Program-made: the position numbers and the translations under genes
Source of the DNA: Methanomassiliicoccales archaeon
GTDB taxonomy: Archaea > Thermoplasmatota > Thermoplasmata > Methanomassiliicoccales > UBA472
NCBI GenBank assembly: GCA_028682895.1
Contig: JAJRAK010000029.1
Span: 7,156 to 71,155, forward strand
DNA length: 64,000 bases
Direction of reading: 5' to 3'
The notes under the pieces: generated by a model
What the model was told of the DNA's origin: nothing
What the model saw: the letters and a program-made list of their open reading frames with translations, nothing else
Databases searched by the model: none
Part shown: one piece after another, positions 1-64,000 of the stretch
Layout of the letters: every line of letters begins with the position of its first letter
Numbering within the stretch: the stretch's first letter is position 1

Positions 1-262
<262 letters not shown>

Positions 263-334
263 GCCTAGGAACAACGCCGGCCCCGCATCTCTGAGCGAAA
301 GAGAGGGGATGCGGGACCAGCACCTTAACGAGAA

Positions 335-376
335 AGGGTCAGGCTCGGATGCCTGGTGCCCTCTCTTTTAATTTTG
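335..376 (+). terminator. Possible terminator region between convergent gdhA and the DUF116 gene
   Basis: An imperfect hairpin (agggtcagg...cctggtgccct) is followed directly by the T-rich run ctcttttaatttt. A second hairpin cccgcatc/gatgcggg lies at 282-315. Confidence 0.3.
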
Positions 377-428
377 ATCTATGCATAATGGATAAAAAGG
401 CGCTGAGCGCAGAGACCCGTCGGCCCGT

Positions 429-1097
429 TCACGTGTGAGGAGATCTCAGCATAGCGATCGACATGAGCTCTTGCAGATCGGCCAGGGTCTCTACGCAACC
501 ATCGGTCTTGTTGATCACGCCCATGACGATGACCCCTATCTTATCGGCGAACTCCAGTCCGTCCTTGACCTCCCTTATGCAGCCGACACCGATGATGGCA
601 CGGGGCAGGTACTTCTTGACCATGCGGTTGATGAAGGTGGAACCTGGAACGATGAAGACCTTGTAGCCCATCCCTTCCAGCTCATCTATCGTGTGGTCCA
701 GCTCGCACTTCCCGCAGTGCTTGCAGAACAGTCCCTCAGGAGTGAGGTTGGCCGGGCACTGTGATGAGCGGAGGCAATGCGGAAGGAAGATGGCCCTGTC
801 CTTGAAATCGGTGTTGGCGAAATCGCTCTCGCTCATGCTGTTGTGCAATCGTATGAAGAAGACGGTAAGCTTGTTGTCCTCGACACCGGCGAACTTGCAG
901 ACGCTGCGCACGACGCCGTCCATGAACTTGAAACCGGCACGCATAAGTCGGGGAAAATAGAACTTGTCGTGCTTGATCGAGAGAAGGACAACACCAGCTA
1001 TACAAACGATGAATAGCAGGAACAGTACCAGGAAAAGGATCGTCGCTTCGCTCAACACCAACAAAAGTTGCGACAAAGAATTGGTCTCGATCACCAT
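429..1097 (-). CDS. DUF116 family membrane protein
   Basis: N-terminal TM segment, then the Cys-rich block CLRSSQCPANLTPEGLFCKHCGKCEL and a C-terminal GVGC...DGC region, as I recall for DUF116 proteins. Confidence 0.7.
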   Translation of the reverse strand: MVIETNSLSQLLLVLSEATILFLVLFLLFIVCIAGVVLLSIKHDKFYFPRLMRAGFKFMDGVVRSVCKFAGVEDNKLTVFFIRLHNSMSESDFANTDFKDRAIFLPHCLRSSQCPANLTPEGLFCKHCGKCELDHTIDELEGMGYKVFIVPGSTFINRMVKKYLPRAIIGVGCIREVKDGLEFADKIGVIVMGVINKTDGCVETLADLQELMSIAMLRSPHT

Positions 1098-1264
1098 GAC
1101 AACTCCGATGCTTAATTATCTCCAACACTTGGAAGGATATTACGATATCGATTATGGAGAAGGATGACACCGAAGCACATTTGCGATGATGGACGGGCCC
1201 GCGCGGATGAGGATGGTCCGAAAGAAAAGAGAAAGAAAAATGTTTGGATGGAAGGGGTTTGCGC

Positions 1265-4200
1265 TCACTTCACCCTTCTAGGGACCATCATCACGACCGC
1301 GGCACCGGCCATGGCGACGATGATGACTATGGCCACGATGATGAAGATGTCGCCGCCCCCGTTCAGGGTCTTGTCCATCTCCACCTCGTCCAGTGCTAGC
1401 GTCTCCTCGGCGGTGACGGTGATGTTCATGCTGAGCATGTCATAACCATCGCGCTCGGCGGTCATCTCGTACGTTCCGGTCGGGACGTCCTCGAATAGGA
1501 AGTGACCTTCCTCGTCCGTCGTCGCAGTCATGCCGTTGCTAAGTGTGATCGTCACATTCGCCAATCCACGTCCGTAGGCATCGACCAGATCTCCCTCGAC
1601 ATCGCCTGCGTCGATGGTGCTGAAGGCCCATGTCAGCGATACGGTGTTGCCGGCAAGGTCCTTTCCGCTCATGGTGACCGTGTAATCACTGTTGTATTCC
1701 AGATCGGAAGCGGGTATGAAGGAATAGGTCGTGCCGCGGCCGGATATGGCGCCGTCTACACCGCTGATGGTGACCAAGATCGTACTGGCGTCCATGTCCT
1801 CGGAGAACACCGCGATAATGGCGGAGCTGACCGCGGCGCCGCTGCCCATGGGTGAGTGCGCAACGATCGTCGGGGATACCGTATCGATGATCAGGTGGAC
1901 GATGCCTTCGTTGAAGTTGCCGGCCAGGTCGTACGCCCTGACGTATATGGTGTAGTTGCCATCGTCGAGATCGTTGAGCGCGTAGCTCGTTCCGTTCACG
2001 ACGGCCCAGTTCACACCGTCCGTGCTCACGCTGCAGTATAATATGCCGGAAGCATCGGTGGTGTTCCAGAATACCACCAGGTCAACATCGTTGGAGTGAG
2101 CACCGTCCGCGGGGGTCACTTCCAGGACCGGGGCGATGGTATCTACCACGAACGTCGCCTGTCCGTACCCGATGTTGCCGACGGCGTCCGTCGCCCTGAG
2201 CTGTACGGTATAGGTACCGTCAGCGAGGGTGGACAGTGCGTACGAGCTGCCGCTCACCGATGTCCAGGTCGTCCCATCCATACTGATCTCCGTGTGAGAT
2301 ATGCCGGACGTGACGTCGGAGGCCGTCCATGTGACCGTGACAGCTGGGTCGTTCAGATAGGAGCCGTTGCCGGGAGCTGTGATCACGACCGATGGAGCGG
2401 TCGTGTCCACGATGACCGTGATGACCATCCACTCGTTGTTCCCGGCCTTGTCGAACGCCCTGACGGAAATGATGTGCGTGCCGTCAGATGCCCCTCTAAA
2501 AGTGTAGGAAGTGGCGTTAGCGGGGAGACTTGTGATCACACCGTCCACGCTCACCCAGTAGTGGTCCACACCGCACCGGTCATCACTTCCGGTCCAGGTG
2601 ATAGTTACATTGCTGTCGGCATCGTAGGAACCGTCAGATGGCACTGTGATCGTCACCGACGGGTCGGTCCGATCGATGATGAACGAGATCGCGGTGATGT
2701 TGAAGTTCCCTACGTTGTCATATGCCCTTACGCGGACCGTGTAGTTGCCTTCGGCCAGGTCGGTAAACAAGTAGCTGGTGCCATTCACCAATACCCATTC
2801 CCCCCCGTTCACACTGATGCTGCAGTTGGCGATGCCGATGATATCCTCGGCCTCCCAGGACAGAAGGACCGTGCCCGGGTTAAGGCTCGTTCCGTTCGCG
2901 GGCGAGGTGATGTAGACCGTGGGATCGGTCAGGTCGATGATGATGACCATCGAGGTCACGATGTAGTTGCCGAGGGCGTCGGTGGCGTTGAAGTATATCG
3001 TATGAATGCCCTCGGAGAGCGTGCCGTTGGTGTAGCTGGTGACATCCGTTACATTGACCCAGGTGCCGTTGTCAAAGCGTATCAGGACGCTGCTGACCCC
3101 GGCGATTGCATCACTAACGGTCCAATTGACAGGCACCACACCGTTACCGTGGTACGAATCGTTCGCAGGGGATGATACCACGACCACCGGGGCGGTGGTA
3201 TCGACGGAGACGGTCACATTGGTCTCGTTAAAGTTGCCAGCGCGATCATAGGCCCTCACGAACAATGTATAGTTGCCATCGGCCAAGGAGAACATGTGCT
3301 CCGTACCGGTGACGTTCGTCCAGGTGGTCCCGTCAGAGCTGACGGCGTAATGGTCTATGCCAGAGAGGGTATCGCTGGCGGTCCATGTCACCATCACGCT
3401 GCCGGTACTGTTCACATAGCCATTTGCTGGTGCATCGATGGCCAGGGACGGGGCTGTGACATCGTAGATGAAGTAAAAGATGCCATGAACGCTATTTCCA
3501 GCCATATCGACGAAAGTACATTCAAAGTAGCCATTGCCCTCCGTGCTCAAGCCTATCGTGGCAATGATGCCATCATAGTTTGTGTAAAAGATAATGCCCA
3601 TAAAACTGCTAAGAGAACAATTCATGATACGCAGCCTCTCGAACCCTATAGGAGCGTAATCTGACACGTTCACGTAGATATCCAGGGTGTTCTGATTTGT
3701 ATAGAATGTCGAACCGTCCGCGGGCGTCAGAGAGAACGTGATACCGGTGCTGTACACCACTGTCACATTATCGGACAGGACGCGACCTAGGGCATCGGTC
3801 ATGGTGACGGTGATGTTGTTGGTCCCTTCCATGAGGCTCACGTTGCCAGTCCATGTTGTCGTACCGATGCATGATCCAGATTCATCGTTAGCATCGTTGT
3901 ACCACACGATCGACGTTATGCATGCGTCCGCCGCCTCCCCGCGGATGGTGATGTTGGAGATGTTGGTATAGGCTAACGTCGCTGGGGAGGTGATACCTAT
4001 CGAAGCGTTCGCGATCGGACGTAGGTCAGCATTCCCTGCGCCGCCGTCCAAGGCGTAGCTCACGTCAACCAAGCCGTCGTGATCGGCATCGGGATATGTC
4101 CGATCGCTCCAGAGGTTGCCATATGTGGAGTTCCATCTGTTGTCGCCGTCATCGTATGCCTGTACGGCCGATGAATTATAAACGACGCCTGCGCCGTTGT

Positions 4201-7200
4201 TGGATGTCAGTTCGTTCCCGAACAGCAGGTTTCCGGTCGATGCGTTCAGATAGATGCCGTAGCCGTCGCTCCCGTAGATGGAATTGGCGTTGATGCTGTT
4301 GTTCTCAGAATTATTGAGATAGATGCCGTTGTCCGAGCTGCTATTGACTGAGTTGCCGTACACGACGGTGTCATTGCTGTCATACAAAGATATGCCGTAA
4401 TCGGCCATTGCGATCATGTTCTCGTTGATGATGTTCCTGTGGCTTTCCTCGATCTTCACTCCCTCGCCGCATAGGCCGATGAGATTGGAGGAGATGGCGC
4501 TATCGTTGGTCTGATAGAAACATATGCCCATGTTAACGTAGATGATCTGGTTGCCTGTCACGTTGATGCCTGAAGATTCCGTGATGTTTATCCCGAAATT
4601 GTGGTTCGAACAGCTGTTCCCCACCACGGTGCTGTTCAAATTCGTGAACAACGCAATGCCGCAGAAGCTACTGGTGCAGCTATTGTTCGATACCAGGTTG
4701 TTTTGGGAGATCGTGCTCCCTTCCGAGCGGATGAAGATACTGATCCATGACCCTTCGCAGACGTTCCCGGTCACTGTGCTGCCTGAGGTGGAGTCGAGGC
4801 AGATGTCGCGCATGTTGTATTCGCAGGTATTGTTCCAGATGTCGCAATCAGAGGAATCGAGCAGATAGACCCCGTAGCCAGCTTCTGTGCCGTAGCAGTA
4901 CATGATGCGGTTCTCGAACACCTCGATGTTGTTGCAGGAGAACAGGTACGTACCGTTCGCGTTTTCATTGAGCGTGTTGTCATCGATATCGATATGATGA
5001 CAGTATTCCGCCCGGATGCCATCGGTGCTGTTGATGAGCGTGTTGCCTGTCACGTTCAGGTAGGAAGAGGACAGCAGGTTCACACCGGTGACGTTACTGT
5101 CGTAGAACAGGTTGTTCGAGATCGTGTTGCTGTTCGAACTGAATATCTGGACGCCCACTGAGTTGTTTACGAGCGTATTGTTCGTGACGATGTTGTTGAA
5201 CCCCGTGTCAATGCTGACACCTATGCTGTTGTTGCAGAGCAGGTTGCCCGATACGACATTTCTGCTGGAGTAGTAGACCCATATCCCATCCTGACCGTTG
5301 GGGCAGGTGTTGTTCATGACGACATTGTCATCGGAGTAGTAGAGATAGATGCTGTATGAGCAATCGATGTCCCCGTTACATGTGTTCCCCGAAATGGTAT
5401 TATTAAACGAGGAACCCACGTAGATACCGTAATCGGTATTGACGTTCCCGATGCAGGTGTTGTTGATGATAGTATTGAAGTTGCAATTGCTAGCCAATGA
5501 GATACCGATACCATCATTGTCAGAACAATTGTTCTCGGAGATGACATTACTGGAACAGGAACTAAAGAGCGATATTCCGTTCTGGGTGTTCTCGGTGCAG
5601 GTGTTGTTCGACACCAGGTTATCACCTGATGAATATGCGTATATGCCTATCATGCTACCATAGCAAGTGTTATTGGCTACCGTACTCTCCGTCACCGCAT
5701 TGAGGAATATCCCGTACACGGTGCTGTAGCAGAGGTTGTTGGTTATCGTCTCGTTCGTCGAGCTCTCGACGAAGATGCCCGAGCTGCCCGAATTGGTCGT
5801 CGTACAGGTGTTGTTCTCGAAATGGTTGTGATCACTGGAAACCACGACATAGATGCCCCTGTCCTTGTTCCCGACGAGATCGTTGTTAGCAATGTAGTTG
5901 CTGTCGGAGCTGTAGAGGTGTATGCCATTGGTGTTCCCGGTGCAGGTGTTGTTCGTTACTCTGTTGTTTTCGCACCCAGAGTATGCCAGGCATATGCCGT
6001 GCGAGATGAAGTTATTGCAGGTGTTGTTATCGATGATGTTGCTGAACGATGATTCCAGGCGGATGCCACTGTCGCTACCTGTGATACAAACGTTGTTCGA
6101 TACGATGCCGCCGTTTGAGCTTACAAGCATAATGCCGAAGTAGTCATTGTTGCACACGTTGTTCGTCACGATCAAGTTGGATGACGAGAGAGACCTGATA
6201 CCGCAGTCGTTCGTGTTGCCGTTGCAGGTGTTGCCTGTGATCGTAGTGTTGGGAGAGTACCCGACATTGATGCCGTTCGTGTTGCCGTTGCAGGTGTTGG
6301 CTACGACGGTGCAGTTGGACGAGGATAGGATGTAAATACCGTTCCTATCGCTATAGCAGGTGTTGTACGATATGGTGTTGTTGCTGGAGCCCCAGACGAG
6401 TATTCCGCCACGGATGTTGCTGTAACAGGTGTTGTAACTGACGGTGTTGAACGTGCTTCCGGATTCCAGCTGGATCCCGTTCCCGCTGTAGTCGTCTTCG
6501 TTGCGATTGGAGCTACGACATGTGTTGTTCGATACATCGTTATAGCTGGAAGAGCTCAGAAGGATGCAGTTATAGTACCCGCTGACGCAGGTGTTTCTTG
6601 AGACCGTATTATTGTTAGAGTATTCGAGGAGTATGCTGTGGAAATGACCGGTAAGCGTATTGCCGCTGATGATGTTGTGGTTCGAACCGGTGATGCGTAT
6701 GCCGCTGTCGTATGAACCGGTGGTGCAGGTGTTGCTGAGAATCTGGTTATAATGTGAATTTTCGACAAGGATGCCCATGTAAGTATTTTCATTCACGGTG
6801 TTGCCCGAGAGGGTGTTGTTGCTGCTGCCCCCGTACATGTGGATACCGTAATAGTTGCCGTTACAGTTGTTGTTCACTATGAGCACGTGCTGGACATTGA
6901 CCAGGACGATCCCGCCATCGGATGAGGCGCCGTGAAGATTGCAATAACTTATGGTGACATATGAAACGGTGTTGGCGATGTAGATGCAATAAGTGCTGGC
7001 CGTTATATCATAAGCTAGAATGCTGTAGGGGTTGGATGAAGATCCATCTCCACTCCATCCTTCCGACGCTGCCATGCTCACCAGTTGTGATTCGTTGTAG
7101 ATGATTATGGGTGAATGAGTGGTAAGTGTAGGTGCTTTAACAGCGTCCGTAGCGCTGGCCGTGCCAGACGTTCCGACTGAAATAAAGATGGCGGCCATGA

Positions 7201-7246
7201 ATAAAACGAAAGCTATGCTCAGCAATCTCTTAGAAATGCTCCTCAT
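1265..7246 (-). CDS. Giant (1993 aa) surface protein: signal peptide, long right-handed parallel beta-helix (PbH1/NosD-like) region, tandem Ig-like domains, CarboxypepD_reg-like domain, C-terminal TM anchor
   Basis: Uninterrupted 5.98-kb ORF. N-terminal signal-like LLSIAFVLFMAAIFISVGTSGTASA. Dozens of ~22-aa N-x-[IV]-x-x-N-x-C/I units. Repeated VDTTAP...W..SD..SG[IV]..Y...DG..W..V.G.SY....L.DG.Y...VRA.D.AGN modules. C-terminal IFIIVAIVIIVAMAGAAVVMMV followed by PRRVK. Confidence 0.9.
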   Translation of the reverse strand: MRSISKRLLSIAFVLFMAAIFISVGTSGTASATDAVKAPTLTTHSPIIIYNESQLVSMAASEGWSGDGSSSNPYSILAYDITASTYCIYIANTVSYVTISYCNLHGASSDGGIVLVNVQHVLIVNNNCNGNYYGIHMYGGSSNNTLSGNTVNENTYMGILVENSHYNQILSNTCTTGSYDSGIRITGSNHNIISGNTLTGHFHSILLEYSNNNTVSRNTCVSGYYNCILLSSSSYNDVSNNTCRSSNRNEDDYSGNGIQLESGSTFNTVSYNTCYSNIRGGILVWGSSNNTISYNTCYSDRNGIYILSSSNCTVVANTCNGNTNGINVGYSPNTTITGNTCNGNTNDCGIRSLSSSNLIVTNNVCNNDYFGIMLVSSNGGIVSNNVCITGSDSGIRLESSFSNIIDNNTCNNFISHGICLAYSGCENNRVTNNTCTGNTNGIHLYSSDSNYIANNDLVGNKDRGIYVVVSSDHNHFENNTCTTTNSGSSGIFVESSTNETITNNLCYSTVYGIFLNAVTESTVANNTCYGSMIGIYAYSSGDNLVSNNTCTENTQNGISLFSSCSSNVISENNCSDNDGIGISLASNCNFNTIINNTCIGNVNTDYGIYVGSSFNNTISGNTCNGDIDCSYSIYLYYSDDNVVMNNTCPNGQDGIWVYYSSRNVVSGNLLCNNSIGVSIDTGFNNIVTNNTLVNNSVGVQIFSSNSNTISNNLFYDSNVTGVNLLSSSYLNVTGNTLINSTDGIRAEYCHHIDIDDNTLNENANGTYLFSCNNIEVFENRIMYCYGTEAGYGVYLLDSSDCDIWNNTCEYNMRDICLDSTSGSTVTGNVCEGSWISIFIRSEGSTISQNNLVSNNSCTSSFCGIALFTNLNSTVVGNSCSNHNFGINITESSGINVTGNQIIYVNMGICFYQTNDSAISSNLIGLCGEGVKIEESHRNIINENMIAMADYGISLYDSNDTVVYGNSVNSSSDNGIYLNNSENNSINANSIYGSDGYGIYLNASTGNLLFGNELTSNNGAGVVYNSSAVQAYDDGDNRWNSTYGNLWSDRTYPDADHDGLVDVSYALDGGAGNADLRPIANASIGITSPATLAYTNISNITIRGEAADACITSIVWYNDANDESGSCIGTTTWTGNVSLMEGTNNITVTMTDALGRVLSDNVTVVYSTGITFSLTPADGSTFYTNQNTLDIYVNVSDYAPIGFERLRIMNCSLSSFMGIIFYTNYDGIIATIGLSTEGNGYFECTFVDMAGNSVHGIFYFIYDVTAPSLAIDAPANGYVNSTGSVMVTWTASDTLSGIDHYAVSSDGTTWTNVTGTEHMFSLADGNYTLFVRAYDRAGNFNETNVTVSVDTTAPVVVVSSPANDSYHGNGVVPVNWTVSDAIAGVSSVLIRFDNGTWVNVTDVTSYTNGTLSEGIHTIYFNATDALGNYIVTSMVIIIDLTDPTVYITSPANGTSLNPGTVLLSWEAEDIIGIANCSISVNGGEWVLVNGTSYLFTDLAEGNYTVRVRAYDNVGNFNITAISFIIDRTDPSVTITVPSDGSYDADSNVTITWTGSDDRCGVDHYWVSVDGVITSLPANATSYTFRGASDGTHIISVRAFDKAGNNEWMVITVIVDTTAPSVVITAPGNGSYLNDPAVTVTWTASDVTSGISHTEISMDGTTWTSVSGSSYALSTLADGTYTVQLRATDAVGNIGYGQATFVVDTIAPVLEVTPADGAHSNDVDLVVFWNTTDASGILYCSVSTDGVNWAVVNGTSYALNDLDDGNYTIYVRAYDLAGNFNEGIVHLIIDTVSPTIVAHSPMGSGAAVSSAIIAVFSEDMDASTILVTISGVDGAISGRGTTYSFIPASDLEYNSDYTVTMSGKDLAGNTVSLTWAFSTIDAGDVEGDLVDAYGRGLANVTITLSNGMTATTDEEGHFLFEDVPTGTYEMTAERDGYDMLSMNITVTAEETLALDEVEMDKTLNGGGDIFIIVAIVIIVAMAGAAVVMMVPRRVK
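1880..3475 (-). repeat. Six tandem ~265-280 bp coding repeats (Ig-like modules) inside the 1993-aa gene
   Basis: Each unit starts with a D-[VTL]-T-[AD]-P boundary (DVTAP, DTTAP, DLTDP, DRTDP, DTTAP, DTIAP, DTVSP) and carries the W..SD..SGI and VRAYD.AGN blocks. Coordinates are approximate. Confidence 0.75.
4150..6950 (-). repeat. Parallel beta-helix (PbH1-type) coding repeat region of the 1993-aa gene
   Basis: Continuous run of short degenerate units such as NNTCxxNxxGIxLxxSxxNxIxxN. Coordinates are approximate. Confidence 0.7.
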
Positions 7247-7491
7247 AAGTCGATCCCCCTGATACCGATTGAGGAGGGTGAGGGCGGAAAGGGGATATTT
7301 AGATACCGATTCCTAAAGAGTGAACTTTGAACGACCCGGGGCTTTCATCGGTGTGTTTTTTCAATGAAAATCGGTCATTTTTCAGCTTTAACACGAGTTA
7401 CGTACAATCCAGTTAAATACCAGAGACGTTATCGCAATTCTATCTTACGACCGCAAGGAAGTAGGAAATAACAACATAGGTAGTTTAGTCA

Positions 7492-7674
7492 ATGTATGGC
7501 AACAGAGGTAATTCCGGGGGCTTCCGCCCCAGAAACGACGGGCCCCGCGAGATGCACGATGTAGTTTGTTCCGACTGCGGAGCAAAGACCCAGGTCCCTT
7601 TCAAACCGACTGAGGGCAGGCCTGTTTACTGCAGGGACTGCTTCCAGAAGCACAAGCCGAAGGACAGGTTCTAA
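7492..7674 (+). CDS. Small CxxC-x17-CxxC zinc-ribbon protein
   Basis: 60 aa with an RG-rich N-terminus, then CSDCGAKTQVPFKPTEGRPVYCRDCF, which fits the CxxC-x17-CxxC domain pattern. TAA stop. Confidence 0.75.
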   Translation: MYGNRGNSGGFRPRNDGPREMHDVVCSDCGAKTQVPFKPTEGRPVYCRDCFQKHKPKDRF

Positions 7675-7693
7675 ACTAGTATCTGAAACCTTT

Positions 7694-7731
7694 TTGGGGC
7701 GAATGCCCCAAATTCCTTAATTTTATCTTTT
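7694..7731 (+). terminator. Hairpin plus T-rich tract downstream of the zinc-ribbon gene
   Basis: Perfect 7-bp stem ttggggc / gccccaa with loop gaat (7694-7711), followed by ttaattttatctttt. Confidence 0.5.
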
Positions 7732-7891
7732 AATTTCCTGGATCGTCCGATTATATCCATATATGATCATTGGATGCGACCGTTCACTTGCCCCTATCTG
7801 ATCCATGTTCTTCCGGATTTGGACATGAATATCGCTTGCACCGCACCGTTTTAATACCGCACCAGGAATGAAACCTTAGGGATGGGAGCAG

Positions 7892-8617
7892 ATGACCGAG
7901 TTCAAGGATTCAGACTGGACGGACGGCGATTTCGTGGACGGGTTCCTGGACGCCGTGGACCTGAAGATACCGCAACGGCAGAGAATGTTCGACCTTGCCG
8001 CTTCGTATTACAGGCACTTCCTGTCGGGCAAGAAGGGCAATTCGATCATGGACCTGGGTTGCGGGGACGGAGTGCTCACCCGGAGACTGCTGGACGTCGA
8101 CGGGACGATATCCGCGGTGCTGGTGGACGCCTCCCCTGAGATGATAGAGAAGGCCAGGAAGAAATTGTCAAATCATGAGCGGGTGAAATACGTCAACACC
8201 AGCTTCGAGGAGATGATAAGGACCGATGCTAGGATGGGGCCGTTCGACCTGGTGATCTCATCCCTTGCCATCCATCATCTTACGCTCAAGGACAAGAGGC
8301 GCATGTTCCAGCTCATCTATCGGAACCTGGGCCCGGGAGGACATTTCGTGAACATAGACACCATGCTTCCGCCCACGGAATCGCTGGAGAACTGGTATCT
8401 AGAGCTGTGGGAGGAGTGGATGCGCCGTCGTTGCGACGACGCCCAGTTCACCGAGGGCATGGCCCTGATGAACGGGCATCATCAGGTCGAGGCGCACCAC
8501 GCCTGCCTGGACACCTTGACGGACCAGTTGGCCCTTTTGAAGGACGTTGGATTCACCGATGTGGATGTGGTGTTCAAGGACGGCATATACACCATATACT
8601 GCGGCCGCAGACCTTGA
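7892..8617 (+). CDS. Class I SAM-dependent methyltransferase
   Basis: Motif I IMDLGCGDGVLT, post-I VDASPEM, and the later LVISSLAIHHL and GGHFVNID blocks. Confidence 0.8.
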   Translation: MTEFKDSDWTDGDFVDGFLDAVDLKIPQRQRMFDLAASYYRHFLSGKKGNSIMDLGCGDGVLTRRLLDVDGTISAVLVDASPEMIEKARKKLSNHERVKYVNTSFEEMIRTDARMGPFDLVISSLAIHHLTLKDKRRMFQLIYRNLGPGGHFVNIDTMLPPTESLENWYLELWEEWMRRRCDDAQFTEGMALMNGHHQVEAHHACLDTLTDQLALLKDVGFTDVDVVFKDGIYTIYCGRRP

Positions 8618-8646
8618 GCACCATCCATCATCGACCGGCGGTGAGC

Positions 8647-9501
8647 TCAGACCAACCTAATCACCGATACTGTCCACTGCACCCCTAAAAGCCCGACGGT
8701 GGTCCAGATGACCTCCTTGCGGACCTCTTCCCCGGAAGTTATGAACGAATAGCTGCCGACGCCGCTGCTCTCGTCGACCATCCTGTGGGCGATGGCCTTG
8801 ATCTCAGTGAAGTTCTCATATATGGGGTCGGTGAAGGTGTTCCTTCCGATCTGGCCCTCGTCAATGTCGTAAAGGACGACGCCGTCCTCCTGCAAGGTCA
8901 TGATGCTTAGTTCGTCGTTCGCCTGTGCCTCGGTGATGTTGCCGATCATCCAATCAGGACGGAACATGGGGGCGATGGTTCCGTTGATCTTGCCCTCATC
9001 ATCGAAGACCGGGTAGACCATGTACACTGCGTAGTATCCCTGCACCACCCAATCGAGGGGACTGATGGCGGACCGTCCTTGTTCCAACGCCAGTTCCATG
9101 GTGTCCTGATAGCTGATGTCCATCCCGATGATGTTGGAGAACGATGATGGTTGAACGGTAAGGATGGTGCCGTTGACGTCGGTCGTGAGGACGCTCACAA
9201 TATTAGATGAAACGTTGGCGACGGCCCTGAGGACCATGCCAGCATTACTATCGTTCAGATCGCGCCCCTGAAGCTCGGTGGCCGCCTCGGATGTGGCATG
9301 ATCTATCAGGACGAGCTCCTGCTGGATATCGGCAGAGACGTTCACCAGGTATTGGGTCGCCTCCACCTCCAATATCTGTTCGTCCAGGTCGTCGGAGACC
9401 GATGCCATGCCGCCCCATACCATCGCCAGAGCACCTGCTTCAACGATCACCAGTGCCACGAGTATTGCTAGAATGACATTGATATTCTTACTGTCGCCCA
9501 T
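8647..9501 (-). CDS. Membrane-anchored extracellular Cache/PDC-like sensor-domain protein with no output domain
   Basis: Single N-terminal TM (INVILAILVALVIVEAGALAMVW), then ~250 aa resembling the periplasmic Cache fold (tandem alpha/beta modules with GY.AVYMVYPVFD..G..NG). The protein ends right after the sensor region. Confidence 0.55.
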   Translation of the reverse strand: MGDSKNINVILAILVALVIVEAGALAMVWGGMASVSDDLDEQILEVEATQYLVNVSADIQQELVLIDHATSEAATELQGRDLNDSNAGMVLRAVANVSSNIVSVLTTDVNGTILTVQPSSFSNIIGMDISYQDTMELALEQGRSAISPLDWVVQGYYAVYMVYPVFDDEGKINGTIAPMFRPDWMIGNITEAQANDELSIMTLQEDGVVLYDIDEGQIGRNTFTDPIYENFTEIKAIAHRMVDESSGVGSYSFITSGEEVRKEVIWTTVGLLGVQWTVSVIRLV

Positions 9502-9657
9502 GTTCCTACCACCTCAAAACGACGGGTGATGGCCCAACGGTAATTAATTATTTGCTGGCGATGACGGAAATAAGAAAAAAGGTGGTTTGAGCGCCCTCAT
9601 GTCGTTACCTCATCCGTAGGGAGGGCGCTTTGGTCCCGGGACCGTCGAGACCGGGGG

Positions 9658-10848
9658 TCACCTATCCTTCTGATGAGAGAGCCAGGTCTCTACCGCCCAG
9701 GTCAATGCCAATGCCACTATTGTATAGACCACCAATGCGGTCAGCTCCCCCATGCATCCATCCCAGCCCATGCCACTGACCATTACCGAACGGCCACCGA
9801 CGATGGCATAGGTAAGAGGATATAGGTACGAGATCGGCAGCAGGTATCCGGGCAAAGCCGATACGGGGATGACTATGCCCCCGAGCAAGATGGCCGGATA
9901 GATCAGCAGGGGCAGTATCACCATTGTCACCTGCGGAGCCCGGCCGTTGATGATGGACAGGAACCGGCCCATGCTGAAGCTGGCCAATGCCAATATGGTG
10001 AAGACCGTGAACGATGTCAGGTCGTCCCCGACCGTCATCACGCCATAGAGGTCGAACGTGATCAGCGCAATGGACGAGAGCACCATACCGATCACGCAAG
10101 CACGGACCGACTGGGCGAAGAGCGTCTCCCCGAGCGTATGATCGTCATCCTCCCTCTTGCCATTGGGGGACATCATCGCCGAGAGCAGTACGAGCATGAA
10201 TATCACCAGGCCTGCGATGGCCGGCGCCATGAAATCACGGGAGTCCGTCCCTTCGCCGTAGACCACGTCGATGGAAAAGCTCACTGGCTGCGATAGATTG
10301 AACATCGCCACCAGCACCTTTTGCATATCACGCTGGACCTCGATGCAAACAACACTGTACACCGAAGGATTGCTGCCGTCGACATATATCACCAGCGGAA
10401 TGGGAGCGCTGGAAGTGCCGTTCTTGGCATTTGTCAGCCATATCATGATGTCCCTGGTGAAGTTCTCGTTGAAGACCACGACCGCTTCGACATCACCGTC
10501 ATCCAGAGCGTCCAAGGCATCGTCAATGCTCGATCCGCCCTCGACCGTCACATCAAGCGTGGTGGTGTTTGACATGACGCCGATCACCGCGGATGAGATG
10601 GACATGTTGTTGAACCCCTGGTCCATGTCGACGACGTCGATGGGAATGTCACTGGTCGGTCCTTTCTCGAATGCCAGTGTAAATATGTTCAGTATCAGAA
10701 ATGTCATAACGGCGAGCACGGCAAGCTGTTTCAGGAACCTGCCGTCCATCTCATTCTTGATCGCGCCCTTCAACCCACTGTATCTCATCTTTGCACCATT
10801 CCTTCGTAATAGTAGGTAGGCCGCCGTTCTAGCTGCCGACCGGGCCAT
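9658..10848 (-). CDS. ABC-2 type transporter permease (YhhJ-like, large N-terminal extracytoplasmic loop); no ATPase gene adjacent
   Basis: One N-terminal TM, a ~150-aa loop, then about 5-6 C-terminal TM segments typical of ABC-2 permeases. ATG 10848 lies ~23 nt from the TATA-like box at 10865-10876. Confidence 0.7.
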   Translation of the reverse strand: MARSAARTAAYLLLRRNGAKMRYSGLKGAIKNEMDGRFLKQLAVLAVMTFLILNIFTLAFEKGPTSDIPIDVVDMDQGFNNMSISSAVIGVMSNTTTLDVTVEGGSSIDDALDALDDGDVEAVVVFNENFTRDIMIWLTNAKNGTSSAPIPLVIYVDGSNPSVYSVVCIEVQRDMQKVLVAMFNLSQPVSFSIDVVYGEGTDSRDFMAPAIAGLVIFMLVLLSAMMSPNGKREDDDHTLGETLFAQSVRACVIGMVLSSIALITFDLYGVMTVGDDLTSFTVFTILALASFSMGRFLSIINGRAPQVTMVILPLLIYPAILLGGIVIPVSALPGYLLPISYLYPLTYAIVGGRSVMVSGMGWDGCMGELTALVVYTIVALALTWAVETWLSHQKDR

Positions 10849-10864
10849 GATTGAGGGGCTACGA

Positions 10865-10876
10865 TTGATATAATTG
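10865..10876. promoter_or_regulatory. Single TATA-like element (ttGATATAATtg) shared by divergent genes
   Basis: Centred ~23 nt from ATG 10848 (minus strand) and ~26 nt from ATG 10897 (plus strand). The whole intergenic space is only 48 bp. Confidence 0.45.
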
Positions 10877-10897
10877 TTGTAACTTTGAGAGTTACAA
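10877..10897 (+). promoter_or_regulatory. Perfect 8-bp inverted repeat TTGTAACT-N5-AGTTACAA, candidate TrmB operator
   Basis: The arms at 10877-10884 and 10890-10897 are exact reverse complements. The repeat lies between the TATA-like box and the trmB ATG, over the expected transcription start. Confidence 0.5.
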
Positions 10898-11676
10898 TGT
10901 TTGAAAAACTGGTCAAGGAGCTCATGAAGTTAGGACTGTCCGAGTACGAAGCGAAGGTCTACTCCGGGCTCCTAGGCCTGGGAGAGGGAACTGCCAGGCA
11001 GGTCCACGAGGCCAGTGATGTACCTAGACCGAGGGTCTACGACATCCTGGAGTCCCTGGAGATGAAAGGTTACGTCGAGGTCTGGCAAGGATACCCGAAG
11101 AGCTATAGGGCCATTGACCCGGGGGACCTGATGATATCCCTGAGAGAAGGACTGGAAAGGTCCATACACCTGGCCACCGCGGAACTGAACGACCTCAGCC
11201 TGCAGGCGAAGAAGCGAACGTTCCCCATATGGCACATCAAGGGGGAGTTCGGCGTACGGAACCAGGTGAGAACGATGATCGCCGAGACGAACGACGAACT
11301 GCTCGTCATCTGCACCCGCTCATCGACCATGAGGAAGATATCCAAGGACCTGGTGAAAGTAGCGGAGAAGGCCGAGGTGCGATGCTTGTTGACCGATGGT
11401 GCCGATGCTTTCAGGAAGGCGATGCCGGGCGTCACCATAATCGAGCCAACGAGATTCACCGATCCATTGGCCAAGGCCTATTTCGAGGCGTACAAGGGCA
11501 AGATCGAGAAGAACGACGAAAGGTACCGACCTGAGCTTCTCATGGTGTTCGATGGGACCCGGTCATTGCTCACATATCAGGCCAATGATGAATGGACCGT
11601 CATCGTCTTCGAGCTTCCGCTGATAACGCAATTGCAGAAGAGCGCCATCGTGAACATGATGGAAGAAGGGCATTGA
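10897..11676 (+). CDS. TrmB family transcriptional regulator
   Basis: N-terminus MFEKLVKELMKLGLSEYEAKVYSGLLGLGEGTARQVHEASDVPRPRVYDILESLEMKGYV is the TrmB winged-helix signature. I chose ATG at 10897 over the TTG at 10885 because of the TATA spacing. Confidence 0.85.
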   Translation: MFEKLVKELMKLGLSEYEAKVYSGLLGLGEGTARQVHEASDVPRPRVYDILESLEMKGYVEVWQGYPKSYRAIDPGDLMISLREGLERSIHLATAELNDLSLQAKKRTFPIWHIKGEFGVRNQVRTMIAETNDELLVICTRSSTMRKISKDLVKVAEKAEVRCLLTDGADAFRKAMPGVTIIEPTRFTDPLAKAYFEAYKGKIEKNDERYRPELLMVFDGTRSLLTYQANDEWTVIVFELPLITQLQKSAIVNMMEEGH

Positions 11677-11709
11677 TCCGGATGATGGGGAAATGGTGTC
11701 CTCGGGACC

Positions 11710-13818
11710 TCATTTGGCCAAGCCATCTTCATCCCTGAAATAGAACATGCCCTTAGGCACGGTCATAAGGAAACGCACACCACGACCTGGCTCACCATGC
11801 TCTTCTATCGATATCCCCGTGATCTGAAGTATTTCCTTGGTCAGGAACATGCCCTGGCCTGTGTTCCTGCCCATCCCCTGCTTGAACAGGTTCTTCTTGT
11901 CCTCGAATGATATCCCTTCCCCATCGTCCTCATAGACCATTTGGAGCGTCCCATCGTCCTTGGGCTCGTATCTTAGGGATATCGACTTGACGCGGCCACC
12001 GTGACGGAGGGAGTTCTCCAGCAGATTATAGAAGACCTTTTCCAGCATCGTGTCGGCGAATACGTTCAACGGCCGTTGTTCGGTCTTGATATCGATACCG
12101 GTGAGGTCCAATTGGATGGTGGCCCGTTCGAACACCGTACCGACGTTCTGCCATACGGGCGCCTTCACCCCCAATTGTTCGTAGTCCTTGGCGAACTCGA
12201 TCAGTTCCATTATGGATTGGGTGTTCTTCTCCAATTTCAGTAGAATCTTCGTTTGGCGCTCCTTGTCCTCGACCCCTTCCAGTAATTGTATGTAGCTCCC
12301 TACGACCGTGAACCTGTTCAACAGGTCGTGCCGGGTGATGCCGGAGATGAGGCTCAATTTCTTGTTAGCTGCTTTCAACGATTCGGCCATCTTTCGGTCG
12401 CTGATGTCCCTGATAAGTAGCAGCATGTAGTCCTGATCATCGACCGTGATAGGTATGGCCGCCAGATATGCCCAGATACTTTTATCGCCCTTACTTTTTA
12501 CGAGGGTCTCGAAATCATTCACCGCACCCTCGTCCACCAATCTGCTCGAAAGGACCTTTATGTCATCGAGAGTGACCAGGTGGTCTGTCACCTTGGTCTT
12601 GAGAAGCTGCTCGTGTTCGCCCTGCAGCAGCTTGTCCATCTCAGGGTTCAGATAGACGAACGAGCCGTCGTTCCGATCGATGAGCGCCAAGGGCAACGGT
12701 ATGTTGTCGAGGAGCGAACGATATCGCAAGGCCTTGTGTTGGATGGCCGTCTCCAGGTTCTTGTGGTCGGTGATGTCGCGCATGTACAGTAGCGTGCCCA
12801 TGCTCATGCCAGCCTTGTCCTTCATCGCTATCGTGTGCGCATCGAAGAACCTTCGGAATCCTTCCTTGCCCAATTCGATCTCGACCTTGCCGGGCGGTGC
12901 CTTCGAGAGCAGACCTATGAGCCCCGGTTCGGAGGCGAACAGGTCATTCGCAGATGCTCCATTGAACGCCTTGGCATCGATCCCGATCACCTCACAGGCG
13001 GCCCGGTTCGCGTCAAGAACCCGTCCGGAACCATCTATCAGGAAGGATGGATCAGGAGTGTTGTCCCAGACGACGCTCCTGGCGATCGGGGTGATGTCGA
13101 ACAGATGATATCGGAACATGGCGAACATCAGGATGACGCCCATGAAGATGAGCAGGACCGGGGCGAAGGACATTCCGGGCCCGGGAGTGATGCCGACCAT
13201 CAATGATGCATCGCCAATGAAGGGAAGGGCGATGCCAACCGCCACCATGATGTCCCGCCTGCGGTAAATTCCCTTGACCTGGCCCATGTGGCGGACGAGC
13301 AGCGCGGTGGACGCGATTATTGCCAAGTAGGAATAGATCGCGGTGGAATAGAATACAGGGCCGAACCCGTTCGTCAGTACCAAAGAGCCGTCGTTGGATG
13401 AGAATACATATTCTGTGAAGAACAGCTGATGATAGCCGTTCGTGATCAAGATGATCATATTGACGATGGGTAATATGAACACGCTGAGACAAAGTCTGTA
13501 GGTGGGCTTTCGGGACGGATCGATATAGAAAATGACCGTCAGCAGTGCCATCACCGGTATCAGGATACTGAACGAATATTGGACCAGTTGCAGAACGATC
13601 TTGGTCGATTCCTCTGTCGACAGCAATATCAACGAGCTTGAAAGGGACCATCCGGCACTGAGCACCATCAAGCCAATGAATGGTATGGCCGAATGGTTCG
13701 CCCGATAGCGCCAAGAGTATGTGGCCAGGAACAGCAGGATCAATGTCGCCATGATCATTACGGTCATGAATACTGTTGTATCGATCGTCGCAGTGAGATC
13801 GATCTGCGGGGTTGCCAT
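11710..13818 (-). CDS. Sensor histidine kinase: N-terminal ~7-TM domain, two PAS-like domains, H-box (ITRHDLLN), HATPase_c
   Basis: Multiple N-terminal TM helices. H-box SGITRHDLLNRF. N-box FYNLLENSLRHGG. G-boxes DDGEGI and GQGMFL. ATG 13818 sits ~27 nt downstream of the TATA-like ctcTTTATAC (13841-13850, minus strand). Confidence 0.85.
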   Translation of the reverse strand: MATPQIDLTATIDTTVFMTVMIMATLILLFLATYSWRYRANHSAIPFIGLMVLSAGWSLSSSLILLSTEESTKIVLQLVQYSFSILIPVMALLTVIFYIDPSRKPTYRLCLSVFILPIVNMIILITNGYHQLFFTEYVFSSNDGSLVLTNGFGPVFYSTAIYSYLAIIASTALLVRHMGQVKGIYRRRDIMVAVGIALPFIGDASLMVGITPGPGMSFAPVLLIFMGVILMFAMFRYHLFDITPIARSVVWDNTPDPSFLIDGSGRVLDANRAACEVIGIDAKAFNGASANDLFASEPGLIGLLSKAPPGKVEIELGKEGFRRFFDAHTIAMKDKAGMSMGTLLYMRDITDHKNLETAIQHKALRYRSLLDNIPLPLALIDRNDGSFVYLNPEMDKLLQGEHEQLLKTKVTDHLVTLDDIKVLSSRLVDEGAVNDFETLVKSKGDKSIWAYLAAIPITVDDQDYMLLLIRDISDRKMAESLKAANKKLSLISGITRHDLLNRFTVVGSYIQLLEGVEDKERQTKILLKLEKNTQSIMELIEFAKDYEQLGVKAPVWQNVGTVFERATIQLDLTGIDIKTEQRPLNVFADTMLEKVFYNLLENSLRHGGRVKSISLRYEPKDDGTLQMVYEDDGEGISFEDKKNLFKQGMGRNTGQGMFLTKEILQITGISIEEHGEPGRGVRFLMTVPKGMFYFRDEDGLAK

Positions 13819-13938
13819 TACCAATCTATTCGATTTTTGTGTATAAAGAGTGAACTACACGAACATTTGATTGGTACTATTATCCTGAACGTCCGACCGC
13901 ATCGCATTGAAATGATGGCCGGCCCCTCGTGCGGTTAA

Positions 13939-15666
13939 TTACATCACATACAGAGCTGGCCGGTCCATATCTGGCATACTTTGATCGTTCGTTGGGACAG
14001 CCCTGAAACGACCTTTGGGCACCAGTATCTTGAACGTTACCCCTTTCCCTTCCTTCCCTTCCTCGCTCACACGGATCCCGGTCATGTCCAATATCTCCCT
14101 TATCAGGAAGAAACCGTACATGTGGCTGCCTCCGAAGCTGTTATGGAAGAGCAATAGTTTCTCATGCGCGGGTATGCCGTTCCCGTCATCGGTATAGACC
14201 AGTAGCAGGTCATCCCCTACGTAGCGCTGTGTGAGGTCTATCCTGGTCACATGACCACCGTGGCTCAGGGAGTTCTCCAACAGATTGAAGAACACCTTGT
14301 CGAGCATGGGGTCCGCCAGTATCTCGACCTTCACGGCCGATCTCACCTCCACACCTAAGAGCCCGAACGATGCCGCCACCGATGAGAACGAATAATCGAC
14401 GTCCAGCCACCGCGGGTCCCTTTCCCCCAGCTCCTGATAGTCCTTCATGAAGGATATCTGAGCGTCCATGGCGTTGAGTATCTCCTTGAACTTGGAGAAA
14501 CGAACTTCGGGGATGGAAGATTCCTTTTCCATAATCGTCAAACACTCGCTCATCGCCATGACCTCATTGGCAAGGTCATAACGACTGATGCGGTTCATTA
14601 TGCTCATCTTCTTCAATGTTCTTGCCATTCGATTGGAGGCGTTCTTGATATCAGTGATGTCATGGATGATCATCACGTGACCTACCACCTGACCCTTCGT
14701 GTTCTTCATCTTGTTGACGCTCAGATTGAACGACCGGCCTGGGACCAGTTCCACGTCCGACATGGACGCGTTCATCGACTCGGACCCGTTCCCGAACAGA
14801 TGGGATGGTATCGTCGGTAGAAGCTCGTTCACCGGGACGCTCATGCGATCGTTGGCATTGACGCCCAACAGCGAGCTGGCGAAGGTGTTCATGTACATGG
14901 GTCGGTTCTGATCGTCCAATACCAGCATCCCGTCCTTTGACGACCTGACGACGGCGTCGATGGTGAAGGGCACCGCACGGAACATGTCATAGTACATGAT
15001 CCCGAGGAATATCACCAGACTGCTGACGAGTATGCTTGCGATGAATATTATCGTCTGAGGCAGGTCGTGCCAGAACGGCATCAGTAGAGACATTAATATG
15101 GTCGGCGCGAGGAGCGATATCAAAAGCACCTTGTGCTGAGCCTGCAAGACCTTGGCGGTGGTGATGTGACTTCTCCATATTATGCTGCAAGCTGCCACCA
15201 TCTCACCGATCATCAGAATTACGATCGGATAGAACAGGACGCCGTGCTCGGCATCGAAGGACCTCAGCGGATCATCGGCAAGGACCACGCTGGTGTATAC
15301 CAGTTCATGATAGGAGTTTGTCGCCATCGCTGCGAGGAGACCGAAAGAGACCAGTGTCAGCGCTAATACGATCTTGTTCACCAGGTTCTTGTCCATCCCT
15401 GTGAACTGCATCACGAACATCAGCGACAGCAGAGGGATGAAGAGATTGCCGAAGTATTCCAGGTTGTTCCAGATCAATTTGCCTTCGATCGTAGGAGAAT
15501 AGACATCAGACACGTAGCCCAGCATGAACAGGATCACGACCATCTGAATGATGGCATACGTATAGTGATAGGGTTGCCGACCTAGCCTCAGCACCATCAG
15601 TAGAAGGAATACGGAGAATACCGCGGTGGTACTGATGAAAAGGGCCAATATCGTATCGATGTCCAT
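13939..15666 (-). CDS. Sensor histidine kinase paralog (7-TM, PAS, HATPase_c) with Tyr in place of the phospho-acceptor His
   Basis: Same architecture as the neighbouring kinase. N-box FFNLLENSLSHGG and DDGNGIP are present. The H-box position reads ISRYDLAN, with a TAT codon at about 14578-14580. Confidence 0.85.
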   Translation of the reverse strand: MDIDTILALFISTTAVFSVFLLLMVLRLGRQPYHYTYAIIQMVVILFMLGYVSDVYSPTIEGKLIWNNLEYFGNLFIPLLSLMFVMQFTGMDKNLVNKIVLALTLVSFGLLAAMATNSYHELVYTSVVLADDPLRSFDAEHGVLFYPIVILMIGEMVAACSIIWRSHITTAKVLQAQHKVLLISLLAPTILMSLLMPFWHDLPQTIIFIASILVSSLVIFLGIMYYDMFRAVPFTIDAVVRSSKDGMLVLDDQNRPMYMNTFASSLLGVNANDRMSVPVNELLPTIPSHLFGNGSESMNASMSDVELVPGRSFNLSVNKMKNTKGQVVGHVMIIHDITDIKNASNRMARTLKKMSIMNRISRYDLANEVMAMSECLTIMEKESSIPEVRFSKFKEILNAMDAQISFMKDYQELGERDPRWLDVDYSFSSVAASFGLLGVEVRSAVKVEILADPMLDKVFFNLLENSLSHGGHVTRIDLTQRYVGDDLLLVYTDDGNGIPAHEKLLLFHNSFGGSHMYGFFLIREILDMTGIRVSEEGKEGKGVTFKILVPKGRFRAVPTNDQSMPDMDRPALYVM

Positions 15667-15950
15667 TTATCACACTAACTAAGGTTTCGAACGCTGGTCA
15701 GAATATAAGCACATAACGATACATCTATTCAGAATCGATAATCAGACCCAAAATTATCAAAAAAGATGCCCAGAAAGTTTAGATGTTCCGAATGGTCGCA
15801 CATGAGGGACCTTTTTTACAATGGCACGACCTATTTGTGAGGAGCGCGTCATCATGGTTCGGCGACCAAAGATTATTTTTATCCCCGAAATGATGGAACG
15901 GCACTGACGAACGCTCCTGACTAGGAGCGGTCGAGGCGGGGAAGCGTAAA

Positions 15951-17249
15951 ATGTCCAAGAACGACCCGTTGGATCTCATGATAGAGGAGATAGCTCGCAT
16001 CCACAAGATCATGGGGCCTGACAAGGAAGGATACCGTCACGGAAGAAGGCTCATGCTCGACGCCGCCGACCAGCTGGACTACAACACCGGTTGGGCGCTC
16101 AGGACCATGCGCAAGGCGCGAAGGTCGTTCGAGGACGAGTGCCAGCTGATACGACGCTACAGCTCGTTCAAGAAGAAGTGGGCCCTCATGGACTCTTTCC
16201 ATTTCGGGGAGGAGGAAAAGGGACTGGAGCGTGAGCTGAACCGATTGCTTGGCAACGGCGATTTCGACGATTGCGAACCAGTGCTGGCAGATCTGGAGAG
16301 GTTGTTGGACCAGGACGTCTCGGACCATATCGAGATCGGGCTGCTGATGGAGGTCGCCGACCCGAACGTACAATTGGGAAAAGGGACGACCCTGACAATA
16401 ATGATGCACAACCACAGTGCCTTTCCCATACATGTGGACGCCCTGACCGGGCGCTCGGAACAGGCAACGATAAGCGTCCTCGATTTCTACAAGGGGGAGA
16501 TGCCATCGGCCAATGACCGCGGTTTCCAATTGAACGTCATACCAAAGGTCGAGGGCGACATCGCCGTAGAGGTAGAGACGACCATCGAGAACGATGGCCG
16601 CATGATTATCGTTCGCAAGTGCTTCTCGCTCAAGGTGTCATCCCCGCCGCAGGTGATGCAGGCGGTCCAGACCATCGCTCCTAATGATGTGCGGTACGCG
16701 AGACCGGCCTTCGCCATCCAGCCCCGCACCTCATCGTACGACCCATTGGAACTGGTGTCCTCAGGCACCGTGGACCAGTGGGCCGACTGCATAGAGGTCT
16801 TCGCCAGGGTGAGGACACCGATCGACCTGTCGGACATCGTGAAGAAGGAACCGGAGTTCATCAAGGCGGACGGGTACGCCAACCTGTTCAGATCATTGCT
16901 GGCGATGCCTTACGACCGTTCCATCGATTGGGACGTGTGGTTCAACCAGGCCGGTTTCGTAGGAGAGGACTTTACCAAGCGGTGCGCCAAGCTCCTGTTC
17001 CGCATGAGCTTCGATCGCTCGGTGGAACTGGAGATGGACGGCAGCGTGGGCAGCTCCAACATCGAGAATCTGATCGGGGCCATGCAGATCGCCTCCGGGG
17101 ACGTCAAAAGGGAGGAGCGGTCGCGCAAGTCGTGGAAGGTGGACGGTGAGATAGACGGGAACGCATTCTCGCTCACCGTAGAGAAGTCGGTAAGAAAGGA
17201 CGAGGCCGGGAAGGCCAGGGCGGCGATGTTCCGCATCGTCTCAGGCTGA
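15951..17249 (+). CDS. Hypothetical protein, 432 aa, no recognisable domain
   Basis: Long ORF with ordinary protein-like composition. Its 3' end overlaps the convergent 265-aa gene by 9 nt. Confidence 0.6.
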   Translation: MSKNDPLDLMIEEIARIHKIMGPDKEGYRHGRRLMLDAADQLDYNTGWALRTMRKARRSFEDECQLIRRYSSFKKKWALMDSFHFGEEEKGLERELNRLLGNGDFDDCEPVLADLERLLDQDVSDHIEIGLLMEVADPNVQLGKGTTLTIMMHNHSAFPIHVDALTGRSEQATISVLDFYKGEMPSANDRGFQLNVIPKVEGDIAVEVETTIENDGRMIIVRKCFSLKVSSPPQVMQAVQTIAPNDVRYARPAFAIQPRTSSYDPLELVSSGTVDQWADCIEVFARVRTPIDLSDIVKKEPEFIKADGYANLFRSLLAMPYDRSIDWDVWFNQAGFVGEDFTKRCAKLLFRMSFDRSVELEMDGSVGSSNIENLIGAMQIASGDVKREERSRKSWKVDGEIDGNAFSLTVEKSVRKDEAGKARAAMFRIVSG

Positions 17250-18038
17250 ATACATCCTGTCGATGATCTCTTTTGCCTTCTTCGAACTGCTGGCATCTCC
17301 CGTCGTCGAAGAGTCCACCAGTGAGCTTACCGCCCTCCAGCCCTTCTGAGGGACCGTTAGCGGCAACTTCGTCAGCACTAGGTTGCACTGCGTGTCCTGC
17401 AGGGACAGTGGCGGTTCGCTCAGGAATGCTATCGGCACGATGCCCAGATTTATGTCCAGGAACTTGGACAGCATGTACCCCAAACGTATCCTGTCCTTCT
17501 GCTCCGTGCCGCGGCAGGTGACCACGAACTTGATCTTCGGGTCCTTGGTGTAACCGTCGACGAGCCGGTTCAGGGTCGCCTTGGAGATGAGCGGCCTCAA
17601 TCCCTCTATCTCCTTCTCGAACGGGACCGGTTCCCATGATAGCTCCATTGGTGCCATCTCCCCGAGCGGGATGCCGTTGGCCTTCTCGTGCTCGTCTATC
17701 GCCCTTTCCACGTCCTGATATGAAAGGCCTTGCTCCAGGGCGCTGCGCGGGACGAGCAGCGTGTGCGTCAGTATCCCGCTCCTGCCCTTTTCGTCCAGCT
17801 TGCTGCGGCGGAATATCTTGGAGAAGTACACCCCTTCCGAACCTGAGGCGGAAGCAACGAGACGAGCCTCGCTGTTGTACATGTCCTCGGCGCTCACGTA
17901 GGCCGGGTCTATCGGGATGTAGTAGCCCAGGAACCTCTCGTACTCCTCGGGGTTGATGTTGGCGGACCTTGCCCGCTTAGCATAGCCCTTCTTCGGCACT
18001 GGACCGTAGATGAAATGCTCCACCTTGACGGTGCTCAT
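17241..18038 (-). CDS. Hypothetical protein, 265 aa, translationally coupled to the upstream GTPase gene
   Basis: The ATG at 18038-18036 overlaps the TGA of the 348-aa GTPase gene (ATGA). No domain I can name with confidence. Confidence 0.7.
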   Translation of the reverse strand: MSTVKVEHFIYGPVPKKGYAKRARSANINPEEYERFLGYYIPIDPAYVSAEDMYNSEARLVASASGSEGVYFSKIFRRSKLDEKGRSGILTHTLLVPRSALEQGLSYQDVERAIDEHEKANGIPLGEMAPMELSWEPVPFEKEIEGLRPLISKATLNRLVDGYTKDPKIKFVVTCRGTEQKDRIRLGYMLSKFLDINLGIVPIAFLSEPPLSLQDTQCNLVLTKLPLTVPQKGWRAVSSLVDSSTTGDASSSKKAKEIIDRMYSA

Positions 18039-19081
18039 CCCTTTACGCCCCTGAACTCCTGGTCCTCCTTGACCTCGTCAGGCATCTTATGGGCGATCTC
18101 CCGGAAGCGGTCGATGAAGCCCTTGTACTCATCGTAGGAATAATCGAGCTCGTGGCTGCCCTTCTCCGTCCTCAGACGGGGTATGACCTCCCCGTCCTCG
18201 TTCTGCTCGGTGTGTATCTCACTGAAGAAGTACGCGGACCTGTCGAAGGAGACGTTGGCGATCGCGGCACCCTTGGACAAGGCCATGGTGTCCTTGTAAT
18301 ACTTCATGAGGATCTCCTTGGCATAGTCCTCCTTGGTGAAGTCCGCCTTCTTCTTCAACATCGCGCGCAGGCCGCGCTCGTCGTTGCCAAGGTCGTCGAA
18401 CGTGTCAGGCCATCCGTTCGCCTTTATGATCTCCTTGTCCAGGAGGTCGAACTTGGTCAGCACGAATACGGGGTAGATCTTGGCCTTGTCCTCGTCCTTG
18501 TCATAGACCTGGGACTTGTACTTGGAAACGGCGGATATCAACGTGGCCATGAACACGTCGTAGTTGCGCATCTCGATGAAGCGCTCCGAACGGGCCTCGG
18601 CGTTGATCTTGCTCAGGTCGATGAGGAACACCAGGACGTTGCACTTCAAGAGCTCCTGGAACGACGTGCTCAACGAATCGAAGTTGAACTCACCCTTGTA
18701 CGTGCCGGTGGATATGGACTCGCGGTACTGCTCGATGGAGCGAAGGATGTCGAGGTCCTCACCGGCGATATCGTATACGGTGAAGTCCATTATATCGAAG
18801 CGGGAGGACGCCTTCTCTCCGACGGCGAAGAATCTGCGGTAGCCGTACTTGAACTTGTACTTGGCCATGTTGCCCTTCAGCGTGGCGTCGGCCCACTGCC
18901 CCTTCATGAGGTTGGTGCGGTGGTTGCCGAAGATGCTGGTGAAGGAGGGGTCCGTGGTGAAGCGGAACTCACCTGGACCGGAGTTCTCCCTTGAGTTGGT
19001 ATAGCGGACCTGTGACTCATACAAAAGACTGAGGAAGATCGTCTTCCCGCAGGATCTGTCCCCGAATATCGCGACCGGCAT
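18035..19081 (-). CDS. P-loop GTPase (TRAFAC/Ras-like motif set), 348 aa, unassigned family ('GTPase-A')
   Basis: G1 GDRSCGKT at residues 7-14, G3-like VYDIAGED, G4-like VLTKFDLL. A TATA-like box at 19105-19118 lies ~31 nt upstream of the ATG. Confidence 0.75.
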   Translation of the reverse strand: MPVAIFGDRSCGKTIFLSLLYESQVRYTNSRENSGPGEFRFTTDPSFTSIFGNHRTNLMKGQWADATLKGNMAKYKFKYGYRRFFAVGEKASSRFDIMDFTVYDIAGEDLDILRSIEQYRESISTGTYKGEFNFDSLSTSFQELLKCNVLVFLIDLSKINAEARSERFIEMRNYDVFMATLISAVSKYKSQVYDKDEDKAKIYPVFVLTKFDLLDKEIIKANGWPDTFDDLGNDERGLRAMLKKKADFTKEDYAKEILMKYYKDTMALSKGAAIANVSFDRSAYFFSEIHTEQNEDGEVIPRLRTEKGSHELDYSYDEYKGFIDRFREIAHKMPDEVKEDQEFRGVKG

Positions 19082-19104
19082 GATGATTGTGAGAGCCTGG
19101 CGGG

Positions 19105-19118
19105 AATAAATATATTTT
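19105..19118 (-). promoter_or_regulatory. TATA-like box for the GTPase-A / 265-aa operon
   Basis: The minus strand reads AAAATATATTTATT, centred ~31 nt upstream of ATG 19081. Confidence 0.4.
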
Positions 19119-19310
19119 CAATGTAACAGGTCGAATAGAAATGCTTGCGAAATGAGGTCGGTTCGGCATGCCAGCCCTCGAACTTCCATTGGGAATGTCC
19201 GTGTTTCATGCCATTCAGGCGGCACGGATGCATTGAATAACAAAAAACACATTAACCTCCCGAGACCGGTGTATCCTGGCCTCATAACAGGACGTTCGGG
19301 AACGATCTTC

Positions 19311-20141
19311 ATGGACCTTTTCGGCGGGAAGAGGACGGACAAGGCGCAGGAGTCTAAGCGCATCAAGGACATCCAGCAGTTGATCCGCGATGTCGCCGGG
19401 GATGTGGACGAAGAGCGCGTTGACGTCACCGAGGTCCATGAGATGATGAAGGCCAAGCAGGCGCAACAGACCGCCGAGACCAAGGAGGTCCAGGCCGCTC
19501 CAGCACCGACCCCGAGGACACAGCCTGCGATCGAACCGCGGAAGATCGAGCCGGCCCCAGGGAAAGAGAGCGTGACCGATGCCACCAGGACGAGCAAGGT
19601 CCCGGAAGAAAGTGGCCTAAAGCTTCCACCCAAGGGATACGTCGAGAGCGTCCCGGAAGAAAAGAGGAACGAACCCGTCCCGCCAGTGAAATTGGGGACT
19701 GCCCCTGAACTTAAGAAGGTGGAGCCGACCCTGGATGTCAAAAAGGTCGAGCCGGAGAAGCGGCGTTCCTATGAACCGGTCTTCTGCATCCATTGTGGCA
19801 CGAGGCTGGCCGAAGATGGTTCCGGATGCCCGAAGTGCCCGGTAAAAAGAGGGTCGGCAGGACCGCCGGTCAGCATGCCTCCGAGGCCTTCGCCTGTTCC
19901 TCAGCAACAGCCGAGGACCGTACCTATGGCTCCAGCACCGCAACGACCGGTGTTCTGCATATATTGCGGCACACGGTTGCCACAGGACGGTTCGGGATGC
20001 GCCAAATGCTTCAGCCAGAGATGGCGCAGATGCCAGAGCTGCGGTGCTTGGGTCAGGGCCACGGACATATCATGTCCGGTCTGTCACAGGGTCCTGTCTA
20101 TCGAGCCGGGAAGGAACGATGACCGTTATATGAGGCGTTGA
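19311..20141 (+). CDS. Triple zinc-ribbon protein with charged N-terminal helix and Pro-rich linker, 277 aa
   Basis: Three CxxC-x10-12-CxxC units: FCIHCGTRLAEDGSGCPKCP, FCIYCGTRLPQDGSGCAKCF and CQSCGAWVRATDISCPVCH. I chose the start at MDLFGGKR (ATG 19311); the longer ORF from 19152 would run into the divergent promoter. Confidence 0.65.
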   Translation: MDLFGGKRTDKAQESKRIKDIQQLIRDVAGDVDEERVDVTEVHEMMKAKQAQQTAETKEVQAAPAPTPRTQPAIEPRKIEPAPGKESVTDATRTSKVPEESGLKLPPKGYVESVPEEKRNEPVPPVKLGTAPELKKVEPTLDVKKVEPEKRRSYEPVFCIHCGTRLAEDGSGCPKCPVKRGSAGPPVSMPPRPSPVPQQQPRTVPMAPAPQRPVFCIYCGTRLPQDGSGCAKCFSQRWRRCQSCGAWVRATDISCPVCHRVLSIEPGRNDDRYMRR

Positions 20142-20147
20142 AGGATA

Positions 20148-21068
20148 TTATGATCTCGTCCTTCGGACCTTGGTGCCCGTCTGCCCTTCCGCCGTCCTTC
20201 TGATGACCTTGATCAGAGATCCGTATCCGCCGACGGCATAATCGATGCACACCTGACCCTTGTCGGTGACGGAGACTGGCACGAGATCACCTTCGCTCCC
20301 TTCGGTCCGCATCCCACTGACGATCACCTCGACCGTCCCCTTCATCCCTTTCGGCCGCTGTTCCTCGAGCACCTTGGCCACCTCAGGATAGTTTGCTCTC
20401 AGGAACTCGCCTGCGGTCTTTTGAACATCCTTATCAGCGATATCGATCCTGCCCACCAGGTCGAACTTGGTCAGAACGATCACCGGACAGGGGACGCATT
20501 TGCATGAACCATCCCTGATATCCCTGGCCTTGAGCCTCATCATGACACCGATGAGCGAGGCGTTGAGGGCATCCGCCTTTTGAAGGGACGACCGGTCGTC
20601 GCCCTTTCCTGCCTTCACCATGCTGGCATCGAGAAGAAGAACTACGATGGTGCCCCGGAGCGCGTCCAAGAGGTCCTCGCTGAGCGCCCCTGGGTCGAAA
20701 TGACCGCTGTCGGGGCCGGTCATCCCTTCCAAGGCCCTGGCATCCCTTTTTCCGACCTCGACCGCCTCGACGGTGACAGTACTGAACTCCTTGGATGGTA
20801 GCAGCCCGAGGAAGCGGCCTTTTCGAAAGCCGATGTCCATCGTACAATCGGCAATGCCCTGCTTCCGTTCGTTCGAAGGCCATCTTTTGGAAATAAGGTC
20901 AAGCCTGACGTCCCCCAGGCATTTGGCCGTACGAGGATCGCAGATGAAGCGGACCTCATCCTTCCCCTCGTTCCCTTTGGCAGTGGTCATTTGCACCAGC
21001 GTCTCATATAGAAGACCGAGGAAGACCGTCCTACCGCACCCTTCCACCCCGACGACCGTGACCTTCAT
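20148..21068 (-). CDS. Paralog of GTPase-A with degenerate catalytic motifs, 306 aa ('GTPase-B')
   Basis: N-terminus MKVTVVGVEGCGRTVFLGLLYE aligns to MPVAIFGDRSCGKTIFLSLLYE of GTPase-A, with Walker Lys replaced by Arg. VLTKFDLV is retained. There is no DxxG at the aligned G3 position. ATG 21068 lies ~29 nt from the TATA-like box at 21093-21102. Confidence 0.7.
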   Translation of the reverse strand: MKVTVVGVEGCGRTVFLGLLYETLVQMTTAKGNEGKDEVRFICDPRTAKCLGDVRLDLISKRWPSNERKQGIADCTMDIGFRKGRFLGLLPSKEFSTVTVEAVEVGKRDARALEGMTGPDSGHFDPGALSEDLLDALRGTIVVLLLDASMVKAGKGDDRSSLQKADALNASLIGVMMRLKARDIRDGSCKCVPCPVIVLTKFDLVGRIDIADKDVQKTAGEFLRANYPEVAKVLEEQRPKGMKGTVEVIVSGMRTEGSEGDLVPVSVTDKGQVCIDYAVGGYGSLIKVIRRTAEGQTGTKVRRTRS

Positions 21069-21092
21069 CCAGGTAAGGATGTGCGTGTGTTC

Positions 21093-21102
21093 GTTTATAT
21101 GA
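21093..21102 (-). promoter_or_regulatory. TATA-like box for GTPase-B
   Basis: The minus strand reads TCATATAAAC, centred ~29 nt upstream of ATG 21068. This supports the internal start over the 358-aa ORF. Confidence 0.4.
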
Positions 21103-21332
21103 TTAGGTCGCCACCCCTGCCAATGTATTCGTTCTAGAACGCTAGGAGGCTGCCGATCAGAAAGTACGGGCCTGGACGTCCATCGCGATGATGTCGGTCC
21201 TGCCGGACATCTCGATCGTATCAAAGGCTGGGCTACCTATCTTGCCCGGGGACGTGTTCATGGACCGCCCTCCTAGAGCATTAAAAAGATTCACAATCAT
21301 TAAACACTCAAAAGGGTGATGATAACACTGAC

Positions 21333-23243
21333 ATGAAGCTCCTTGGCAGAGTGCTCTCACAATATCTCATAATCGGCCTTGTTGTGATATTGATAATGAG
21401 CGCTGTGCTCTCTTCCATCCTAAGGGACCAGGAGATCGATGATATCTCAGATGATACCATGGAATCACTGGAGTCCATCGATTTCGCCCTGAGCACGTTC
21501 ATAGAGAGCGTGGAACAGGATGTATTGGGGCTATCGATGTACGAGGACGTCCTCACCCCTTACGATGACAACTTCACCAGTTTCCTGAACGCCACCGGGG
21601 CGAACTTCACCTATTCTGACGACCCGCTGGAGCTGAAGATCGTGGAGATCTTCAGATCCTTCCAGCAATCTCACCCTTACGTCAACTCCGTATACATGGG
21701 AAGGGAGAACGGGGCCTTCGTCAGGTCATACCCCCGGGCAGAGCCGACGCAATACGACCCCCGGAACAGACCATGGTATGAGATCGCGTTGGAGAACCCG
21801 GGCGAGATAGTGAGGACCGCCCCATATTCGTCCGTGACAACTGATGATGTGAACATCGGCATCGTCATCACCATATACGATACGAACGAGACCCTCCTTG
21901 GCGTGGTCGGATGCGATATCACCCTCGAGGAACTGACCGATTATGTCGTTTCCACCGGGGGGACCAACGACGGGAGCATGATACTCATAGATGGATCGGG
22001 GACCATCTTGGCATATGAGAACGAATCGTACCTGTTCGAGAATATCAGCGCTGTACTGGGCCTTTCGACGAAAGACATCCTGGATGCTGAGAACGGAAGC
22101 ATCCATGTGAACGATTCCTATCTGGTGTTCTACACCTCCCCACAGCTGGGATGGAAGCTCGGGAGCATGATCCCGTCGGTCGTCATAGAGGAGAAGATCA
22201 ACGACCAGGTGATGACCACGTTCTTGTTCGTCATACTGACGCTCGCCCTCATCAGCATCATCACCCTCATCCTGATCCATTACACCATCATCCGACCGCT
22301 GGGCGCCCTGACCGGTACGAGCGAGATGATCGCTGAGACGGGTGATCTGAGCAACAAGATAGAGGTCCATGGATCGGGGGAGATCGAGATACTGGGCCGG
22401 TCCTTCGCTTCGATGATGGAAAGGTTGAGCTCGGAGAAGGAAAAAAGGACCGAGGTGCTCAAAGAGCTGGAGCTCTATCGTGACCATCTGGAGGAGATCG
22501 TCGAGGTAAGAACGCACGAGCTGGAGAAGGCCAAGGAGGCGGCTGAGTCGGCCGACCACCTTAAATCGGCCTTCCTGGCCACCATGTCCCACGAGCTTCG
22601 CACCCCATTGAACTCGATCATCGGCTTCTCCGGCATCCTGTTACAGGAACTGGCCGGACCATTGAACGAAGAACAGAGGAGACAGCTCAGTATGGTGGAG
22701 GGAAGCTCCGAGCACCTCCTTGCGCTCATAAACGATGTGCTGGACATATCCAAGATCGAAGCGGGCCAGCTGACCATCTCCATGGCCCCGGTGAGCGTTC
22801 CCGATTCCATAGATAAGGTGGCGCGCACCATCCGTCCTTTGGCCGAGCGGAAGGGACTAAAGCTCGAGACCGTTGTAGATCGAAACATCAGCAATATCAA
22901 GGGAGACGGCCGCAGGGTGGAGCAGGTGCTCCTCAACCTGCTATCGAACGCTATCAAGTTCACCGACCAAGGCCGCGTCGGTGTGGAATGCGAGCAGGTG
23001 GGTGACGAGATCGTGATCAAGGTCAGCGACACCGGCATCGGCATCAGCAAAGAGGACCAGAACAAACTGTTCAAGCCGTTCAGCCAGGTGGAGTCGGGAT
23101 TGACCAGGCACTATGATGGTACTGGACTGGGACTGTCGATAACCAAAAAGCTCGTCGAGATGATGGATGGCAGGATAAGCATGGAGAGCGAACCGGGGAA
23201 GGGGAGCGTGTTCATCGTTACCTTCCCTGTCATAAGAACGTAA
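21333..23243 (+). CDS. Sensor histidine kinase (TM, dCache-like domain, TM, HAMP, HisKA, HATPase_c)
   Basis: Cache-like block [16 protein letters not shown]...RPWY...[12 protein letters not shown]-box [17 protein letters not shown]-box [13 protein letters not shown]-boxes DTGIGI and GTGLGLSI. Confidence 0.9.
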
Positions 23244-23298
23244 AAAATCAGCAAATGATTTATAAATATTACAAGGCATGATAATAATGGGGGTTGGG

Positions 23299-23694
23299 TC
23301 CGTGAACAAAACGAAGATACTGTACATAGAGGACAATGACCAAAACTTCTATCTGGTCCATTTCATCCTAAATGCCAATGGTTTTGATGTTCTCAGAGGT
23401 CGCGATGGCAAGGAAGGTATCGACCTGGCCACGACCATATCACCGGACGTGATATTGCTGGACATACAGTTACCGGTCATGGACGGATATGCTATCGCCC
23501 GCGAGCTGAGAAGACTTCCGGCGACGTCCGTCACACCGATCATTGCCCTCACCTCCTATGCTATGGCCGGGGACCGCGATAAGGCCATGGCCGCCGGATG
23601 CACTGGATACATAGAGAAGCCCATCAACCCGAAGACGTTCATCGACCAGATCAGCAGATACCTGTCATCGCACAATACGGGAGTTGACCGATGA
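23299..23694 (+). CDS. Single-domain response regulator (CheY-like receiver)
   Basis: KILYIEDND...VILLDIQLPVMDG...IIALTSYAM...GYIEKP. A GTG at 23299 lies ~30 nt downstream of TTTATAAATA (23259-23268). The ATG at 23278 is an alternative start. Confidence 0.85.
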   Translation, partial: SVNKTKILYIEDNDQNFYLVHFILNANGFDVLRGRDGKEGIDLATTISPDVILLDIQLPVMDGYAIARELRRLPATSVTPIIALTSYAMAGDRDKAMAAGCTGYIEKPINPKTFIDQISRYLSSHNTGVDR

Positions 23695-24830
23695 ACAATG
23701 CTCTCATCGTCGACGACAACGTACAGAACCTCTACATGCTGGACACGATCCTCAGATCGGCCGGTTACCATGTAGTGATGGCAAAGAACGGCGAAGAGGC
23801 GCTGGATGCTGCCAAGAAGAACCAGCTGGACCTCATCATCTCGGACATCCTGATGCCGGTCATGGACGGCTTCCAGTTCTGTCAAAGATGTAATGCCGAT
23901 GATTCGCTCCGGGACATCCCGTTCATTTTTTACACTGCGACGTACACGGACGAGAAGGACGAGAGGTTCGCCCTGGGCCTGGGAGCGGACAGGTTCCTGA
24001 TCAAACCGATGAAACCGGACCAGTTGCTCGCTGCTATCAAGGAGGTGCGGGAACGACCGCATAGCGAGAGCAAGAAGGTGGCCGAGAACGATCCCACCGT
24101 TCTCAGGGAATATGGCGATATACTGTTCCATAAACTGGAAAAGAAGGTCATGGAACTGGAGAAGGACATCGCCGAGCGCAAGGCGGCCGAGACGGCGTTG
24201 CGGGAGAGCGAGGAGCGCTTCAGGAAGGTCTTCGAGAGCGGTGCGGTCGGGATCGCCATCATCGATCTTTCTGGCAGAGTGACCCGCGCCAACGACGAGC
24301 TATGTGATATGCTGGGGTACGTGGATACCGAGCTGATAGGGATGGACCTGCTGGACATGGCCCATCTGGACCACCGCCAGGACCTTAAAGAGAGCAGCCA
24401 ACGGATGAGGGCGGGTGACATACCGGCATACACCATGCAGGCGCGCTTCATGCGGAAGGACGGTTCCATCGTCTGGTCCCTGCTGAAGGTGTCCATAATG
24501 AACGATGCCGAAGGCCATGCGCAATATTATCTCGCCTTCGCCAGCGATATCACCGAGTACAAGATAATGCGGGAAAGGGAAAGACAGGCCCTGTCCCAGA
24601 TAGAGAGGAACCTGGAACAGCTGGCCACATTGAACGATCAGATACGGAACCCGCTATCGATAATCGTAGCGTTGCTCGCCTGCGAGGAAAGACCTGATAC
24701 CAAACAGAAGATACTCGACGCCGTGCGTTCCATCGACGATATCGTACATGCGCTGGACATAGGATGGTCGGAATCGGCCAAGGTCCGTGAGTTCCTGGAA
24801 AAAAACCAACAGATCAACAGGAGACTGTAG
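23691..24830 (+). CDS. Response regulator receiver + PAS domain protein
   Basis: Receiver motifs ALIVDDN, LIISDILMPVMDG and FLIKP, then a coiled linker and a PAS block (FESGAVGIAIIDLSGRVTRAN...GY...). The ATG overlaps the upstream TGA (ATGA). The stop is TAG at 24828-24830. Confidence 0.85.
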   Translation: MNNALIVDDNVQNLYMLDTILRSAGYHVVMAKNGEEALDAAKKNQLDLIISDILMPVMDGFQFCQRCNADDSLRDIPFIFYTATYTDEKDERFALGLGADRFLIKPMKPDQLLAAIKEVRERPHSESKKVAENDPTVLREYGDILFHKLEKKVMELEKDIAERKAAETALRESEERFRKVFESGAVGIAIIDLSGRVTRANDELCDMLGYVDTELIGMDLLDMAHLDHRQDLKESSQRMRAGDIPAYTMQARFMRKDGSIVWSLLKVSIMNDAEGHAQYYLAFASDITEYKIMRERERQALSQIERNLEQLATLNDQIRNPLSIIVALLACEERPDTKQKILDAVRSIDDIVHALDIGWSESAKVREFLEKNQQINRRL

Positions 24831-25421
24831 ATGGCCAGGGTACTGTGCGTCGACGATAATGTGGAACTGATAGAGGTGCTCATGGAGATGCTGCGCACCT
24901 CCGGTCACGAACCATATCGAGCGCTGGGGGGAGAGGAATGCCTGGAACTTCTAAAGAACGGTAAGTGCACGCCTGACATCATCATGCTGGACCTGATGAT
25001 GCATCCAATGGATGGATGGTCCGTACTGAAGGCGATACGGGAAGATGACCGGTTCGACGCCATACCCGTGATCATCCTTACCGGAAAGTATCCCACCATG
25101 GCCGAGGTGGTCGAATACTGCACCATGTTCGAGGGCTACCTGATGAAGCCGTTCGCCATCGACAGGTTGATGGAAGAGATAGAGGGGGTGCTGCAAAAGG
25201 TGAGGACAAGGGAGGAGGTCATCCGCAGGGCGTCCCAGAAGGGCATGGACCAGAGCATGCTCGACGAGTACAGGAAACTATCCTCCACCGCCATCGTCCT
25301 GTCCCAGTTCGAGACGATAATCACCGACGGGACCTTCACTAGGAAGGTGTTCTCGGGAATGGAGAAGCGGTTGGACAATATCGAGGACTGGCTCACGCAG
25401 CTTGGGGTGCTGGTCCATTGA
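24831..25421 (+). CDS. Response regulator receiver protein with short C-terminal helical extension
   Basis: VLCVDDN, IIMLDLMMHPMDG, VIILTGK, GYLMKPF. The ATG immediately follows the upstream TAG, in the same frame. Confidence 0.8.
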   Translation: MARVLCVDDNVELIEVLMEMLRTSGHEPYRALGGEECLELLKNGKCTPDIIMLDLMMHPMDGWSVLKAIREDDRFDAIPVIILTGKYPTMAEVVEYCTMFEGYLMKPFAIDRLMEEIEGVLQKVRTREEVIRRASQKGMDQSMLDEYRKLSSTAIVLSQFETIITDGTFTRKVFSGMEKRLDNIEDWLTQLGVLVH

Positions 25422-25811
25422 TCAGGTCTGCCGCCTGATCCTTGCCGCCGCCTCGGAATCGATGGTGGCCAGCAGCCGGATCAGACGGGCTCCCTTCTCG
25501 ATCATCTCGTCCTCGGACAGCGTATCGGCCTCCGGGCATAGCTCGTCCAGCACCAGATCCCCGTCCTCGTCCAGGTTCACCGGGTATATGCAACAGCCCA
25601 GCGGACGGGAGGCGTATTCCTTGCACCTCTTCTTTTCCCGGTCGAAGAAGTGGCAATGCCCATCGACGTTCCGCAGGCGGGGTATGCCATCGATCCCTAT
25701 CTCGCAAAAATCAGCGGCCTTGTGCCCGCGCCGTTCCAGCCTGGAGATGTCAGCTTTGCAGAGCTCCATCTTCGTGTCCTGACAGCATTTCTGACAGTGG
25801 GAGCAGCGCAT
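25422..25811 (-). CDS. YkgJ/UPF0153 family cysteine-cluster (putative Fe-S/Zn) protein
   Basis: N-terminal CSHCQKCC motif plus the downstream CHFF...KRCKEY..RP..C..YP pattern. Confidence 0.7.
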   Translation of the reverse strand: MRCSHCQKCCQDTKMELCKADISRLERRGHKAADFCEIGIDGIPRLRNVDGHCHFFDREKKRCKEYASRPLGCCIYPVNLDEDGDLVLDELCPEADTLSEDEMIEKGARLIRLLATIDSEAAARIRRQT

Positions 25812-25856
25812 CGTTTTCCCTTCACGCCGTGGGAATAATTGAACCTTTACCCCGCG

Positions 25857-26432
25857 TCACATCTGCTTTATCATGTTCATGCTCTTGATCTCGAAGCCCA
25901 GGGACTCATAGAGGTGCAGCGCCGTCCTGTTGCTGGCGAACACGTGCAGCGCCAAAGAGCTGAAGTCCGCGGCCTTGGCCAGTGAGATGAGCGCCAGCAT
26001 CATCGCCTTTCCGTATCCTTTCCCGCGGTGCTCGTCCTTGATGAAAACGTCATAGATGAAGGCCTTACGGTCGCTTCCTGGCTCCTCCTTGAACCAGATA
26101 TGACCAGCGACGGTACCGTCGGCCGGGTCCACCGCATTGTAGAAATGATGACCCTCCGTGCTCAATCCCTTGGGAAGCACCCTATCATGCGTTTCCCGGG
26201 ACCGTTTGAGCGATTCGTCCGTCGTCCAATATCCCGCCTTCACGTTCTCCTCGGCATATCTTATGATGCCTGCGACCATCATCTCATTGAAGTCGTCTTC
26301 CGTCATCGGTGACAGGTTGATCTCTACCAATCTCTTCCCCCAGCGTCGGAACATGAATGCATCGGATGATTTATAATTGAAAGGTCTGGGTCCGTTCTTT
26401 GAGAACGATGATGTAAATGATCCGATGGGCAT
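25857..26432 (-). CDS. GNAT family N-acetyltransferase (start uncertain; an internal Met is possible)
   Basis: Acetyl-CoA binding block VFIKDEHRGKGYGKAMMLALISLA. Confidence 0.75.
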   Translation of the reverse strand: MPIGSFTSSFSKNGPRPFNYKSSDAFMFRRWGKRLVEINLSPMTEDDFNEMMVAGIIRYAEENVKAGYWTTDESLKRSRETHDRVLPKGLSTEGHHFYNAVDPADGTVAGHIWFKEEPGSDRKAFIYDVFIKDEHRGKGYGKAMMLALISLAKAADFSSLALHVFASNRTALHLYESLGFEIKSMNMIKQM

Positions 26433-26495
26433 CTTACAAAAATAAGGTGATGAAGAACAGTAAAAAGGTTTATAAGGAAAGAATTGAGGGCTTGT

Positions 26496-26705
26496 TCAGC
26501 CCTTGAAGCAGCGGTACACCCAGTACTCTTTGCCGTCAACGTTGATCTTCTCGGGCTTGGCCCTCGGGTCTCCAACGGAGTAGTACGGCGGGAAGTTCGG
26601 GTTGGCCTTGGTGACACGCAGTGCGTCCTTCTCGTCCTTGAATTTCTTCTTTACCTCTTCAGCGACCTTGTCCGGTACACCGAAGGTGAGTTCTACGTCA
26701 ACCAT
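26496..26705 (-). CDS. Small Lys-rich hypothetical protein, 69 aa
   Basis: The ATG is preceded by GGAGGAAATCAC (a Shine-Dalgarno-like GGAGG ~8 nt upstream). No recognisable domain. Confidence 0.5.
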   Translation of the reverse strand: MVDVELTFGVPDKVAEEVKKKFKDEKDALRVTKANPNFPPYYSVGDPRAKPEKINVDGKEYWVYRCFKG

Positions 26706-26850
26706 GTGATTTCCTCCTTGTGGGCGGCTTTCACCGTCATCATGGTCAACGCCCTCCTAGGGGTATAAGGCTTTGTTACACGAACGTGCAACCAGTTCCA
26801 TATGGGAGATACCAGTGACCCGCTCGTGCATCCGATGACGGCCGAACGCA

Positions 26851-27138
26851 TCAGGGACCGGCGTGGGCGGTCTGCTGAATAAGGTCCAGATTGATGCTGC
26901 GGGCGGAGAGACGATAGACGATCTCCTTGCTGTCCTCGCTATACAATTTCACCAGGAAGTTGCACTTGTAGAGGACCTCCAGCTCGCGGTATATGGTCGT
27001 CCTCTCCCTGCGATCGGGGAACCTCTCGTTGTATGCCTTGTACACGTTCACCGCTGAGGACTCTCCCTCGGCCAGCACTTTCAATATATTCAGGCGCGTG
27101 TCGGAGGACAGCGCCTTGGCCACTTCCTCGATCTCCAT
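26851..27138 (-). CDS. ArsR-type winged-helix transcriptional regulator
   Basis: SSDTRLNILKVLAEGESSAVNVYKAY...TIYRELEVLYKCNFL fits the ArsR/SmtB HTH layout. Confidence 0.7.
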   Translation of the reverse strand: MEIEEVAKALSSDTRLNILKVLAEGESSAVNVYKAYNERFPDRRERTTIYRELEVLYKCNFLVKLYSEDSKEIVYRLSARSINLDLIQQTAHAGP

Positions 27139-27186
27139 CTCGGCGGAGCATGGCTTTCCCGGTTAATAAGCGTTGGACCCGAACCA

Positions 27187-27648
27187 TCATCGGTGCCTGG
27201 TCAGTGTGAGGAAGTTGAAGGGCATGTCGTTGAGCATCACCTTCTCCCGGCCGATGATGCTGAAACCTGCCTTCTGGTAGGTGTGGAGCGCCCGCCGGTT
27301 CAGCTCCCATACCCTTATTATGAAAACCTCGTGGTCGTACTTGGAACGGGCGAGGTCCAGGCTCGCCTGCATGAAGGCCGCGCCATTGCCCTTCCCGGTC
27401 AGGTCCGGTCGCATGGTCAGCCCGATCTCCAACCCCCTCTCCGTCGACGTGAAGGAGAACTCGCCGACCAGTTCGTCCCCGTCGAGCACGGCGTATATGC
27501 TCCTCCAGTTGTCCGGATCGGTCACGTCCCATTCCTCTTCGGCCCAGTTGCGCATGCTGTAGAAGGAGTATATTCCATCGAAGCACCAATCGAGTATCTT
27601 CTGGGCATGGTCCCCGTTCATCGGCACGGTCCTGAGGTCCATGCGCAT
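27187..27648 (-). CDS. GNAT family N-acetyltransferase
   Basis: Motif A-like MRPDLTGKGNGAAFMQASLDLA and C-terminal ALHTYQKAGF. Confidence 0.8.
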   Translation of the reverse strand: MRMDLRTVPMNGDHAQKILDWCFDGIYSFYSMRNWAEEEWDVTDPDNWRSIYAVLDGDELVGEFSFTSTERGLEIGLTMRPDLTGKGNGAAFMQASLDLARSKYDHEVFIIRVWELNRRALHTYQKAGFSIIGREKVMLNDMPFNFLTLTRHR

Positions 27649-27682
27649 GGATGGTCCTGATGATTGATTTCATTTATCATCA

Positions 27683-28582
27683 ATGGCCATCGGAATCATT
27701 CATTACGATGGAACTTGTTCACTGTCAGGAGCGTTTCCCTTGAGCAGAATGACCATGCTGTACGTCCGCATCATCAACAGCGGCTTCCGTCACCGGTCCA
27801 GTTTAGCAAAACTGACCCGATGGCCATTGCTCGGCCGCATGATGGACAAGGCCTTATTCGATGGCGATGACATCTACATCCTGCCCAAGGATTCCGTTTT
27901 ACGTACCACCGAGATACCGCTGGACATACCCGCCCCGGAGCGTCAGGACATTGTGCTTCCTTCAGAGGTGATCAAGCACTTCATCGAGCGGTCCAGATAC
28001 CATTTCGTCATGAACAGCTGCATCTGCCGCAATTCCGCTGAATGCAAGGACTACCCTCGGGACCTGGGTTGCCTTTTTCTTGGAAAAGCAACTCTCAGCA
28101 TCGACCCCAAACTGGGGCGTATGGTCAGCAAGGAGGAGGCCTATGAGCACCTGAGGAAGTGCGAGGAGGCCGGGCTCGTCCATCTTATCGGCCGAAACAA
28201 GATCGACAGCGTTTGGATGTCGGCCAAGCCCAAGGAGGACCTGCTGACCATCTGCAACTGCTGCCCCTGCTGCTGCCTCTGGAAGGTAGTGCCCCAGTTA
28301 GACCCCTCGATATCCAGCAAGCTGACGAGGCTACCGGGGGTCAGCCTGAGCGTTGATAGCAGTAAATGCATCGGCTGTGGCAAGTGCGTGAACGGCTGTT
28401 ATGTCAGCGCCATCGCCCTCGTGAGCGGTAAGGCGGTCATAGACCAGGAGCTGTGCAAGGGTTGCGCCCGCTGCGCCCATACCTGTCCCCGGAAAGCGAT
28501 CACTCTTCACATGGAGGACGTGGATTATATCGTCCACGCGGTGGAGAGGATCACCCCCCTGGTGGACGTGACCAAAGAATGA
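27683..28582 (+). CDS. 4Fe-4S dicluster domain-containing protein (start uncertain)
   Basis: C-terminal CIGCGKCVNGC and CKGCARCAHTCP ferredoxin motifs, plus an upstream Cys-rich region CNCCPCCC. Confidence 0.7.
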   Translation: MAIGIIHYDGTCSLSGAFPLSRMTMLYVRIINSGFRHRSSLAKLTRWPLLGRMMDKALFDGDDIYILPKDSVLRTTEIPLDIPAPERQDIVLPSEVIKHFIERSRYHFVMNSCICRNSAECKDYPRDLGCLFLGKATLSIDPKLGRMVSKEEAYEHLRKCEEAGLVHLIGRNKIDSVWMSAKPKEDLLTICNCCPCCCLWKVVPQLDPSISSKLTRLPGVSLSVDSSKCIGCGKCVNGCYVSAIALVSGKAVIDQELCKGCARCAHTCPRKAITLHMEDVDYIVHAVERITPLVDVTKE

Positions 28583-28688
28583 AGTTGCACATGCTGACGA
28601 TTATATATCCTGCCCGACAATAGTATAGGATGTGAGGTCCCGACCGATGGCGGTCAGCCATCAACGGTCGGATAGGGGGTAATTTAGG

Positions 28689-29207
28689 ATGCGCAGCGTT
28701 CCATACGAGATGGTGCGTCACATGGGGGAAGCGGAGATCAGGAGATACGGAGAGTTCGTCATGGTCACCGTCTTTGACCTGGACGATGTGGAGGCCTCCG
28801 ATCTGCTCTCCAAGTACATGGACGGGGAGAACGATCCGGGGGTCACGATACCGATGACAGCACCGATCGTCACCAGGACGAGGAACCCGGCCGAGCATGA
28901 ATGGGGACTGTCGTTCCTGCTCCCTACGGATATGGCCTTCGAGAGCGTTCCACGCCCGAAGGACCCCAGGGTCATCCTGGAAAGGAAGAACGGAGGACTG
29001 TTCGCCGCCATACGCTTCCGCGGCCCAGGCGAGGGTGGGGACGTGGAGAGGATGACCAACGAGCTGTCCGTGGAACTGGCCGAGGCCGACCTCAAGATGG
29101 ACGGGAGACCGTTCCTTTTGCAGTATAACTCTCGATTGACGCCAGGCTTCATGCGGCGCAACGAGGTCGCGGTCAGGGTCGTGCCTGTGGCACCTCGGAA
29201 CGAGTGA
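28689..29207 (+). CDS. SOUL heme-binding-like protein
   Basis: The YE.V......EIRRY....V.V start, the IPMTAPV-like block (IPMTAPIVT), and the length and beta-rich pattern fit the SOUL/HEBP family. Confidence 0.6.
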   Translation: MRSVPYEMVRHMGEAEIRRYGEFVMVTVFDLDDVEASDLLSKYMDGENDPGVTIPMTAPIVTRTRNPAEHEWGLSFLLPTDMAFESVPRPKDPRVILERKNGGLFAAIRFRGPGEGGDVERMTNELSVELAEADLKMDGRPFLLQYNSRLTPGFMRRNEVAVRVVPVAPRNE

Positions 29208-29729
29208 TCATCGATCCTCGGTCCGTCCTCCGCTGAGCATTGCCTCGATGGCAGTGTTGAGCTCCTCAGGCCTTTGGGAGCCGATCAATATCGTTCGCCC
29301 ATCGGACAGCCATAGTCTGACGGCGCTATCCCCCTTTACGTTATATGCCCGGTCCATGGACCATCCTCTGATGCCCCAGCCACCATAGTCCAGGAGGGGG
29401 TCGTACCGCGTCGCTTGGGAGCGCTTGATCTGCTCGGGGCGGACGATCCTTGGTCGGGGCATGAAAGGGAAGAAGCGTATCGATATGCGGTCCGTCACGA
29501 TCACCGTCAGATGTATGTTCAGCAAGAGCAGCGGTAATACGATACCGATGGTGAGGACCATTGCCACCATGACGGTATCAGAAACGGGATCGCTGCCCAA
29601 TGGTTCCCCGAGAACGAGCTGCTGCAGCGCGCCCAGCCATGTAATGACCGTCGGTAAAAGGATGATCAGTACGAGCCACCATGGACGTGTCCTCTGGACC
29701 TCGTAGTAGCGGACGGACTGGGATGCCAT
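29208..29729 (-). CDS. Membrane protein, 2 TM + PH-like C-terminal domain
   Basis: Two hydrophobic helices followed by ISIRFFP....I....I......YDP..DYGGWGIR... Its stop abuts the SOUL-like gene stop (TGATCA). Confidence 0.5.
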   Translation of the reverse strand: MASQSVRYYEVQRTRPWWLVLIILLPTVITWLGALQQLVLGEPLGSDPVSDTVMVAMVLTIGIVLPLLLLNIHLTVIVTDRISIRFFPFMPRPRIVRPEQIKRSQATRYDPLLDYGGWGIRGWSMDRAYNVKGDSAVRLWLSDGRTILIGSQRPEELNTAIEAMLSGGRTEDR

Positions 29730-29818
29730 ATCATGGGCGAACGCCCTCTTATCATATTATTTTTTAGCCAGGGAGCAAGCGAGATAAATATGCGGTGCCA
29801 TATCTGCACCGGGCGAGC

Positions 29819-30211
29819 ATGAGGCGAAAGGTGGAGAGGACCGACGAGGAATGGAAACGGGAGCTCGGGGACGAGGAGTACCGCGTCCTGCGCCAGAAGG
29901 GAACGGAGGCGCCTTTCACCGGTGAGCACTATCGCAACAGCGACAACGGACGGTATGTCTGCGCCGGCTGCGGTCGCGAGCTCTTCTCCTCGGATGACAA
30001 GTTCGACGCTGGATGCGGTTGGCCCAGCTTTACCAAGCCCATCGATGATATCGAAAAGAAAATGGACACCGGCCACGGAATGGTCCGTACCGAGGTTCTC
30101 TGCCCGGACTGCGGCGGCCATCTCGGTCATGTCTTCGACGATGGACCGAAGCCCACCGGACAACGATATTGCATCAATTCCGCATCATTGAAGTTCAAGG
30201 CCAGGAAGTGA
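29819..30211 (+). CDS. msrB: Peptide-methionine (R)-S-oxide reductase
   Basis: [24 protein letters not shown] and [21 protein letters not shown] motifs. ATG 29819 lies ~32 nt downstream of the TATA-like gATAAATAtg. Confidence 0.9.
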
Positions 30212-30218
30212 TTGGACC

Positions 30219-31295
30219 ATGGAGATGAAGACCAGACTTTTACGCCGGCATATAAATAAGAAGGTAGGTCTGCCTCCGGGCTCGCTCGTATATGTTGGCG
30301 ACGGAGGGCCGTCCCCGACGACGGTGTCCGTCATCGATTACACGGAGACAGAGGTCATCGAGAAGACCGGCATAACACTGGAAGAGTGCATGCCCCTCAG
30401 GGACAGCCCCAGCGTGACCTGGCTGAACTTCTCTGGACTGGCGAACGTGGATGAGATACGCAAGCTCGGCGAGGCCTTCGGACTGCACCCACTGGTCATG
30501 GAGGACATCCTGCATGTGGGGCAGCGCCCCAAGCTGGAGCTGTACGACGATTATGTCTACATGGTCGTAAAGATGATAACCCGCGGGGATAACGGAAACG
30601 ATGTGACGTACGAGCAGCTGTCCATCGTGCTTGGCAAGAACTATGTGCTCTCGTTCCAGGAGCGGCCGGGTGACATCTTCAGCACCACGCGCGACCGCAT
30701 CCGCAACAACAAGGGCAAGCTGCGTAAGAGCGGCGCCGATTATCTGGTCTATTCCATGATCGACATGGTTGTGGACAACTATTTCCCGGCACTGGAGAAG
30801 CTGGGCGAGCGGGTGGAGAACATCGAGGAGCGCATCACCAACGACCCGGGCCAGGAAGTATTGGGCGAGATCTACCTCCAGAAGAGGGAGGTGCTCTTTT
30901 TACGCAAGTCCATCTGGCCGATGCGGGAGGTGGTGGCAGCGCTCATGCGCCAGGACACCGAACTTGTGAAACCGGCCACGTACACCTATCTGCGTGACGT
31001 ATACGATCATTCCATACAGGTGATGGATGTCGTGGAGACGAACACCGACATGCTGTCCGAACTTCTCGATGTATACATGTCAACGGTCAGCAACCGCATG
31101 AACGAGATCGTGAAGACGCTGACCATCATATCCACCATATTCATCCCCTTGACGTTCATAGTCGGCGTGTTCGGAATGAACTTCGAGTACATGCCGGAAC
31201 TGACCAACGAGCTCGCATATCCAGCGGTGTTGATCGGCATGACCGTCGTCTCCGGTGTGATGGTATTGTACTTCCACCGCAAGGGATGGTTGTAA
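30219..31295 (+). CDS. corA: Magnesium/cobalt transporter CorA
   Basis: C-terminal two-TM region with the signature GMNFEYMPEL (GMN motif). Confidence 0.9.
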   Translation: MEMKTRLLRRHINKKVGLPPGSLVYVGDGGPSPTTVSVIDYTETEVIEKTGITLEECMPLRDSPSVTWLNFSGLANVDEIRKLGEAFGLHPLVMEDILHVGQRPKLELYDDYVYMVVKMITRGDNGNDVTYEQLSIVLGKNYVLSFQERPGDIFSTTRDRIRNNKGKLRKSGADYLVYSMIDMVVDNYFPALEKLGERVENIEERITNDPGQEVLGEIYLQKREVLFLRKSIWPMREVVAALMRQDTELVKPATYTYLRDVYDHSIQVMDVVETNTDMLSELLDVYMSTVSNRMNEIVKTLTIISTIFIPLTFIVGVFGMNFEYMPELTNELAYPAVLIGMTVVSGVMVLYFHRKGWL

Positions 31296-31305
31296 AGGAG
31301 CGTAG

Positions 31306-32334
31306 ATGGACGCCCTGTTCCTGTTGGCGGCGGCGGGGATACTCATCTCACTCTTCTTCGCGTTCACCAACGGTTATAACGACGCTGGGGCCGACGTCGC
31401 AACGATGGTATCGTCCGGGGCGGCGTCCGTCAAGGGCGCGCTGCTCACGGCCTCCTTGGCCAACTTTGTAGGTGCTTTGATCGGCGGGACCGCGGTCGTG
31501 CTGACCCTGCAGGGAGTGCTTGCCGACGATCTGGGGGATGACAGCGCCCTGATGATCTTTTCCGCAGTGACGGCGGCCAGCGTCTGGAACCTGATCACCT
31601 GGTATTACGGCATACCATCATCTTCCACCCATGCGCTCGTCGGCGGGCTGGTCGGTGCGGGCGTGGCGTTCCTGGGGCCGTCGGGCGTGGTCTGGGGGTT
31701 CGATGAGCTGCTCGCCGGTGAGCTCACCGGCGTCACCAAGGTCCTGTTCATCCTGCTGCTCTCGGTCGTGATGGGCTTCGTCGGCGGATATCTCCTTATG
31801 AAATTGGCCCGGGTACTTCTCAGACGGGCCGATCGGGGCATCGGGACCTCACTGAAACGATTGCAGTGGTTCACCACCGGCGTTCAGACCTTGGCACATG
31901 GGGCCAACGACGCGCAGAAGCAGATGGCCCTGATCGCCCTTTTTCTCGCTACTATGGGCTCGGGAGACATCGGTGTGCCCTTCTGGGTACGATTGGTCTG
32001 CGCGGCGGCGATAGCACTGGGCACGTTGGGAGGAGGATATCGCATCATGAGGACCGTCGGCCGCAAGATATTCAAGATCAGACCGGTGCACGCCCTTGTG
32101 GCGCAGACGAACACCTCGCTCACGGTCATCGCCTCCACCCTGGCCGGTGCGCCCGTCTCCTCCACGCAGGTGGTCACGTCCAGCGTCATGGGTGTCGGTA
32201 CGGCGGAGAACCACAAGCTGGTCCATTGGCGCGTAGGCAAGGACCTGGTGGTGTCCTGGTTCATAACCTTCCCGATCACTGCGATCATCTCGGCGATACT
32301 GGTATTAGTCTTGAAGGTGCTGATAGGTGTCTGA
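31306..32334 (+). CDS. Inorganic phosphate transporter, PiT family
   Basis: GYNDAGADVATMV and HGANDAQK signature repeats. Polytopic. Confidence 0.9.
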   Translation: MDALFLLAAAGILISLFFAFTNGYNDAGADVATMVSSGAASVKGALLTASLANFVGALIGGTAVVLTLQGVLADDLGDDSALMIFSAVTAASVWNLITWYYGIPSSSTHALVGGLVGAGVAFLGPSGVVWGFDELLAGELTGVTKVLFILLLSVVMGFVGGYLLMKLARVLLRRADRGIGTSLKRLQWFTTGVQTLAHGANDAQKQMALIALFLATMGSGDIGVPFWVRLVCAAAIALGTLGGGYRIMRTVGRKIFKIRPVHALVAQTNTSLTVIASTLAGAPVSSTQVVTSSVMGVGTAENHKLVHWRVGKDLVVSWFITFPITAIISAILVLVLKVLIGV

Positions 32335-32335
32335 T

Positions 32336-32959
32336 ATGCAAGAGAAGAAGGGTCTGTTGGACGGGCTTTTCCCGCCGAGATACGATTTCAACACGGTACT
32401 GGCAGAACAGGCAGATTCGACCGCCAGGGGAGTGGAGCTGCTGCTGGCGTCACTGAAGGGAGAGACGGACAACCTGGAGCCGCTCGAGGACCTGGACCAG
32501 AGGACGGACGGATTGCGCTACGAGATGGAAAGGAACTTGGAGGCGGTGTTCTCCACCCCGTTCGACAGACAGGACATATACAGCATGTCGCGGCAGATGG
32601 ACATGATACTGAACTTCGCCCGGACCACCCTCATGGAGATGAGGGCGTTCGATGTCGAGCCGGACCGCTGCATGATCGACATGACAGAACATCTGTTGAT
32701 AGGATCGCGCGAGGTCGTCCTGGCGGTCAAGGACCTGGGCATGGAAAAGAACAGGACGGACGAGCTGATCAAGGTGATGAGGGAACAGGAGGCGCTCATG
32801 GAAGAGATCTACATCGCCGGCATGAAGGACGTCTTCCTGCTGCCCGATCACATAATCATGCTGAAGAAGAGGGAGATCTACCATCATCTGAAGGACGCCG
32901 GGCGGGCATTGAGTACCACCGCGGACATACTTCATCGGACGGCGTTCGGCATCGGTTAG
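32336..32959 (+). CDS. DUF47 (PhoU-like, TIGR00153) protein, the usual partner of PiT transporters
   Basis: Helical protein directly downstream of the PiT gene. An ATG lies 2 nt after the PiT stop; the alternative GTG at 32327 overlaps it. TAG stop. Confidence 0.75.
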   Translation: MQEKKGLLDGLFPPRYDFNTVLAEQADSTARGVELLLASLKGETDNLEPLEDLDQRTDGLRYEMERNLEAVFSTPFDRQDIYSMSRQMDMILNFARTTLMEMRAFDVEPDRCMIDMTEHLLIGSREVVLAVKDLGMEKNRTDELIKVMREQEALMEEIYIAGMKDVFLLPDHIIMLKKREIYHHLKDAGRALSTTADILHRTAFGIG

Positions 32960-33930
32960 AGGTCGATGGTACCGACGATACGAAGCTTGCCGCCTTCCAG
33001 ATAATGTACGACGACGCGCGAGCCCGTTGCATATATGATCGGCTTTTCCAGCTCCAGCGTTGCCTCGGGATGCCTTGCGTCACCGGTCACGGTCTTCACG
33101 CGACAGGGCAGGAACTGCATCCAGTGGCCCAGGTGCATGACCATCCCTTCCTTTATCGGCGCCTGCCAGTATTTGACCAGGTCGATCTTCGCCTTGACCT
33201 CGGAGGACACCTTCATGTCCAGATCGTTGGTGAGGACGAAACCGCGGTCCAGGTCCTCCGCCTCTATTCCCTTCAGCGCTAGTCCGACCCGGTCGCCCTT
33301 GTGGGCATCCTCGAAATCATCGTCGTGCTTCTGGATGGAACGGACGAGGGCGGTGCGGTCCGTAGGCAGCACCTTCAGGTTGTCATGCTTGTTGATGACG
33401 CCCTTTGCCACGTATCCGAGTATGACCGTCCCGACGCCTTTCACGTTGAAGTGGTGGTCTATCGGCACGATCCCCTTCCCTTCCCCGTGCGGCTTGACCT
33501 TCGACGCCTCGTCCAGAAGGAACTCGCGGATGGCAATCGGGTCATCGGCCATGAAGGTGTAGTTCATCATCACCGTGTCCTTGATGAGCGGCGCGATGCG
33601 GTCCGGGGTGAGATAGTTGCGTAAGATGAAGACGCCGCGCTTGACGTTGGCGCAATCGAGCATCAGTATCGTCTCGCCCAATGCGGCGTTAATCTCGTCG
33701 ACGACCACCAGGGCCATCTCGGCCAGGTTCACGCAGAAATAGAGAGAGTTTATCCTTTCCGGATACTTGGTCGGCTCCAAAATGCTGACTGTGTCATGAC
33801 CCTTCTTCATGTCATAGATGGTGATGTCGCTGACGGTGCCTTTCTTTCCCAGGTCCTTGGCGTAACCGAGGGTACCTACCGCCGCCACGTTTAGATTTCC
33901 CATGGATGGAGTCAAGCTCTGGAGGCTCAT
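32956..33930 (-). CDS. EF-Tu/SelB-like protein with degenerate G domain
   Basis: Clear EF-Tu domain-2 beta-barrel (KGVGTVILGYVAKGVINKHDNLKVLP...GDRVGLALKGIEAEDLDRGFVL). The N-terminal region lacks canonical GxxxxGK[ST], DxxG and NKxD motifs. Confidence 0.6.
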   Translation of the reverse strand: MSLQSLTPSMGNLNVAAVGTLGYAKDLGKKGTVSDITIYDMKKGHDTVSILEPTKYPERINSLYFCVNLAEMALVVVDEINAALGETILMLDCANVKRGVFILRNYLTPDRIAPLIKDTVMMNYTFMADDPIAIREFLLDEASKVKPHGEGKGIVPIDHHFNVKGVGTVILGYVAKGVINKHDNLKVLPTDRTALVRSIQKHDDDFEDAHKGDRVGLALKGIEAEDLDRGFVLTNDLDMKVSSEVKAKIDLVKYWQAPIKEGMVMHLGHWMQFLPCRVKTVTGDARHPEATLELEKPIIYATGSRVVVHYLEGGKLRIVGTIDL

Positions 33931-33986
33931 ATTCCTTTCGCCGTACCAACCGTTATCTATGGAGCTGATACTTTCTTAACAACATA

Positions 33987-35489
33987 ATGTTCGAGCACGT
34001 CGACGCGGCCAAGAGCCTGGACCAGAAGGAGTACGACCGGGTGGCGCCAGAGCTCAAGGAGAGGTTGGGCGAACTGCAGCGAAAGGCACGTGACGCCAGC
34101 ATGCCAGTGGTCGTCGTCTTCGAAGGCTGGGACACGGTCGGGATGAGCGAGATCGTGAACAAGTTCATCCTGCCCCTGGACCCGCGCGGTTTCTTAGTAC
34201 ATCCTATCTCCGCTCCGAACCAGGATGAAAGGTCCCGCCCGTTCCTATGGCGATTCTTTGTCCGCCTTCCCGCCCGAGGGCGCATCGCCGTCTTCGACCG
34301 TTCCTGGTACTTCCGTTCCTTGGCCAGGGCGACGGAGGACAAGGACGAGGGAGCTAGACTGGCATGGCATGAGATCGCTCAGTTCGAGCATATGCTGTCC
34401 CAGGACGACCATCTGATCATGAAGTTCTTCCTGCACATCGGGAAGAAGGAGCATAAGAGGCGTCTGGAGAAATACCGAGATTCCGACCTGGACCGGTGCG
34501 CCATAAGCAACATCGACCTTGATTTCTTCAAGAAGTACGACAAGATGATGCCGCTCATCGAGGAGATGATCGAGAAGACCGACCGGGAGTACGCCCCCTG
34601 GACCATCGTCGAGGCCGAGGACGGGAAGTTCGCCTCGGCCAAGATACTGAGCACGGCGGTGCGCATGATGGAGTACGGCCTTTCCAAGATGGAGGCGAAG
34701 AGCCAGCTGAGCATGGACGCCAACCCACTGATGAAGAACGGGCAGATGTTCAACTCCTCACGGGGTGGCATCGACCTGAGCAGGAAGCTCGCCCAGGACG
34801 AGTACCGTAAAGAACTAGAACAGTTGCAGGACCGTATCGGCGAGCTGCAATGCTCCCTTAATCGGGCAAAGGTGCCGACGGTCATCGTGTTCGAAGGATG
34901 GGACGCTGCCGGGAAGGGAGGGGTCGTGCAGCGCCTGACCACGGAGATGAACCCACGCGGGTACGAGGTCGTCCCCGTAGGCGTCCCGACCGCTGACGAA
35001 AAGGCGCATCACTACCTCTGGAGGTTCTACCAGAAGCTCCCTCCGGGGGGTCATATCAGGATATTCGACCGCTCCTGGTATGGACGAGTACTTGTTGAAA
35101 GGGTGGAAGGATTCTGCTGCACCGAGGAATGGAAACGGTCGTACCAGGAGATAAACGAGTTCGAGGAGATGCTGGTGGACAACGGCACCAACCTGGTCAA
35201 GATATGGCTGGAGATCGACAAGGACGAGCAGCTGAGACGATTCCAGGACAGGGAGAAGGACACGCAGAAGCAGTGGAAGATCACCGAAGAGGATTGGCGC
35301 AACCGGGAGAAGTGGGACTTCTACGGACGGGCGGTGGACGAGATGCTCTTCCGCACCAGCACTAGCAAGGCGCCGTGGACCATCGTGGAGAGCAATGACA
35401 AGTACTACTCCAGGGTGAAGACGCTGAGGACCATCGCCCAATCGATGGAATCGCATTTACCTAAAGGTAAGAAAGGTCCAAATGATTAA
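33987..35489 (+). CDS. ppk2: Two-domain polyphosphate kinase 2 (PPK2; polyphosphate:AMP/nucleotide phosphotransferase type)
   Basis: Two tandem PPK2 modules. The first has a degenerate Walker A (VVVFEGWDTVGMSE). The second is canonical (VIVFEGWDAAGKGG...FDRSWY). Confidence 0.85.
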   Translation: MFEHVDAAKSLDQKEYDRVAPELKERLGELQRKARDASMPVVVVFEGWDTVGMSEIVNKFILPLDPRGFLVHPISAPNQDERSRPFLWRFFVRLPARGRIAVFDRSWYFRSLARATEDKDEGARLAWHEIAQFEHMLSQDDHLIMKFFLHIGKKEHKRRLEKYRDSDLDRCAISNIDLDFFKKYDKMMPLIEEMIEKTDREYAPWTIVEAEDGKFASAKILSTAVRMMEYGLSKMEAKSQLSMDANPLMKNGQMFNSSRGGIDLSRKLAQDEYRKELEQLQDRIGELQCSLNRAKVPTVIVFEGWDAAGKGGVVQRLTTEMNPRGYEVVPVGVPTADEKAHHYLWRFYQKLPPGGHIRIFDRSWYGRVLVERVEGFCCTEEWKRSYQEINEFEEMLVDNGTNLVKIWLEIDKDEQLRRFQDREKDTQKQWKITEEDWRNREKWDFYGRAVDEMLFRTSTSKAPWTIVESNDKYYSRVKTLRTIAQSMESHLPKGKKGPND

Positions 35490-35530
35490 TATCCTTAGGC
35501 TTATGCCCTATCAGCTGAAAAAGTGATATA

Positions 35531-36955
35531 ATGGTAACTTTCCAAGATTTCGGTCTCAGAGATGAGATACAGAAGGCCATCGACAAAATGGGTTTCGTCG
35601 AGCCTACCCCGGTGCAAGAGCGCACCATTCCAATCACCATGAAGGGCAAGGACATGATAGCCCAGGCCCAGACCGGCACGGGCAAGACCGCTGCCTTCGG
35701 TATCCCGATACTCGAGGCGTTGACCAAGGGGGTCAAGCCTTTCTCATTGATATTGGTCCCCACCAGGGAACTGGGCGCGCAGGTGTGCGACGAGATAAAG
35801 AAGCTCTCCTACTTCATGGACGACGTACGAGTGCTCTCCGTGTACGGCGGTAAGTCAATCGATGACCAGATAGACGCGTTCCGCAAGGGAGTGGACATTG
35901 TGGTCGGTACTCCTGGACGTGTCATAGACCATCTGCACAGGGGAACGTTGAGCTTGAACGAGATAGAGGTGCTGGTGCTGGACGAGGCGGACCGCATGCT
36001 GGACATGGGGTTCATCGAGGATATCGAGTATATCGTGTCCAAGGTCAAGACGCCGCGCCAGACCATGCTGTTCTCCGCCACCATACCGAATGGCGTTCGC
36101 GAGATAGCGGCCAAGTACATGTCCGATCCGGAAATAGTCATGATCGGCGAGGAGCAGATAGTGCTGCCGACGACAAAGCAGGTCTATTTCAACATCGAGA
36201 GGAAGAACAAGATCTGGGCGCTGTGCCGCGTCCTTGATGCTTACAGACCGAAGGCCATCGTCTTCGTGCAGACGAAGGTCATGGTCGACATCCTGGCCAA
36301 GCGATTGTTATCGTACGGATATCCGGTCGGTTCCCTTCACGGGGACCTTACCCAGTCACGTCGGGAGAAGGTGCTCAACGACTTCCGCAGCGACAAGACC
36401 CATGTGCTCATAGCCACGGACGTCGCCGCCCGCGGATTGGACATCGAAGGTGTGACGCATGTCATAAACTACGACATACCTGAGGACCCAGAGATCTACG
36501 TCCACCGCATCGGACGTACGGGAAGGGCCGGCAAGGAAGGTGTGGCGATAACTTTCATCACTTCCAAGGAAGTGCATCTGCTGAGAAAGATCAACGAGTT
36601 CGGCGTGACCGAGATCGAGCATCTGGAAGTGCCGGAGAGCGGCCGCAAGGACGTCATCCGGAAGGTCATGGACTTCGAGGACCAGGCGGACCTGTACGGC
36701 ATGGTCCTGTTCCAGATCAGCGCCGAGGGAACGCCAGTGGAGCGCGGAGCGCTTTTGGACATGCTCAACCGCAAGCTGCGCGTGCCTGAGATCGCCGTGG
36801 GCAACATCAACCTGTTCGACGACCGGACGGAGTTCGAGATACACAAGGACTCGGCCAAGAAGGTGCTCATGGAGCTGAAGTCGCTGCGCGTGGCGGACAA
36901 GAAGCTGAAGGTGGAGATCGTCCACCGCGAGCTGCCGCCAATATCGATGCAGTGA
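35531..36955 (+). CDS. DEAD-box ATP-dependent RNA helicase with DbpA-type C-terminal RNA-binding domain
   Basis: Q motif F..LGL....A......PTPVQ, AQAQTGTGKT, PTRELA-like, DEAD, SAT and HRIGRTGRAG. Confidence 0.92.
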   Translation: MVTFQDFGLRDEIQKAIDKMGFVEPTPVQERTIPITMKGKDMIAQAQTGTGKTAAFGIPILEALTKGVKPFSLILVPTRELGAQVCDEIKKLSYFMDDVRVLSVYGGKSIDDQIDAFRKGVDIVVGTPGRVIDHLHRGTLSLNEIEVLVLDEADRMLDMGFIEDIEYIVSKVKTPRQTMLFSATIPNGVREIAAKYMSDPEIVMIGEEQIVLPTTKQVYFNIERKNKIWALCRVLDAYRPKAIVFVQTKVMVDILAKRLLSYGYPVGSLHGDLTQSRREKVLNDFRSDKTHVLIATDVAARGLDIEGVTHVINYDIPEDPEIYVHRIGRTGRAGKEGVAITFITSKEVHLLRKINEFGVTEIEHLEVPESGRKDVIRKVMDFEDQADLYGMVLFQISAEGTPVERGALLDMLNRKLRVPEIAVGNINLFDDRTEFEIHKDSAKKVLMELKSLRVADKKLKVEIVHRELPPISMQ

Positions 36956-37002
36956 ACGCCTAGACAACCAACAGTATCTATCTATTGCACTTGCACCGGA
37001 GT

Positions 37003-37262
37003 CTCGTTCTTCGTGATGACCGCTATGACGTGAGGCGGCCGTACTGTCCTGATCGGTGTTGTAGAAGGAAGCACCTGCCAACGGTGTACTGTCGATGTTC
37101 TGCAAATCGTTTACTGTATCGTTCAGTTGGCACTGAAGGGCAATCGCGCGCGGAAGGATGATAGTGTTCATGCCCTGCTGGAAACGCGCGTTGGTGGAAC
37201 TGATGTTCAAATTGATCAAAACACTTGGTCATCAGTGTAGTAACAGTATACGCCCGTTGATA
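37003..37262 (-). pseudogene. Decayed ~87-codon fragment homologous to codons of the 2370-aa gene (copy of 39208-39478)
   Basis: Alignable by eye to 39208-39478: STGVYCYYTDDQVF*-INLNISSTNARFQQGMNTIILPRAIALQCQLND... versus STGVYRYSADDQVFLINLNVSSANARFQQGMNTIILPRAIALQCQLND.... It carries an in-frame TGA (37216-37218) with a 1-nt indel, and a 5-nt deletion near 37033-37043. Confidence 0.8.
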
Positions 37263-37309
37263 ATGAATAACGACTGTGGACGTGATTGTGGGGACGGGCC
37301 ATATTTGCT

Positions 37310-38850
37310 CACGGTTTAAGACATCTTAAAAGGTCATGAATTATCTTAAAGCATGTGAAGATGGACAATAATGTAATTTATATATATATTAAATATAAAT
37401 TTTAATCTTTATATTCAAACATATTCATCTCCATGATATCTTCGAATGAATAATCCTTTCTTTCATTTTTATATGAACAGATAGTTCCATAACCCATATC
37501 ACAATTATATTTTTTTATTGGGATTGCCCACTGATTTCTTAATACATTGATAATATCGTTAATTGTACTCGGCGGTTTAAAACCGAGATTAATTCTTTTT
37601 CCATTCTTTAATATTAATACTATGGAAACAGGGGAATTCTTCCATAATACCCCCCGATGCTCATCGATAAGTTGGGTCATGTTACCACGAATAATCGATG
37701 CATTACGGATAGTATCCCGAGGAACTTCGATAGTATTAATGTTGGAACGATATAGACGCGGTGATGGAACGATAATAGAATCGGTTTTAATGATTATTGG
37801 TATACTTCCATCCAATTCTCTTTTTAAAATTTTTTCTGTTGAAAATAAAAAAATACCCAAGAACGTCAATATTAATAAAGTAAAAAAATATATAAATTCA
37901 AATGTGATAAAAGCTATCAGTGAAGCATATAATGCAACAATTATTGTTAATAATATTACAAGTCGAAGGATCCATTGAATCCTAATAATTTTATTTTTAT
38001 CAAGTTCGATTCCGCGAAAATCATATTTCGGCAATCTTTCCCTGAACAGTATTTGTTTTTCCAATACAATCACCAATCATTCATGATAATGGTTAGATAT
38101 TGTCGAAGCTAATGCCGTTGCATCGATTGCTATACTAGCGATAGGGCTTATTTTTACAATTGCTTTCCATATTGGATTTGAAAATGGATTAATGGGGAAT
38201 GCCAATGATACAAGATAACTTGCGATTGATATTACTAATCCAGTAACACCAAATAGGATACTAGTTGAATAATCGTTTATTTGTGTTGCGGCTATAGCAA
38301 GAAAAACACTAAATAAACTTACAGCTAGAATAAAAATATCATTAGCAACCTTTTTATGAGCAACATATGCGATAATAGCTCCTATCAGTGATGTAGCCAC
38401 CGCAAGAAAACCCTCGAATAATATTGATTGATCATCCCCCAACATTTCCCAAACCCAATCCCCCCAATTATCGATAGCAAAATAGAAAAGCATTACTAAT
38501 GGAGTTGCTGCTAAGAAATTTATTAACTCTCCGAAGAGAATATCCCCGATAAAACTACACGGTATTGAACGATATAATATTGTAGTAATTAATAATATTA
38601 TTAGACTCGATATAGCTAAACAATTAATCATATCGGAATTAAAAATAGAAATGCAAATATCATCTACATCTGCTTGACTGACTTCATTATTATTATAAGC
38701 CTGTGAAGCCTTTGATACCTTTGAATTGAGGCTGTTAAAACAAGGTTCGTTACTATCGGTTATTGTTTGTTTTTCCTGATTTAGCTGCTCGCCTAATAAA
38801 TAGCGAATGAAATCAACAATCCAATCCACGAAAGCGCAGAACCCATCTAC
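37310..38850. other. Strongly AT-rich compositional island (borders approximate)
   Basis: For example, 37801-37860 has 13 G+C of 60, whereas 39601-39660 in the same gene has 39 of 60. The island covers the 224-aa gene and the last ~260 codons of the 2370-aa gene. Confidence 0.8.
37402..38076 (-). CDS. Small membrane protein (2 TM + PH-like soluble domain), 224 aa, AT-rich, non-ATG start
   Basis: The ORF begins TTG GTG immediately after the TGA of the giant gene (38077-38079), and there is no ATG for >100 codons. It has two adjacent hydrophobic helices, then a beta-rich domain. Confidence 0.6.
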   Translation of the reverse strand: MVIVLEKQILFRERLPKYDFRGIELDKNKIIRIQWILRLVILLTIIVALYASLIAFITFEFIYFFTLLILTFLGIFLFSTEKILKRELDGSIPIIIKTDSIIVPSPRLYRSNINTIEVPRDTIRNASIIRGNMTQLIDEHRGVLWKNSPVSIVLILKNGKRINLGFKPPSTINDIINVLRNQWAIPIKKYNCDMGYGTICSYKNERKDYSFEDIMEMNMFEYKD

Positions 38851-41800
38851 GATGAAATCCACAGCATCTTCTATTACAGAGATTGCAGTAGAGATGAGGT
38901 TCGCTACGATCTCCAGCCCTATGATCATTAAGTGAGCCCATAGCAGCAACACCCCGCCGGTCGCGATCCATATCAGGAAGTCGAACACCAGGTTCGCTAT
39001 GTCGCTTATCACGTCCAAGGGATCGAAGAAGTTAGGCGCCCCTCCGAGCCCGGAGTTAGTGATGGACGTCGGTATCGACGACAGTATGTCTTTCGGAAGG
39101 TGCATGAGGTAGACGGACGTGGACGATATCGTCACGTTGTTGCCTATGCGTGCGCCGGTCGAGTTGTGCGTCAGCATCTCTAGGATCGCCTCTGCCTGCT
39201 GATAGGTCACGTTCTTCGTTATGACCGCTATGACGTGCGATGATGCCGACGCACTGTCCTGGTCGGTGCTGTAGAAGGAAGCGTCGGCAAGCGGCGTGCT
39301 GCCGATGCTCTGCAGGTCGTACAGCGTATCGTTCAATTGACATTGTAAGGCGATGGCACGGGGCAGGATTATCGTGTTCATCCCTTGCTGGAAACGTGCG
39401 TTGGCGGAACTGACGTTCAAATTGATGAGGAAGACCTGGTCGTCTGCGCTGTAACGGTACACGCCTGTGGAGACCTGATCGAGACCGTAATCCCCGTCGT
39501 CTCCCGTCCCGTTCACGACGATCACCTTCGCCTTCTCGGCGACAGTGCGCTGCAGCCCGACCTTCATGTACCCGTCCGCGTCGTTGTCGAGCCAGCCGCA
39601 GGTGCCCTGGAACGACGTCTGGTACTGCGTCGTCGACAGCGTCCAGGTCACCGTGTGCTCCAGGTTGCTCGTCGAAGATACGTCCAGCTTGATGTCGTCG
39701 CCCGGCACCGTCCCGGCGTTGTCGGCGACGGCGTAGAATATGACGGAGACGGACGTCACCGTCTCCGCGATGTCGATATCGTACGTCCATCCCGGATAGT
39801 ACAGCGTGTCGGTGTGCGCGGCCATGCGCTTGGTCGAAAGCATCTCGCCGTTGTACTTTATGACGAAGAAGATGGTACGGTCGTCGTCGTAATTGATGTC
39901 CTCCCTCGTCCGGTACTCCAGTATGGAAACGCGCAGCACCGCGTCGCCCATGTACCTGTCGACGTTGTCGTTGTAGCCGTCGTCGTCCGTGTCGGCGCGC
40001 GTCGGGTCAGTAACGTAACTGCATAATGTAATCCCAGATACCTCGTTCCCGTCGGAAACGCCATCGCTGTCGCTGTCCGAGGAGCGCGGGTTGGTGTACC
40101 AGCCGTCGATCCCGAAGTTCACCTCCTCGCCGTCCGATAGGCCGTCATCATCGGAGTCTCTGTCCAATACGTTCGTCGTCCCGTTCACCTGCAACCGTAC
40201 GTACTCCACGCGGCCTTCCGTTCCTGCCGTGATATCGGTGACGTTGATCTTCCAGGTGCTGGCCGACGTCAGGTCGCTGGCGGAGTACGGTGACGACAAT
40301 GAGAAGAGGTTGACCAGCGCGTAGTAGTTCGCCCCGCTGCCGGTGCCTGAGGCCTTTATCGTCTTGGTCGTCCCGGTCGCGCCCTTGGACATCTGCACGC
40401 GCAGCTGCGTCTCCGCCCCGTGCATTATCCCGATGACGAGGCAGAACGACGATATGGTGCCGGATATGGCCGGTACCGATAATGAGATCGTCACCTTCGA
40501 AGAGCCGTCCGGTATCAAGTGCGATTCGTCCGTAGACCATGTGTACGAGTACTTCTCTGAACCGTCCGTCAGGTCGTCGTTATCGGAATCGGCGTCCGTC
40601 GGGTCGGTGAGGTACGAGCTCGTTCTTTCCACGTTGTCGTTCAGGCCGTCCGTGTCGGTGTCGGCGGAGAACGGGTCCAGGTCGTAAGTATGCGTGCCGA
40701 TGGCCGACATCGTAACGCGCAACGCCTCGTACGCGTCGCTGTAGGTGTCGCCGTCGCTGTCCTTGTATACGGTGATGGAGTCCACGGCTACCGTTGTCGT
40801 GGACGTTATCTCGAACATTATGTTGATCTGTCCCCCGGCCACCGAGTCGTATGTTATGGCGGATGTCACGAACATGTCAGTGCGCCAGGCGGTGCCGGTG
40901 GTGAACGATCCCAAAGGCGCGGTTCCGGTACTGTTGATGAACTGCTTGAGCGACGTGGTGCCGGACGTGACCTTGTACGTTATGCTTATGAGGTACTGAG
41001 CATCGCTCTCCGCCCCGTTCAGGTAGAAGTTGGCGTTGTTCCCGCTTACAGTGTTACGCCAGTAGACGCTTCCGCTGGAAGTGATAGCACCCCATTCGCC
41101 GTTGTCCAGCAGGCTTATGCCTGGCGTATGCGACGATCCTGTCGTATCTCCGGAGACGCCTACGTCCGTATAATATCGGGATGTCCAGAGAACCACGCGG
41201 GTGAGGTTCTTTATCGCGGAGGTGAGCTTGATGCGCACGGTCGATCCGGGCGTCGTTCCCTGTGCGTCCGTGTACGTCGGATTGAGCTGCACGACGGCGG
41301 ACGTGCCCCAGCTCTCCAGCGTGCCTATGCTTGCGTAGGCGGAGGTGACGTACTGCTGCACGCCGATGCCCGTGTACGAATCGAGACCTACGAACTCTAG
41401 TAAGTACGTCTGGTCGCTGCGCGGCAGGGTGATCAGTAACGTAGCAGAGACGGAACCGTTGACGACGGCGTCGTCTATGGCCCAATTGTTCTCCAGCATG
41501 ACGCCGGGGTAGTTCTGAGAGGTGCCGAAGAAGTCTGAGACGTACGCAACGGCGACGGCGTCGATGCTGTCGACGACGATGGCGTACGAGAAGCGGAGCT
41601 TGACGTTGCATGCGAAAAGGGTACCGGACGAGTCGGTAAGCCATTCGCTCTTGAGAACGAAGCTGTAGGTGTTGGCGGCGGTGCTTCCCGGAAGCGTGGT
41701 CACGGTGACCCATGAGTCACCGACGAGCATCTGGACGCCGACATCGGCCGAGGCTGTGTAGGCGATCGAGAGCTGATAGTAGGTACTCGACTGGTACGTT

Positions 41801-44800
41801 CCGTCGTATATGTTGAGAAGGAAGCAGCTGTTCTCCACCGCTTGCCTGCTGCCGCCCGAGGCCGTGCCCCAGCCAGTGCCATTCAGGATGTTCAGTCCCG
41901 GAAGGTTTTGCATGAGGTAGTTATCGCCTGCGGAACCGACGTCAACGCTGAAGCGGTCGCTGCCCCCTAATAATCTGACCGACAATGAATAGGAGCCCTG
42001 GTTCGTTCCGGCGTTGTGGTACAGCCGTACCTTCCAAACGCCGGAAGCGTTGACCGTGAGCTGAACGTTCTCGTCGACGCTGGTGCCGCCGGTGGACGAT
42101 GATGCCAGCGTTCCGGAGGGGTTGTACAGATAGAGCTGATAGTCGAATGACGTGGGAACGTCGAGAGCGACCCTTATCGTCTGGCCGTTCAGAAGAGGTA
42201 CCCCGTAATAATCGTTGACGTCCAATGCGGAATCGAGATATCCCAGATACGTGCCTGGTGTCAGGAGCGAAGCCGTGCCGATATCGTCCGCGGCATCGAC
42301 GCCCAGCCCGGCATCGCCGACGATCTTGGTGCTGAACGTAAGGTCGGTGCTCTGTTCGTTAACATTATTATCGCCGGTGTACGCGGTCGTCACCTTGTAA
42401 TGATAGGTTGCACCTCCAGTGAGATCGGTGATGTCCACCGTATGAGATGTATCGCTGGTACCAGTCGCGGTCGTGCCGTAGGATGACGTGAGGCCGTATT
42501 GAACGACCGATGTAGCTGCGTAGTTCGTGGTCCATGTGATTCGCACGGAATTGAGATCGATGAGCGCAGACACGGGCGAGCTCATTGTGAGGTCGCTGGT
42601 CGTGAACGTGCGATCGGTACTCGATTTTGTATATCCGGATGTGGAGGATTGCACCTGATAATGATATGTGGTGCTCGTGGCTAAATTGCTCAATATCCTC
42701 GAGTGATATATACCATCAGTTCCTGTGCGGGTCGTGGTGTACGATGTTGTCGTTCCGTACTTCACGACCGTGGTGGACTCATAGTTCGTGGTCCAGGTGA
42801 TTTTCACGCTATTTGGGCCATTGAGGGCGGACGATACGGAGGTTATGCTGAGGTCCTGCGTAGTGAACGTATCATCACCGCTTTCGTTGGAACTATTGGT
42901 ATCAGCTGATGCCGTGGACATGACATAGAAATGATATGTCGTGGTCGTAGACAGTCCGGTGAGATTCACCGTATGATATGTGCCTGTGTCTCCGCTCGCC
43001 GTGTGGCCATATGAAGTGGTGGTGCCGTAACAGACCGTACTGTTGGCCGCCACGTTCGTCTGCCAGTTGATACGTGCTGAAATGGGGCTCGTCAACGTGA
43101 CATCGATATTGCTGATGGTGATGATGACCTGGGCCGATGTGAATGAACAATCGGTGGTGTTCGAAGCGATCGAGAATCCGTTCATGGAGTAGGTCGAACT
43201 TACCTTGTAATGGTACACCGCGTTTGAACCGAGATCGGAGATGGTCAATGAGTGAGACGTGGTCAGGGTACTGGATTCGACGTGATTACCATAGGAGGAA
43301 GTAGTGCCGTAATCCACCCGGGAATCCGATTCCACATCAGTTGCCCATGTGATGTTGGCACATCCAGAAGCGGTTGTTATGGAGATCGAGTATATACTAA
43401 TCTGATCTGGATAGGTCATAAAGGACGTCGGTGAAGTCCATATGTTTTCCCAATATGATGTGGTCGTACTTTGTATCGCATAATATGTAGTGTTACTGCT
43501 CAGACCAGTAATCGGTGCTGTGTAATCATTAGTGCCCCAATTTTGGCTCATTGTAGCTACAGCATAATTTGGCAGGGTAGATGTGGACGTGCCCCAGAGA
43601 ACATACATTATCGCCATCGAAGAAGATGTCCATTGAGCCGTAGCAGTGCTGTTCGTGATGTCAGATATAACACAGCTGGATAGAAGACTAGAGAAGAAAC
43701 CTGATGCACCTACGGTGGAAGTGATGCCTGTTGTAGAAACATCGTCTGTTGCTGTTGCGGATACTGAAACGAGATTGCGAACTATCACGTCCTGTACATC
43801 CTCAATCCCGTCCAGATCGGCATAGGGTGTGGAGACGAAATAGGAATCCAGTTCATCCCTCAGGTCCGAGGCGTTCTCGATCGCCAATGCCTCCTCGCTG
43901 TTGTTGCGGTGGGCGATGATGTTACCGATCCGTTCGTTCAGCTCGGACATGGAATTGTTACCATGCCTGAACTTCTTATGATCGATCGAGGATATGTAAC
44001 TGGAAAGGCGCGTGATGTCCGGTACGACGTATTCGATGTCCTGACTCATGAACAGTTCCTGCGTATCGGAATGCTCTTCTGCGTAGACGCAGGAGAAGGA
44101 GCCGGATGTTATCGAGAAGATAGCCGGTGAAAAGGCATCGAGACCGGAGGTGGATATCTGCTTGGCGTCGCCTGCGTTCCCCTGCAGGTCGCACTCGGTG
44201 ACATAGACGCTGGAGCATCCGTCTGTAACGACGGTGTAAGCGATGCGCAGAGAGCTTCCGGACGCTGCCAACGAGGCCTCGGATATCGTATCGTTCAGCT
44301 CGATGACGGTATGGGAAATCCAATTGGATGCGGCGCCGAGGCAGCATGCCAGCATGATGCTGTCGTTCTCGACGTAGAGGATGCGCTCGTGACCGTTCAC
44401 CGACATGAGGTCGACGGAGCTTCCGCCGTCGGTCCTGCTTACCAGCGTAGGATCGGTGACGACCGTGCCGTTGTCCGTGATCTGCATGAAGTACAATGCG
44501 TCGGAACTATCCTCGATCATGGCCACGTTGAGCATGTCGTCGAAGAAGGCGATGTCACCGTCAGACGCCGACACCGGGAGCGCCGCCAGCAGCGTGGCAT
44601 TGACCGAACCGTCGATGAGCCTGAACGCCGCCAGCGAGTATCTCGTCGCTTCGTCGGAGATAATGTTCATGGCGATGTATACGGCATCGCCGTCTGTCGT
44701 CAGCGAGGGAGAGCTGCCGACGGACACGGCATAAGCGGTGCTCCAGTCATCGTCGTCCTCAGAGTAGAGGAAATATACGGACGGCATGGCGTCGGCCGTG

Positions 44801-45189
44801 AGCTTTCCCTCGAAAGCTATGGCCGTGCCGAAGGCGCTGCCGAGGACGATGGAGATGTTGGAGATGGAGTAGAAGGAGGTGGAGATCGTCTCATCGGAGG
44901 TGAAGGTGCTCATCGAGTCGTTGGAACATTTCCAGGAAACGCTCTGCGAGCCTATCCGTCCGTCGACCCAAGCTATATGAGCGGTACTGTCCGGACCTAC
45001 GGCCACGCAGGGCGACGATGCCATCGAATTGGATATCGTGATGCGCCTGTCATTATGTTCGATGTTCGAGATGATCTCGTCGACATCGTCGTCAGGCAGT
45101 GCTACTTCCTCCGCGCTCACGTCCGCGGTCATCACGTAGAACGCGGCTATAACCATGAGATAGGCGCAGGCTACGCTGGTCCATTTCAT
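38077..45189 (-). CDS. Giant (2370 aa) mosaic surface protein: signal peptide, BNR/propeller-like region, FN3-like repeats, PPC domain, jelly-roll modules, TSP3-type Ca-binding repeats, P-domain-like module, polytopic C-terminal membrane domain
   Basis: Uninterrupted 7.1-kb ORF. Signal-like VACAYLMVIAAFYVMTADVSA. Five to six ITW.T....S.V.YG.T.SYG......HS..L..L...T.YHY.V repeats. PPC-like DDIGTASLL.PG.Y.GYL....DVNDYY...L..GQTI.V.L. D-x-D-x-D-G-x-x-D repeats. About 6-7 C-terminal TM helices. Confidence 0.9.
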   Translation of the reverse strand: MKWTSVACAYLMVIAAFYVMTADVSAEEVALPDDDVDEIISNIEHNDRRITISNSMASSPCVAVGPDSTAHIAWVDGRIGSQSVSWKCSNDSMSTFTSDETISTSFYSISNISIVLGSAFGTAIAFEGKLTADAMPSVYFLYSEDDDDWSTAYAVSVGSSPSLTTDGDAVYIAMNIISDEATRYSLAAFRLIDGSVNATLLAALPVSASDGDIAFFDDMLNVAMIEDSSDALYFMQITDNGTVVTDPTLVSRTDGGSSVDLMSVNGHERILYVENDSIMLACCLGAASNWISHTVIELNDTISEASLAASGSSLRIAYTVVTDGCSSVYVTECDLQGNAGDAKQISTSGLDAFSPAIFSITSGSFSCVYAEEHSDTQELFMSQDIEYVVPDITRLSSYISSIDHKKFRHGNNSMSELNERIGNIIAHRNNSEEALAIENASDLRDELDSYFVSTPYADLDGIEDVQDVIVRNLVSVSATATDDVSTTGITSTVGASGFFSSLLSSCVISDITNSTATAQWTSSSMAIMYVLWGTSTSTLPNYAVATMSQNWGTNDYTAPITGLSSNTTYYAIQSTTTSYWENIWTSPTSFMTYPDQISIYSISITTASGCANITWATDVESDSRVDYGTTSSYGNHVESSTLTTSHSLTISDLGSNAVYHYKVSSTYSMNGFSIASNTTDCSFTSAQVIITISNIDVTLTSPISARINWQTNVAANSTVCYGTTTSYGHTASGDTGTYHTVNLTGLSTTTTYHFYVMSTASADTNSSNESGDDTFTTQDLSITSVSSALNGPNSVKITWTTNYESTTVVKYGTTTSYTTTRTGTDGIYHSRILSNLATSTTYHYQVQSSTSGYTKSSTDRTFTTSDLTMSSPVSALIDLNSVRITWTTNYAATSVVQYGLTSSYGTTATGTSDTSHTVDITDLTGGATYHYKVTTAYTGDNNVNEQSTDLTFSTKIVGDAGLGVDAADDIGTASLLTPGTYLGYLDSALDVNDYYGVPLLNGQTIRVALDVPTSFDYQLYLYNPSGTLASSSTGGTSVDENVQLTVNASGVWKVRLYHNAGTNQGSYSLSVRLLGGSDRFSVDVGSAGDNYLMQNLPGLNILNGTGWGTASGGSRQAVENSCFLLNIYDGTYQSSTYYQLSIAYTASADVGVQMLVGDSWVTVTTLPGSTAANTYSFVLKSEWLTDSSGTLFACNVKLRFSYAIVVDSIDAVAVAYVSDFFGTSQNYPGVMLENNWAIDDAVVNGSVSATLLITLPRSDQTYLLEFVGLDSYTGIGVQQYVTSAYASIGTLESWGTSAVVQLNPTYTDAQGTTPGSTVRIKLTSAIKNLTRVVLWTSRYYTDVGVSGDTTGSSHTPGISLLDNGEWGAITSSGSVYWRNTVSGNNANFYLNGAESDAQYLISITYKVTSGTTSLKQFINSTGTAPLGSFTTGTAWRTDMFVTSAITYDSVAGGQINIMFEITSTTTVAVDSITVYKDSDGDTYSDAYEALRVTMSAIGTHTYDLDPFSADTDTDGLNDNVERTSSYLTDPTDADSDNDDLTDGSEKYSYTWSTDESHLIPDGSSKVTISLSVPAISGTISSFCLVIGIMHGAETQLRVQMSKGATGTTKTIKASGTGSGANYYALVNLFSLSSPYSASDLTSASTWKINVTDITAGTEGRVEYVRLQVNGTTNVLDRDSDDDGLSDGEEVNFGIDGWYTNPRSSDSDSDGVSDGNEVSGITLCSYVTDPTRADTDDDGYNDNVDRYMGDAVLRVSILEYRTREDINYDDDRTIFFVIKYNGEMLSTKRMAAHTDTLYYPGWTYDIDIAETVTSVSVIFYAVADNAGTVPGDDIKLDVSSTSNLEHTVTWTLSTTQYQTSFQGTCGWLDNDADGYMKVGLQRTVAEKAKVIVVNGTGDDGDYGLDQVSTGVYRYSADDQVFLINLNVSSANARFQQGMNTIILPRAIALQCQLNDTLYDLQSIGSTPLADASFYSTDQDSASASSHVIAVITKNVTYQQAEAILEMLTHNSTGARIGNNVTISSTSVYLMHLPKDILSSIPTSITNSGLGGAPNFFDPLDVISDIANLVFDFLIWIATGGVLLLWAHLMIIGLEIVANLISTAISVIEDAVDFIVDGFCAFVDWIVDFIRYLLGEQLNQEKQTITDSNEPCFNSLNSKVSKASQAYNNNEVSQADVDDICISIFNSDMINCLAISSLIILLITTILYRSIPCSFIGDILFGELINFLAATPLVMLFYFAIDNWGDWVWEMLGDDQSILFEGFLAVATSLIGAIIAYVAHKKVANDIFILAVSLFSVFLAIAATQINDYSTSILFGVTGLVISIASYLVSLAFPINPFSNPIWKAIVKISPIASIAIDATALASTISNHYHE
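42325..43690 (-). repeat. Tandem FN3-like (purple-acid-phosphatase-N-like) coding repeats, ~95-100 codons each
   Basis: Recurrent blocks A.I.W.T...A.S.V.YG.T.SYG....G....H.V.L.GL...T.YH[FY].V. Coordinates are approximate. Confidence 0.7.
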
Positions 45190-45319
45190 CTTTTGAGAAT
45201 TCGTCCAGCTCCCCCCTCGAACTTCCGAGAGTAAATACGTTTTTTTTTGTTATATAACGATTATCTTTGGATTCTAGAAAATAAAATGAAAAATGAATAT
45301 ATTAAATAATATAAGTTAT

Positions 45320-45362
45320 AAAAAGATAAAAAAAGAACGATCGAGTGGCCAGACAGGCCACC
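45320..45362 (-). terminator. Hairpin plus T-tract downstream of the ABC-2 operon
   Basis: Perfect 6-bp stem gtggcc/ggccac with a 5-nt loop at 45344-45360. On the minus strand it is followed by tcgatcgttctttttttatcttttt. Confidence 0.5.
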
Positions 45363-45375
45363 CGATTTTTATTGT

Positions 45376-46677
45376 TTACTTCCGCTTCTTGGCCATCCCC
45401 AGCATCATGTCGATGAGTGGGAACCCGGTCTTCTTATCCGTCCTGGACACCTTGCCCGTCAGCAGTATGTCCTTCCTGAACAGGTAGACGGCGATGAACA
45501 TGGTCACCAGGGCGAATATCAGCGAGTAGGCGATACCGGACAGCACTAGCGTGTAATCGTCGAACATCAGGGCACGCATCGCGATCATCGGATGCGAGAA
45601 CGGTATGGCGAAGAGCACGACCTGGGCGAACAACGGCAGTGTGTCGAAGTCTGTCAGCATGGTGGCGAGCATAGGTATCATGGCCAGGAACGTGATGGGC
45701 ATGGTCATGGTCTGAGCGGCCTTGTAGTTCTTGGCGAATATGCCCATTATCATGCACAGCCCCAGACCGGACACCAGCGCGGCGAAGAGCGATATGCCGA
45801 TCAGCGTGTAGTCCAGCAGGTCCAATGTCATCCCGTAAGAGGCAAGGTCGACCGTCGAGGACCCCAGCAGCCCGGAATAGTAGTAGCTCATGCCTATCAT
45901 GTAGATGACGGCCATTATGAGACCGACCACCGCGGCACCTAGCAGCTTACCGAACACGATGGACGTGCGCCGGATGGGCATGGTGAGCAGGGTCTCCAGG
46001 GTCTTGTTCTCCTTCTCCGTGCCCATGGAAGATATGACTATGCTCCCGGAATAGATGATAACCATCATCACGATGAGCGGCATGACCAGGGATTGCTGCG
46101 AAAGGACGCTGGCAATGGTGGTCGGTGAGATGCCGTCCATCTCCTTGCCCTTGAACACCGTCGTCTCCGTGTAGGATGTCGGGTCGAGGATGATGGAAGC
46201 ATTGTCGCTCATATCATAGGAGATGAGGGTGGCCGCTATGGTCGTGTCCACGTTGCTCAGCAGGGAGCTGGCCGCTGCGCTCGGAACGCTGTCCATGATG
46301 CCTGCTCCTTTCATCATCCAGTAGACAGTGATGTTCCCAGTCTGGTTGCTCAGGATATTTTCTGTGAAATCTGACGATATGATGAAAAGAGATGTGCCGT
46401 CCGTATCCTCCAGCGTATCCAAAGCTTCTTGGACGCTCGTACCGTTGTACACTATCTCCGCACCCTGGTCGAACACGGAATATGCTATCGCGCCCAAGGC
46501 ACCTTCGTCGTTCATGATGACGGCGATTTTCTGCTCCTCGCTCAGTTCGTCCTCGACCCCGCCCATCATGTCACCCAGAGAGGCGAAGATGATGGCGATG
46601 ATGATGATCGGGACGAGGGTCGAAGGAGTGAGCATCTCCTTGATCTCCTTCTTGGCAATCTTGGAAAGGTTGCTCAT
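45376..46677 (-). CDS. ABC-2 type transporter permease (NatB-like, large extracytoplasmic loop)
   Basis: N-terminal TM, ~170-aa loop, then 5-6 C-terminal TMs. Its start overlaps the ATPase gene stop by 4 nt. Confidence 0.8.
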   Translation of the reverse strand: MSNLSKIAKKEIKEMLTPSTLVPIIIIAIIFASLGDMMGGVEDELSEEQKIAVIMNDEGALGAIAYSVFDQGAEIVYNGTSVQEALDTLEDTDGTSLFIISSDFTENILSNQTGNITVYWMMKGAGIMDSVPSAAASSLLSNVDTTIAATLISYDMSDNASIILDPTSYTETTVFKGKEMDGISPTTIASVLSQQSLVMPLIVMMVIIYSGSIVISSMGTEKENKTLETLLTMPIRRTSIVFGKLLGAAVVGLIMAVIYMIGMSYYYSGLLGSSTVDLASYGMTLDLLDYTLIGISLFAALVSGLGLCMIMGIFAKNYKAAQTMTMPITFLAMIPMLATMLTDFDTLPLFAQVVLFAIPFSHPMIAMRALMFDDYTLVLSGIAYSLIFALVTMFIAVYLFRKDILLTGKVSRTDKKTGFPLIDMMLGMAKKRK

Positions 46678-47393
46678 TCCTTCACCGCCCTGACGAAGAC
46701 CTCTTCGATGTTATTGGCACTGTACTTCCGCTTGAGCTCCTCGGGAGTGCCCTCGGCGACGATCTTACCGTCATCTATCAAAGCGATGCGGTCGCAGAGC
46801 AGCTCCACCTCCAGCATATTATGTGACGATAACAGCATGGTCGTCCCCTGCGCAGCATAGCTCTTGACGACCTTACGTATCTCCTGCGCGTTCAGCACGT
46901 CCAGGCCGGACGTCAGCTCGTCCAGTATGGCGAGCTTCGGCTTGATCATGAGGGCACGGGCCACCAGAAGGCGTCGAGCCATTCCCTTGCTGTACGTCTC
47001 GACCTTATCGTCGATCCTCTCCCCCAGGTTAGCGATCTCCAATCCGCGGGCGACCAGCACCTCGGCCTCCTTGCCCTCGGCAAAGAACTGGGCGATGAAC
47101 TTGAGGTACTCCCGGCCCTTGAGATGCTTGTACGCACCGGCGTCCTCGGGGAGATAGCTGATGATCTTTCGTACATCCTCGGGCTTCTCCCTGAGGTCGA
47201 CGCCGTGGACCATGATGCTTCCACTGGTTACCTCCAATAGAGTGGAGAGGACACGCAATGTGGTGGTCTTCCCTGCCCCGTTGGGGCCTATGAGACCATA
47301 CACCTCCCCCTCCTTGACCGAGAACGATATTCCCTTGACCGCTTGGTAAGAGCCATAGCTCTTGACCAGGTCCTTGACCTCTATAGCGTTCAT
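46674..47393 (-). CDS. ABC transporter ATP-binding protein
   Basis: Walker A GPNGAGKTT, signature-like YSKGMARRL, Walker B LAILDE and an H-loop SSH. I chose the start at MNAIEVKDL; an upstream ATG at 47426 is possible. Confidence 0.9.
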   Translation of the reverse strand: MNAIEVKDLVKSYGSYQAVKGISFSVKEGEVYGLIGPNGAGKTTTLRVLSTLLEVTSGSIMVHGVDLREKPEDVRKIISYLPEDAGAYKHLKGREYLKFIAQFFAEGKEAEVLVARGLEIANLGERIDDKVETYSKGMARRLLVARALMIKPKLAILDELTSGLDVLNAQEIRKVVKSYAAQGTTMLLSSHNMLEVELLCDRIALIDDGKIVAEGTPEELKRKYSANNIEEVFVRAVKE

Positions 47394-47503
47394 TGTTGAA
47401 TCCCGGACGTGATACTGATTCCTCATAAAAGAAATATTTCCTGTTTTACAAATGTTGTAGAAAATCGGTGAAAGATAAATATTGATAAAATTTATCGAGG
47501 GTC

Positions 47504-48124
47504 ATGGAGCAGGAGGAGCAGGCCAGGATAGGAGCGCTGGCTGGCATCTTTGGTGCGATGACCTTCTATGTGCTTTTAGCTCTGGCCATATGGTCGAGCG
47601 GGGATTGGCGGTTCGGATATGATTTCCTGAGCGACCTGGGAGCCTCTGGGCCATATGGATGGTTGTTCAATTCCGCGGTCGTGATCCTTGGCGCCCTGGG
47701 GATCGCGTTCACCTGGTTCCTATACCCGTTCGTCTCCTGGAGCAGGTTGGGAAAGACAGCCACCATCACCTTCGATCTGGGCTGCGTCTTTCTGATGCTC
47801 GTCGGGATCTTCCCCATCGACACGGGCGATCTGCATGATAAAGTCAGCTGGGCGTTCTTCATACTGATCGTCCTCTCGCTTATGCTGATGATGGTCCCGT
47901 TCCGTGACCATAGGACTCTTGGCCGGCCGGGCTTCATCGCCACCTTGGCCGTCGTCCTGCTGACCATCATCGACCTGCTGATGGTCTACTCCGGACTGAT
48001 GCGCTATGAGCTCTGCGAGGCCTTGGTGGTCCTGTGCCTCACCACGTGGGTCATGGTAATATCCGTGTTCATACTGTACAAGCTTAGAACAGACAGCTTC
48101 ATCGTGAACACCGGTAATGATTGA
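47504..48124 (+). CDS. DUF998-like polytopic membrane protein
   Basis: About 6 TM helices with the G.W.FGY..LSDLG motif near the first loop. Confidence 0.6.
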   Translation: MEQEEQARIGALAGIFGAMTFYVLLALAIWSSGDWRFGYDFLSDLGASGPYGWLFNSAVVILGALGIAFTWFLYPFVSWSRLGKTATITFDLGCVFLMLVGIFPIDTGDLHDKVSWAFFILIVLSLMLMMVPFRDHRTLGRPGFIATLAVVLLTIIDLLMVYSGLMRYELCEALVVLCLTTWVMVISVFILYKLRTDSFIVNTGND

Positions 48125-48221
48125 TCATAGTGCGCATCGTCGGGCATCATCCATATGTTGATTTTAGGGTACCTTTTCTATAGCCTATAACGTAAGAAAA
48201 AAGAACTAGTCGGGAGGCGAT

Positions 48222-48845
48222 ATGCTGGTCGTGGAGAAGAACGGACTGATAAGGTGGGGCTCGATCGCCGGCATAGCAGGCGCCATAACATTCCTTACGT
48301 TGTGGGGAATGGCCATAATCGTCGATGGACACTGGATATTCGGGATCGAGACCCTGAGCGAACTGGGGGGAGACCGACCGGGCAGGTTGTTCTTCAACTC
48401 CGCCGCCATCATCATGGGGGTCGCCACCCTGCTCTTCGCCTCTGCCCTCTATAGAAGGATGAGACGCACATTGCTCGAGAAGGTCTCCACCTTGACGTTC
48501 GCCCTGTCGTCCATCTTGCTCGTCGGTGTGGGCCTATTCCCGATCGACACCGGGGCGGCCCACACATTCTTCAGCTGGTCGTTCTTCATCGTGGTCATCG
48601 CATCGCTCACCTTGATGTTCTTTCCATGCCAGAGGAACATGGGACTTAGGAGCATGGGGACCATCGCTTTGACGGGAGTGCTCGTCATAGCCTATGTGAC
48701 GATGACCTTGGTGGCCCTTGACATCATCGAGCTGGCAATGAGCGAGGCATTGATCGTCATAGCTCTGAACGTTTGGGAAATCACGAACGGGTTCCTGATA
48801 TTGTTCGATCAGGAACGCCAGGTGATTCCCTGCGTCAGCACATGA
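48222..48845 (+). CDS. DUF998-like polytopic membrane protein (tandem paralog)
   Basis: Same length and TM layout as the preceding gene. DGHWIFGIETLSELGG and LFPIDTG blocks are shared with the neighbour (FPIDTG). Confidence 0.6.
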   Translation: MLVVEKNGLIRWGSIAGIAGAITFLTLWGMAIIVDGHWIFGIETLSELGGDRPGRLFFNSAAIIMGVATLLFASALYRRMRRTLLEKVSTLTFALSSILLVGVGLFPIDTGAAHTFFSWSFFIVVIASLTLMFFPCQRNMGLRSMGTIALTGVLVIAYVTMTLVALDIIELAMSEALIVIALNVWEITNGFLILFDQERQVIPCVST

Positions 48846-48847
48846 TC

Positions 48848-49327
48848 CTACCTTATCCGCTCCACCTTACCCACTGTGGACATGGCCAACCTCATATGCT
48901 CGGCCTCGGCCTCGATCAGCTCGTCCAGATTCGTGATGATGAAATCCCGGGCCTCCAACGACAGCCAACTGGACGTATCGGAAGCAAGGATGGCGCCCCT
49001 GATGTTAGTATATGTATCAAAGGCCAGCTTTTCGTTGTTGGCCAGCATGCGCATGACCTCCAGTTCCTCCTTCCCTGAGAAATCGAAGGTACGCTGTCGC
49101 AGAGCTGGCGTTTCCTCAGAGGGCAACCCGAGCCTATCGAGCATGTCCCCGACCATGGTAGCATGATGCTCCGACTCGGATATCATCGTGAACAGGGTGT
49201 CGCGAAATATTTCGGACTTTGCCTGGACATATCCCTCCCAATGGGCCATGTTCTCGAACCCCCTCTCGATCTCCAGGGCCTTCTTCAACAGGCCAGCTAG
49301 CTCTTTCCCGTTGCGGAGTTGTATCAT
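48848..49327 (-). CDS. Ferritin-like/rubrerythrin-like four-helix-bundle protein (tentative)
   Basis: Two E..H-type pairs (ESEHH, EAEHM) spaced as in ferritin-like diiron folds. TAG stop. Confidence 0.45.
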   Translation of the reverse strand: MIQLRNGKELAGLLKKALEIERGFENMAHWEGYVQAKSEIFRDTLFTMISESEHHATMVGDMLDRLGLPSEETPALRQRTFDFSGKEELEVMRMLANNEKLAFDTYTNIRGAILASDTSSWLSLEARDFIITNLDELIEAEAEHMRLAMSTVGKVERIR

Positions 49328-49452
49328 ACGCTAATAATAAGCTAGCTGTTCAAGTATAATGATATGCGCCTGATTACGTTCTCAGAAAATAATGTGATCG
49401 ATCGCTCCCTCAGGCCGCTGGACGTCCCCGTTGGTGCCCCGATGCGAACCGC

Positions 49453-50529
49453 TCAATCCTGACGGTAACGGTAGCTGATGTTGCAGCTGCCTTCGCGGCT
49501 GACCATGCACGGCCCCATCGGCCTTTTCGGCGAGCATCCATGACCGAACGCCGGGCATTCTGGCGACGTAATGATGCCGCGTAGCACCTCGCCGCAGCGG
49601 CAACCGCCCATATCCTCCTTGACCACCGGTGCATCGTTCAGTGCGTCCTCGTACACCAGCCGTGCGTTGTGCTCGGACAGCGCGTCGCTCACCTCAAGGG
49701 CGCTCATCGGCAGTACCGGGAACCCGCGCCATGCCTTGTCGACCTCTTTGAAGGCCCGGGACATCAGCTCCAGCGCCTTCGGGTTTCCCTCAGGGGGCAC
49801 GACCCGGGGATACTCGTTCTCCACCTCGCACCTTCCCTCCTTCACCTGCTTGGCCAACATATAGACGGCCATGAGAAGGTCCAATGGCTCGAACCCGGTC
49901 ACTACCTGCGGTACGCCGTTGGGACCGGCGAAAGGCTGGAACGGCCCCATGCCGATGATGGCAGCCACGTGTCCCGGTTGGATCAGACCGTCTATTCGCA
50001 CCTCGCCCATGGAGAACAGCGCTCGGAGCGCCGGAGGCAGGAGCCTGTGGCAGCTCAGGACGCTGAAGTTGTCCGGCGGTGAATGCAGAAGGGAATATGC
50101 CGTGGACGGACAGGTGGTCTCGAACCCGATGGCCATGAACACCATCTTGTCCACGTCCCTGCTCATGCGCACCGCGTCCTCGATGGAATATACGACACGG
50201 ACGTCGGCGCCCTCGGCCTTGACCTCGGCCAATGAACCTATAGGAGTAGGCACGGCCATCATGTCGCCGAAGACGGTGATGGAAACGCCGGAACGGGCCA
50301 AGGTGATGGCCTCGACGACCTCCTTGGTCGTAGTAACGCACACAGGACACCCGGGACCCTGCCCGATGGTTATCCCGACGTCCTTCAGCATCTTTTCCAG
50401 GCCGAACTTGACCAGGGTGTCCTGGTGAGTGCCGCAGACGTGCATGAAGCGCAGGTCCAGGTCCATCGTTCCGAGCTTCTTGATTATCTTTGCCGCCGTT
50501 CCCTCGTCGCGGTATCTGAGGTCCATCAT
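49453..50529 (-). CDS. hypD: Hydrogenase maturation factor HypD
   Basis: CGTHQD, GPGCPVCVT, GFETT and PGHV motifs. I chose the start at MMDLRYRD, whose ATG overlaps the hypA stop (ATGA). Confidence 0.9.
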   Translation of the reverse strand: MMDLRYRDEGTAAKIIKKLGTMDLDLRFMHVCGTHQDTLVKFGLEKMLKDVGITIGQGPGCPVCVTTTKEVVEAITLARSGVSITVFGDMMAVPTPIGSLAEVKAEGADVRVVYSIEDAVRMSRDVDKMVFMAIGFETTCPSTAYSLLHSPPDNFSVLSCHRLLPPALRALFSMGEVRIDGLIQPGHVAAIIGMGPFQPFAGPNGVPQVVTGFEPLDLLMAVYMLAKQVKEGRCEVENEYPRVVPPEGNPKALELMSRAFKEVDKAWRGFPVLPMSALEVSDALSEHNARLVYEDALNDAPVVKEDMGGCRCGEVLRGIITSPECPAFGHGCSPKRPMGPCMVSREGSCNISYRYRQD

Positions 50530-50897
50530 TCCTGCACCACCTTCAATGAAGTGACCCGGCACGATTGTCCCTTGAGCACCCTGACCTTGCCCTTGCACTT
50601 CGGACATACCAGCGAGGGCATGGACATGCGATATTCCGCACCTAGCTTGTCCGCCGGTCCCTGATATCCACAGGAGACGCATTGAAGCTCGGTCTCCTCG
50701 GGCTCGATGACCAGCTTGGAACCCTCAAGAGATGTATCCCTGGTGATGATCTCATAGGCGAACTGCAATTGCTCCTCGCCCAGGTACGTCAGCTCTCCCA
50801 ATGTGAGCTGCACCTCCTCTACCCGGATCACCTGATGCTTCTCAAGCTCCTTCAGCACGCTCTCCACGATGCCGGACATCACCGATACTTCGTGCAT
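50526..50897 (-). CDS. hypA: Hydrogenase nickel-insertion protein HypA
   Basis: Canonical MHEVSV N-terminus (Ni site) plus the CVSCGY...CPKCKG zinc site. Confidence 0.85.
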   Translation of the reverse strand: MHEVSVMSGIVESVLKELEKHQVIRVEEVQLTLGELTYLGEEQLQFAYEIITRDTSLEGSKLVIEPEETELQCVSCGYQGPADKLGAEYRMSMPSLVCPKCKGKVRVLKGQSCRVTSLKVVQE

Positions 50898-51019
50898 TCG
50901 ATACGCCAATCCACCAACGAATATTAATCAATGCCTTCCCCAGCACATATGACGCACGAAGGGAGGCTGGCGCTAAGCAAGCTAGAAATATGTCCAGGTA
51001 AATACGAAGTCCGTTCATT

Positions 51020-51304
51020 ATGCCAGAGGATGCTCCTAGGAACGACAGCGCCATCGAATCGATAATCGAGGGCAAGAAGATGGAGGCTTATGCGGAGCAC
51101 CGCACCAAGGACATGCATTGCTGCGCCCTCTGCGGCAACATCGGATACCGCAAGCGCCCCATGCGACCTGTCGGCTCCAAATGGATATGCATCGATTGCC
51201 TCCGCGCGCTCAAGGAAGTGCTGGAAGGACTGGACCAATGGGAGGCGGAGATCCAGCTCGAGAAGGAGATGTCCAAGAAGATAGACGAGTCCCTGCGGAC
51301 CTGA
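51020..51304 (+). CDS. Small hypothetical Cys-rich protein, 94 aa
   Basis: CCALCG...CIDC pattern and a C-terminal charged helix. Its stop abuts the convergent nth stop (TGATCA). Confidence 0.4.
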   Translation: MPEDAPRNDSAIESIIEGKKMEAYAEHRTKDMHCCALCGNIGYRKRPMRPVGSKWICIDCLRALKEVLEGLDQWEAEIQLEKEMSKKIDESLRT

Positions 51305-51952
51305 TCATCCCTTTTTATCGTTCTTTGGATAAGCGCACTCTTTGTTCAACGGGCATTCCGAGCAACGCGGGTTCCGCGGCAGACATACCTTCTGGCCGAA
51401 GCGGACCATCGTAGTGTTTATGTCGCACCAGAGCGACCGTGGGAACGTCTTCCGCAGCGCCTGCTCGGTCTCGTCCGGCGTCCTGCAGCTCACTATCCCC
51501 AGGCGGTTGCTGATGCGATGCACGTGCACGTCCACGCAGATGGCCGGTTCCTTGAAGGCATAGGCCATGACGCAATTCGCCGTCTTCCGTCCGACCATTG
51601 GCCATTTCGTCATGGCCTCGATGTCCTTCGGCACCCCGCCGTTCTCCTGCACCAGGCGGGCGATCTCCTTGATGGCCTTTGCCTTGGCACGGTAGAAGCC
51701 CACGGGACGGACCAGTGACTCCAGCTCTTCCAGCGGTGCGTCAGACATCTCCGCGGGGGTATCGAACCGGTGAAAAAGGTCAGATGCGGCGTTGTAAGTG
51801 TTGATGTCCCTGGTGCGCTGCGAGAGCACCGTCGCCACCAGGACGTGGAATGGATCTCTTACCCACCAGGTCTCCCCTTCATCGATGAGGCCGGGGAACG
51901 CCTGGCCTTTCACGGACGACCTCATCTCAGTGAGAAGCCATCTAAGGTCCAT
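51305..51952 (-). CDS. nth: Endonuclease III
   Basis: HhH-GPD block (WPMVGRKTANCVM) and the C-terminal 4Fe-4S loop CLPRNPRCSECPLNKEC. Confidence 0.9.
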   Translation of the reverse strand: MDLRWLLTEMRSSVKGQAFPGLIDEGETWWVRDPFHVLVATVLSQRTRDINTYNAASDLFHRFDTPAEMSDAPLEELESLVRPVGFYRAKAKAIKEIARLVQENGGVPKDIEAMTKWPMVGRKTANCVMAYAFKEPAICVDVHVHRISNRLGIVSCRTPDETEQALRKTFPRSLWCDINTTMVRFGQKVCLPRNPRCSECPLNKECAYPKNDKKG

Positions 51953-53222
51953 TCCCGCCCTCCAGGAACTGCATGGCCTCGCCCACGGTGTACAGGGAGC
52001 CGCAAATCATGACGAAACCCTTGGGACCGGCCTTGCGCATGGCTGCCTTGACCGCTTTATCCACGCCCGCAATGGCGCGGCAGCTCTTGTGACCGGCGCA
52101 GGCGGCCTTCATTTCCTGGGGGGACAGAGCACGGTCGGAATGGGAACTGGTGCAGATGACGTGGTCGAATTTCGGCGACATGATGGTCATGGCACCCTTG
52201 GCGTCCTTGTCCCGGAGCATTCCGACCACGAGCACGCGGGGGGAGCCGGGGAACATGTCCAGTTCGCTGGACACCGCCCTTGCGCCGTCCGGAGTATGCG
52301 TCACGTCCAGGACCGTCAGCGGAGAGTCCCGCACGATCTCCAGGCGACCGGGCCATCTTACCTTTGACAATCCCGCGATGATGCTCTCATGAGATACTTC
52401 GATGGTATCGGCCAGCACCATGGCGCACTCGGCGGCCAGGGCGACGTTCTCGCATTGATATCTTCCGGGAAGACCGACGCGGACCTGCATCCCCAGGGAC
52501 GACAGGGCGACCGTGACCCCGTTCATATCCCGTTTCACGCAATCGGCAAGGAAATGGTCGCCCAGCACGCTGAGGGGGGCGGCGCGGCTCTTGGCCATCC
52601 AAGAGATGACCTTCATCGCCTGCGGTTCCTGTGGCGAGGATATCACCGGCACACTGTCCTTGATTATGGACGCTTTCTCGTAGGCGATCTTCCCCAAGGT
52701 ATCGCCCAGGAAGCCAGTGTGTTCCATGCTGAGGCGGGTGATGACGCTGCACCTGGGCTTGATGATGTTGGTGGCGTCAAGTCTCCCGCCCATGCCCACC
52801 TCGATAACCGCCTCCTCCACGTTCTCATCGGAGAAGTACAGGAACGCCAGGGCCGTGGTTATCTCGAAGAACGTCAGCGGATGGGGGAACTGCCTGCTGT
52901 CCAGGAGCTCCCTGACCTCACCTATCATCTTACTCAGGCGAACGTCGTCCATCTCATTGCCGTCAACGGTCATGCGCTCGGTGTACCTGACCAGGTGCGG
53001 GGATGTGTACAGTCCGGTGCGGTAGCCTGCCGACCGTAGTATGGACGCGGTCATGGCGGAGACGGAACCTTTCCCGTTGGAACCGGCCACATGCACCGTG
53101 CCGAAACGGTCCTGGGGATCACCGAGCATGCTCAGCAAGGAGCGGATGTTCGAAAGGCCGAGCTTGATACCCATGTTCTCCAAGGAGAATAACCAGTCGA
53201 TGTCCTCCTTGATGGCGCTCAT
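51942..53222 (-). CDS. folC: Folylpolyglutamate synthase/dihydrofolate synthase-type Mur ligase
   Basis: GIKLGLSNIRSLLSMLGDPQ...VHVAGSNGKGS...GLYTSPHL. The ATG at 53222 overlaps the upstream TGA (ATGA). TAG stop. Confidence 0.85.
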   Translation of the reverse strand: MSAIKEDIDWLFSLENMGIKLGLSNIRSLLSMLGDPQDRFGTVHVAGSNGKGSVSAMTASILRSAGYRTGLYTSPHLVRYTERMTVDGNEMDDVRLSKMIGEVRELLDSRQFPHPLTFFEITTALAFLYFSDENVEEAVIEVGMGGRLDATNIIKPRCSVITRLSMEHTGFLGDTLGKIAYEKASIIKDSVPVISSPQEPQAMKVISWMAKSRAAPLSVLGDHFLADCVKRDMNGVTVALSSLGMQVRVGLPGRYQCENVALAAECAMVLADTIEVSHESIIAGLSKVRWPGRLEIVRDSPLTVLDVTHTPDGARAVSSELDMFPGSPRVLVVGMLRDKDAKGAMTIMSPKFDHVICTSSHSDRALSPQEMKAACAGHKSCRAIAGVDKAVKAAMRKAGPKGFVMICGSLYTVGEAMQFLEGGNGP

Positions 53223-53977
53223 TCGATCCCCTGCACCCATTCAGATAACGGAACGCCTTCCCTGGAGGCCATCCTCTTCATGGCGTTCATGATGCCGGAA
53301 CCGTACTGGGCAGCTTTCTTGGGAGAACTGGAAGATGATAGCCCGAGATCCGATGCCAGGCGTCGTAACGGAAGCTTGTTGCCCTCCGGTCCGATCAACT
53401 CACCGGGCGAATAAAGTCTGGCGATGATCATGACCTTCGGGCAGAGGTAGGGGCAGGACAGTGTTTTTCCGAATGCCTTGGCCAACAGAGCCTCTCTCGG
53501 ATAGCCTTCGGCGACGAGTCGGTCCTGGTCGCCCCTCATCGCCTTTCCCCTTACGTCGTCATTCATAGATACGTATCGGGCGTATCCTCCGAAGAGCTCG
53601 TCGGCGCCCTGGCCGCTAAGCAACATAGGTTGAGGGACGGACGAACAGACGAAGTACATTGGAAGTTCGAATGATATCGTCAACGGGTCGTGTAGCTGTA
53701 GCGTCGATCTTAGGAAAGATATCCCGGCCCTTACCTTGCTATCATCGATCAGTATCGGGTACCAAGGAAGCCCCATCTCCTTGGCCATCTTCTCTCCGGC
53801 CTTGAGGTCGTGCGAGCCTTCGTATCCGACCGTGTACAACGACAAGGAAGCATAGGACGCCGCCAGGTGCGTAACGAGCGAACAGTCCAGGCCACCGGAG
53901 AAGAGCACCGCGACATCTGAGACCAGCTCCCGCTGGACACAGTCCTTCAGAGATGATGACAGTTCATCTTGGCGCAT
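53219..53977 (-). CDS. Asparagine synthase-related PP-loop ATP pyrophosphatase (no glutaminase domain)
   Basis: PP-loop VAVLFSGGLDCS. C-terminal KKAAQYGSGI block. Confidence 0.65.
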   Translation of the reverse strand: MRQDELSSSLKDCVQRELVSDVAVLFSGGLDCSLVTHLAASYASLSLYTVGYEGSHDLKAGEKMAKEMGLPWYPILIDDSKVRAGISFLRSTLQLHDPLTISFELPMYFVCSSVPQPMLLSGQGADELFGGYARYVSMNDDVRGKAMRGDQDRLVAEGYPREALLAKAFGKTLSCPYLCPKVMIIARLYSPGELIGPEGNKLPLRRLASDLGLSSSSSPKKAAQYGSGIMNAMKRMASREGVPLSEWVQGIE

Positions 53978-54069
53978 GTCTTTCTGCAGTATGCCCGACC
54001 CCCAGATAATTATATCTTACATGTCTGAATAGCATTATTAATAATTAGAATGATACCGAAGTGAGCCCT

Positions 54070-54519
54070 ATGGACAATGTGACCAGGATCGGTGTTTCGT
54101 TAGAACCAGATCTGCTTGAGGAATTCGACAAGCTCATCGACAAGAAAGGGTATATCACGCGGTCCGAGGCCATAAGGGACCTCATCCGCAGCTCGCTGGC
54201 AAAGGAGATCATAAAGGAAGATGAGAACGCCATAGTGTTCGGTACCATCACCCTTTTCTACGGTCATCACAAGGGCGGGGTGAAGGAGAGATTGATGGAG
54301 ATCCAGCATGAGCATCACACCAAGATACTCTCCTCGGTCCATGTCCATCTCGATATGGAGCAGTGCCTGGAGGTGCTGATCGTGAACGGCACCGTCAAGG
54401 AGGTCAGACAATTGTCTGACGAATTGGGCAGCGTAAAAGGGGTCACTCACCGCACCCTGCACCGCACCCCGGTCAGCATCAGCGAGGACAGCGACGCACC
54501 GCATCCTCATTTCCATTGA
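54070..54519 (+). CDS. nikR: Nickel-responsive regulator NikR (ribbon-helix-helix + ACT-like Ni-binding domain)
   Basis: RIGVSLEPDLLEEFD RHH N-terminus. The H...HH...HVHLD...CLEV metal-site pattern. ATG 54070 lies ~28 nt from the AT-rich TATA-like region at 54033-54047. Confidence 0.85.
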   Translation: MDNVTRIGVSLEPDLLEEFDKLIDKKGYITRSEAIRDLIRSSLAKEIIKEDENAIVFGTITLFYGHHKGGVKERLMEIQHEHHTKILSSVHVHLDMEQCLEVLIVNGTVKEVRQLSDELGSVKGVTHRTLHRTPVSISEDSDAPHPHFH

Positions 54520-54697
54520 CACTGTTCATCATTAAAATATAATATTAATATAATTAATTGGCAATAGACAGGGATCGCGGCAAATGAGTTGATGCTGTAA
54601 AGATCTGTTCTCCCGATCGGATTAAAATGTAGGCGTTGGTATCGAGAGCATACGACCGCCCATATCATTTCAGGAGGCGATGTGGGAACGGATAAGC

Positions 54698-54706
54698 TTT
54701 TTAAAT
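54698..54706 (+). promoter_or_regulatory. TATA-like box upstream of topA
   Basis: TTTTTAAAT centred ~29 nt upstream of ATG 54731. Confidence 0.4.
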
Positions 54707-54730
54707 GCTAACTCTTGATGCCCCCCTGCT

Positions 54731-57253
54731 ATGAAGAGGCTGGTCATCTCAGAGAAGTCCAACGCCGCGGCGCGCGTGGCCACCATCCTTTCGGACGGTA
54801 GCTCCAAACGTAAGAGCGTTCAGGGAGTTCAGGTCTTTAATTTTGAGAAGGACGGGGACGAGTATTTCGTCGTCGGCCTGAGGGGTCACATCATCGAGCT
54901 GGACTATCCACCGGAGTTCAATGACTGGTCAAAAGTGGACCCGGCCGAGCTGGTCAAAACGAGCCCGGCCAAGCGGGTCACCGCGCTCAACATATTGAAC
55001 ACGTTGAGCGAACTGGCGAGAGATTGCGACGAGGCCATAATCGCCACCGACTTTGACCGCGAAGGAGAACTTATCGGTCTGGAGACCGTCACATTGATGG
55101 AGCGTCAGCCTCGTTCCATCAAGAGGGCGCGCTTCAGCGCCTTGACCAAGTACGAGATCGAGAGGGCGTTCAAGGAGCTCACCGATCCAGACCATCGCCT
55201 GGCCGAATCTGCCGAGACAAGACAGGTGATCGACCTGGCCTGGGGGGCGGTGCTAACTAGGTTCATCTCATTGGCCAGCGGGCAGATGGGCAACAACTTC
55301 CTCTCCGTGGGAAGGGTGCAGAGTCCTACGCTGACATTGATCGTCGATAGGCATCGGGAGATCACCGATTTCGTTCCTGAGCCGTACTGGACCGTATCGG
55401 CAAAGATGGAGAAGGACCAGGAGTTCTTCGGTGGCCATAAGTCAAATCCGTTCAAGGACGAGAATCTTGCCGAGCAGTCGCGCAAGAACGCCGATTGCGG
55501 GACCGGTAAAGTGGTCTCATTGGAGAAGAAGGAGAAGGACGAGTACCCGCCCGCGCCTTTCAACACCACCTCGATGCTGAGCGAGGCCAACAAGATGGGG
55601 CTCTCACCGTCCATGGCCATGAAGGTGGCCGAGGACCTGTACACTGCCGGTTACATATCATACCCCAGGACGGACAATACCGTATACCCCCGTTCCCTGG
55701 GCCTGAAGAACATCCTGGAGAAGCTGAAGAAGTCCGACCTGGGAAAGGAGGCGGAGGAGATACTGGCACAGGAGCACATACGGCCTTCCCGCGGCCGGGT
55801 GGAGACCACCGACCATCCGCCTATCTATCCCACCGAGGCGGCCACCAGCAAGGAGCTGAAAGGCGCCAAGTGGACCATCTACGAGCTGGTGACCAGGAGA
55901 TTCCTGGCCACGTTGGCACCATCGGCCCGTTCCGAATCGACCAAGTGCGAGCTGGACCTGGGCGGGGAACCGTTCCAGGCGGACGGATACCGTCTGCTCT
56001 CGCTGGGATGGAGGAAGTACTATCCGTACTGGAAGGTCACCGAGACGTTCCTTCCGGAGATGAAGCAGGGCGACGAGGTGGCGCTGAAGGAGGTCCTCTG
56101 TGACCGTAAGGAAACGAGGCCGCCGAACCGCTTCTCCCAGGGTACGCTGCTTCAGGAGATGGAGAAGCTCGGTCTTGGAACGAAATCCACCAGGCATGAC
56201 ATCATCCAGAAGCTCTATGACCGCAAGTACGTCAACGGCAACGACCTGATCCCGACATTGAGCGGTGTGGCCGTGGTGAGCGCATTGGAGAAGCACGCCA
56301 AGATCGTCACCGAGAGCCGCATGACCGCTCAGCTGGAAAAGGACATGGACCTCATAGCCAACGGCGAGTCCACCTTGGCCGATGTGGTCGAGGAGTCGCA
56401 GGCCATGCTCTCCGACATCGTAGCCGTGATGACCAAGAACAAGGAGGTCATCGGCAATGAGATCCGCTCCGCGATGCTGGAACAGCGCTTTATCGGCACC
56501 TGCCCCAAGTGTGGCAAGGACCTGCATATCGTTCGCTCCCGCAAAGGCAGTGAGTTCATCGGTTGCTCCGGCTACCCGGAGTGCAACGTCACCTTCCCGA
56601 AACCAGGCGGAGCGCTCGTTCAGCCTACGGAGGAGAAGTGCGCCGAGTGCCAGCTTCCCATGGTCAAGGTCATCAGGCGCGGTTCGCCGGTGAAGGTCCA
56701 ATGCATCGATCCCGATTGCAAGAGCAACCAGGGCAAGGAGAGCGTAGGCGACTGCCCGGTGTGCGGAAAGGAACTGCGCATCCTATACTCGAGGGCGGGC
56801 AAGCGCTTCATCGGCTGCTCCGGCTATCCGGAATGCAAGCGGACGTATCCGCTGCCGCAATATGGCATGCTGGAGTTCCTGGGATTGAAATGCCCGGAAT
56901 GCGGCGCGCCGGTGCTGAGGGTCAAAGGAAGGGGCGGATGGCAGTTCTGCGCCAACATGGAGTGCCCCACCAGCAAGAAGGCCAAGAAGAAGGACGAGAG
57001 AGGCGAGGAGAAGCCAGCGCCTAAGAAGACCGTCAAGAGGACCGCCGTAAAGAAGACCGCCAAGACCGAGGACGGCACCGAGAGCGGTAAGGTGAAAAAG
57101 GCGACCAAAAAGACCGTCAAGAAGACCGAAACGGCCGATGATGGCGCGGCTAAGAAAAATGTCAAGAAGACCGCGAAGGCAACGACGGCCAAGAAGCCAA
57201 CGGTAAAGAGAACGGTCAAGAAGGCGACGGAGAAGGTCAGCCCAAGCGAATGA
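54731..57253 (+). CDS. topA: DNA topoisomerase I (type IA) with four C-terminal zinc ribbons and a Lys-rich tail
   Basis: Toprim start LVISEKSNAA, active-site region GYISYPRTD, four CxxC...CxxC ribbons, and a tail rich in KKT[AV]KKT. Confidence 0.92.
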   Translation: MKRLVISEKSNAAARVATILSDGSSKRKSVQGVQVFNFEKDGDEYFVVGLRGHIIELDYPPEFNDWSKVDPAELVKTSPAKRVTALNILNTLSELARDCDEAIIATDFDREGELIGLETVTLMERQPRSIKRARFSALTKYEIERAFKELTDPDHRLAESAETRQVIDLAWGAVLTRFISLASGQMGNNFLSVGRVQSPTLTLIVDRHREITDFVPEPYWTVSAKMEKDQEFFGGHKSNPFKDENLAEQSRKNADCGTGKVVSLEKKEKDEYPPAPFNTTSMLSEANKMGLSPSMAMKVAEDLYTAGYISYPRTDNTVYPRSLGLKNILEKLKKSDLGKEAEEILAQEHIRPSRGRVETTDHPPIYPTEAATSKELKGAKWTIYELVTRRFLATLAPSARSESTKCELDLGGEPFQADGYRLLSLGWRKYYPYWKVTETFLPEMKQGDEVALKEVLCDRKETRPPNRFSQGTLLQEMEKLGLGTKSTRHDIIQKLYDRKYVNGNDLIPTLSGVAVVSALEKHAKIVTESRMTAQLEKDMDLIANGESTLADVVEESQAMLSDIVAVMTKNKEVIGNEIRSAMLEQRFIGTCPKCGKDLHIVRSRKGSEFIGCSGYPECNVTFPKPGGALVQPTEEKCAECQLPMVKVIRRGSPVKVQCIDPDCKSNQGKESVGDCPVCGKELRILYSRAGKRFIGCSGYPECKRTYPLPQYGMLEFLGLKCPECGAPVLRVKGRGGWQFCANMECPTSKKAKKKDERGEEKPAPKKTVKRTAVKKTAKTEDGTESGKVKKATKKTVKKTETADDGAAKKNVKKTAKATTAKKPTVKRTVKKATEKVSPSE

Positions 57254-57650
57254 GCTCCTTCTCCTCGACCTCGAGGTCCTCGATGACTATGGACGTGGAG
57301 CCGACGAAGCAATGCTTGCTGCACTCGGCCACGATGCTCATCAGGTCTCTCTTCTTCAGACCGTATTGCAGGACGTTGACTATTATGTCCACGCTCTTCA
57401 ACGGCGTTTCGAACCGACCGCGGCAACGGACATGGGCGTCGTGGTCTGTGACGCTGCATGCTATCAGCGTATCATCGTTCCCGACCACGCTCTTGATGTG
57501 ACCGATGAGCCTCGTTCCCGCCTCCAGACAGTCCATGGCCACACCGCTCATGAACGATTCCAGCATGTCCTGCATGGCGTTCGGTGCCATCTGCTCCGGG
57601 AACGTTATGCGGACGCGGGCGGCGTAGGCGGCGAAGTCCTCGGTGATCAT
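57237..57650 (-). CDS. Hypothetical protein, 137 aa, ATGA-coupled to the CobW-like GTPase
   Basis: Its start overlaps the upstream stop (57647-57650). Its 3' end overlaps the convergent topA by 17 nt. Confidence 0.55.
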   Translation of the reverse strand: MITEDFAAYAARVRITFPEQMAPNAMQDMLESFMSGVAMDCLEAGTRLIGHIKSVVGNDDTLIACSVTDHDAHVRCRGRFETPLKSVDIIVNVLQYGLKKRDLMSIVAECSKHCFVGSTSIVIEDLEVEEKELIRLG

Positions 57651-58246
57651 TGCCCCACCAGTGTCTCGACGAATTTGTCCACGTTCGTTCCGTTCACCGA
57701 GGAGACCGGTATGATAGGTTTGTCACCGACGAACGGCCTGGCGTACTCTTCCATCATCCTTAACCTCGTCTCGTCCACCTCGTCGGACTTGGTGAGAAGA
57801 AGTATGTCGGCCACGCGCAGCTGCAAGTGCAAGGGGTTCTTCATGGCCTGGATCAGTATAGGGAAGCGGACCGCATCCAGGACAACGACGGTCTTGATGC
57901 TGCCGAGCGGCGGTCCGCGGTAATGCTCCATCGTGGCCAGTATGGAATCGGGATCTGCTATTCCGGACGGTTCCACGACTATCAGGTCCGGATTCATCTT
58001 ATCATGTATCATGCGCACCGTCTCCAGGAAGTTCGGTCCCAGCGTGCAGCAGATGCAGCCGCGGGGAAGCTCCTGGACCTTCAGCCCGTACTTCTCCATG
58101 ACCTTTCCATCGATGCCTATGTTGCCGAAATCGTTGACGATGATGGCGATCCTCTTCCCGGCCCGCTCGGAGATGCGCCCGATGCTGTTCAAGATCAGAG
58201 TCGTCTTTCCGCTTCCCAGGAAGCCCGCGATGATGACCATGTCCAT
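57647..58246 (-). CDS. G3E-family (CobW/HypB/UreG-like) P-loop GTPase, short form lacking a CobW C-terminal domain
   Basis: GFLGSGKTTL Walker A, GCICCT metal-binding motif, VVEPSGIADP, LLTKSD. Confidence 0.85.
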   Translation of the reverse strand: MDMVIIAGFLGSGKTTLILNSIGRISERAGKRIAIIVNDFGNIGIDGKVMEKYGLKVQELPRGCICCTLGPNFLETVRMIHDKMNPDLIVVEPSGIADPDSILATMEHYRGPPLGSIKTVVVLDAVRFPILIQAMKNPLHLQLRVADILLLTKSDEVDETRLRMMEEYARPFVGDKPIIPVSSVNGTNVDKFVETLVGQ

Positions 58247-58327
58247 ATTATCGTCCCTGCCTGGAGAATTTAATCCAGCGTTGAATATTTGAACATTGCC
58301 GAAAAAATGTAAGGTGACGGAGGGGGT

Positions 58328-58654
58328 TCAATCCCCCTCGCGATCGTTATATTCGTTGTCCAGGTCCGCGTGCTCCATCGCCACACGGCGGTTCCGGCAA
58401 TGACGGCACTCCACCGGTTTTCCCATCTGGCGGCGCCTGTTCACCGCGCTCTGGTCCAATCGGACCAATGAACCGCATGCACAAAGGACCGTGGCCCCGC
58501 GCCACTCGCCGAACAAGGACCTAGACCCAGCACTCTTTTCGGTATGGATGTCGTAGGGCAAGGCCATCCCGACCCTTCCCCTGATATCCAGGCGAGGTTC
58601 CAAGACCTCCCCGCCGAAATTGAGCGTAGCTTGCGCTATATTCTCGTTTCGCAC
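58328..58654 (-). CDS. Hypothetical protein, 108 aa
   Basis: ORF only. It has CAC...CRHC cysteines and no recognisable family. Confidence 0.35.
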   Translation of the reverse strand: MRNENIAQATLNFGGEVLEPRLDIRGRVGMALPYDIHTEKSAGSRSLFGEWRGATVLCACGSLVRLDQSAVNRRRQMGKPVECRHCRNRRVAMEHADLDNEYNDREGD

Positions 58655-58938
58655 TAAACCCCCTCTTATTCAGAAGATGCTGTCCCCTAAACCAGCAGCC
58701 CACAAGTTACTGGACGGAAGACTCGACCCCACGCAATATTCTGAACGAAAACGCCATAGAGTTGCTACCATTTTAAAGATTTCCTTAACGTCATAAAGCG
58801 GTTTTTTATGTTATCCAGTACGATAAAGTGCATTCTGATTTTTCATATAAGAACGATATCGGTTTCTACATAAAAAATTACGAGCTACTGAACAATCCGT
58901 TGACCTTGGTCCGGGGACCGATGCCGCCAGGACCGTGG

Positions 58939-59397
58939 TCAATCGTCCTTGACCGTGGCGAAGCAGGTGCAGGTGAGCGTTCGTCCCACACCATCCATCT
59001 GTCGTATCTTGTCAATGACCAGATCGCCGATGCGCTCCATGGACTCGCCGCGGACCTTCAGCAGGATGTCGTGCTCCCCGGATATCAGGTGCACCTCGTG
59101 CACGCCGTCCAGCTTGCTGATGCGGTCTGCCAGCTCGCGCTGGGAAAGATTATTGTTGGATAGGAACGACACCAGGATGAAGGCGGTCACCGGCTCTCCT
59201 AACTTACCGAAGTCCGGCACGACGGTGAAGCCCTTGATGATGCCCTTTTCGGTCATGCGCCTGATGCGCTCATGCACCGTCGCCCTTGGTATGTTCAGGT
59301 CCTTGGCGATGGACTTGGTGCTGCGCCTGGAGTCCCTCTCCAGCTCCCTCAGGATGGACCGGTCCTTCTCGTCGAGCATGCTAAGAGCTAACGACAA
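58939..59397 (-). CDS. Lrp/AsnC family transcriptional regulator
   Basis: LDEKDRSILRELERDSRRSTKSIAKDLNIPRATVHERIRRM HTH plus the C-terminal RAM domain. Confidence 0.9.
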   Translation of the reverse strand: MSLALSMLDEKDRSILRELERDSRRSTKSIAKDLNIPRATVHERIRRMTEKGIIKGFTVVPDFGKLGEPVTAFILVSFLSNNNLSQRELADRISKLDGVHEVHLISGEHDILLKVRGESMERIGDLVIDKIRQMDGVGRTLTCTCFATVKDD

Positions 59398-59407
59398 ACC
59401 ATATAAT

Positions 59408-59845
59408 TTATTTTATGCCTGGAATTATTGGTTCCACGGAGACCTTGATATCTATTCCTTCCTTCACGGCGGCGCTGACCGTACAGAAGTCCTGGAATAG
59501 GGGGATGCACCGCTCCAGTTTCGCCGGCTCGTCCACCTCGGGATTTATGACAACGTCGATCCCGGTGACGCGCAATCGCCCCGCCTCATTGCGTCCGAGC
59601 GTGGTATGGACCGTGGCCTTGATGGATATCGGTTCGGAATGGGCCCTGCGCAGGCAGAAGGCCAGCGAGGCGCAAAGGCAGTTGCCGATGGCCGCGGACA
59701 GGTATCGCACGGCGTTGGGGTACTTGCCTTCCCCCAGAGGCTGAGGTTCATCAGACCTTATCTCGGGCATTCCCTCATCGTCGAAGGATATGAGGAACTG
59801 GTAGTTCTGCATCATCTCCAGTTCGGTCAGGAACTCCTCTTGCAT
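59408..59845 (-). CDS. OsmC family peroxiredoxin-like protein
   Basis: The size and the paired Cys regions (GNCLCASLAFCL ... FCTVS) fit OsmC/Ohr. Confidence 0.75.
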   Translation of the reverse strand: MQEEFLTELEMMQNYQFLISFDDEGMPEIRSDEPQPLGEGKYPNAVRYLSAAIGNCLCASLAFCLRRAHSEPISIKATVHTTLGRNEAGRLRVTGIDVVINPEVDEPAKLERCIPLFQDFCTVSAAVKEGIDIKVSVEPIIPGIK

Positions 59846-59854
59846 CTCAGCACC

Positions 59855-61039
59855 TCAGATGGACATTCCCTTCAATTGCTGCAGCACCCTTTCCCGGATA
59901 TGATCCGCCCGCTCCTCGGGAACGAGGCGTCTTCCCTTCTCCAGCACCTTGACCTCGGCCCATCTCATCTCCTTGCCGCAGGAACATCGAGGAGGAGCGT
60001 TGCGGTCCAACGTCACTTCGTACTCCAGGCAATCGGGGCATCTGAAGACGTACTTGCGTCCGGCGAACTTCCCCCTCTTGGCGATCGGCATCCCGTCCTT
60101 CTCCACGATGTCCATGGCGAAGTCGACGGTGGGGGCGTTGCTTATCGAAGTACCTACGCCGAAGCCGTTGGCACCGGCAGCGGCCAGCTCCTTGACCTTG
60201 AACTCGTCCAGTCCACCGGTGACGAACACTCCCACCTCGGGATGTCCGTGCAGGTCCAGCTCCCAGCGCACCTCGCGCACGATATCGGCCATGTTGCCAC
60301 GGCGAGAACCAGGCGTGTCCAGACGGACAGCTTGCAGCCCGGGCATCTCCTCCACGGCCATCATGGCCTCGACCTTCTCATCATAGAACGTATCGACCAG
60401 AGCGACCCTGGCCACGCTAGGGTCCATGGTCTCGCCGTAAGCGCGGAACGCGGCGCGCTGGTCGCCCATCATGATCACCAGGGAATGCGGCATGGTGCCG
60501 CTTGCCTTCGTCCCGACCACCTCCGCCCCCTTGAGGGATGAGACACCGTCGCATCCTCCGATGAAGGAGGAACGATCGATAACAGGCGCCATCGCCGGAT
60601 GCATGCGCCTCACTCCGAAGGAGAGCACCGAGCGTCCGTCGGCAGCCAGCTTGCAGCGTGCGGATTTCGTCGCCACTCCGGAAGCATAGCAGATGAAGCC
60701 AAGGGCGGGCGCCTCGAACGAGCAATATTGGCCGTAAGGCCCTTCGATGCGGGCCACCGGCAGCTTTATCCCCTTCTTGGTCCGGGCGGTGAATACCGAT
60801 CCTTCGGGAAGGGCGTAGAGGTCCACGTCCTTTCCCTCGAACATGCGGACCATCTCCTCCGTGCCGCAGAGAACGGCCCAGGGCCAGCTTTCTGGCAGTG
60901 AGGCGACCGTGAACTCCGCTAACGTATGGACGCCCAGCAGTCCCCGGGAGCCGAGGATCTCCTCGGTCCTCTGAAAATAAACGTCGGTCGTCAACCCTCT
61001 CTGGATGTCCTCGTCGTTGGCTGTGAAGAATTTCCCCAT
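59855..61039 (-). CDS. Nicotinate phosphoribosyltransferase (archaeal type)
   Basis: TDVYFQRT N-terminus, GTMPHS, RLDTPGSRRG, GFGVGT blocks and a C-terminal Cys4 ribbon. Confidence 0.85.
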   Translation of the reverse strand: MGKFFTANDEDIQRGLTTDVYFQRTEEILGSRGLLGVHTLAEFTVASLPESWPWAVLCGTEEMVRMFEGKDVDLYALPEGSVFTARTKKGIKLPVARIEGPYGQYCSFEAPALGFICYASGVATKSARCKLAADGRSVLSFGVRRMHPAMAPVIDRSSFIGGCDGVSSLKGAEVVGTKASGTMPHSLVIMMGDQRAAFRAYGETMDPSVARVALVDTFYDEKVEAMMAVEEMPGLQAVRLDTPGSRRGNMADIVREVRWELDLHGHPEVGVFVTGGLDEFKVKELAAAGANGFGVGTSISNAPTVDFAMDIVEKDGMPIAKRGKFAGRKYVFRCPDCLEYEVTLDRNAPPRCSCGKEMRWAEVKVLEKGRRLVPEERADHIRERVLQQLKGMSI

Positions 61040-61099
61040 GCGATCCCCTAGCTGGGGGACTAACCGCTTACGCGATTATCAATCTTCTTCACTGACCGT

Positions 61100-62371
61100 T
61101 CAAAGGAAAGCGCCCCGGCCCATGAACTTGGCCCGGGAGCCCAGCTCCTCCTCGATGCGCAGCAGGCGGTTGTACTTGGCGGTGCGCTCCGTCCTGGTCG
61201 GCGCCCCGCTCTTGATCTGCCCGCATTCCAAGGCCACGGCGATATCGGCCATCGTCGTGTCCTCGGACTCTCCGGAGCGGTGGCTGACCATCACGTTGTA
61301 GCCATGGCCGAAGCATATCTCCGCCGCCTCCATCGCCTCGGATATCGTACCGATCTGGTTGACCTTGAGCAGCATGGCGTTGCCGGCGCCCATCTCGATC
61401 CCCTTGCGCAGTCGAACGGGATTGGTGACGAAGATGTCGTCGCCCACCAGCTGCAGCTTGCTTCCCACTTTTTTCGTCAGCTCGGCCATGACCTCGAACG
61501 ATTCTTCCTCGACCGGGTCCTCCAAGCTTATGAGCGGATATTCCTTGCTGAGAGCGACGTAGAAGTCGACGATCTCGCCTGGCGACATCTTCTTCCCGTC
61601 CAGCTCGTACACGCCGTCCTTATGGAACTCGCTGGCGGCGGCGTCCATGGCCAAGCATACCTCTTTCCCGGGGGCGTACCCGGCCCCTTCGATAGCTTTT
61701 AAAAGGACGTCCATGGCCTGGCGGCTGGTGTCGAACGGAGGGGCGAACCCGCCCTCGTCACCGACGTTGATGGCCAACGGCCCCTTCTCCTTCTTCAATA
61801 CCTGTTTCAATGAGTGGTAGACCTCGGTCCCGGCGCGCAATGCCTCGGTGAAGTTCGGCATGCCGCAGGGAACGATCATGAACTCCTGGATCCTGAGGTT
61901 GCTTCCGGCGTGCTTACCGCCGTTGATGACGTTCATGCATGGAACGGGCAACACCCTGCTGCCGCTGGCCAGGTGCTCGTATAGCTCCACGCCCTTCAGT
62001 ATCGCACCGGCCTTGGCCGCCGCGTACGATACGGCCGTGGTGGCGTTCCCCCCTAGGCGGGCCATGTTGTCCGTGCCGTCCAGCTCCTTCATGGCAGCGT
62101 CGATGGCCTTCAGGTCTGTGACGTCCATGCCCTTCAGCTTGGGGGAGATCAGCTCCCTGACGTTCCCGACGGCCTTGAGCACGCCCTTGCCTAAGTACCT
62201 AGGACCGCCGTCCCTGAGCTCGAGCGCCTCGAAGGTGCCAGTGGAAGCTCCGGACGGTGCGATCGCCGTCACACAGACGGCCTCGGTCTCGACCTGGGCC
62301 TCGACCGTGGGATTGCCGCGAGAATCCAGGACCTCTCTGCTCCATACTCTGGTAATGCTAAGTTCGGACAT
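61100..62371 (-). CDS. eno: Enolase
   Basis: SRGNPTVE, SGASTG, EDP, LLLKVNQIGT-like (MLLKVNQIGT) and SHRSGE signatures. Confidence 0.95.
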   Translation of the reverse strand: MSELSITRVWSREVLDSRGNPTVEAQVETEAVCVTAIAPSGASTGTFEALELRDGGPRYLGKGVLKAVGNVRELISPKLKGMDVTDLKAIDAAMKELDGTDNMARLGGNATTAVSYAAAKAGAILKGVELYEHLASGSRVLPVPCMNVINGGKHAGSNLRIQEFMIVPCGMPNFTEALRAGTEVYHSLKQVLKKEKGPLAINVGDEGGFAPPFDTSRQAMDVLLKAIEGAGYAPGKEVCLAMDAAASEFHKDGVYELDGKKMSPGEIVDFYVALSKEYPLISLEDPVEEESFEVMAELTKKVGSKLQLVGDDIFVTNPVRLRKGIEMGAGNAMLLKVNQIGTISEAMEAAEICFGHGYNVMVSHRSGESEDTTMADIAVALECGQIKSGAPTRTERTAKYNRLLRIEEELGSRAKFMGRGAFL

Positions 62372-62392
62372 GCTTCACTACTCTCCAGAAGT

Positions 62393-63367
62393 TCATTGGT
62401 GGGAAGGCTGGTTCCCCTCGATTATCTCCATGTTACGCTCCAGCAGGGCCAGTTCCCTGACCTCTAAAGTGCGCGGGTCCACGGACAGAATTAGGCGGGA
62501 CCGGTTCTCCATGACCGCCTCGGTGATATGATGCAGCATCCTGAGCACCTTGTCAAAGTCGTTGTTGACTATGAGGAACTCTATGCCGTCGATGAGGATG
62601 ACGCCGTCCCCGCTCTTCTCCACGAAGCGGACGATGGTGTCGCTGAGTATTCCGATGTTGGATGGGTTCACGTAGACCTTGCCCAATTGATTGCTCAACC
62701 AGATTATCGGGGTCTTCTCAAGCCCCCATTCCTTCCTGATGATAGTGGGGTGCTGACGCGTGACGCAGAGCCCCTGGATGTTATGGGTCACCTGGTCTTG
62801 GAATATCTCGAACGCCTTCTGCGGCTTGGTCTCCTTGACCAGATAGGCGAAGCCACGGCGGAGCTCATAGACCTTGGCGCTGGCGATGGGCGCCTCCATG
62901 CCCCCATCATGCTGAGGAGGCTCTTCCTTCTTGCGCAGCATGGAGAAGAAGCTCTTCTTTGGCAGTTCCTTCTCCACCTTCGGTTCCTCGACGACATTGG
63001 GCTGGTCCTGCAGCACCTCCTTGAGGCGTGCGCCCAGCTCGTCGTTGTTGAACGGTTTGCGGATATAACCGGATACGACGTCCTGAAGGCCGAATATGTC
63101 AGTGCCTATCTCGGTCGTCGCGGTGAGCATCATTATCTTGGTATTGTCGGCAAGCCCTCGCTCCTTGAGGGTCCTGAGGACCGTCCATCCATCCATGTCG
63201 GGCATGTTGATGTCCAGCAGCACCAGGTCGGGGCTCTCGCTGGCTACCATGTCCAGGCATTCCTTTCCACCGGTGGCGGTGATCGGCAGATAACCAGCCG
63301 CAGAGATGAGCTCTGAGACCACCTCAAGGATCGCGGCATTGTCATCTACGACCAATATCTTCTTGAT
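62393..63367 (-). CDS. Response regulator receiver + DUF835 domain protein (start codon unresolved)
   Basis: Receiver KKILVVDDN...LVLLDINMPDMDG...MLTA...YIRKPF, then a DUF835-like C-terminus (VILIDGIEFLIVNNDF...). The only upstream ATG (63541) lies inside rpl40e. Candidate starts are ATC 63367 (GGGGGT 6 nt upstream) or TTG 63355. Confidence 0.7.
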   Translation of the reverse strand: MKKILVVDDNAAILEVVSELISAAGYLPITATGGKECLDMVASESPDLVLLDINMPDMDGWTVLRTLKERGLADNTKIMMLTATTEIGTDIFGLQDVVSGYIRKPFNNDELGARLKEVLQDQPNVVEEPKVEKELPKKSFFSMLRKKEEPPQHDGGMEAPIASAKVYELRRGFAYLVKETKPQKAFEIFQDQVTHNIQGLCVTRQHPTIIRKEWGLEKTPIIWLSNQLGKVYVNPSNIGILSDTIVRFVEKSGDGVILIDGIEFLIVNNDFDKVLRMLHHITEAVMENRSRLILSVDPRTLEVRELALLERNMEIIEGNQPSHQ

Positions 63368-63480
63368 AGAGATACCCCCGATACAATCGGACGAATGGTC
63401 ATGGGTGAATCGAATTATTAAATCTCTCCCACGAATATCGATACGAAGAAGTAACGGATGGAAATGGTTTGGTGTTAGGT

Positions 63481-63630
63481 TTACGCCTTGCGGCTCTCTT
63501 TCGCCTTCAGGCGCAACGAGGTGTAACCGCACTTGCGGCACCTGGTGGCCTTTACGGCATTACGGGCATAGCAACTAAGGCATATCTTTTTGTTAAGCAG
63601 CCTTTCGTCAGCTTCCTTGAAACGTGCCAT
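63481..63630 (-). CDS. rpl40e: 50S ribosomal protein L40e (49 aa; below the ORF-track length cutoff)
   Basis: Manual translation gives [49 protein letters not shown], with the L40e C4 zinc ribbon. GGAGG lies 5-9 nt upstream of the ATG, and TTTTTATATT (63661-63670, minus strand) lies further upstream. Confidence 0.85.
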
Positions 63631-63682
63631 ATGACTCCTCCCGCCTTGAAATATGGAGCCAATATAAAAACATTGGCAAGCC

Positions 63683-64000
63683 CTAGTCCTTGCCTACCAT
63701 CGCCAAGTAGGCCAATAACGCCTCGAGCTGGATGCGCTCGTTGCTCCCCTCCACCAGACGGAACTCTATCTCTCCGGTCCGGTCGATGAGGGCGATCTTG
63801 TCCCTGTCGGATATGTCAAGGTCGTAGAAGGAACGGTGTATCTGCTTGACGATGTCCTCGCCGCTGAGACCATACGTTATCATCATCTCGTCCAGCTTTG
63901 CCCGGGCACCGACGAAGTCACCGGAGAGGGCGGTGTTCACCATGTCCACGATCTCGTCAGGTCGGGCGTTCCCGGTGGCCTGATAGACCACGTCGACGGT
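63683..64000 (-). CDS. rfcS: Replication factor C small subunit, C-terminal fragment (5' end beyond the window)
   Basis: The ORF is open to the window edge. [14 protein letters not shown]...AL.GDF..AR..L..MM...GLSGEDI..QIHR matches the RFC small-subunit C-terminal helical domain. Confidence 0.8.

Follow-up and report, generated by a model that had tools for sequence, protein, structure and literature searches.

A divergent and minimal archaeal relative of the DO-GTPase/GAP1 systems is the probable identity of a five-gene cluster

A cluster of five genes, two of which encode paralogous GTPases, was analyzed in 64,000 nucleotides of DNA from a Methanomassiliicoccales archaeon (the window). We consider it probable that the five genes form a divergent, minimal archaeal DO-GTPase/GAP1 system, closest to the GAP1-N2 type, that acts as a conflict or stress switch. 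DO-GTPase/GAP1 ("double-GTPase") conflict systems were predicted computationally in 2020 (Kaur, Burroughs, Iyer, Aravind, eLife; PMC7159879). No experimental study of them was found in the literature searched. The cluster is a previously unrecognized variant, a stripped-down archaeal relative of the bacterial systems.

Organization of the cluster

The genes and the predicted promoter elements were located as follows.

orf432: 15951-17249, plus strand, ORF of 432 aa
p265: 17241-18038, minus strand, ORF of 265 aa, putative minimal GAP1-like partner
GTPase-A: 18035-19081, minus strand, 348 aa, from ORF and family alignment, core GTPase
TATA-like box of GTPase-A: 19105-19118, minus strand, AAAATATATTTATT, predicted by sequence reading
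Zn-ribbon gene: 19311-20141, plus strand, 276 aa from the ATG at 19311, ORF open from 19152
GTPase-B: 20148-21068, minus strand, 306 aa, from BLASTP against GTPase-A and motif census, degenerate paralogue
TATA-like box of GTPase-B: 21093-21101, minus strand, CATATAAAC, predicted by sequence reading

All five reading frames and their tight junctions were present as described in the initial annotation. GTPase-A and p265 overlapped by 4 nt (ATGA), with the start of p265 lying over the stop of GTPase-A. The Zn-ribbon gene was divergent from GTPase-A and convergent with GTPase-B across a 6-nt gap. orf432 and p265 were convergent and overlapped by 9 nt. The reading frame of GTPase-B was open back to a TTG at 21224, and its start was placed at the ATG at 21068 because this fits the family N-terminus M-x-V-x-[IV]-x-G. 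The ATG at 19311 was taken as the start of the Zn-ribbon gene because it agrees with the N-termini of homologues. This start gives a protein of 276 aa (277 in the initial annotation), and its description as a triple ribbon (three CxxC...CxxC) was correct. TATA-like AT-rich boxes were again read upstream of both GTPase starts. One was located ~24-37 nt before the ATG of GTPase-A, inside the 229-nt divergent intergenic region common to the Zn-ribbon gene, and the other ~25-33 nt before the ATG of GTPase-B.

The cluster was flanked by two HisKA_7TM kinases (11710-15666) and by a dCache-HAMP kinase/response-regulator operon (21333 onward). A scan of the flanking genes in the window gave histidine-kinase genes instead of defence genes. 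orf432, p265, GTPase-A and GTPase-B had no Pfam, NCBIfam or PADLOC match above curated cutoffs, in agreement with the earlier statement that they could not be placed in any characterized pathway. None of the PADLOC models matched the cluster, and the Pfam, NCBIfam and PADLOC scans gave no recognizable enzymatic effector encoded in the window.

Recurrence in other archaea

The gene neighborhood was compared in 91 distinct archaeal loci, of which 60 had enough flank to be eligible and 28 had a flank of at least 4 kb. In 58 of the 60 eligible loci, GTPase-A was followed within 1.2 kb by an adjacent p265 homologue in the same orientation, and one further case was frameshifted. Since the cluster is kept in 91 related loci, it is far more than a set of chance ORFs. 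The initial annotation had made its reading depend on co-occurrence outside this genome, and the genes do co-occur elsewhere. The combination that it had recognized, a canonical GTPase with a degenerate paralogue, a coupled partner and a Zn-ribbon protein, recurred in other archaeal lineages.

The system was found in 28 archaeal genomes in a collection of 185,579 species, and all 28 genome matches were archaeal. The distribution was patchy, including Thermoplasmatota, Desulfurococcaceae, Bathyarchaeota and Nitrososphaerota. Within Methanomassiliicoccaceae, the identity of GTPase-A was 75-87%, and the core of GTPase-A, p265 and orf432 was well kept. Flanking genes varied from locus to locus. 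The neighbors included a 13x fn3 protein, kinase-TPR/ARM proteins and a kinase-like/Zn-ribbon protein. No relatives of the system were found on viral contigs.

Two paralogous GTPases

GTPase-A carried the P-loop GDRSCGKT, the G3/Walker B motif DIAGED and the G4 motif TKFD, and its beta-rich C-terminal domain had an LDYS..EY..FI motif. At every locus of the motif census, the main GTPase kept DxxGED, GxxxxGK[TS] and [TSA]KFD without variation. The DxxGE Walker B contains the Glu after the Walker B glycine that is diagnostic of the DO-GTPase family. The Pfam model DO-GTPase2 gave a sub-threshold score of 15.3 bits for GTPase-A (cutoff 27), and it matched 18 of 35 GTPase-A relatives with a best E-value of 1.6e-6. 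When GTPase-A was compared by hhalign with a bona fide DO-GTPase1, which itself passes Pfam's cutoff, the result was 91.5% with an E-value of 8.5e-7, and the C-terminal domain was covered. The AF2 model of GTPase-A (pLDDT 83) gave YcjX as the top Foldseek match (E 2.4e-5, prob 1.0), and Rag GTPases were absent from the top 50 structural matches. In PMC11237479, the YcjX structure paper is cited alongside Kaur et al. for a DO-GTPase-family protein. These results identified GTPase-A as a predicted catalytically intact TRAFAC GTPase of a DO-GTPase-like family.

GTPase-A and GTPase-B were aligned by BLASTP over their full length with an E-value of 2e-32 and 26% identity. All common blocks quoted earlier, GxxxxG[KR]T[IV]FLxLLYE, RF..DP and VLTKFDL, were found, and by these alignments the two proteins are true paralogues. 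In the P-loop of GTPase-B, GVEGCGRT, the lysine was replaced with arginine (GR-T vs GK-T). Its G3 region was EVGKRD, without DxxG, compared to DIAGED in GTPase-A, and the G4 motif TKFD was kept. GTPase-B is probably a pseudo-GTPase subunit. A second, degenerate GTPase was adjacent in 24 of the 60 loci. B-class sequences were placed outside the A clade in a rough NJ tree, which was consistent with the proposed old duplication that stayed linked.

p265 as a GAP1-like partner

The AF2 model of p265 (pLDDT 83) had two domains, a longin-like alpha+beta domain at the N-terminus and an alpha/beta domain at the C-terminus. G18, P42, R86, H92, R183 and W234 were invariant or near-invariant. The whole length of p265 was aligned by hhalign with the N-terminal residues 12-259 of a ~650-aa family over 228 columns (prob 90.7%, E 1.3e-6). 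This family carried sub-threshold matches to GAP1-M (E 1.3e-4) and GAP1-N2 (E 0.013-0.02), and it was encoded between DO-GTPase1/2 genes scoring 28-33 bits (cutoff 27). By profile comparison, p265 is homologous to the GAP1-N2 and GAP1-M region of GAP1-like proteins, with a link that passes through this one intermediate family. GAP1 and TagF models matched none of the 47 members of the p265 family. The initial annotation had noted a likeness to the systems of Kaur, Burroughs, Iyer and Aravind. This was supported by DxxGE, the recurrent sub-threshold DO-GTPase2 matches, the YcjX match and the p265 homology.

In Foldseek, the best match of the p265 model was TagF (9t0n; E 1.2e-4, TMq 0.51, 248 columns). 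The next matches were chains of the SEAC, GATOR1 and FLCN-FNIP2 complexes, putatively longin domains, over ~130 residues (E 0.01-0.08, prob 0.3-0.84). The p265 family was tiny and made up 91 clusters (50% identity) in a set of 1.84 billion representative proteins. Relatives of p265 occurred fused to TIR (TIR_2), HerA/DUF87 or AAA+ domains.

orf432 and the Zn-ribbon protein

orf432, an accessory protein of three modules, was divided into a helical-looking N-terminal part (1-125), a middle part (~121-250) and a conserved C-terminal domain (~250-432) with the motifs GT..[EQ]W and GY.NL. It had been called an orphan; this was incorrect, because nearly all copies of the system include its C-terminal domain. 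In the search with an HMM of this domain, a carrier protein was present in 25 of the 28 loci whose flanks reached 4 kb or more. The domain was located at the extreme C-terminus of the carrier without exception, and the N-termini of carriers in other lineages were highly variable (CARDB/TRAP-beta, PKD, TM, ZnR, ARM/HEAT, kinase-like). The modules of orf432 were recurrent, and in one lineage (L030/L049) the C-terminal domain was fused directly to a GTPase. No Pfam family, GASH included, matched this domain.

The Zn-ribbon protein matched Pfam DZR (E 1.9e-6, 28.4 bits, cutoff 27.3). All Methanomassiliicoccaceae loci had a homologue upstream of GTPase-A in divergent orientation, and other Zn-ribbon genes occupied the same upstream position in L042-44 and L057/58. 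Upstream Zn-ribbon genes recurred in several clades. N-terminal ZnRs occur in 60% of DO-GTPases (Kaur et al., PMC7159879). The protein of the window is likely the free-standing equivalent of these ribbons, which bacterial DO-GTPases carry as N-terminal fusions.

Proposed function and alternative explanations

Most likely, the system works as a conflict or stress switch that is gated by GTP. GTPase-A and GTPase-B would form an asymmetric dimer of an active and a pseudo-GTPase that switches with GTP. p265, probably translationally coupled to GTPase-A, may dock on this dimer via its longin-like domain and set or read its nucleotide state, with the invariant R86 and H92 as candidate contact or catalytic residues. 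The constant C-terminal domain of orf432 would tie the core to a recognition or scaffold module that varies between lineages, and the Zn-ribbon protein may give in trans what bacterial DO-GTPases carry in cis. The output would probably be a conflict or stress response; relatives carry the p265 module in fusion with TIR, HerA or AAA+ domains. In the window, the output might be the assembly of a complex or an unlinked effector. Dimerization of A and B, GAP activity of p265 and a role against viruses are things that we purely infer.

A housekeeping switch for polarity, membrane/cytoskeleton remodeling or nutrient signaling, in which p265 would be a GAP or GEF without a conflict role, is unlikely. 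By analogy, its models would be MglA/MglB or the Rag heterodimer with longin-domain GAPs. The longin-like order of secondary structure in the N-domain of p265 and its SEAC, GATOR1 and FLCN-FNIP2 matches are in its favor, and the pair of an active and a degenerate paralogue recalls heterodimeric GTPases. The lack of an encoded effector in the window also fits, and conservation of the GTPase-A, p265 and orf432 core in Methanomassiliicoccaceae would also be expected from a housekeeping role. Cytoskeleton-like themes (tubulin, HSP70) are listed for GAP1-N2 systems (Kaur et al., PMC7159879). However, the small number of genomes scattered over phyla, the tiny p265 family and the inconstant flanking genes do not fit, and fusions to TIR, HerA and AAA+ together with hypervariable partners are typical of conflict systems. 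The Pfam scan of the cluster proteins detected no Roadblock, MglB or Ras-like families, and the structural matches of GTPase-A also argued against Rag. The conflict reading was preferred because of the patchy spread, the size of the p265 family, the TIR_2, HerA and AAA+ fusions and the highly variable carriers of the C-terminal domain.

It is very improbable that the cluster is an accessory module that modulates the flanking 7TM and Cache histidine kinases. The cluster lies between these kinases, and the closest genome locus (L001) likewise has kinase-family neighbors. However, the kinase flanks were not conserved in the other Methanomassiliicoccales loci (L006, L007 and L009) or in any distant locus, whereas the core of GTPase-A and p265 was kept, and the system was seen in genomes without such kinases nearby. 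In addition, co-orientation and overlaps were confined to the cluster and did not involve the kinase genes. The lack of curated-family matches for four of the five proteins could suggest chance neighbors or partly spurious ORFs without joint function, but this has almost no probability. Conserved homologues exist for every one of the five proteins, the order of the genes holds across phyla, and there are natural fusions of the GTPase with the orf432 C-terminal domain and of p265 with effectors. The AF2 models of GTPase-A and p265 are confident, and chance is refuted by the neighborhood statistics.

Comparison with known systems

MglA belongs to the small Ras-like GTPases, and MglB to the Roadblock/LC7 proteins (Zhang et al. 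2012). The likeness to MglA/MglB suggested in the initial annotation was not sustained, since neither GTPase was a small Ras-like MglA and a Roadblock/MglB domain was not detected. With 306-348 aa, the GTPases of the window carry extra domains, and further constant components belong to the system. Only the general logic survives, which is a GTPase with a co-transcribed regulator from the structural class of longin/roadblock proteins. GATOR1/SEACIT and FLCN-FNIP, the GAPs of Rag/Gtr, similarly combine a paralogous GTPase pair with a regulator that has an N-terminal longin-type domain and then an alpha/beta domain. However, the structural matches were weak and limited to ~130 residues, and GTPase-A does not resemble Rag and lacks a roadblock C-terminal domain. 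The weak matches gave no evidence of common descent with Rag-GAP complexes.

TagF (T6SS accessory regulator; PDB 9T0N, 2QNU, 6IZ8) has the same architecture as the p265 model, with an alpha+beta N-domain and then an alpha/beta C-domain. Similarity at the sequence level was not found, as TagF was not returned by the p265 profile search of PDB sequences or by the Pfam scans. TagF acts on Fha and Hcp when the T6SS is assembled, and no GTPase partner is known for it. The T6SS is a system of diderm bacteria, and no T6SS genes were among the scanned flanking genes of the window. YcjX (stress-induced Ras-like GTPase; PDB 6NZ4-6) was the best solved-structure match of GTPase-A, but with TM-scores of only 0.30-0.37 and ~12% identity. 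It is also longer, with ~455 aa. YcjX is bacterial, and its partner is the membrane protein YcjF, not a GAP1-like protein.

The closest likeness was to the DO-GTPase/GAP1 systems of GAP1-N2 type, with several differences. The archaeal GTPases and p265 score below the Pfam cutoffs for DO-GTPase and GAP1. With ~265 aa, the GAP1-like protein is reduced and lacks GAP1-C, TM and helical region, a separate protein carries the Zn-ribbons, and a constant orf432 C-terminal domain is added. The second GTPase is consistently degenerate, the 28 genome matches are all archaeal, and the window version has no recognizable effector. In common are a TRAFAC GTPase in which Glu follows the Walker B glycine, a linked pair of paralogous GTPases, and a gene for a GAP1-N2 and GAP1-M homologue directly downstream of a GTPase. 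Association with Zn-ribbons is also shared, as are variable non-enzymatic beta-sandwich, FNIII or kinase-bearing partners; the GAP1-N2 themes listed by Kaur et al. (PMC7159879) include proteins with FNIII repeats and fusions of kinases with Zn-ribbons. Finally, both have a patchy, mobile-looking distribution, and in both some members fuse effector domains to the GAP1-like protein.

The five-gene cluster

The five-gene cluster is a real, coherent system. ORF calls showed that the region 15951-21102 held exactly the five ORFs named in the initial annotation.

Genes of the cluster (ORF calls in the window)
15951-17249, plus strand: orf432, 432-aa accessory protein
17241-18038, minus strand: p265, 265-aa partner of GTPase-A
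18035-19081, minus strand: GTPase-A, 348 aa
19152-20141, plus strand: Zn-ribbon ORF; an internal ATG at 19311 (276 aa) agrees with the N-termini of homologues
20148-21068, minus strand: GTPase-B, 306 aa

The proposed ATGA, in which the stop of GTPase-A overlaps the start of p265, was present in the sequence, and the Zn-ribbon gene and GTPase-B were convergent with 6 nt between them, as had been described. orf432 and p265 were also convergent, with a 9-nt overlap read from the window sequence. TATA-like, AT-rich boxes were located about 25-35 nt 5' of both GTPase start codons, in agreement with the earlier reading. The five proteins were searched against Pfam, NCBIfam and PADLOC, and no curated cutoff was reached except that of Pfam DZR by the Zn-ribbon protein.

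The flanks were as annotated, with tandem HisKA_7TM kinases on one side and a Cache kinase operon on the other. Two tandem HisKA_7TM-PAS histidine kinases occupied 11710-15666 on the minus strand. On the plus strand, a dCache-HAMP-HisKA kinase gene and, after it, two response-regulator genes spanned 21333-24830. Upstream, a stand-alone Cache-like sensor protein was encoded at 8647-9501 and an ABC-2 permease at 9658-10848, and a regulator of the TrmB family was located at 10885-11676. A 1993-aa protein at 1265-7246 on the minus strand carried NosD/right-handed beta-helix repeats and then many Ig-like (Big_7, Big_13, fn3, PKD) and CarboxypepD_reg domains. It was presumably a large cell-surface protein.

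Co-occurrence of the genes in archaea

Database searches gave 43 relatives of GTPase-A, none of them named and all archaeal wherever the source was stated. A scan of 185,579 species (one genome each) found 28 loci, in archaea only, from Methanomassiliicoccales, other Thermoplasmatota, Desulfurococcaceae, Bathyarchaeota and Nitrososphaerota. A further 79 loci came from a scan of metagenomes. HMMs for the GTPase, p265 and the C-terminal domain of orf432 (C-domain) were mapped on all ORFs of all loci, 91 of which were distinct. p265 and the second GTPase were counted where the main GTPase had 900 nt or more of sequence on each side (60 loci), and the C-domain where the flank reached 4 kb or more (28 loci).

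A p265 homologue was located within 1.2 kb of the main GTPase in 58/60 loci, on the same strand every time. The cluster had been held open to refutation by genes that never co-occurred outside this genome, and they did co-occur, with p265 adjacent and co-directional at 58-59 of the 60 related loci, where the upper figure counts the frameshifted locus L010. At L010 (L010:8001-9839), GTPase-A and p265 were read as a single 612-aa ORF with the GTPase C-terminus in another frame. This was probably a frameshift, by sequencing error or in a pseudogene, and not a true fusion. L067 was the sole locus with enough flank and without p265; the 1.6 kb 3' of its GTPase held short ORFs only (L067:2876-5549). 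A second GTPase paralogue was adjacent in 24/60 loci, and a protein ending in the C-domain was found in 25/28. In addition, all Methanomassiliicoccaceae loci carried the Zn-ribbon protein divergently upstream of the GTPase, and unrelated Zn-ribbon genes occupied the same position at L042-44 and L057/58. Because of this linkage across loci, all five genes of the cluster were recurrent components. The core of the system is the GTPase and p265.

GTPase-A and its degenerate paralogue

Kaur, Burroughs, Iyer and Aravind (eLife 2020, PMC7159879) described DO-GTPases as TRAFAC GTPases whose Walker B motif has a conserved Glu. The Walker B of GTPase-A was DIAGED, the DxxGE form of DO-GTPases, and GTPase-B was without DxxGE. 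Pfam DO-GTPase2 matched GTPase-A with 15.3 bits (E 0.016; cutoff 27 bits) at the N-terminus only, and GTPase-B gave no match to DO-GTPase1 or DO-GTPase2 (PF19975/PF19993). DO-GTPase2 matched 18 of 35 relatives of GTPase-A at E <= 0.01, with 1.6e-6 as the best value and none above the 27-bit cutoff. One relative, P0024, had a precomputed DO-GTPase match. When the GTPase-A family was compared by hhalign with an archaeal DO-GTPase1 protein passing the Pfam cutoff, the probability was 91.5% (E 8.5e-7), and the alignment spanned G4 and the distinctive C-terminal domain, not the P-loop alone.

The AlphaFold2 model of GTPase-A (pLDDT 83, pTM 0.84) showed a C-terminal domain made of a beta-meander and a helix. 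Searches of GTPase-A against PDB sequences gave no match. By structure, the first Foldseek match of the model in the PDB was YcjX (E 2.4e-5, prob 1.0); septins, atlastin and G-alpha came next. A later paper of the same school (PMC11237479) described a DO-GTPase-family protein by citing the YcjX structure paper and Kaur et al. Since the DxxGE motif, the DO-GTPase2 matches, the YcjX match and the hhalign result agreed, the evidence places GTPase-A in the DO-GTPase family as a divergent member.

GTPase-A and GTPase-B were paralogous over their full length (BLASTP E 2e-32, 26% identity), and the alignment contained the sequence blocks that had been quoted as common to both. In GTPase-B, Arg replaced the P-loop Lys, and the DxxG of G3 was lost. 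A motif census showed that the main GTPase kept GxxxxGK[TS], DxxGED and [TSA]KFD at every locus. A second paralogue without DxxG was found in three different lineages, often with the P-loop lysine substituted and usually with TKFD kept. In a rough NJ tree, the A-class sequences formed one clade, and the degenerate paralogues were outside it on long branches. The tree was compatible with the proposed old duplication that had stayed linked, with relaxed or altered constraint on GTPase-B; long-branch attraction was a possible cause of the topology. Because one intact and one degenerate GTPase kept pairing, the sequences suggested that the two might form an asymmetric dimer.

p265 as a probable GAP1-like protein

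The p265 family was small, with 91 clusters at 50% identity in 1.84 billion representatives. Neither the search of 47 members against Pfam at E <= 5, GAP1 and TagF models included, nor that of the p265 profile against PDB sequences gave a match. The link to GAP1 emerged solely from profile-profile comparison through an intermediate family at loci L029, L057 and L061. In these loci an operon had bona fide DO-GTPase1/2 genes (28-33 bits, cutoff 27) on either side of the gene for a protein of about 650 aa. The operons (L029:9832-17056, L057:3676-7427, L061:4853-10075) were on the opposite strand and adjoined the genes for GTPase-A, p265 and the C-domain protein, so that each locus had two related GTPase/GAP1 modules in a back-to-back arrangement. 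The ~650-aa protein had a C-terminal TM region. Its family matched GAP1-M with E 1.3e-4 and 22.6 bits (cutoff 24) and GAP1-N2 with E 0.013-0.02, both sub-threshold.

The p265 family aligned with the ~650-aa family by hhalign with a probability of 90.7% (E 1.3e-6, 228 columns), and the whole of p265 corresponded to residues 12-259 of the longer protein. Because this full-length match fell on the N-terminus of a family bearing GAP1-M and GAP1-N2, we concluded, through sub-threshold Pfam matches and gene context, that p265 was a predicted minimal GAP1-like protein, equivalent to GAP1-N and GAP1-M without GAP1-C. The three-domain N-M-C architecture of GAP1 was thus represented in p265 by the N and M region only. 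We considered the C-domain of orf432 as a split-off GAP1-C. It shared no similarity with the C-terminal region of the ~650-aa protein, and an hhalign probability of 0.1% with the full 650-aa family led to rejection of this idea, at least against that relative.

The model of p265 (pLDDT 83) had two domains. The N-terminal domain had the longin order of secondary structure (beta-beta-alpha-beta-beta-beta-alpha-alpha), and the C-terminal domain was alpha/beta. Foldseek against the PDB gave A. baylyi TagF first (9T0N; E 1.2e-4, TMq 0.51, 248 columns) and P. aeruginosa TagF next. These were followed, at E 0.01-0.08 and with alignments of about 130 residues, by chains of the SEAC-EGOC, SEA, FLCN-FNIP2-Rag-Ragulator and GATOR1-KICSTOR complexes. 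In such complexes, subunits with longin domains act as Rag GAPs. The model gave no structural match in BFVD. The TagF preprint reported the same layout of an alpha+beta and an alpha/beta domain, the C-terminal one without a known homologue, and neither longin nor TagF appears in Kaur et al. (PMC7159879). Since the model was TagF-like and longin-like, its fold was compatible with a GTPase-binding regulator, and this role was taken as a structural lead. In the family alignment, R86 and H92 were invariant within the motif D-E-x-G-R-x-G-x(3)-H and were candidate functional residues.

orf432 and the Zn-ribbon protein

orf432 had been called an orphan, which did not hold, with a C-domain carrier at 25 of the 28 loci. 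The C-domain comprised the last ~180 residues (window 16698-17249), and in every carrier it formed the very C-terminal end. The N-termini of carriers differed widely between lineages and included CARDB/TRAP-beta sandwiches, PKD domains plus one TM segment, a Zn-ribbon plus TM segments, coiled coils, ARM/HEAT repeats and a kinase-like region with Zn-ribbons. At L042 and L044, all three modules of orf432 were located at the C-terminus of a 1488-aa protein (L042:6449-10915, L044:3283-7749), which also had several Zn-ribbons and a region weakly like a protein kinase.

At L030 and L049, the C-domain (367-531) was fused to a GTPase paralogue in a 539-aa protein. Because of this direct fusion, the two would be functionally linked, for which the sequence gave Rosetta-stone evidence. 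The fusion (L030:4902-6521, equal to L049:4184-5803) contained a full GTPase at 1-330. The same loci had three tandem GTPase paralogues and then p265, and a 1217-aa protein before them also ended in the C-domain.

No Pfam family, GASH included, matched the C-domain. Its profile gave RNase H3 4PY5 (E 2e-4) and UFL1 (E 3e-3) among PDB sequences. These matches were held to be unreliable and were probably spurious because the two folds were mutually incompatible and the aligned stretches were K/E-rich. The middle module of orf432 was not assigned as CARDB-like, as jackhmmer gave no link to the CARDB repeats of L013, L019 or L020. The Zn-ribbons of the cluster were on a separate protein (19311-20141) adjacent to both GTPases. 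It was best read as a trans equivalent of the ribbons fused to bacterial DO-GTPases, by analogy and not identity.

Possible function

Three kinds of p265 fusion were found. TIR_2 was fused to p265 at L020 and in the database proteins P0192 and P0251, HerA/DUF87 at L011 and in P0175, P0186 and P0252, and AAA+ in P0172, P0173 and P0211. As outputs of the system, these domains were candidate effectors or motors. The fusions were located at L020:9038-10258 and L011:2474-4342; TIR_2 was N- or C-terminal, and AAA+ occurred with RuvB-like winged-helix and DUF835. Neighbours at related loci included a protein with 13 fn3 repeats, kinases fused to TPR/ARM repeats and a kinase-like/Zn-ribbon protein, and FNIII-repeat and kinase themes were described in GAP1-N2 systems (Kaur et al., PMC7159879). 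The fn3 neighbour was a 1599-aa protein (L046:434-5233). The neighbours at L015:9992-13072, L048:10817-13528 and L054:9626-11656 had ARM/HEAT or TPR repeats; among them were fusions to Ser/Thr kinase domains and one ARM/HEAT/TPR protein that ended in the C-domain.

The patchy spread across phyla (28 archaeal genomes in 185,579 species), the tiny families, the p265 effector fusions, the hypervariable partners and the fn3/kinase neighbours favoured a role in conflict or stress. We read the cluster as most likely a divergent GTP switch system of the DO-GTPase/GAP1 type, probably related to conflict or stress. Several points counted against conflict or at least did not favour it. The window cluster had no recognisable effector, and orf432, without a Pfam match, was its only variable component. 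In PADLOC-DB v2, the Zn-ribbon protein alone gave matches, at chance level (E 0.024 and 0.28). The viral contigs of IMG/VR had no relatives of the system, BFVD had no structural match to p265, and the flanking genes were histidine kinases. A housekeeping GTPase switch was considered unlikely; the spread, the family size, the TIR, HerA and AAA+ fusions and the hypervariable partners spoke against it. Little was left for other readings of the cluster.

A wider reading joined these results and was regarded as speculative. p265 and GAP1-N+M would be a prokaryotic longin and alpha/beta regulator with the two-domain fold of TagF, acting perhaps through the invariant Arg86 on a heterodimer of active and pseudo-GTPase. 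The DO-GTPase/GAP1 systems might then be a mechanistic, possibly evolutionary, counterpart of the eukaryotic Rag-GATOR1/FLCN-type modules, and TagF might be of GTPase-regulator ancestry. This reading would also make the archaeal branch a new defence or stress system, with GTP-gated TIR, HerA and AAA+ versions.

Significance and comparison with known systems

DO-GTPase/GAP1 is a large prokaryotic class that was proposed computationally, and no experimental study of it was found in the literature searched. To this class, the analysis adds a compact branch in archaea with a new domain and a GAP1-like protein whose fold is TagF- and longin-like, all of which are useful and can be tested. The class now reaches at least four groups of archaea, through sequences missed by the current Pfam models, and the C-domain of orf432 was defined as a new conserved domain. 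The p265 model offered a first structural hypothesis for GAP1, as a putative longin-like, TagF-like GTPase-binding module. The natural TIR, HerA and AAA+ fusions are outputs that can be tested. This branch was the most compact version seen here, with an active GTPase, a pseudo-GTPase, a 265-aa GAP1-like protein and a partner with a constant C-domain, and it is attractive as a minimal system for biochemistry and structure because it is so compact. If the conflict role is true, a GTP-gated immune system would join the few defences catalogued in archaea.

Of the two resemblances raised by the initial annotation, MglA/MglB, a small Ras-like GTPase with a Roadblock/LC7 partner, was rejected. Pfam matches included no Ras, Arf or Roadblock, and the GTPases were 306-348 aa with DxxGE and an extra C-terminal domain. 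A Rag/Gtr-type pair was also rejected, since Rag and Gtr were absent from the top 50 Foldseek matches of GTPase-A and its C-terminal beta-meander and helix were not a roadblock. A TagF/T6SS component was rejected because the likeness was structural only, the profile and Pfam searches gave no TagF, and the flanking genes scanned included no T6SS genes.

The other resemblance, to the GTPase-centred conflict systems of Kaur et al., was essentially right, as indicated by the DO-GTPase2 matches, hhalign and the GAP1-like p265. These authors (PMC7159879) found two GTPase paralogues in 38% of DO-GTPase systems, N-terminal Zn-ribbons in 60% of DO-GTPases, a 'GAP1' gene directly downstream of the DO-GTPase, and archaeal occurrence 'in a few archaea'. 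Likewise, the window had two paralogous GTPases, as did 24/60 related loci with a second paralogue, and the overlap of the p265 start with the GTPase-A stop put a GAP1-like gene directly downstream. However, the cluster remained below the strict Pfam thresholds for DO-GTPase and GAP1, its GAP1-like protein was shortened, and its Zn-ribbons were on a separate protein and not N-terminal to the GTPase. In addition, it had a new constant C-domain partner in orf432, and the second GTPase was systematically degenerate in the archaeal branch. With these differences, the cluster works like the GAP1-N2-type DO-GTPase systems and is distantly homologous to them.

Follow-up and report, generated by a model that had tools for sequence, protein, structure and literature searches.

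The closest described systems appear to be the DO-GTPase/GAP1 'GTPase-centric' NTP-dependent conflict systems, a computational prediction (Kaur, Burroughs, Iyer, Aravind, eLife 2020; PMC7159879) with the Pfam families PF19975, PF19993, and PF20013. As described there, their GTPases carry a Walker B Glu and occur as paralogous pairs, GAP1 is encoded downstream, zinc ribbons are present, and effectors are attached to the C-terminus of GAP1 (PMC7159879). A literature search for experimental studies of DO-GTPase/GAP1 systems found none. The window analysed here (the whole stretch of 64,000 nucleotides from a methanogen-related Methanomassiliicoccales archaeon) contains a related module. An earlier note on this DNA had described a canonical GTPase paired with a degenerate paralog; the observation was confirmed, but that account omitted a core 265-aa partner, a zinc-ribbon gene, and a 432-aa gene.

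The Pfam model DO-GTPase2 matched 34 of 35 A-type members of the family (best E 7.8e-9) and 9 of 13 B-type members, with the window's own GTPase-A scoring 15.3 bits, below the cut-off of 27. Alignment with hhalign to a DO-GTPase1 protein gave a probability of 96% (E 1.8e-9), and a Pfam search of GTPase-A did not detect the Ras, Arf, or MglA models. Judged by these sequence comparisons, the GTPase-A/B family is a small and previously unannotated DO-GTPase branch of the TRAFAC GTPases, restricted to archaea in this sample.

Organisation of the locus

Both GTPase ORFs were confirmed on the minus strand, at 18035..19081 and 20148..21068. They lie about 1 kb apart, as the earlier note had it, but the gap is not a spacer, since 19082-20147 holds the plus-strand zinc-ribbon gene. 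The features of the locus are as follows.

15951..17249, plus strand: 432-aa protein; convergent with the partner gene, the 3' ends overlapping by 9 nt
17241..18038, minus strand: partner protein, 265 aa; its ATG overlaps the GTPase-A stop (ATGA), translationally coupled
18035..19081, minus strand: GTPase-A, 348 aa; by ORF and motifs an intact TRAFAC GTPase from a divergent DO-GTPase-like family of archaea
18446..18457, minus strand: G4 of GTPase-A, TKFD, aa 209-212, from sequence
18755..18775, minus strand: G3 of GTPase-A, YDIAGED, aa 103-109, including the Walker B Glu108
19040..19063, minus strand: G1 of GTPase-A, GDRSCGKT, aa 7-14, from sequence
within GTPase-A, minus strand: G2 Thr67 (in ATLKG) and G5 Ser287, from sequence
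19104..19117, minus strand: putative A/T-rich TATA-like element AAAATATATTTATT, centred ~29 nt upstream of the GTPase-A ATG
19311..20141, plus strand: zinc-ribbon protein (Pfam DZR); the ORF opens at 19152, with the likely start MDLFGG at 19311
20148..21068, minus strand: GTPase-B, 306 aa from MKVTVVG; by ORF and alignments a degenerate paralog and predicted pseudo-GTPase
20460..20471, minus strand: G4 of GTPase-B, TKFD, aa 200-203, retained
20742..20771, minus strand: VEAVEVGKRD at the aligned G3 position of GTPase-B, aa 100-109, no DxxG
21027..21050, minus strand: G1 of GTPase-B, GVEGCGRT, aa 7-14; Arg13 codon AGG at 21032-21030
21094..21100, minus strand: putative TATA-like element ATATAAA, centred ~29 nt upstream of the GTPase-B ATG at 21068

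Because the zinc-ribbon gene is divergent from GTPase-A and convergent with GTPase-B, the two GTPases form separate transcription units. The TATA-like elements have the same spacing upstream of both genes, and that of GTPase-A falls within the 230 bp that this gene has in common with the divergently oriented zinc-ribbon gene. The putative ATATAAA element points to the ATG at 21068 as the start of GTPase-B and to an independent promoter for this gene. A longer, TTG-initiated GTPase-B ORF (to 21224) was rejected, given the position of this element and the fact that homologs begin with MKVS or MKVT.

The three motifs quoted for GTPase-A in the earlier note (GDRSCGKT, YDIAGED, and TKFD) were all present, and the full set was invariant or nearly so in its clade. 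In the alignment, G7, G12, K13, D104, G107, E108, K210, and D212 were invariant across the A clade, and T67 and S287 nearly so. GTPase-A thus has a complete catalytic motif set, and activity is predicted from it. Its AF2 model (pLDDT 81, pTM 0.83) gave G-alpha, MglA, SR-beta, atlastin, and septin as top Foldseek matches (E ~1e-3).

GTPase-B, a predicted pseudo-GTPase

GTPase-A and GTPase-B are 26% identical over ~330 residues (BLASTP, E 2e-32); by sequence they are true paralogs, and chance resemblance is excluded. The motifs reported for GTPase-B were found as described, including the change of the Walker A Lys to Arg and the lack of DxxG at the aligned G3 position. Additionally, the alignment showed loss of the G2 Thr, deletion of ~30 residues after G4 relative to GTPase-A, and retention of the G5 Ser and of Asp109 beside the lost G3. 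G-R-T was present in all nine aligned B-clade proteins with an intact N-terminus, with GKT in two further members and GTA in one, and both DxxG and the G2 Thr were absent from the whole B clade in the alignments. The earlier note had asked whether the K-to-R, G3-less form is a conserved clade; it is a conserved and selected Methanomassiliicoccales clade (bootstrap 104/111). Loss of G3 was associated with loss of the Walker A signature among 137 family representatives, GK[ST] occurring in 77/78 with G3 vs. 15/59 without it (Fisher p 9e-22, uncorrected for phylogeny). The G3-less representatives retained G4 in 47/59 and the G5 Ser in 50/59 cases. GTPase-B is therefore predicted from its motifs to be a pseudo-GTPase, in which the fold and the base-recognition motifs (G4 and G5) are kept and the phosphate, Mg2+, and catalytic residues are lost. 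With Arg at the Walker A position, nucleotide might still bind, so that 'inactive' may stand for a loss of hydrolysis and not for a nucleotide-free protein.

The dN/dS values were 0.245 for GTPase-B, 0.050 for GTPase-A, and 0.014 for the 265-aa partner, and dN was ~9x higher in GTPase-B than in GTPase-A (0.116 vs. 0.013). Positional orthologs in the same genome pairs were 33-36% identical for GTPase-B and 86-87% for GTPase-A. GTPase-B is kept under purifying selection, yet it evolves several-fold faster than GTPase-A; the zinc-ribbon and 432-aa proteins are fast-evolving too.

Missing catalytic motifs and fast evolution are compatible with a decaying, functionless duplicate (an incipient pseudogene), but this reading is largely refuted by the same data. 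The GTPase-B ORF was intact in all sampled genomes, its dN/dS indicates purifying selection, 30 alignment columns were invariant inside the B clade, and its position was conserved between species whose GTPase-A proteins differ by 13%. It is also improbable that GTPase-B remains active in a non-canonical manner, with Arg13 standing in for Lys and other acidic residues for the G3 Asp. Four features lost together (Walker A Lys, G2 Thr, G3 Asp/Gly, and Walker B Glu) are invariant in the A clade, the G2 Thr nearly so, and the Walker A position in G3-less family members is R, L, S, T, G, A, or Q, indicating relaxed constraint rather than a new catalytic solution. Activity would nevertheless be consistent with the positive charge that Arg keeps at the Walker A position, with the retained Asp109, and with the conserved G4 TKFD and G5 Ser, owing to which a guanine pocket may persist.

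The 265-aa partner and the accessory genes

In every locus with enough sequence, the partner gene was located immediately downstream of, or beside, GTPase-A, and the two together constitute the universal conserved core of the module. The alignment revealed four invariant partner residues (D82, R86, G126, and W234). A search of the PDB with the partner gave no profile-level sequence match. Its AF2 model (pLDDT 71, pTM 0.77), for which the alignment was shallow (17 sequences with at least 61% identity), predicted a two-domain fold, longin-like alpha+beta at the N-terminus and alpha/beta at the C-terminus. The best Foldseek match was to TagF (9t0n; E 5e-5, probability 1.0, 251 columns, TM-score 0.44), followed by the Lst4 longin domain (E 3e-3) and, more weakly, by FNIP2 and SEAC/GATOR1 chains. 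The partner was also found fused to a TIR_2 domain at locus L027 (E 4e-13) and, at L018 and L030, to an ATPase of the HerA/DUF87 type (E 1e-16). Comparison with GAP1 gave an hhalign probability of 14%, and GAP1-N2 was matched by one of 20 partner members (E 0.014). Homology to GAP1 is thus not established; the partner corresponds to GAP1 by position. In the partner, a [GA]-P at the beta1-beta2 hairpin is followed ~73 residues later by the invariant R86; SMCR8 carries a GP motif at 68-69 and the Arg finger R147 (PMC12290439). This parallel is a lead towards a possible equivalence.

The zinc-ribbon protein matched Pfam DZR (E 1.9e-6, 28.4 bits, cut-off 27.3). It begins with a conserved helix, continues with a variable linker rich in Pro, and ends in 2-3 zinc ribbons of the CxxC...CxxC type. 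Its gene had constant position and orientation in the Methanomassiliicoccales loci, whether GTPase-B was present or absent, and in Thermosphaera loci the same divergent position was filled by a different zinc-ribbon protein. The 432-aa protein had no Pfam hit and no family match; its N-terminal region is helical, and a middle region and a variable linker lead to a conserved domain of ~170 aa at the C-terminus. Its gene held the same position in all Methanomassiliicoccales loci. One locus (L005) encodes two fusions: a 539-aa GTPase paralog carries the C-terminal region of the 432-aa protein (aa ~194-427), and a 1217-aa protein carries a longer part of it (aa ~121-427). We read the zinc-ribbon and 432-aa proteins as lineage-specific accessories.

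Distribution, interpretation, and known systems

With the patterns used, 26 loci were found among 185,579 species genomes, a patchy and sparse distribution, and the family was likewise small and patchy among 1.84 billion representatives (244 clusters). GTPase-A, the partner, and the zinc-ribbon gene were present at all 11 GTPase-B loci with enough sequence. Independent occurrence of the two GTPases, which the earlier note had named as part of the evidence that would speak against a pair, was seen in one direction only: GTPase-B never without GTPase-A (11/11 testable loci), but GTPase-A and the partner without any GTPase-B at 11 of the 25 A-containing genome loci. In other Thermoplasmatota, G3-less paralogs adjoin intact GTPases, and a 4-nt overlap with the A-type gene in three loci (L022, L023, and L025) implies co-translation. 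One locus flank was syntenic among Methanomassiliicoccales, and a DO-GTPase1-type operon adjoins the module in L004. No effector domain was evident in the window's locus, for which PADLOC gave no hits.

The incomplete co-occurrence could suggest that GTPase-B acts independently of GTPase-A, with the zinc-ribbon protein or unrelated partners, and that their proximity reflects local duplication only. Its own promoter-like element, the opposite-strand gene separating it from GTPase-A, and an evolutionary rate uncoupled from that of GTPase-A are in line with this. We consider it unlikely, however, given the linkage at 11/11 loci despite GTPase-B divergence to ~34% identity, the overlapping degenerate paralogs of other lineages, and the occurrence of the zinc-ribbon gene with or without GTPase-B. 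More plausible, though still doubtful, is a housekeeping switch in cell biology (polarity, membrane, or cytoskeleton) in the style of MglA/MglB rather than a conflict system, with GTPase-A as the switch, the longin-like partner as GAP or GEF, and GTPase-B as a lineage-specific modulator. The two-gene operon of GTPase and regulator is reminiscent of mglAB, GTPase-A has MglA among its top structural matches, and longin and roadblock domains classically serve as platforms for GTPases (PMC3521125). The lack of an effector and of a PADLOC hit also favours such a role, while the partly syntenic flank and the very strong purifying selection on GTPase-A and the partner fit a housekeeping switch as well as defence. 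Against it stand the patchy distribution, the TIR and HerA-like fusions of the partner, the DO-GTPase1-type operon in L004, and the fast evolution of GTPase-B, the zinc-ribbon protein, and the 432-aa protein.

The reading we prefer, with a probability of roughly 0.55 as a whole, is that of a switch composed of a predicted active GTPase-A, a pseudo-GTPase paralog (GTPase-B), and a GAP1-like regulator, possibly constituting a conflict system. GTPase-A and its translationally coupled partner would form the working core; the modelled longin-like/TagF-like fold and the invariant Arg86 would suit a GTPase regulator (such as a GAP) or an effector adaptor. We infer that GTPase-B most likely heterodimerises with GTPase-A, or competes for the GTPase-A homodimer interface. 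The resulting switch would be asymmetric, GTP being hydrolysed by GTPase-A only and GTPase-B tuning, sensing, or scaffolding, and the whole module is probably an NTP-gated switch of the conflict/defence type.

The Rag and SRP/SR pairs named as precedents in the earlier note proved to be analogies only, as the module has neither a roadblock domain at the C-terminus nor an NG domain of the SRP54 type, and the nearest relatives of the family are DO-GTPases. As in the Rag heterodimers (regulated by FLCN-FNIP/Lst7-Lst4 and GATOR1 GAPs), an asymmetric pair of two paralogous GTPases is proposed, and the predicted N-terminal domain of the partner matches the longin domain of the Rag regulator Lst4. 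However, both Rag subunits bind and hydrolyse nucleotide, they dimerise via C-terminal roadblock domains that are absent from the GTPase-A model, and no sequence-level relationship to the GTPase-A/B module was found. Over both of its domains, the partner is matched best in structure by TagF, a type VI secretion accessory (PDB 9t0n, 6iz8), and its architecture, alpha+beta at the N-terminus and alpha/beta at the C-terminus, is also that described for TagF of Acinetobacter baylyi (bioRxiv 10.64898/2025.12.08.692957). In contrast to what is proposed for the partner, TagF binds Fha and Hcp and has no known role in GTPase regulation; the two proteins share 9% sequence identity, and the TM-score is only 0.44 with a moderate-confidence model. 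MglA/MglB and SR-beta/SRX share the two-gene arrangement of GTPase and regulator and the longin-type fold predicted for the partner, and GTPase-A has both MglA and SR-beta among its top structural matches. At ~340 aa, GTPase-A differs from them in its large inserts, which include ~90 aa separating G1 from G3 and a beta-meander ahead of the last helix, and in having Glu instead of Gln after G3 and TKxD instead of NKxD.

Pseudo-GTPases are catalytically dead members of GTPase families. GTPase-B resembles them in its predicted G-domain fold with mutated G1/G2/G3, selected alongside a predicted active paralog, and would be an archaeal case inside a DO-GTPase-like module. Several traits of the module are also those of the DO-GTPase systems themselves: the GTPase is of the TRAFAC class and has a conserved Glu following the Walker B DxxG, each system has two GTPase genes that are paralogs, the gene directly downstream encodes a conserved partner that is not a GTPase, zinc ribbons are associated with the GTPase, and some partners carry a variable C-terminal domain fusion (here TIR). 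Those systems are mostly bacterial, whereas all members of this family in the present sample are archaeal; the 265-aa partner has two predicted domains and GAP1 has three; the zinc ribbons belong to a protein of their own, transcribed divergently, rather than being GTPase-fused; and, unlike in DO-GTPase systems, no GASH or FNIII component was detected. Finally, GTPase-B, one member of the pair of paralogs, has degenerate catalytic motifs, a feature absent from Kaur et al. 2020 (PMC7159879). Both GTPases belong to a small archaeal module resembling the bacterial 'double-GTPase' conflict systems.

The GTPase pair and the degenerate form across the family

Translation of the window confirmed the two same-strand GTPase genes that the earlier note had described, GTPase-A (A) and GTPase-B (B), and every motif that it had quoted for them was found in the ORFs. 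Together with their neighbors they form the following module:

15951-17249, plus strand, gene of a 432-aa protein
17241-18038, minus strand, gene of a 265-aa protein (the partner)
18035-19081, minus strand, A, ORF of 348 aa
19152-20141, plus strand, ORF of a zinc-ribbon protein, probable start 19311
20148-21068, minus strand, B, ORF of 306 aa

A carried GDRSCGKT (aa 7-14), YDIAGED (aa 103-109) and TKFD (aa 209-212), and B carried GVEGCGRT, TKFD and, aligned to G3, VEAVEVGKRD (aa 100-109). The two proteins were 26% identical over nearly their full length (E 2e-32) and are genuine paralogs. TATA-like A/T-rich elements were centered ~29 nt upstream of the ATG of both genes, which for B supports the start at 21068 over a longer TTG-initiated ORF. 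The distance of about 1 kb between A and B stood as claimed, but the gap is not a spacer, since it is occupied by the zinc-ribbon gene on the opposite strand. With this gene pointing away from A and towards B, the two GTPase genes are transcribed as separate units. A minus-strand ORF of 207 aa in the same gap (19118-19741) was discarded, as the plus-strand zinc-ribbon frame has a Pfam match and conserved CxxC motifs. The equivalent of this ORF was picked by a gene caller in L001, the locus of the closest relative, where the public gene call (L001:7176-7742; 188 aa, GTPase strand, no Pfam match) runs opposite to the zinc-ribbon frame and was probably made in error. In L001 the zinc-ribbon frame is also broken into two ORFs (199 and 83 aa), suggesting a frameshift there.

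A has a complete set of G1, G2, G3 (DxxGE), G4 and G5 motifs; across 35 diverse A-type sequences (the intact GTPases of the family) G7, G12 and K13 (G1), D104, G107 and E108 (G3 with the Walker B Glu), and K210 and D212 (G4) were invariant, and T67 (G2) and S287 (G5) nearly so. Its AlphaFold2 model (pLDDT 81, pTM 0.83) showed a single G domain with inserts, followed after G5 by a beta-meander and one helix. The best PDB fold matches of this model (G-alpha, MglA, SR-beta, atlastin and septin) all reached only an E of about 1e-3, indicating that A is a remote TRAFAC GTPase without a close solved relative. A profile search of PDB sequences with the GTPase alignment agreed with this remoteness, returning P-loop-level matches only (ABC ATPases, OPA1, MnmE).

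The K-to-R, G3-less form of B proved to be a conserved clade: the Methanomassiliicoccales B proteins, including that of the window, were grouped with a neighbor-joining (NJ) bootstrap support of 104/111, and the P-loop read G-R-T in 9/9 aligned members with an intact N-terminus (the exceptions in the clade were two further members with GKT and one with GTA). DxxG and the G2 Thr were absent from all members, and T-K/R-x-D and the G5 Ser were mostly retained. As to a single or multiple origin of G3-less paralogs, this clade was the only one supported in the bootstrap NJ analysis. The search of 1.84 billion representative proteins yielded 244 family clusters, and motifs were tabulated for 137 near-full-length members. 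GK[ST] was present in 77 of the 78 G3-bearing members and in just 15 of the 59 G3-less ones (Fisher p 9e-22, a figure that overstates independence, the sequences being phylogenetically related). The position of the Walker A Lys in G3-less members was filled by K, R, L, S, T, G, A or Q, with R as the commonest replacement, and these members kept G4 (47/59) and the G5 Ser (50/59).

Evolutionary rates differed strongly within the module (see table). Compared with L001 and with more distant relatives, B is not a decaying pseudogene, yet it is under much weaker constraint than A.

Table. Divergence of the module proteins. dN/dS and dN are for the window versus L001, the closest relative; amino-acid identity is to the window protein in the more distant B-carrying Methanomassiliicoccales loci L008-L012, L034 and L041 (for the zinc-ribbon protein, the three of these loci that passed the coverage filter).
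Protein; dN/dS; dN; identity
A; 0.050; 0.013; 86-87%
Partner (265 aa); 0.014; 0.005; 81-83%
432-aa protein; 0.110; 0.040; 60-68%
Zinc-ribbon protein; –; –; 42-48%
B; 0.245; 0.116; 33-36%

B is thus a selected paralog that lacks the G1 Lys, the G2 Thr, the G3 Asp/Gly and the Walker B Glu. The G1 Lys, G2 Thr and G3 Asp/Gly contact the beta- and gamma-phosphates and Mg2+. Judged by its motifs, B keeps the elements for guanine recognition.

Genomic context and distribution of the module

Loci were collected by exact-protein look-up, by a GTDB scan with one genome per species (26 loci, all from Archaea) and by scanning metagenomes with B as the seed (10 loci), and the ORFs of all loci were scanned with HMMs for each module component. 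The broad A-type alignment had no stretch conserved enough for a genome scan and a narrower alignment was used, so that the genome sample is biased to A-type proteins with GDRxxGK[ST] or YDIAGED.

The universal core consisted of an A-type GTPase and a protein of ~265 aa directly downstream or adjacent; in the window, the stop codon of A overlaps the ATG of the partner. This pair was present in Methanomassiliicoccales, other Thermoplasmata and Thermoplasmatota, Desulfurococcaceae and Thermosphaera, Bathyarchaeota, and Nitrososphaerota. The Methanomassiliicoccales arrangement was B, the zinc-ribbon gene on the opposite strand, A, the partner and the convergent 432-aa gene, found in full in 11/11 B-containing loci of sufficient length (the window, L001, L008-L012, L034, L036, L040 and L041). 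A sister group of Methanomassiliicoccales loci (L002/L015, L013, L014, L016 and L017) comprised the zinc-ribbon gene, A (75-80% identical to that of the window), the partner and the 432-aa gene, with no B within 10 kb. In other Thermoplasmatota a G3-less paralog (B' or B'') directly abutted A in several arrangements, namely A, B', partner (L021, L028), partner, A, B' with 4-nt overlaps (L022, L023, L025), and B'', A (L029, L031, L032).

Overall, a second paralog, without G3, was present in 14 of the 25 A-containing genome loci. The earlier note had held that independent occurrence of the two proteins would speak against a pair, and this applied in one direction: A occurred without B in the remaining 11 of 25 loci, and B without A was not seen. 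B is therefore accessory to A, and not the reverse. A, the partner and, where present, B are tightly linked, and the proposal of an intact GTPase accompanied by a degenerate paralog is supported by sequence, phylogeny and linkage. An apparent A-partner fusion in L017 (10001-11839, one ORF of 612 aa) was set aside, because the last 77 aa of A lie in another frame, which probably reflects a frameshift or assembly error.

At L005 (495-8826) three tandem GTPase paralogs lie between a 1217-aa protein and the partner: one of 539 aa fused to the C-terminal domain of the 432-aa family, one of 315 aa with an intact P-loop and a degenerate G3 (YDIVREH), and an intact one of 340 aa. The region shared with the 539-aa paralog corresponds to aa ~194-427 of the 432-aa protein, and a longer stretch (aa ~121-427) ends the 1217-aa protein. 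The fusion to a GTPase paralog ties the 432-aa protein functionally to the GTPases. Searched member by member, the 432-aa family had no credible Pfam match; its middle region gave the impression of a beta-sandwich. The zinc-ribbon protein combines a conserved helix at its N-terminus with a variable linker rich in Pro and two to three CxxC ribbons, and matched Pfam DZR above threshold, the only such match when the five module proteins were scanned against Pfam, NCBIfam, PADLOC and PHROGs.

Signal-transduction genes flank the module on both sides in the window (11710-15666 and 21333-25421); they encode two HisKA_7TM histidine kinases, a dCache/HAMP histidine kinase, a response-regulator/PAS protein and two further receiver-domain proteins. 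The complete set is common only to L001, and the more distant L008 weakly matches some of it. In the B-less L002 (11171-15795) the genes after the module encode a second zinc-ribbon protein, a Band_7 protein and a Ser/Thr kinase-FHA-PP2C phosphatase trio; association with a kinase and a phosphatase is one theme of GAP1-N2 systems (Kaur et al., 2020; PMC7159879).

Elsewhere in the window, a 1993-aa protein (1265-7246, minus strand) carries nine stretches of NosD/right-handed beta-helix, then many bacterial Ig-like domains and one CarboxypepD_reg domain, and is probably a giant surface or adhesin-type protein. An ORF of 2370 aa (38077-45189, minus strand) of lower GC content (46-48% vs. about 56% elsewhere), with a purple-acid-phosphatase N-terminal (FN3-like) domain as its sole Pfam match, could be another giant surface protein, perhaps gained by horizontal transfer. 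A type IA DNA topoisomerase of the ordinary kind (Toprim, Topoisom_bac, two zinc ribbons) is encoded at 54731-57253 (plus strand), and no tRNA genes were found across the 64-kb window.

The 265-aa partner

The partner had no family match in Pfam, NCBIfam, PADLOC, PHROGs or PDB sequences; alignment against the latter returned only designed repeat proteins, which were judged spurious. Residues D82, R86, G126 and W234 were invariant, and G18, Y19, P42, H92 and R183 nearly invariant. The AlphaFold2 model, for which the alignment was shallow (pLDDT 71, pTM 0.77), predicted two domains, an N-terminal beta-beta-alpha-beta-beta-beta-alpha domain and an alpha/beta domain, and its order of secondary-structure elements would fit a longin domain with an alpha/beta domain after it. 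Foldseek matched the model to TagF of A. baylyi (9t0n; E 5e-5, probability 1.0, 251 columns), to TagF of P. aeruginosa and to the longin domain of Lst4 (E 3e-3), and more weakly to an FLCN-FNIP2 entry (6ulg chain N), a SEAC chain and a GATOR1 chain; TM-scores were at most 0.44, with no sequence-level support. In type VI secretion TagF has FHA proteins as partners, a protein type that is also encoded after the module in L002. No description of TagF as longin- or DENN-like was found in the literature check.

Longin and DENN modules serve eukaryotic small GTPases as standard platforms, GEFs and GAPs (PMC3521125), and GAP-type longins combine a GP motif at the beta1-beta2 hairpin with an arginine finger, as in SMCR8 (G68-P69 and R147; PMC12290439). 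In the partner, [GA]-P occupies residues 12-13 within the predicted beta1-beta2 hairpin, and the invariant R86 lies at a spacing similar to that in SMCR8. We regard this likeness as a lead and not as a finding.

Fusions of the partner to other domains were seen in a few distant loci. In a Nitrososphaerota genome (L027:11038-12258) it is fused C-terminally to TIR_2 (E 4e-13), the sole clear effector-type domain found fused to the module. In two Thermoplasmata genomes it is fused to an N-terminal HerA/DUF87-type P-loop ATPase (L018:2474-4342, E 1e-16; L030:3489-5327, E 3e-14), and in L030 a second, G3-less GTPase comes after this fusion.

Proposed function and relation to known GTPase systems

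The closest affinity of the GTPases was to the DO-GTPases, defined by Kaur, Burroughs, Iyer and Aravind (eLife 2020; PMC7159879) as TRAFAC GTPases with a Walker B glutamate. A of the window scored 15.3 bits against Pfam DO-GTPase2 (PF19993), under the cut-off of 27, and B of the window matched neither this family nor DO-GTPase1 (PF19975). DO-GTPase2 was matched by 34 of 35 A-type members (E up to 1, best 7.8e-9, most of them sub-threshold) and by 9 of 13 B-type members, and DO-GTPase1 by 15 of 35 A-type members. In hhalign, the A-type profile aligned with a protein that passes DO-GTPase1 (28.8 bits) at 96% probability (E 1.8e-9), from G3 to the C-terminal LDYS..EY..FI motif. These profile comparisons point to a real family-level link, sub-threshold as it is for most members, and we consider A an intact DO-GTPase-like enzyme by its sequence. 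The protein used for this alignment belongs to L004, where a more classical DO-GTPase-type operon (9809-14065, minus strand) lies beside an A+partner module (7001-8863); it encodes a 322-aa protein (DO-GTPase1, 28.8 bits), a 666-aa protein with weak GAP1-N2, a 443-aa protein (DO-GTPase1 and 2) and a 1213-aa neighbor, and in each of its two GTPases GSGKT and DxxGE are intact. Homology of the partner to GAP1-N2 was suggestive, not significant, at the sequence level: 1 of 20 partner members matched Pfam GAP1-N2 (E 0.014), and hhalign against the 666-aa protein of L004 gave a probability of 14%. The claim of partner-GAP1 homology was dropped, both tests being too weak.

In the mechanism that we propose, A would cycle between GTP and GDP states, and the partner would bind A either to regulate it, as a candidate arginine-finger GAP, or to serve as adaptor for an effector. 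B would replace a second A as the dimer mate, giving an asymmetric dimer with turnover at one site and the other permanently locked or empty; its rapid divergence may be due to relaxed constraint or to a role in sensing. Chief among the rivals is a housekeeping switch resembling MglA/MglB, which is favored by the strong purifying selection on A and the partner, the partial synteny of the flanks and the absence of an effector from the window. The TIR and HerA fusions of the partner, the DO-GTPase1-type operon next to the module of L004 and the patchiness of the distribution argue against such a switch, and we favor a role in a conflict system. PADLOC-DB v2 gave no match for A, B, the partner or the 432-aa protein, and for the zinc-ribbon protein only matches at chance level.

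A bolder candidate is that the partner is a true longin-type GAP, with Arg86 as an arginine finger beside the GP-like hairpin, acting on a GTPase/pseudo-GTPase heterodimer of A and B. We consider this improbable, with odds well against it. If true, this non-Asgard archaeal module would be a prokaryotic counterpart, possibly an evolutionary relative, of the switch type represented by Rag-FLCN/FNIP, GATOR1 and C9orf72-SMCR8, and the GAP1 proteins of bacterial DO-GTPase systems described by Aravind and colleagues would be longin/DENN-like GTPase regulators.

The Rag heterodimers and SRP/SR pairs that had been offered as precedents hold as analogies only. In Rag/Gtr proteins a C-terminal roadblock domain mediates heterodimerization and both subunits are competent to bind nucleotide, whereas the model of A (a single G domain) has no such domain, Pfam returned no Gtr1_RagA or roadblock match, and B lacks the G1 Lys, G2 and G3. 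SRP54 and FtsY have an NG domain with an insertion box and form a composite site between two active GTPases, which does not apply here; no SRP54 match was obtained in Pfam or NCBIfam, and SRP or SR chains were absent from the sequence and fold matches, except for SR-beta. SR-beta is Arf-like.

We would class the module as a variant of the DO-GTPase/GAP1 systems, which were predicted computationally and in which two paralogous GTPase copies occur in 38% of cases, the GTPases are often fused to zinc ribbons, the GAP1 gene follows the DO-GTPase and carries variable effectors at its C-terminus, and the DO-GTPase-GAP1 pair has 'no close relatives elsewhere' (PMC7159879). The DxxGE of A (D104, G107 and E108 invariant, n = 35) and the presence of two paralogous GTPase genes agree with this, whereas B has VGKRD instead of DxxGE. 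By its downstream position the conserved partner would be the counterpart of GAP1. The module differs further in that one GTPase copy is degenerate, the zinc ribbons sit on a separate protein, effector-like fusions (TIR, HerA-like ATPase) occur only in few distant loci, and the partner is much smaller than GAP1, with two predicted domains instead of three (N1 or N2, M and C). It also lacks the third component of GAP1 systems, GASH for GAP1-N1 or FNIII repeats for GAP1-N2, neither GASH nor fn3 having a Pfam match in the five module proteins. In the literature searched, DO-GTPase/GAP1 systems are known from this one computational survey, which makes no mention of inactive copies, and experimental studies of DO-GTPases were not found. 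The compactness of the archaeal branch (~340 and 265 aa, no fused extras) makes it a tractable minimal version for biochemical and structural work. Beyond the 2020 description, it would add a second GTPase that, by its sequence signatures, is repeatedly a pseudo-GTPase under selection and of fast evolution, with phosphate and catalytic motifs lost and guanine-recognition motifs retained; a downstream partner with a predicted TagF/longin-like fold, the class that regulates eukaryotic Rag, Arf and Rab GTPases; and a range spanning Thermoplasmatota, Thermoproteota-type and Nitrososphaerota archaea. Should the pairing be real, A and B would constitute a natural archaeal heterodimer of an active and a dead GTPase and provide a concrete hypothesis for how DO-GTPase systems are gated.

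Follow-up and report, generated by a model that had tools for sequence, protein, structure and literature searches.

The DNA analyzed here, a stretch of 64,000 nucleotides from a Methanomassiliicoccales archaeon (the window), harbors a locus where the membrane-spanning tail of a giant surface protein and the partner gene behind it appear to be exchanged as a cassette, much as in Rhs and CDI systems. Sequence comparisons support this reading through tail polymorphism, partner co-variation, orphan units, terminal stubs of a conserved region and one cassette indel between two near-identical genomes (L006 and L008). As a whole, the cassette model is considered probable; it combines an exchangeable AT-rich tail and partner, recombination in the conserved region and the origin of a decayed downstream repeat (copy B) from a second unit.

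The giant gene and its compositionally foreign end

The giant surface-protein gene (38077..45189, minus strand) encodes 2370 aa. According to the ORF list, translation, Pfam and hydropathy, the protein consists of an N-terminal signal/TM segment (aa 6-24), FN3-like (Pur_ac_phosph_N) repeats, TSP3-like acidic repeats, a conserved region and a variable multi-TM tail. The conserved region is family-wide (38800..39552, minus strand, aa ~1880-2130; alignment, blastp map and motif positions) and ends with two TM helices and the motif VDxIVDxFxAFVDW (aa 2110-2128). The C-terminal tail (CT, 38080..38799, minus strand) comprises ~240 aa of low GC content with five predicted TM helices (hydropathy and CT clustering), and the same CT type occurs in P0004/L005 and L095, as judged from CT clustering and from a colinear blastn match to L005. 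Conserved region, tail and partner have no match in Pfam or NCBIfam, and an AF2 model of conserved region plus tail is of low confidence (pLDDT 59), below what a fold search would need.

The partner gene (37402..38073, minus strand) encodes 223 aa from a GTG at 38073, 3 nt past the TGA of the giant gene; the ORF opens at a TTG (38076), and the database copy of the protein (P0041) begins one codon later. Exact look-up of the helicase and 224-aa proteins of the window returned no identical record. The partner has a predicted N-terminal TM hairpin followed by a domain tentatively predicted to be PH-like, from an AF2 model with a pLDDT of 59 and Foldseek matches that are weak though consistent. 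Downstream of the partner stop lies an AT-rich spacer (37261..37401; sequence and fine GC profile) that returns to normal GC at ~37320 and separates the gene from copy B. Homology to the L005 cassette stops at the partner stop (blastn).

Composition profiles place a low-GC island at 37320..38900, spanning the CT and the partner and reaching into the spacer. It is the only such island in the window, with ~31% GC against 55-60%. Within the giant gene, GC3 values of 0.78-0.94 give way to 0.18-0.36 at codon ~2100. The drop coincides with a collapse of identity to the closest relatives, P0001 and P0002, which stays at 86-100% as far as aa 2106 and is ~20% beyond aa 2137. GC3 and sliding protein and nucleotide identity against P0001, P0002 and L001 together locate the left recombination breakpoint at 38870..38960 (aa ~2080-2106). 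Many short family members begin at the same place (aa ~2077-2118). The segment between the two repeat copies, which had been proposed from the letters alone to be a newly entered module, is thus compositionally foreign.

Such a chimera might also result from mis-assembly, with unrelated low-GC DNA and the gene copy of a second strain spliced into the contig. The source is evidently a metagenome-assembled contig, family arrays often lie at contig ends, and L006 shows 55-nt duplications that resemble assembly products. Against this, the reading frame is uninterrupted through the GC junction, the succession of a GC-normal conserved region and a low-GC tail plus partner recurs in more than eight independent assemblies, and colinearity of the cassette with L005 extends through that junction. 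An assembly artifact is therefore very improbable.

The decayed repeat downstream of the cassette

A sequence-only reading of this DNA had described a ~260-bp direct repeat, and alignment bears it out: blastn of 36956-37401 against the whole window gives a single strong non-self match, between 37001-37260 and 39206-39471, with 77.8% identity over 266 columns, 2 gaps and E=1.2e-56. The coordinates first given (37003-37262 and 39208-39478) differ from the blastn bounds by only 2-7 nt, and MAFFT, local alignment and a repeat search recover the same pair. No third copy was found in the 64-kb window by blastn. Copy A (39206..39471, minus strand) is intact and in frame, forming codons 1907-1995 within the conserved region of the giant gene (blastn, alignment). 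Copy B (37001..37260, minus strand) is a pseudogenised, 3′-truncated stub of the conserved region (blastn, alignment), ending 45 nt from the stop of a convergent DEAD-box helicase gene (35531-36955). It had rightly been read as dead: in the alignment a 1-nt deletion leads to an in-frame TGA at 37216-37218, and a further 5-nt deletion lies at ~37034. The bracketed content likewise agrees with the earlier estimate of ~1.95 kb: its 1945 nt take in the final 376 codons of the giant gene together with the 223/224-aa ORF that abuts it. The repeats had also been taken as crossover marks, and this part did not stand, since copy A and the breakpoint are ~100 codons apart, with the breakpoint on the downstream side.

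The pattern of divergence between the copies is that of coding sequence. In the 84 codons that can be compared, 40 are unchanged, 30 carry synonymous differences only and 14 are non-synonymous. The differences fall 14:6:32 over the three codon positions, and dS is 1.24, dN 0.098 and omega (dN/dS) 0.08. Nearly all of the divergence therefore accrued under coding constraint. This is hard to reconcile with a local tandem duplication of a gene segment in which one copy decayed neutrally and no module was exchanged. The arrangement itself, two same-strand copies in direct orientation at a distance of 2.2 kb, is what such a duplication would leave; however, copy A is nearer to the gene of another organism than to copy B, and DNA of foreign composition lies between the copies. 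Local duplication is accordingly given hardly any credence.

Copy A is 86% identical in nucleotides to the main gene of L001, whereas copy B is 77.8% identical to A and 76.6% to L001, making it an outgroup to both. The displaced 3′ end of this same gene, proposed earlier as the origin of the downstream copy, is thus not evident in B. Being an outgroup with a dN/dS of 0.08, B looks instead like a late-dying piece of another cassette unit. When the source lineage of B was sought among relatives, the best matches were all 77-83% identical, and the relatives taken together 77-84%.

The variable surface-protein slot that holds these genes (36956..45375) extends from the helicase to an ABC-2 permease and is defined by a tblastn synteny map and the ORFs of L015. 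In this syntenic relative (~80% aa identity) the slot carries a different protein, of 1006 aa with LRR/FN3 domains on the opposite strand, and lacks giant gene, partner and stub. A metagenome scan with the window helicase gave 80 loci, of which only L015 was close. L015 is thus the sole syntenic relative in that scan, with no strain-level relative of the window locus found; a scan of representative genomes gave 8 loci, several of them cut by contig ends. Because L015 lacks the giant gene, the order of events at the window locus is not directly observed, and B may have been truncated when the island as a whole was acquired. The comparison with related genomes for alternative 3′ modules, suggested by the earlier reading, therefore reveals none at this slot; relatives at other loci carry at least 13 tail types.

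In its strict form, the earlier model holds that recombination brought a new 3′ module into this same gene within this same genome. B would then be where the gene's own old 3′ end began, displaced downstream and afterwards deleted almost entirely. Direct repeats do bracket a tail and partner of foreign composition, B sits where the next units begin in the arrays of relatives (15-140 nt past the partner stop), and displaced fragments of this kind are described in the literature on Rhs orphans (PMC3967940). Copy A, however, is as divergent from L001 as the gene upstream of it (83-94% nucleotide identity) with B outside both, the real breakpoint lies downstream of A, and the syntenic L015 lacks the whole gene. 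Taken together, this origin of B is unlikely. We infer rather that B came in together with the cassette or preceded it, and it may be a flank derived from the donor or an older orphan unit.

An inverted repeat flanking the island (37000-37023 and 45125-45148, 21/24 matches) was also noted; it is probably due to chance, as both arms lie in conserved coding sequence.

Cassettes, orphan units and stubs in relatives

All relatives of the giant gene belong to the Methanomassiliicoccales. The family comprises 551 cluster representatives, with the modules at the C-termini of proteins of up to 6055 aa. CT clustering separates at least 13 types of multi-TM tail, each of ~240 aa, among the 24 members examined, and in this set the conserved region and the tail are discordant: P0022 and P0027 share a conserved region that is 98% identical but have unrelated tails, whereas in P0003 and P0022 the conserved region is 69% and the tail 81% identical. 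Tails of different types retain weak similarity and a common helical layout; instead of unrelated effectors, they could represent a single domain that evolves fast.

Tail and partner co-vary. The window partner (p224) and L005_p146, which belong to the same tail type, are 60% identical (E=3e-60), and the partner homologues P0042/P0043 and L005_p146 (59-64% identity) always occur behind this CT type. Other tail types have other partners, and the partners are small membrane proteins. An orphan unit of L005 aligns colinearly with the whole cassette of the window (blastn, 69.5% identity over 1830 nt). Arrays with 1-2 orphan units occur in L001, L002-4, L005 and L006; the window itself keeps stub B but no orphan unit. 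In every array of the relatives the conserved-region piece of the next unit begins 15-140 nt past the stop of the previous partner, and the position of stub B matches this placement. Cassettes are all low in GC, and stubs all GC-normal.

Terminal stubs are found in L002 and L006-L009, with 82-99% identity to their own main genes. They occupy a PolB-RMMBL slot, independent of that in the window, and the stub-to-flank junction there is orthologous across several species. Stubs of 1237, 732, 266, 241, 175 and 64 nt have identities of 99, 85, 78, 83, 82 and 88%, respectively. Two to three arrays (L001, L005 and the P0042 contig) have no stub, which indicates that stubs are not obligatory. Two near-identical genomes differ by one cassette indel bounded by recombination: L008 equals L006 minus 4.13 kb, and the junction lies within 41-64 nt common to an upstream conserved-region copy and the terminal stub.

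According to the cassette model, the last ~240 residues (the multi-TM tail) and the small downstream membrane-protein gene would form an exchangeable AT-rich cassette. Homologous recombination in the GC-normal conserved region before the tail would move and reshuffle such cassettes and give rise to tandem orphan units, each consisting of a conserved-region piece, a tail and a partner; later deletions would leave 3′-truncated stubs at the array ends. In the window, the live tail and partner (38870 to 37402) would be such a cassette, its junction with the resident gene falling at aa ~2080-2106, and copy B would be what remains, ~90 codons from its start, of a second unit behind it. That unit was presumably functional in some genome during most of its divergence from A, then lost everything beyond codon ~1995, and would have acquired frameshifts only recently. 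The analogy with module exchange in Rhs and CDI loci is thus retained for the cassettes, orphans and stubs seen in relatives, and dropped where it placed the crossover at the repeats and made B the gene's own old end.

Alternatively, terminal stubs such as B might be maintained as recombination substrates, each a downstream homology arm for excision of cassettes as circles, for capture or for swapping, and thus a working part rather than debris. Their recurrence at two independent slots, the orthologous stub-to-flank junction and the location of the L006/L008 indel junction inside a stub would fit such a role. On the other hand, stub lengths shrink with age from 1237 to 64 nt, which resembles decay; A and B now share no identical run longer than 17 nt, several arrays lack a stub, and the recurrent breakpoint sequence is conserved no better than its coding role explains. 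A maintained function of the stubs is therefore decidedly improbable, more so than the displaced-end origin of B.

A site-specific recombination core at HVIAVI(T/S)KN (aa 1984-1995) was considered, because short orphans begin there, stubs stop there and the longest exact run of A and B falls there. It is not claimed, since its DNA varies among loci about as coding sequence would.

Comparison with known systems

In the generic sense of the term (Zhang/Aravind 2012; Jamet & Nassif 2015, PMC4436062), the locus resembles a polymorphic toxin system: a large surface protein bears a sharply delimited variable C-terminal module, and the small gene directly downstream, a candidate immunity gene, co-varies with it. 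Orphan cassettes carrying a conserved-region fragment occur in the relatives L001, L002-4, L005 and L006. Pfam and NCBIfam reveal no recognisable toxin or immunity domain in tail or partner. On this point the earlier analogy with toxin-type C-terminal modules finds no support: by hydropathy and both databases the tails are multi-TM domains without a recognisable toxin fold. We infer from co-variation that tail and partner form a cognate pair, which could be either a membrane-active effector and the protein that protects against it or a recognition pair embedded in the membrane.

Rhs loci are among the closest known systems. As here, a large conserved body, a sharp junction, a variable C-terminal module and a cognate small gene directly downstream are combined, and downstream orphans keep a piece of the conserved region. 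The same compositional contrast also holds, Rhs genes having a GC-rich core and an AT-rich tail. In Rhs loci, homologous recombination between main gene and orphan deletes or switches modules (PMC3967940), a process that the L006/L008 indel parallels. By contrast, the 2370-aa protein contains no RHS_repeat/YD by Pfam, and neither a YD-core motif nor the PxxxxDPxGL junction motif by regex, its own junction motif being VDxIVDxFxAFVDW. Furthermore, the host is archaeal, the variable module is a predicted five-helix membrane domain rather than a soluble enzyme, and there is no T6SS context.

Membrane activity is a feature of some CdiA-CTs, whose immunity proteins are small membrane proteins. In CDI systems the cassettes of CT and immunity gene are polymorphic, and arrays of orphans follow the main gene (PMC3150448); similar cassettes and arrays are seen in the giant-gene family. 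However, the giant protein has no TPS domain or FHA repeats (Pfam) and no VENN motif (regex), there is no CdiB, the neighbors of the giant gene being ABC-2 transporter genes and the helicase gene, and this archaeon has no outer membrane.

Within the archaea, the VARTIG system of Thermococcales is the comparison at hand. It comprises a large Ig-domain surface protein (arCOG07710) in which recombination between genomes has made the C-terminal part hypervariable, followed by variable genes, often for membrane proteins that match the subfamily. Its organisation is polymorphic-toxin-like with no recognisable toxin, and no counterpart is reported outside Thermococcales (Makarova et al., 2021, PMC8416519). 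The family described here shares the archaeal large surface protein, the hypervariable C-terminal part and the matching downstream membrane-protein genes. It differs in that the variable part is a predicted helical multi-TM tail instead of an Ig domain and in belonging to another order (Methanomassiliicoccales).

No description of this Methanomassiliicoccales family was found in the part of the literature searched; a survey of polymorphic toxins in archaea published in mBio in 2019 (cited in PMC8416519) may list it. The locus provides a concrete archaeal family in which every genomic hallmark of Rhs/CDI-type module exchange is present, but with a membrane domain as the variable module. Archaeal systems of intercellular conflict or kin recognition are almost entirely predicted rather than tested. 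Speculatively, and with rather little confidence, the family may constitute an undescribed cassette-switching system in which the membrane tail and a partner with a TM hairpin and PH-like domain act as a membrane-active, contact-dependent effector/protector or self/non-self pair, and terminal stubs provide the downstream homology arm for excision, capture and switching by homologous recombination. Methanomassiliicoccales include gut and wetland methanogens. Should a strain-discriminating or antagonistic surface system operate there, it would bear on how methanogen populations are structured.

A further parallel is offered by IdsD/IdsE of Proteus mirabilis, where variable membrane-spanning subdomains, both in a large protein and in its small partner, determine specificity; the small partner has two TM helices and a C-terminal domain (PMC4471559). 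Ids proteins differ in relying on T6SS export, and no orphan cassette arrays are described for them. Compared by description, the layout of the small Ids partner matches that predicted for the window partner. In the giant-gene family, co-variation suggests that tail and partner may bind each other.

A decayed repeat beside a chimeric gene

The segment at 37001-37260 (-), here termed copy B, is a decayed direct repeat of copy A at 39206-39471 (-), as the sequence-only reading had claimed. A blastn search of 36956-37401 against the window gives 77.8% identity over 266 columns (E=1.2e-56), MAFFT and local alignment return the same match, and the whole 64-kb window holds no further copy. Copy A comprises codons 1907-1995 of an intact 2370-aa surface-protein ORF (the giant gene, 38077-45189 (-)), and copy B is a stub located 45 nt from the stop of the convergent DEAD-box helicase gene. 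The lesions reported earlier in copy B are confirmed, namely a 1-nt deletion that leads to an in-frame TGA (37216-37218) and a 5-nt deletion at ~37034. A 69-aa ATG ORF (MNTIILPRAIALQCQ..., 37023-37232 (-)) is found within the stub. The interval between the copies, previously put at ~1.95 kb with ~375 codons and a 224-aa gene, measures 1945 nt and contains the giant gene's final 376 codons along with an adjoining ORF of 223/224 aa (the partner, 37405-38073 (-)), whose GTG start lies 3 nt past the giant gene's TGA.

The window contains a sole low-GC island (~37320-38900, 26-35% GC against a 55-60% background), which spans the final ~270 codons of the giant gene and the partner gene, with normal GC again in copy B. 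GC3 of the giant ORF is 0.78-0.94 to codon ~2100 and 0.18-0.36 thereafter, a drop that cannot be explained by amino-acid composition. The giant gene is thus a compositional chimera, and its reading frame is unbroken across this shift. A milder GC3 dip (0.40-0.44 vs 0.7-0.9 elsewhere) at ~43390-43840 (codons 451-600) falls where the block of FN3-like repeats begins and may be a further mosaic segment. Identity to the related proteins P0001 and P0002 is 86-100% up to aa 2106 (76-80% in the final interval, aa 2077-2106), 56% over aa 2107-2136 and ~20% past aa 2137. Nucleotide identity to the related locus L001 is mainly 83-94% to ~39050 (with a single 78% interval), 70% at 38871-38960 and then noise. 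This collapse places the left breakpoint at ~38870-38960, which matches the GC3 drop and falls ~100 codons 3' of copy A. In many short family members, the sequence begins at the equivalent of aa ~2077-2118. Since the breakpoint is well past copy A, the A/B repeat is not the crossover marker. The cassettes (variable tail plus partner gene) of several species all have 25-40% GC, and no region of the sampled Methanomassiliicoccales genomes is that low.

Divergence and origin of copy B

Across the 84 codons comparable between A and B, 40 match exactly, 30 show synonymous changes only and 14 show non-synonymous ones, and the differences at codon positions 1, 2 and 3 stand at 14:6:32. Nei-Gojobori estimates of dS, dN and omega are 1.24, 0.098 and 0.08 for A-B, 0.80, 0.035 and 0.044 for A-L001, and 1.39, 0.119 and 0.086 for B-L001. 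Nearly all of the A-B divergence thus built up with both copies under coding constraint, so that pseudogenisation of B was late. At the nucleotide level, copy A shares 86% identity with the L001 main gene, which belongs to another organism, and B shares 77.8% with A and 76.6% with L001; in a neighbour-joining tree, B is the outgroup to (A, L001). Recent local duplication followed by neutral decay is ruled out by the position of B outside (A, L001) and by the greater closeness of A to L001. Copy A is part of the resident lineage, whereas B is a distinct copy that diverged earlier. The sequence-only reading had taken the repeat as the trace of a new 3' module that displaced the old 3' end of the giant gene. 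The repeat itself is real, and displacement by a crossover there is not favoured, given the breakpoint ~100 codons past A and the outgroup position of B. Copy B is probably not the giant gene's own old 3' end and is better read as the initial ~90 codons of another cassette unit. This unit could be an older orphan or a donor-derived flank, the latter equivalent to that part of the circle which holds the conserved region in a Campbell-type insertion; the unit's tail and partner would have been lost, and its decay begun only recently.

Variable tails and their partners

A search with giant aa 1850-2370 retrieves 40 proteins, none with a Pfam domain; the few with organism names are all from Methanomassiliicoccales. 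In most, alignment to the giant protein covers aa ~1750-2130 and is lost thereafter. P0001, P0003, P0004 and P0022 alone align as far as its C-terminus, P0004 with a tail of the window's type and the other three with another, weakly similar type. Two TM helices and the VDxIVDxFxAFVDW motif close the conserved region. Related loci do carry alternative 3' modules, for which the sequence-only reading had proposed to look: the ~240-aa multi-TM tails that follow the motif are of at least 13 types in 24 members, have their own partners and also occur in orphan units (extra conserved piece, tail and partner). Conserved-region and tail identities are discordant across the family: 98% with unrelated tails for P0022/P0027, 90% with unrelated tails for window/P0002, and 69% vs 81% for P0003/P0022, 68% vs 79% for P0014/P0020 and 66% vs 53% for window/P0004. 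P0001 and P0002 occupy one shared slot behind a Flavin_Reduct gene, with different tails and different partners (221 and 154 aa). Searched with a profile, 1.84 billion cluster representatives yield 551 members at a cutoff of E<=1e-3 and 94 at one of E<=1e-30, with the module invariably C-terminal in host proteins of 76-6055 aa.

P0001 and P0002 (L001 10001-12478), the closest relatives, are short forms of 805-825 aa that join giant aa 1-233 (82-87% identical) straight to aa ~1734/1777 onward; because they lack the centre, the central ~1500 aa of repeats is an indel polymorphism within the gene family. A second giant gene in the window (1265-7246 (-), 1993 aa; NosD/beta-helix, Big_7, Big_13 and CarboxypepD_reg domains) has neither the family's conserved region nor a low-GC tail, and is followed by a 222-aa ORF (429-1097 (-)).

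The window partner shares 60% identity (E=3e-60) with the gene after P0004 in locus L005 and 59-64% with P0042 and P0043. P0043 sits behind a tail of the window's type, and P0042 behind a truncated 129-aa ORF. Window 39237-37410 is colinear with L005 6372-8199 (69.5% over 1830 nt), which in that locus is the second (orphan) unit, after a main gene of 1925 aa. Hydropathy indicates a TM hairpin at the N-terminus of the partner, and a low-confidence structure model shows seven strands and a C-terminal helix. All Foldseek matches of this model are PH-like domains with weak E-values; the partner is thus weakly predicted to be PH-like, which is reminiscent of bacterial bPH/YdbT-type proteins. The partners of the window, L001, L002, L005 and L006, named by length in aa, form two groups with weak mutual similarity (p154/p155/p169/p174/p182 and p224/p146/p170/p213), every one with a TM hairpin at its N-terminus and a C-terminal domain of ~100 aa.

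Cassette arrays, known systems and the genomic slot

In several relatives, units of conserved-region piece, tail and partner occur in tandem: L001 has 825 aa + 154, 389 + 155 and 357, then a transposase; L002-L004 have 435 + 156 and 422 + 169, then a 75-aa ORF; L005 has 1925 + 174 and 393 + partner; and L006 has three units. Tails and partners are low-GC and conserved pieces GC-normal in all arrays. The 75-aa ORF that closes the L002 array corresponds to aa 1915-1989, the segment also represented by B. This stub (L002 13588-13815) is annotated as a gene in L002-L004, similar 76-150-aa fragments form clusters among the representatives (e.g., P0101, P0108), and such short ORFs and fragments are most likely annotated debris. 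A main gene, partner and 3'-truncated conserved-region stub are also found in L007 (241 nt, 83% to its own main gene), L008 (1237 nt, 99%) and L009 (732 nt, 85%); the L006 stub is 64 nt. L006-L009 share one slot (PolB ... RMMBL-TruB-SecY), and the stub-to-flank junction is orthologous in L006, L007 and L008. Orphan starts and stub ends concentrate near aa 1980-1995. The stubs could be leftover debris or could serve as homology arms. L008 corresponds to L006 without a 4.13-kb segment; the flanks are 99.5-100% identical, and the indel junction lies within 41-64 nt common to the upstream conserved-region copy and the terminal stub. The pair is a direct instance of cassettes being gained or lost through homologous recombination via the stub, like the recombination between main and orphan modules described for Salmonella rhs (PMC3967940). 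L006 also contains two exact 55-nt tandem duplications (5639-5693 = 5704-5758 and 18105-18159 = 18170-18224 of the ENA contig), one of which cuts its main gene into 1783-aa and 461-aa ORFs; these look like k-mer-sized assembly artefacts, not biology.

The displaced-end claim apart, the general idea that the locus is a module-exchange footprint, behaving like polymorphic toxin, Rhs or CDI loci, holds: it rests on composition and breakpoints, on polymorphism across the family and co-variation of the partner, on orphan units and stubs, and on one observed recombination indel. The giant protein itself is neither an Rhs nor a CDI member: Pfam and motif searches find no YD repeats or PxxxxDPxGL motif, and no VENN motif or TPS domain. 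It is predicted to have a signal segment, FN3-like and TSP3-like repeats, the two conserved TM helices and a five-TM variable tail. A variable membrane tail with a co-varying TM-hairpin partner would fit a membrane-active effector and membrane immunity protein. It would also fit, by analogy, a recognition pair like Ids, in which specificity resides in membrane-spanning subdomains (PMC4471559). Among archaea, the closest analogue is VARTIG (PMC8416519), in which an Ig domain forms the variable part. No published description of the family was found in the literature searched, which did not include the 2019 archaeal polymorphic toxin survey.

Locus L015 shares synteny with the window on either flank (PPK2 and helicase 78-81%, ABC permease and ATPase 69-80% at the aa level). 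Its helicase-to-ABC slot contains no giant gene, partner or stub and instead harbors, on the opposite strand (L015 9252-12272), a different 1006-aa LRR/FN3 surface protein, which combines leucine-rich (BspA-like) repeats with five FN3-like repeats and one TM anchor at the C-terminus. Because slot content differs, the entire 36956-45375 is a variable island, with B at its extreme edge, and the slot is a hot spot of surface-protein turnover. The truncation of B may date to island acquisition or to a later deletion. An inverted repeat (37000-37023 / 45125-45148, 21/24 complementary, blastn E=5e-4) between the HVIAVITKN-coding 3' end of stub B and the 5' signal-peptide codons of the giant gene nearly bounds the whole island; since copy A pairs almost equally well and each arm lies in conserved coding sequence, it is probably due to chance.
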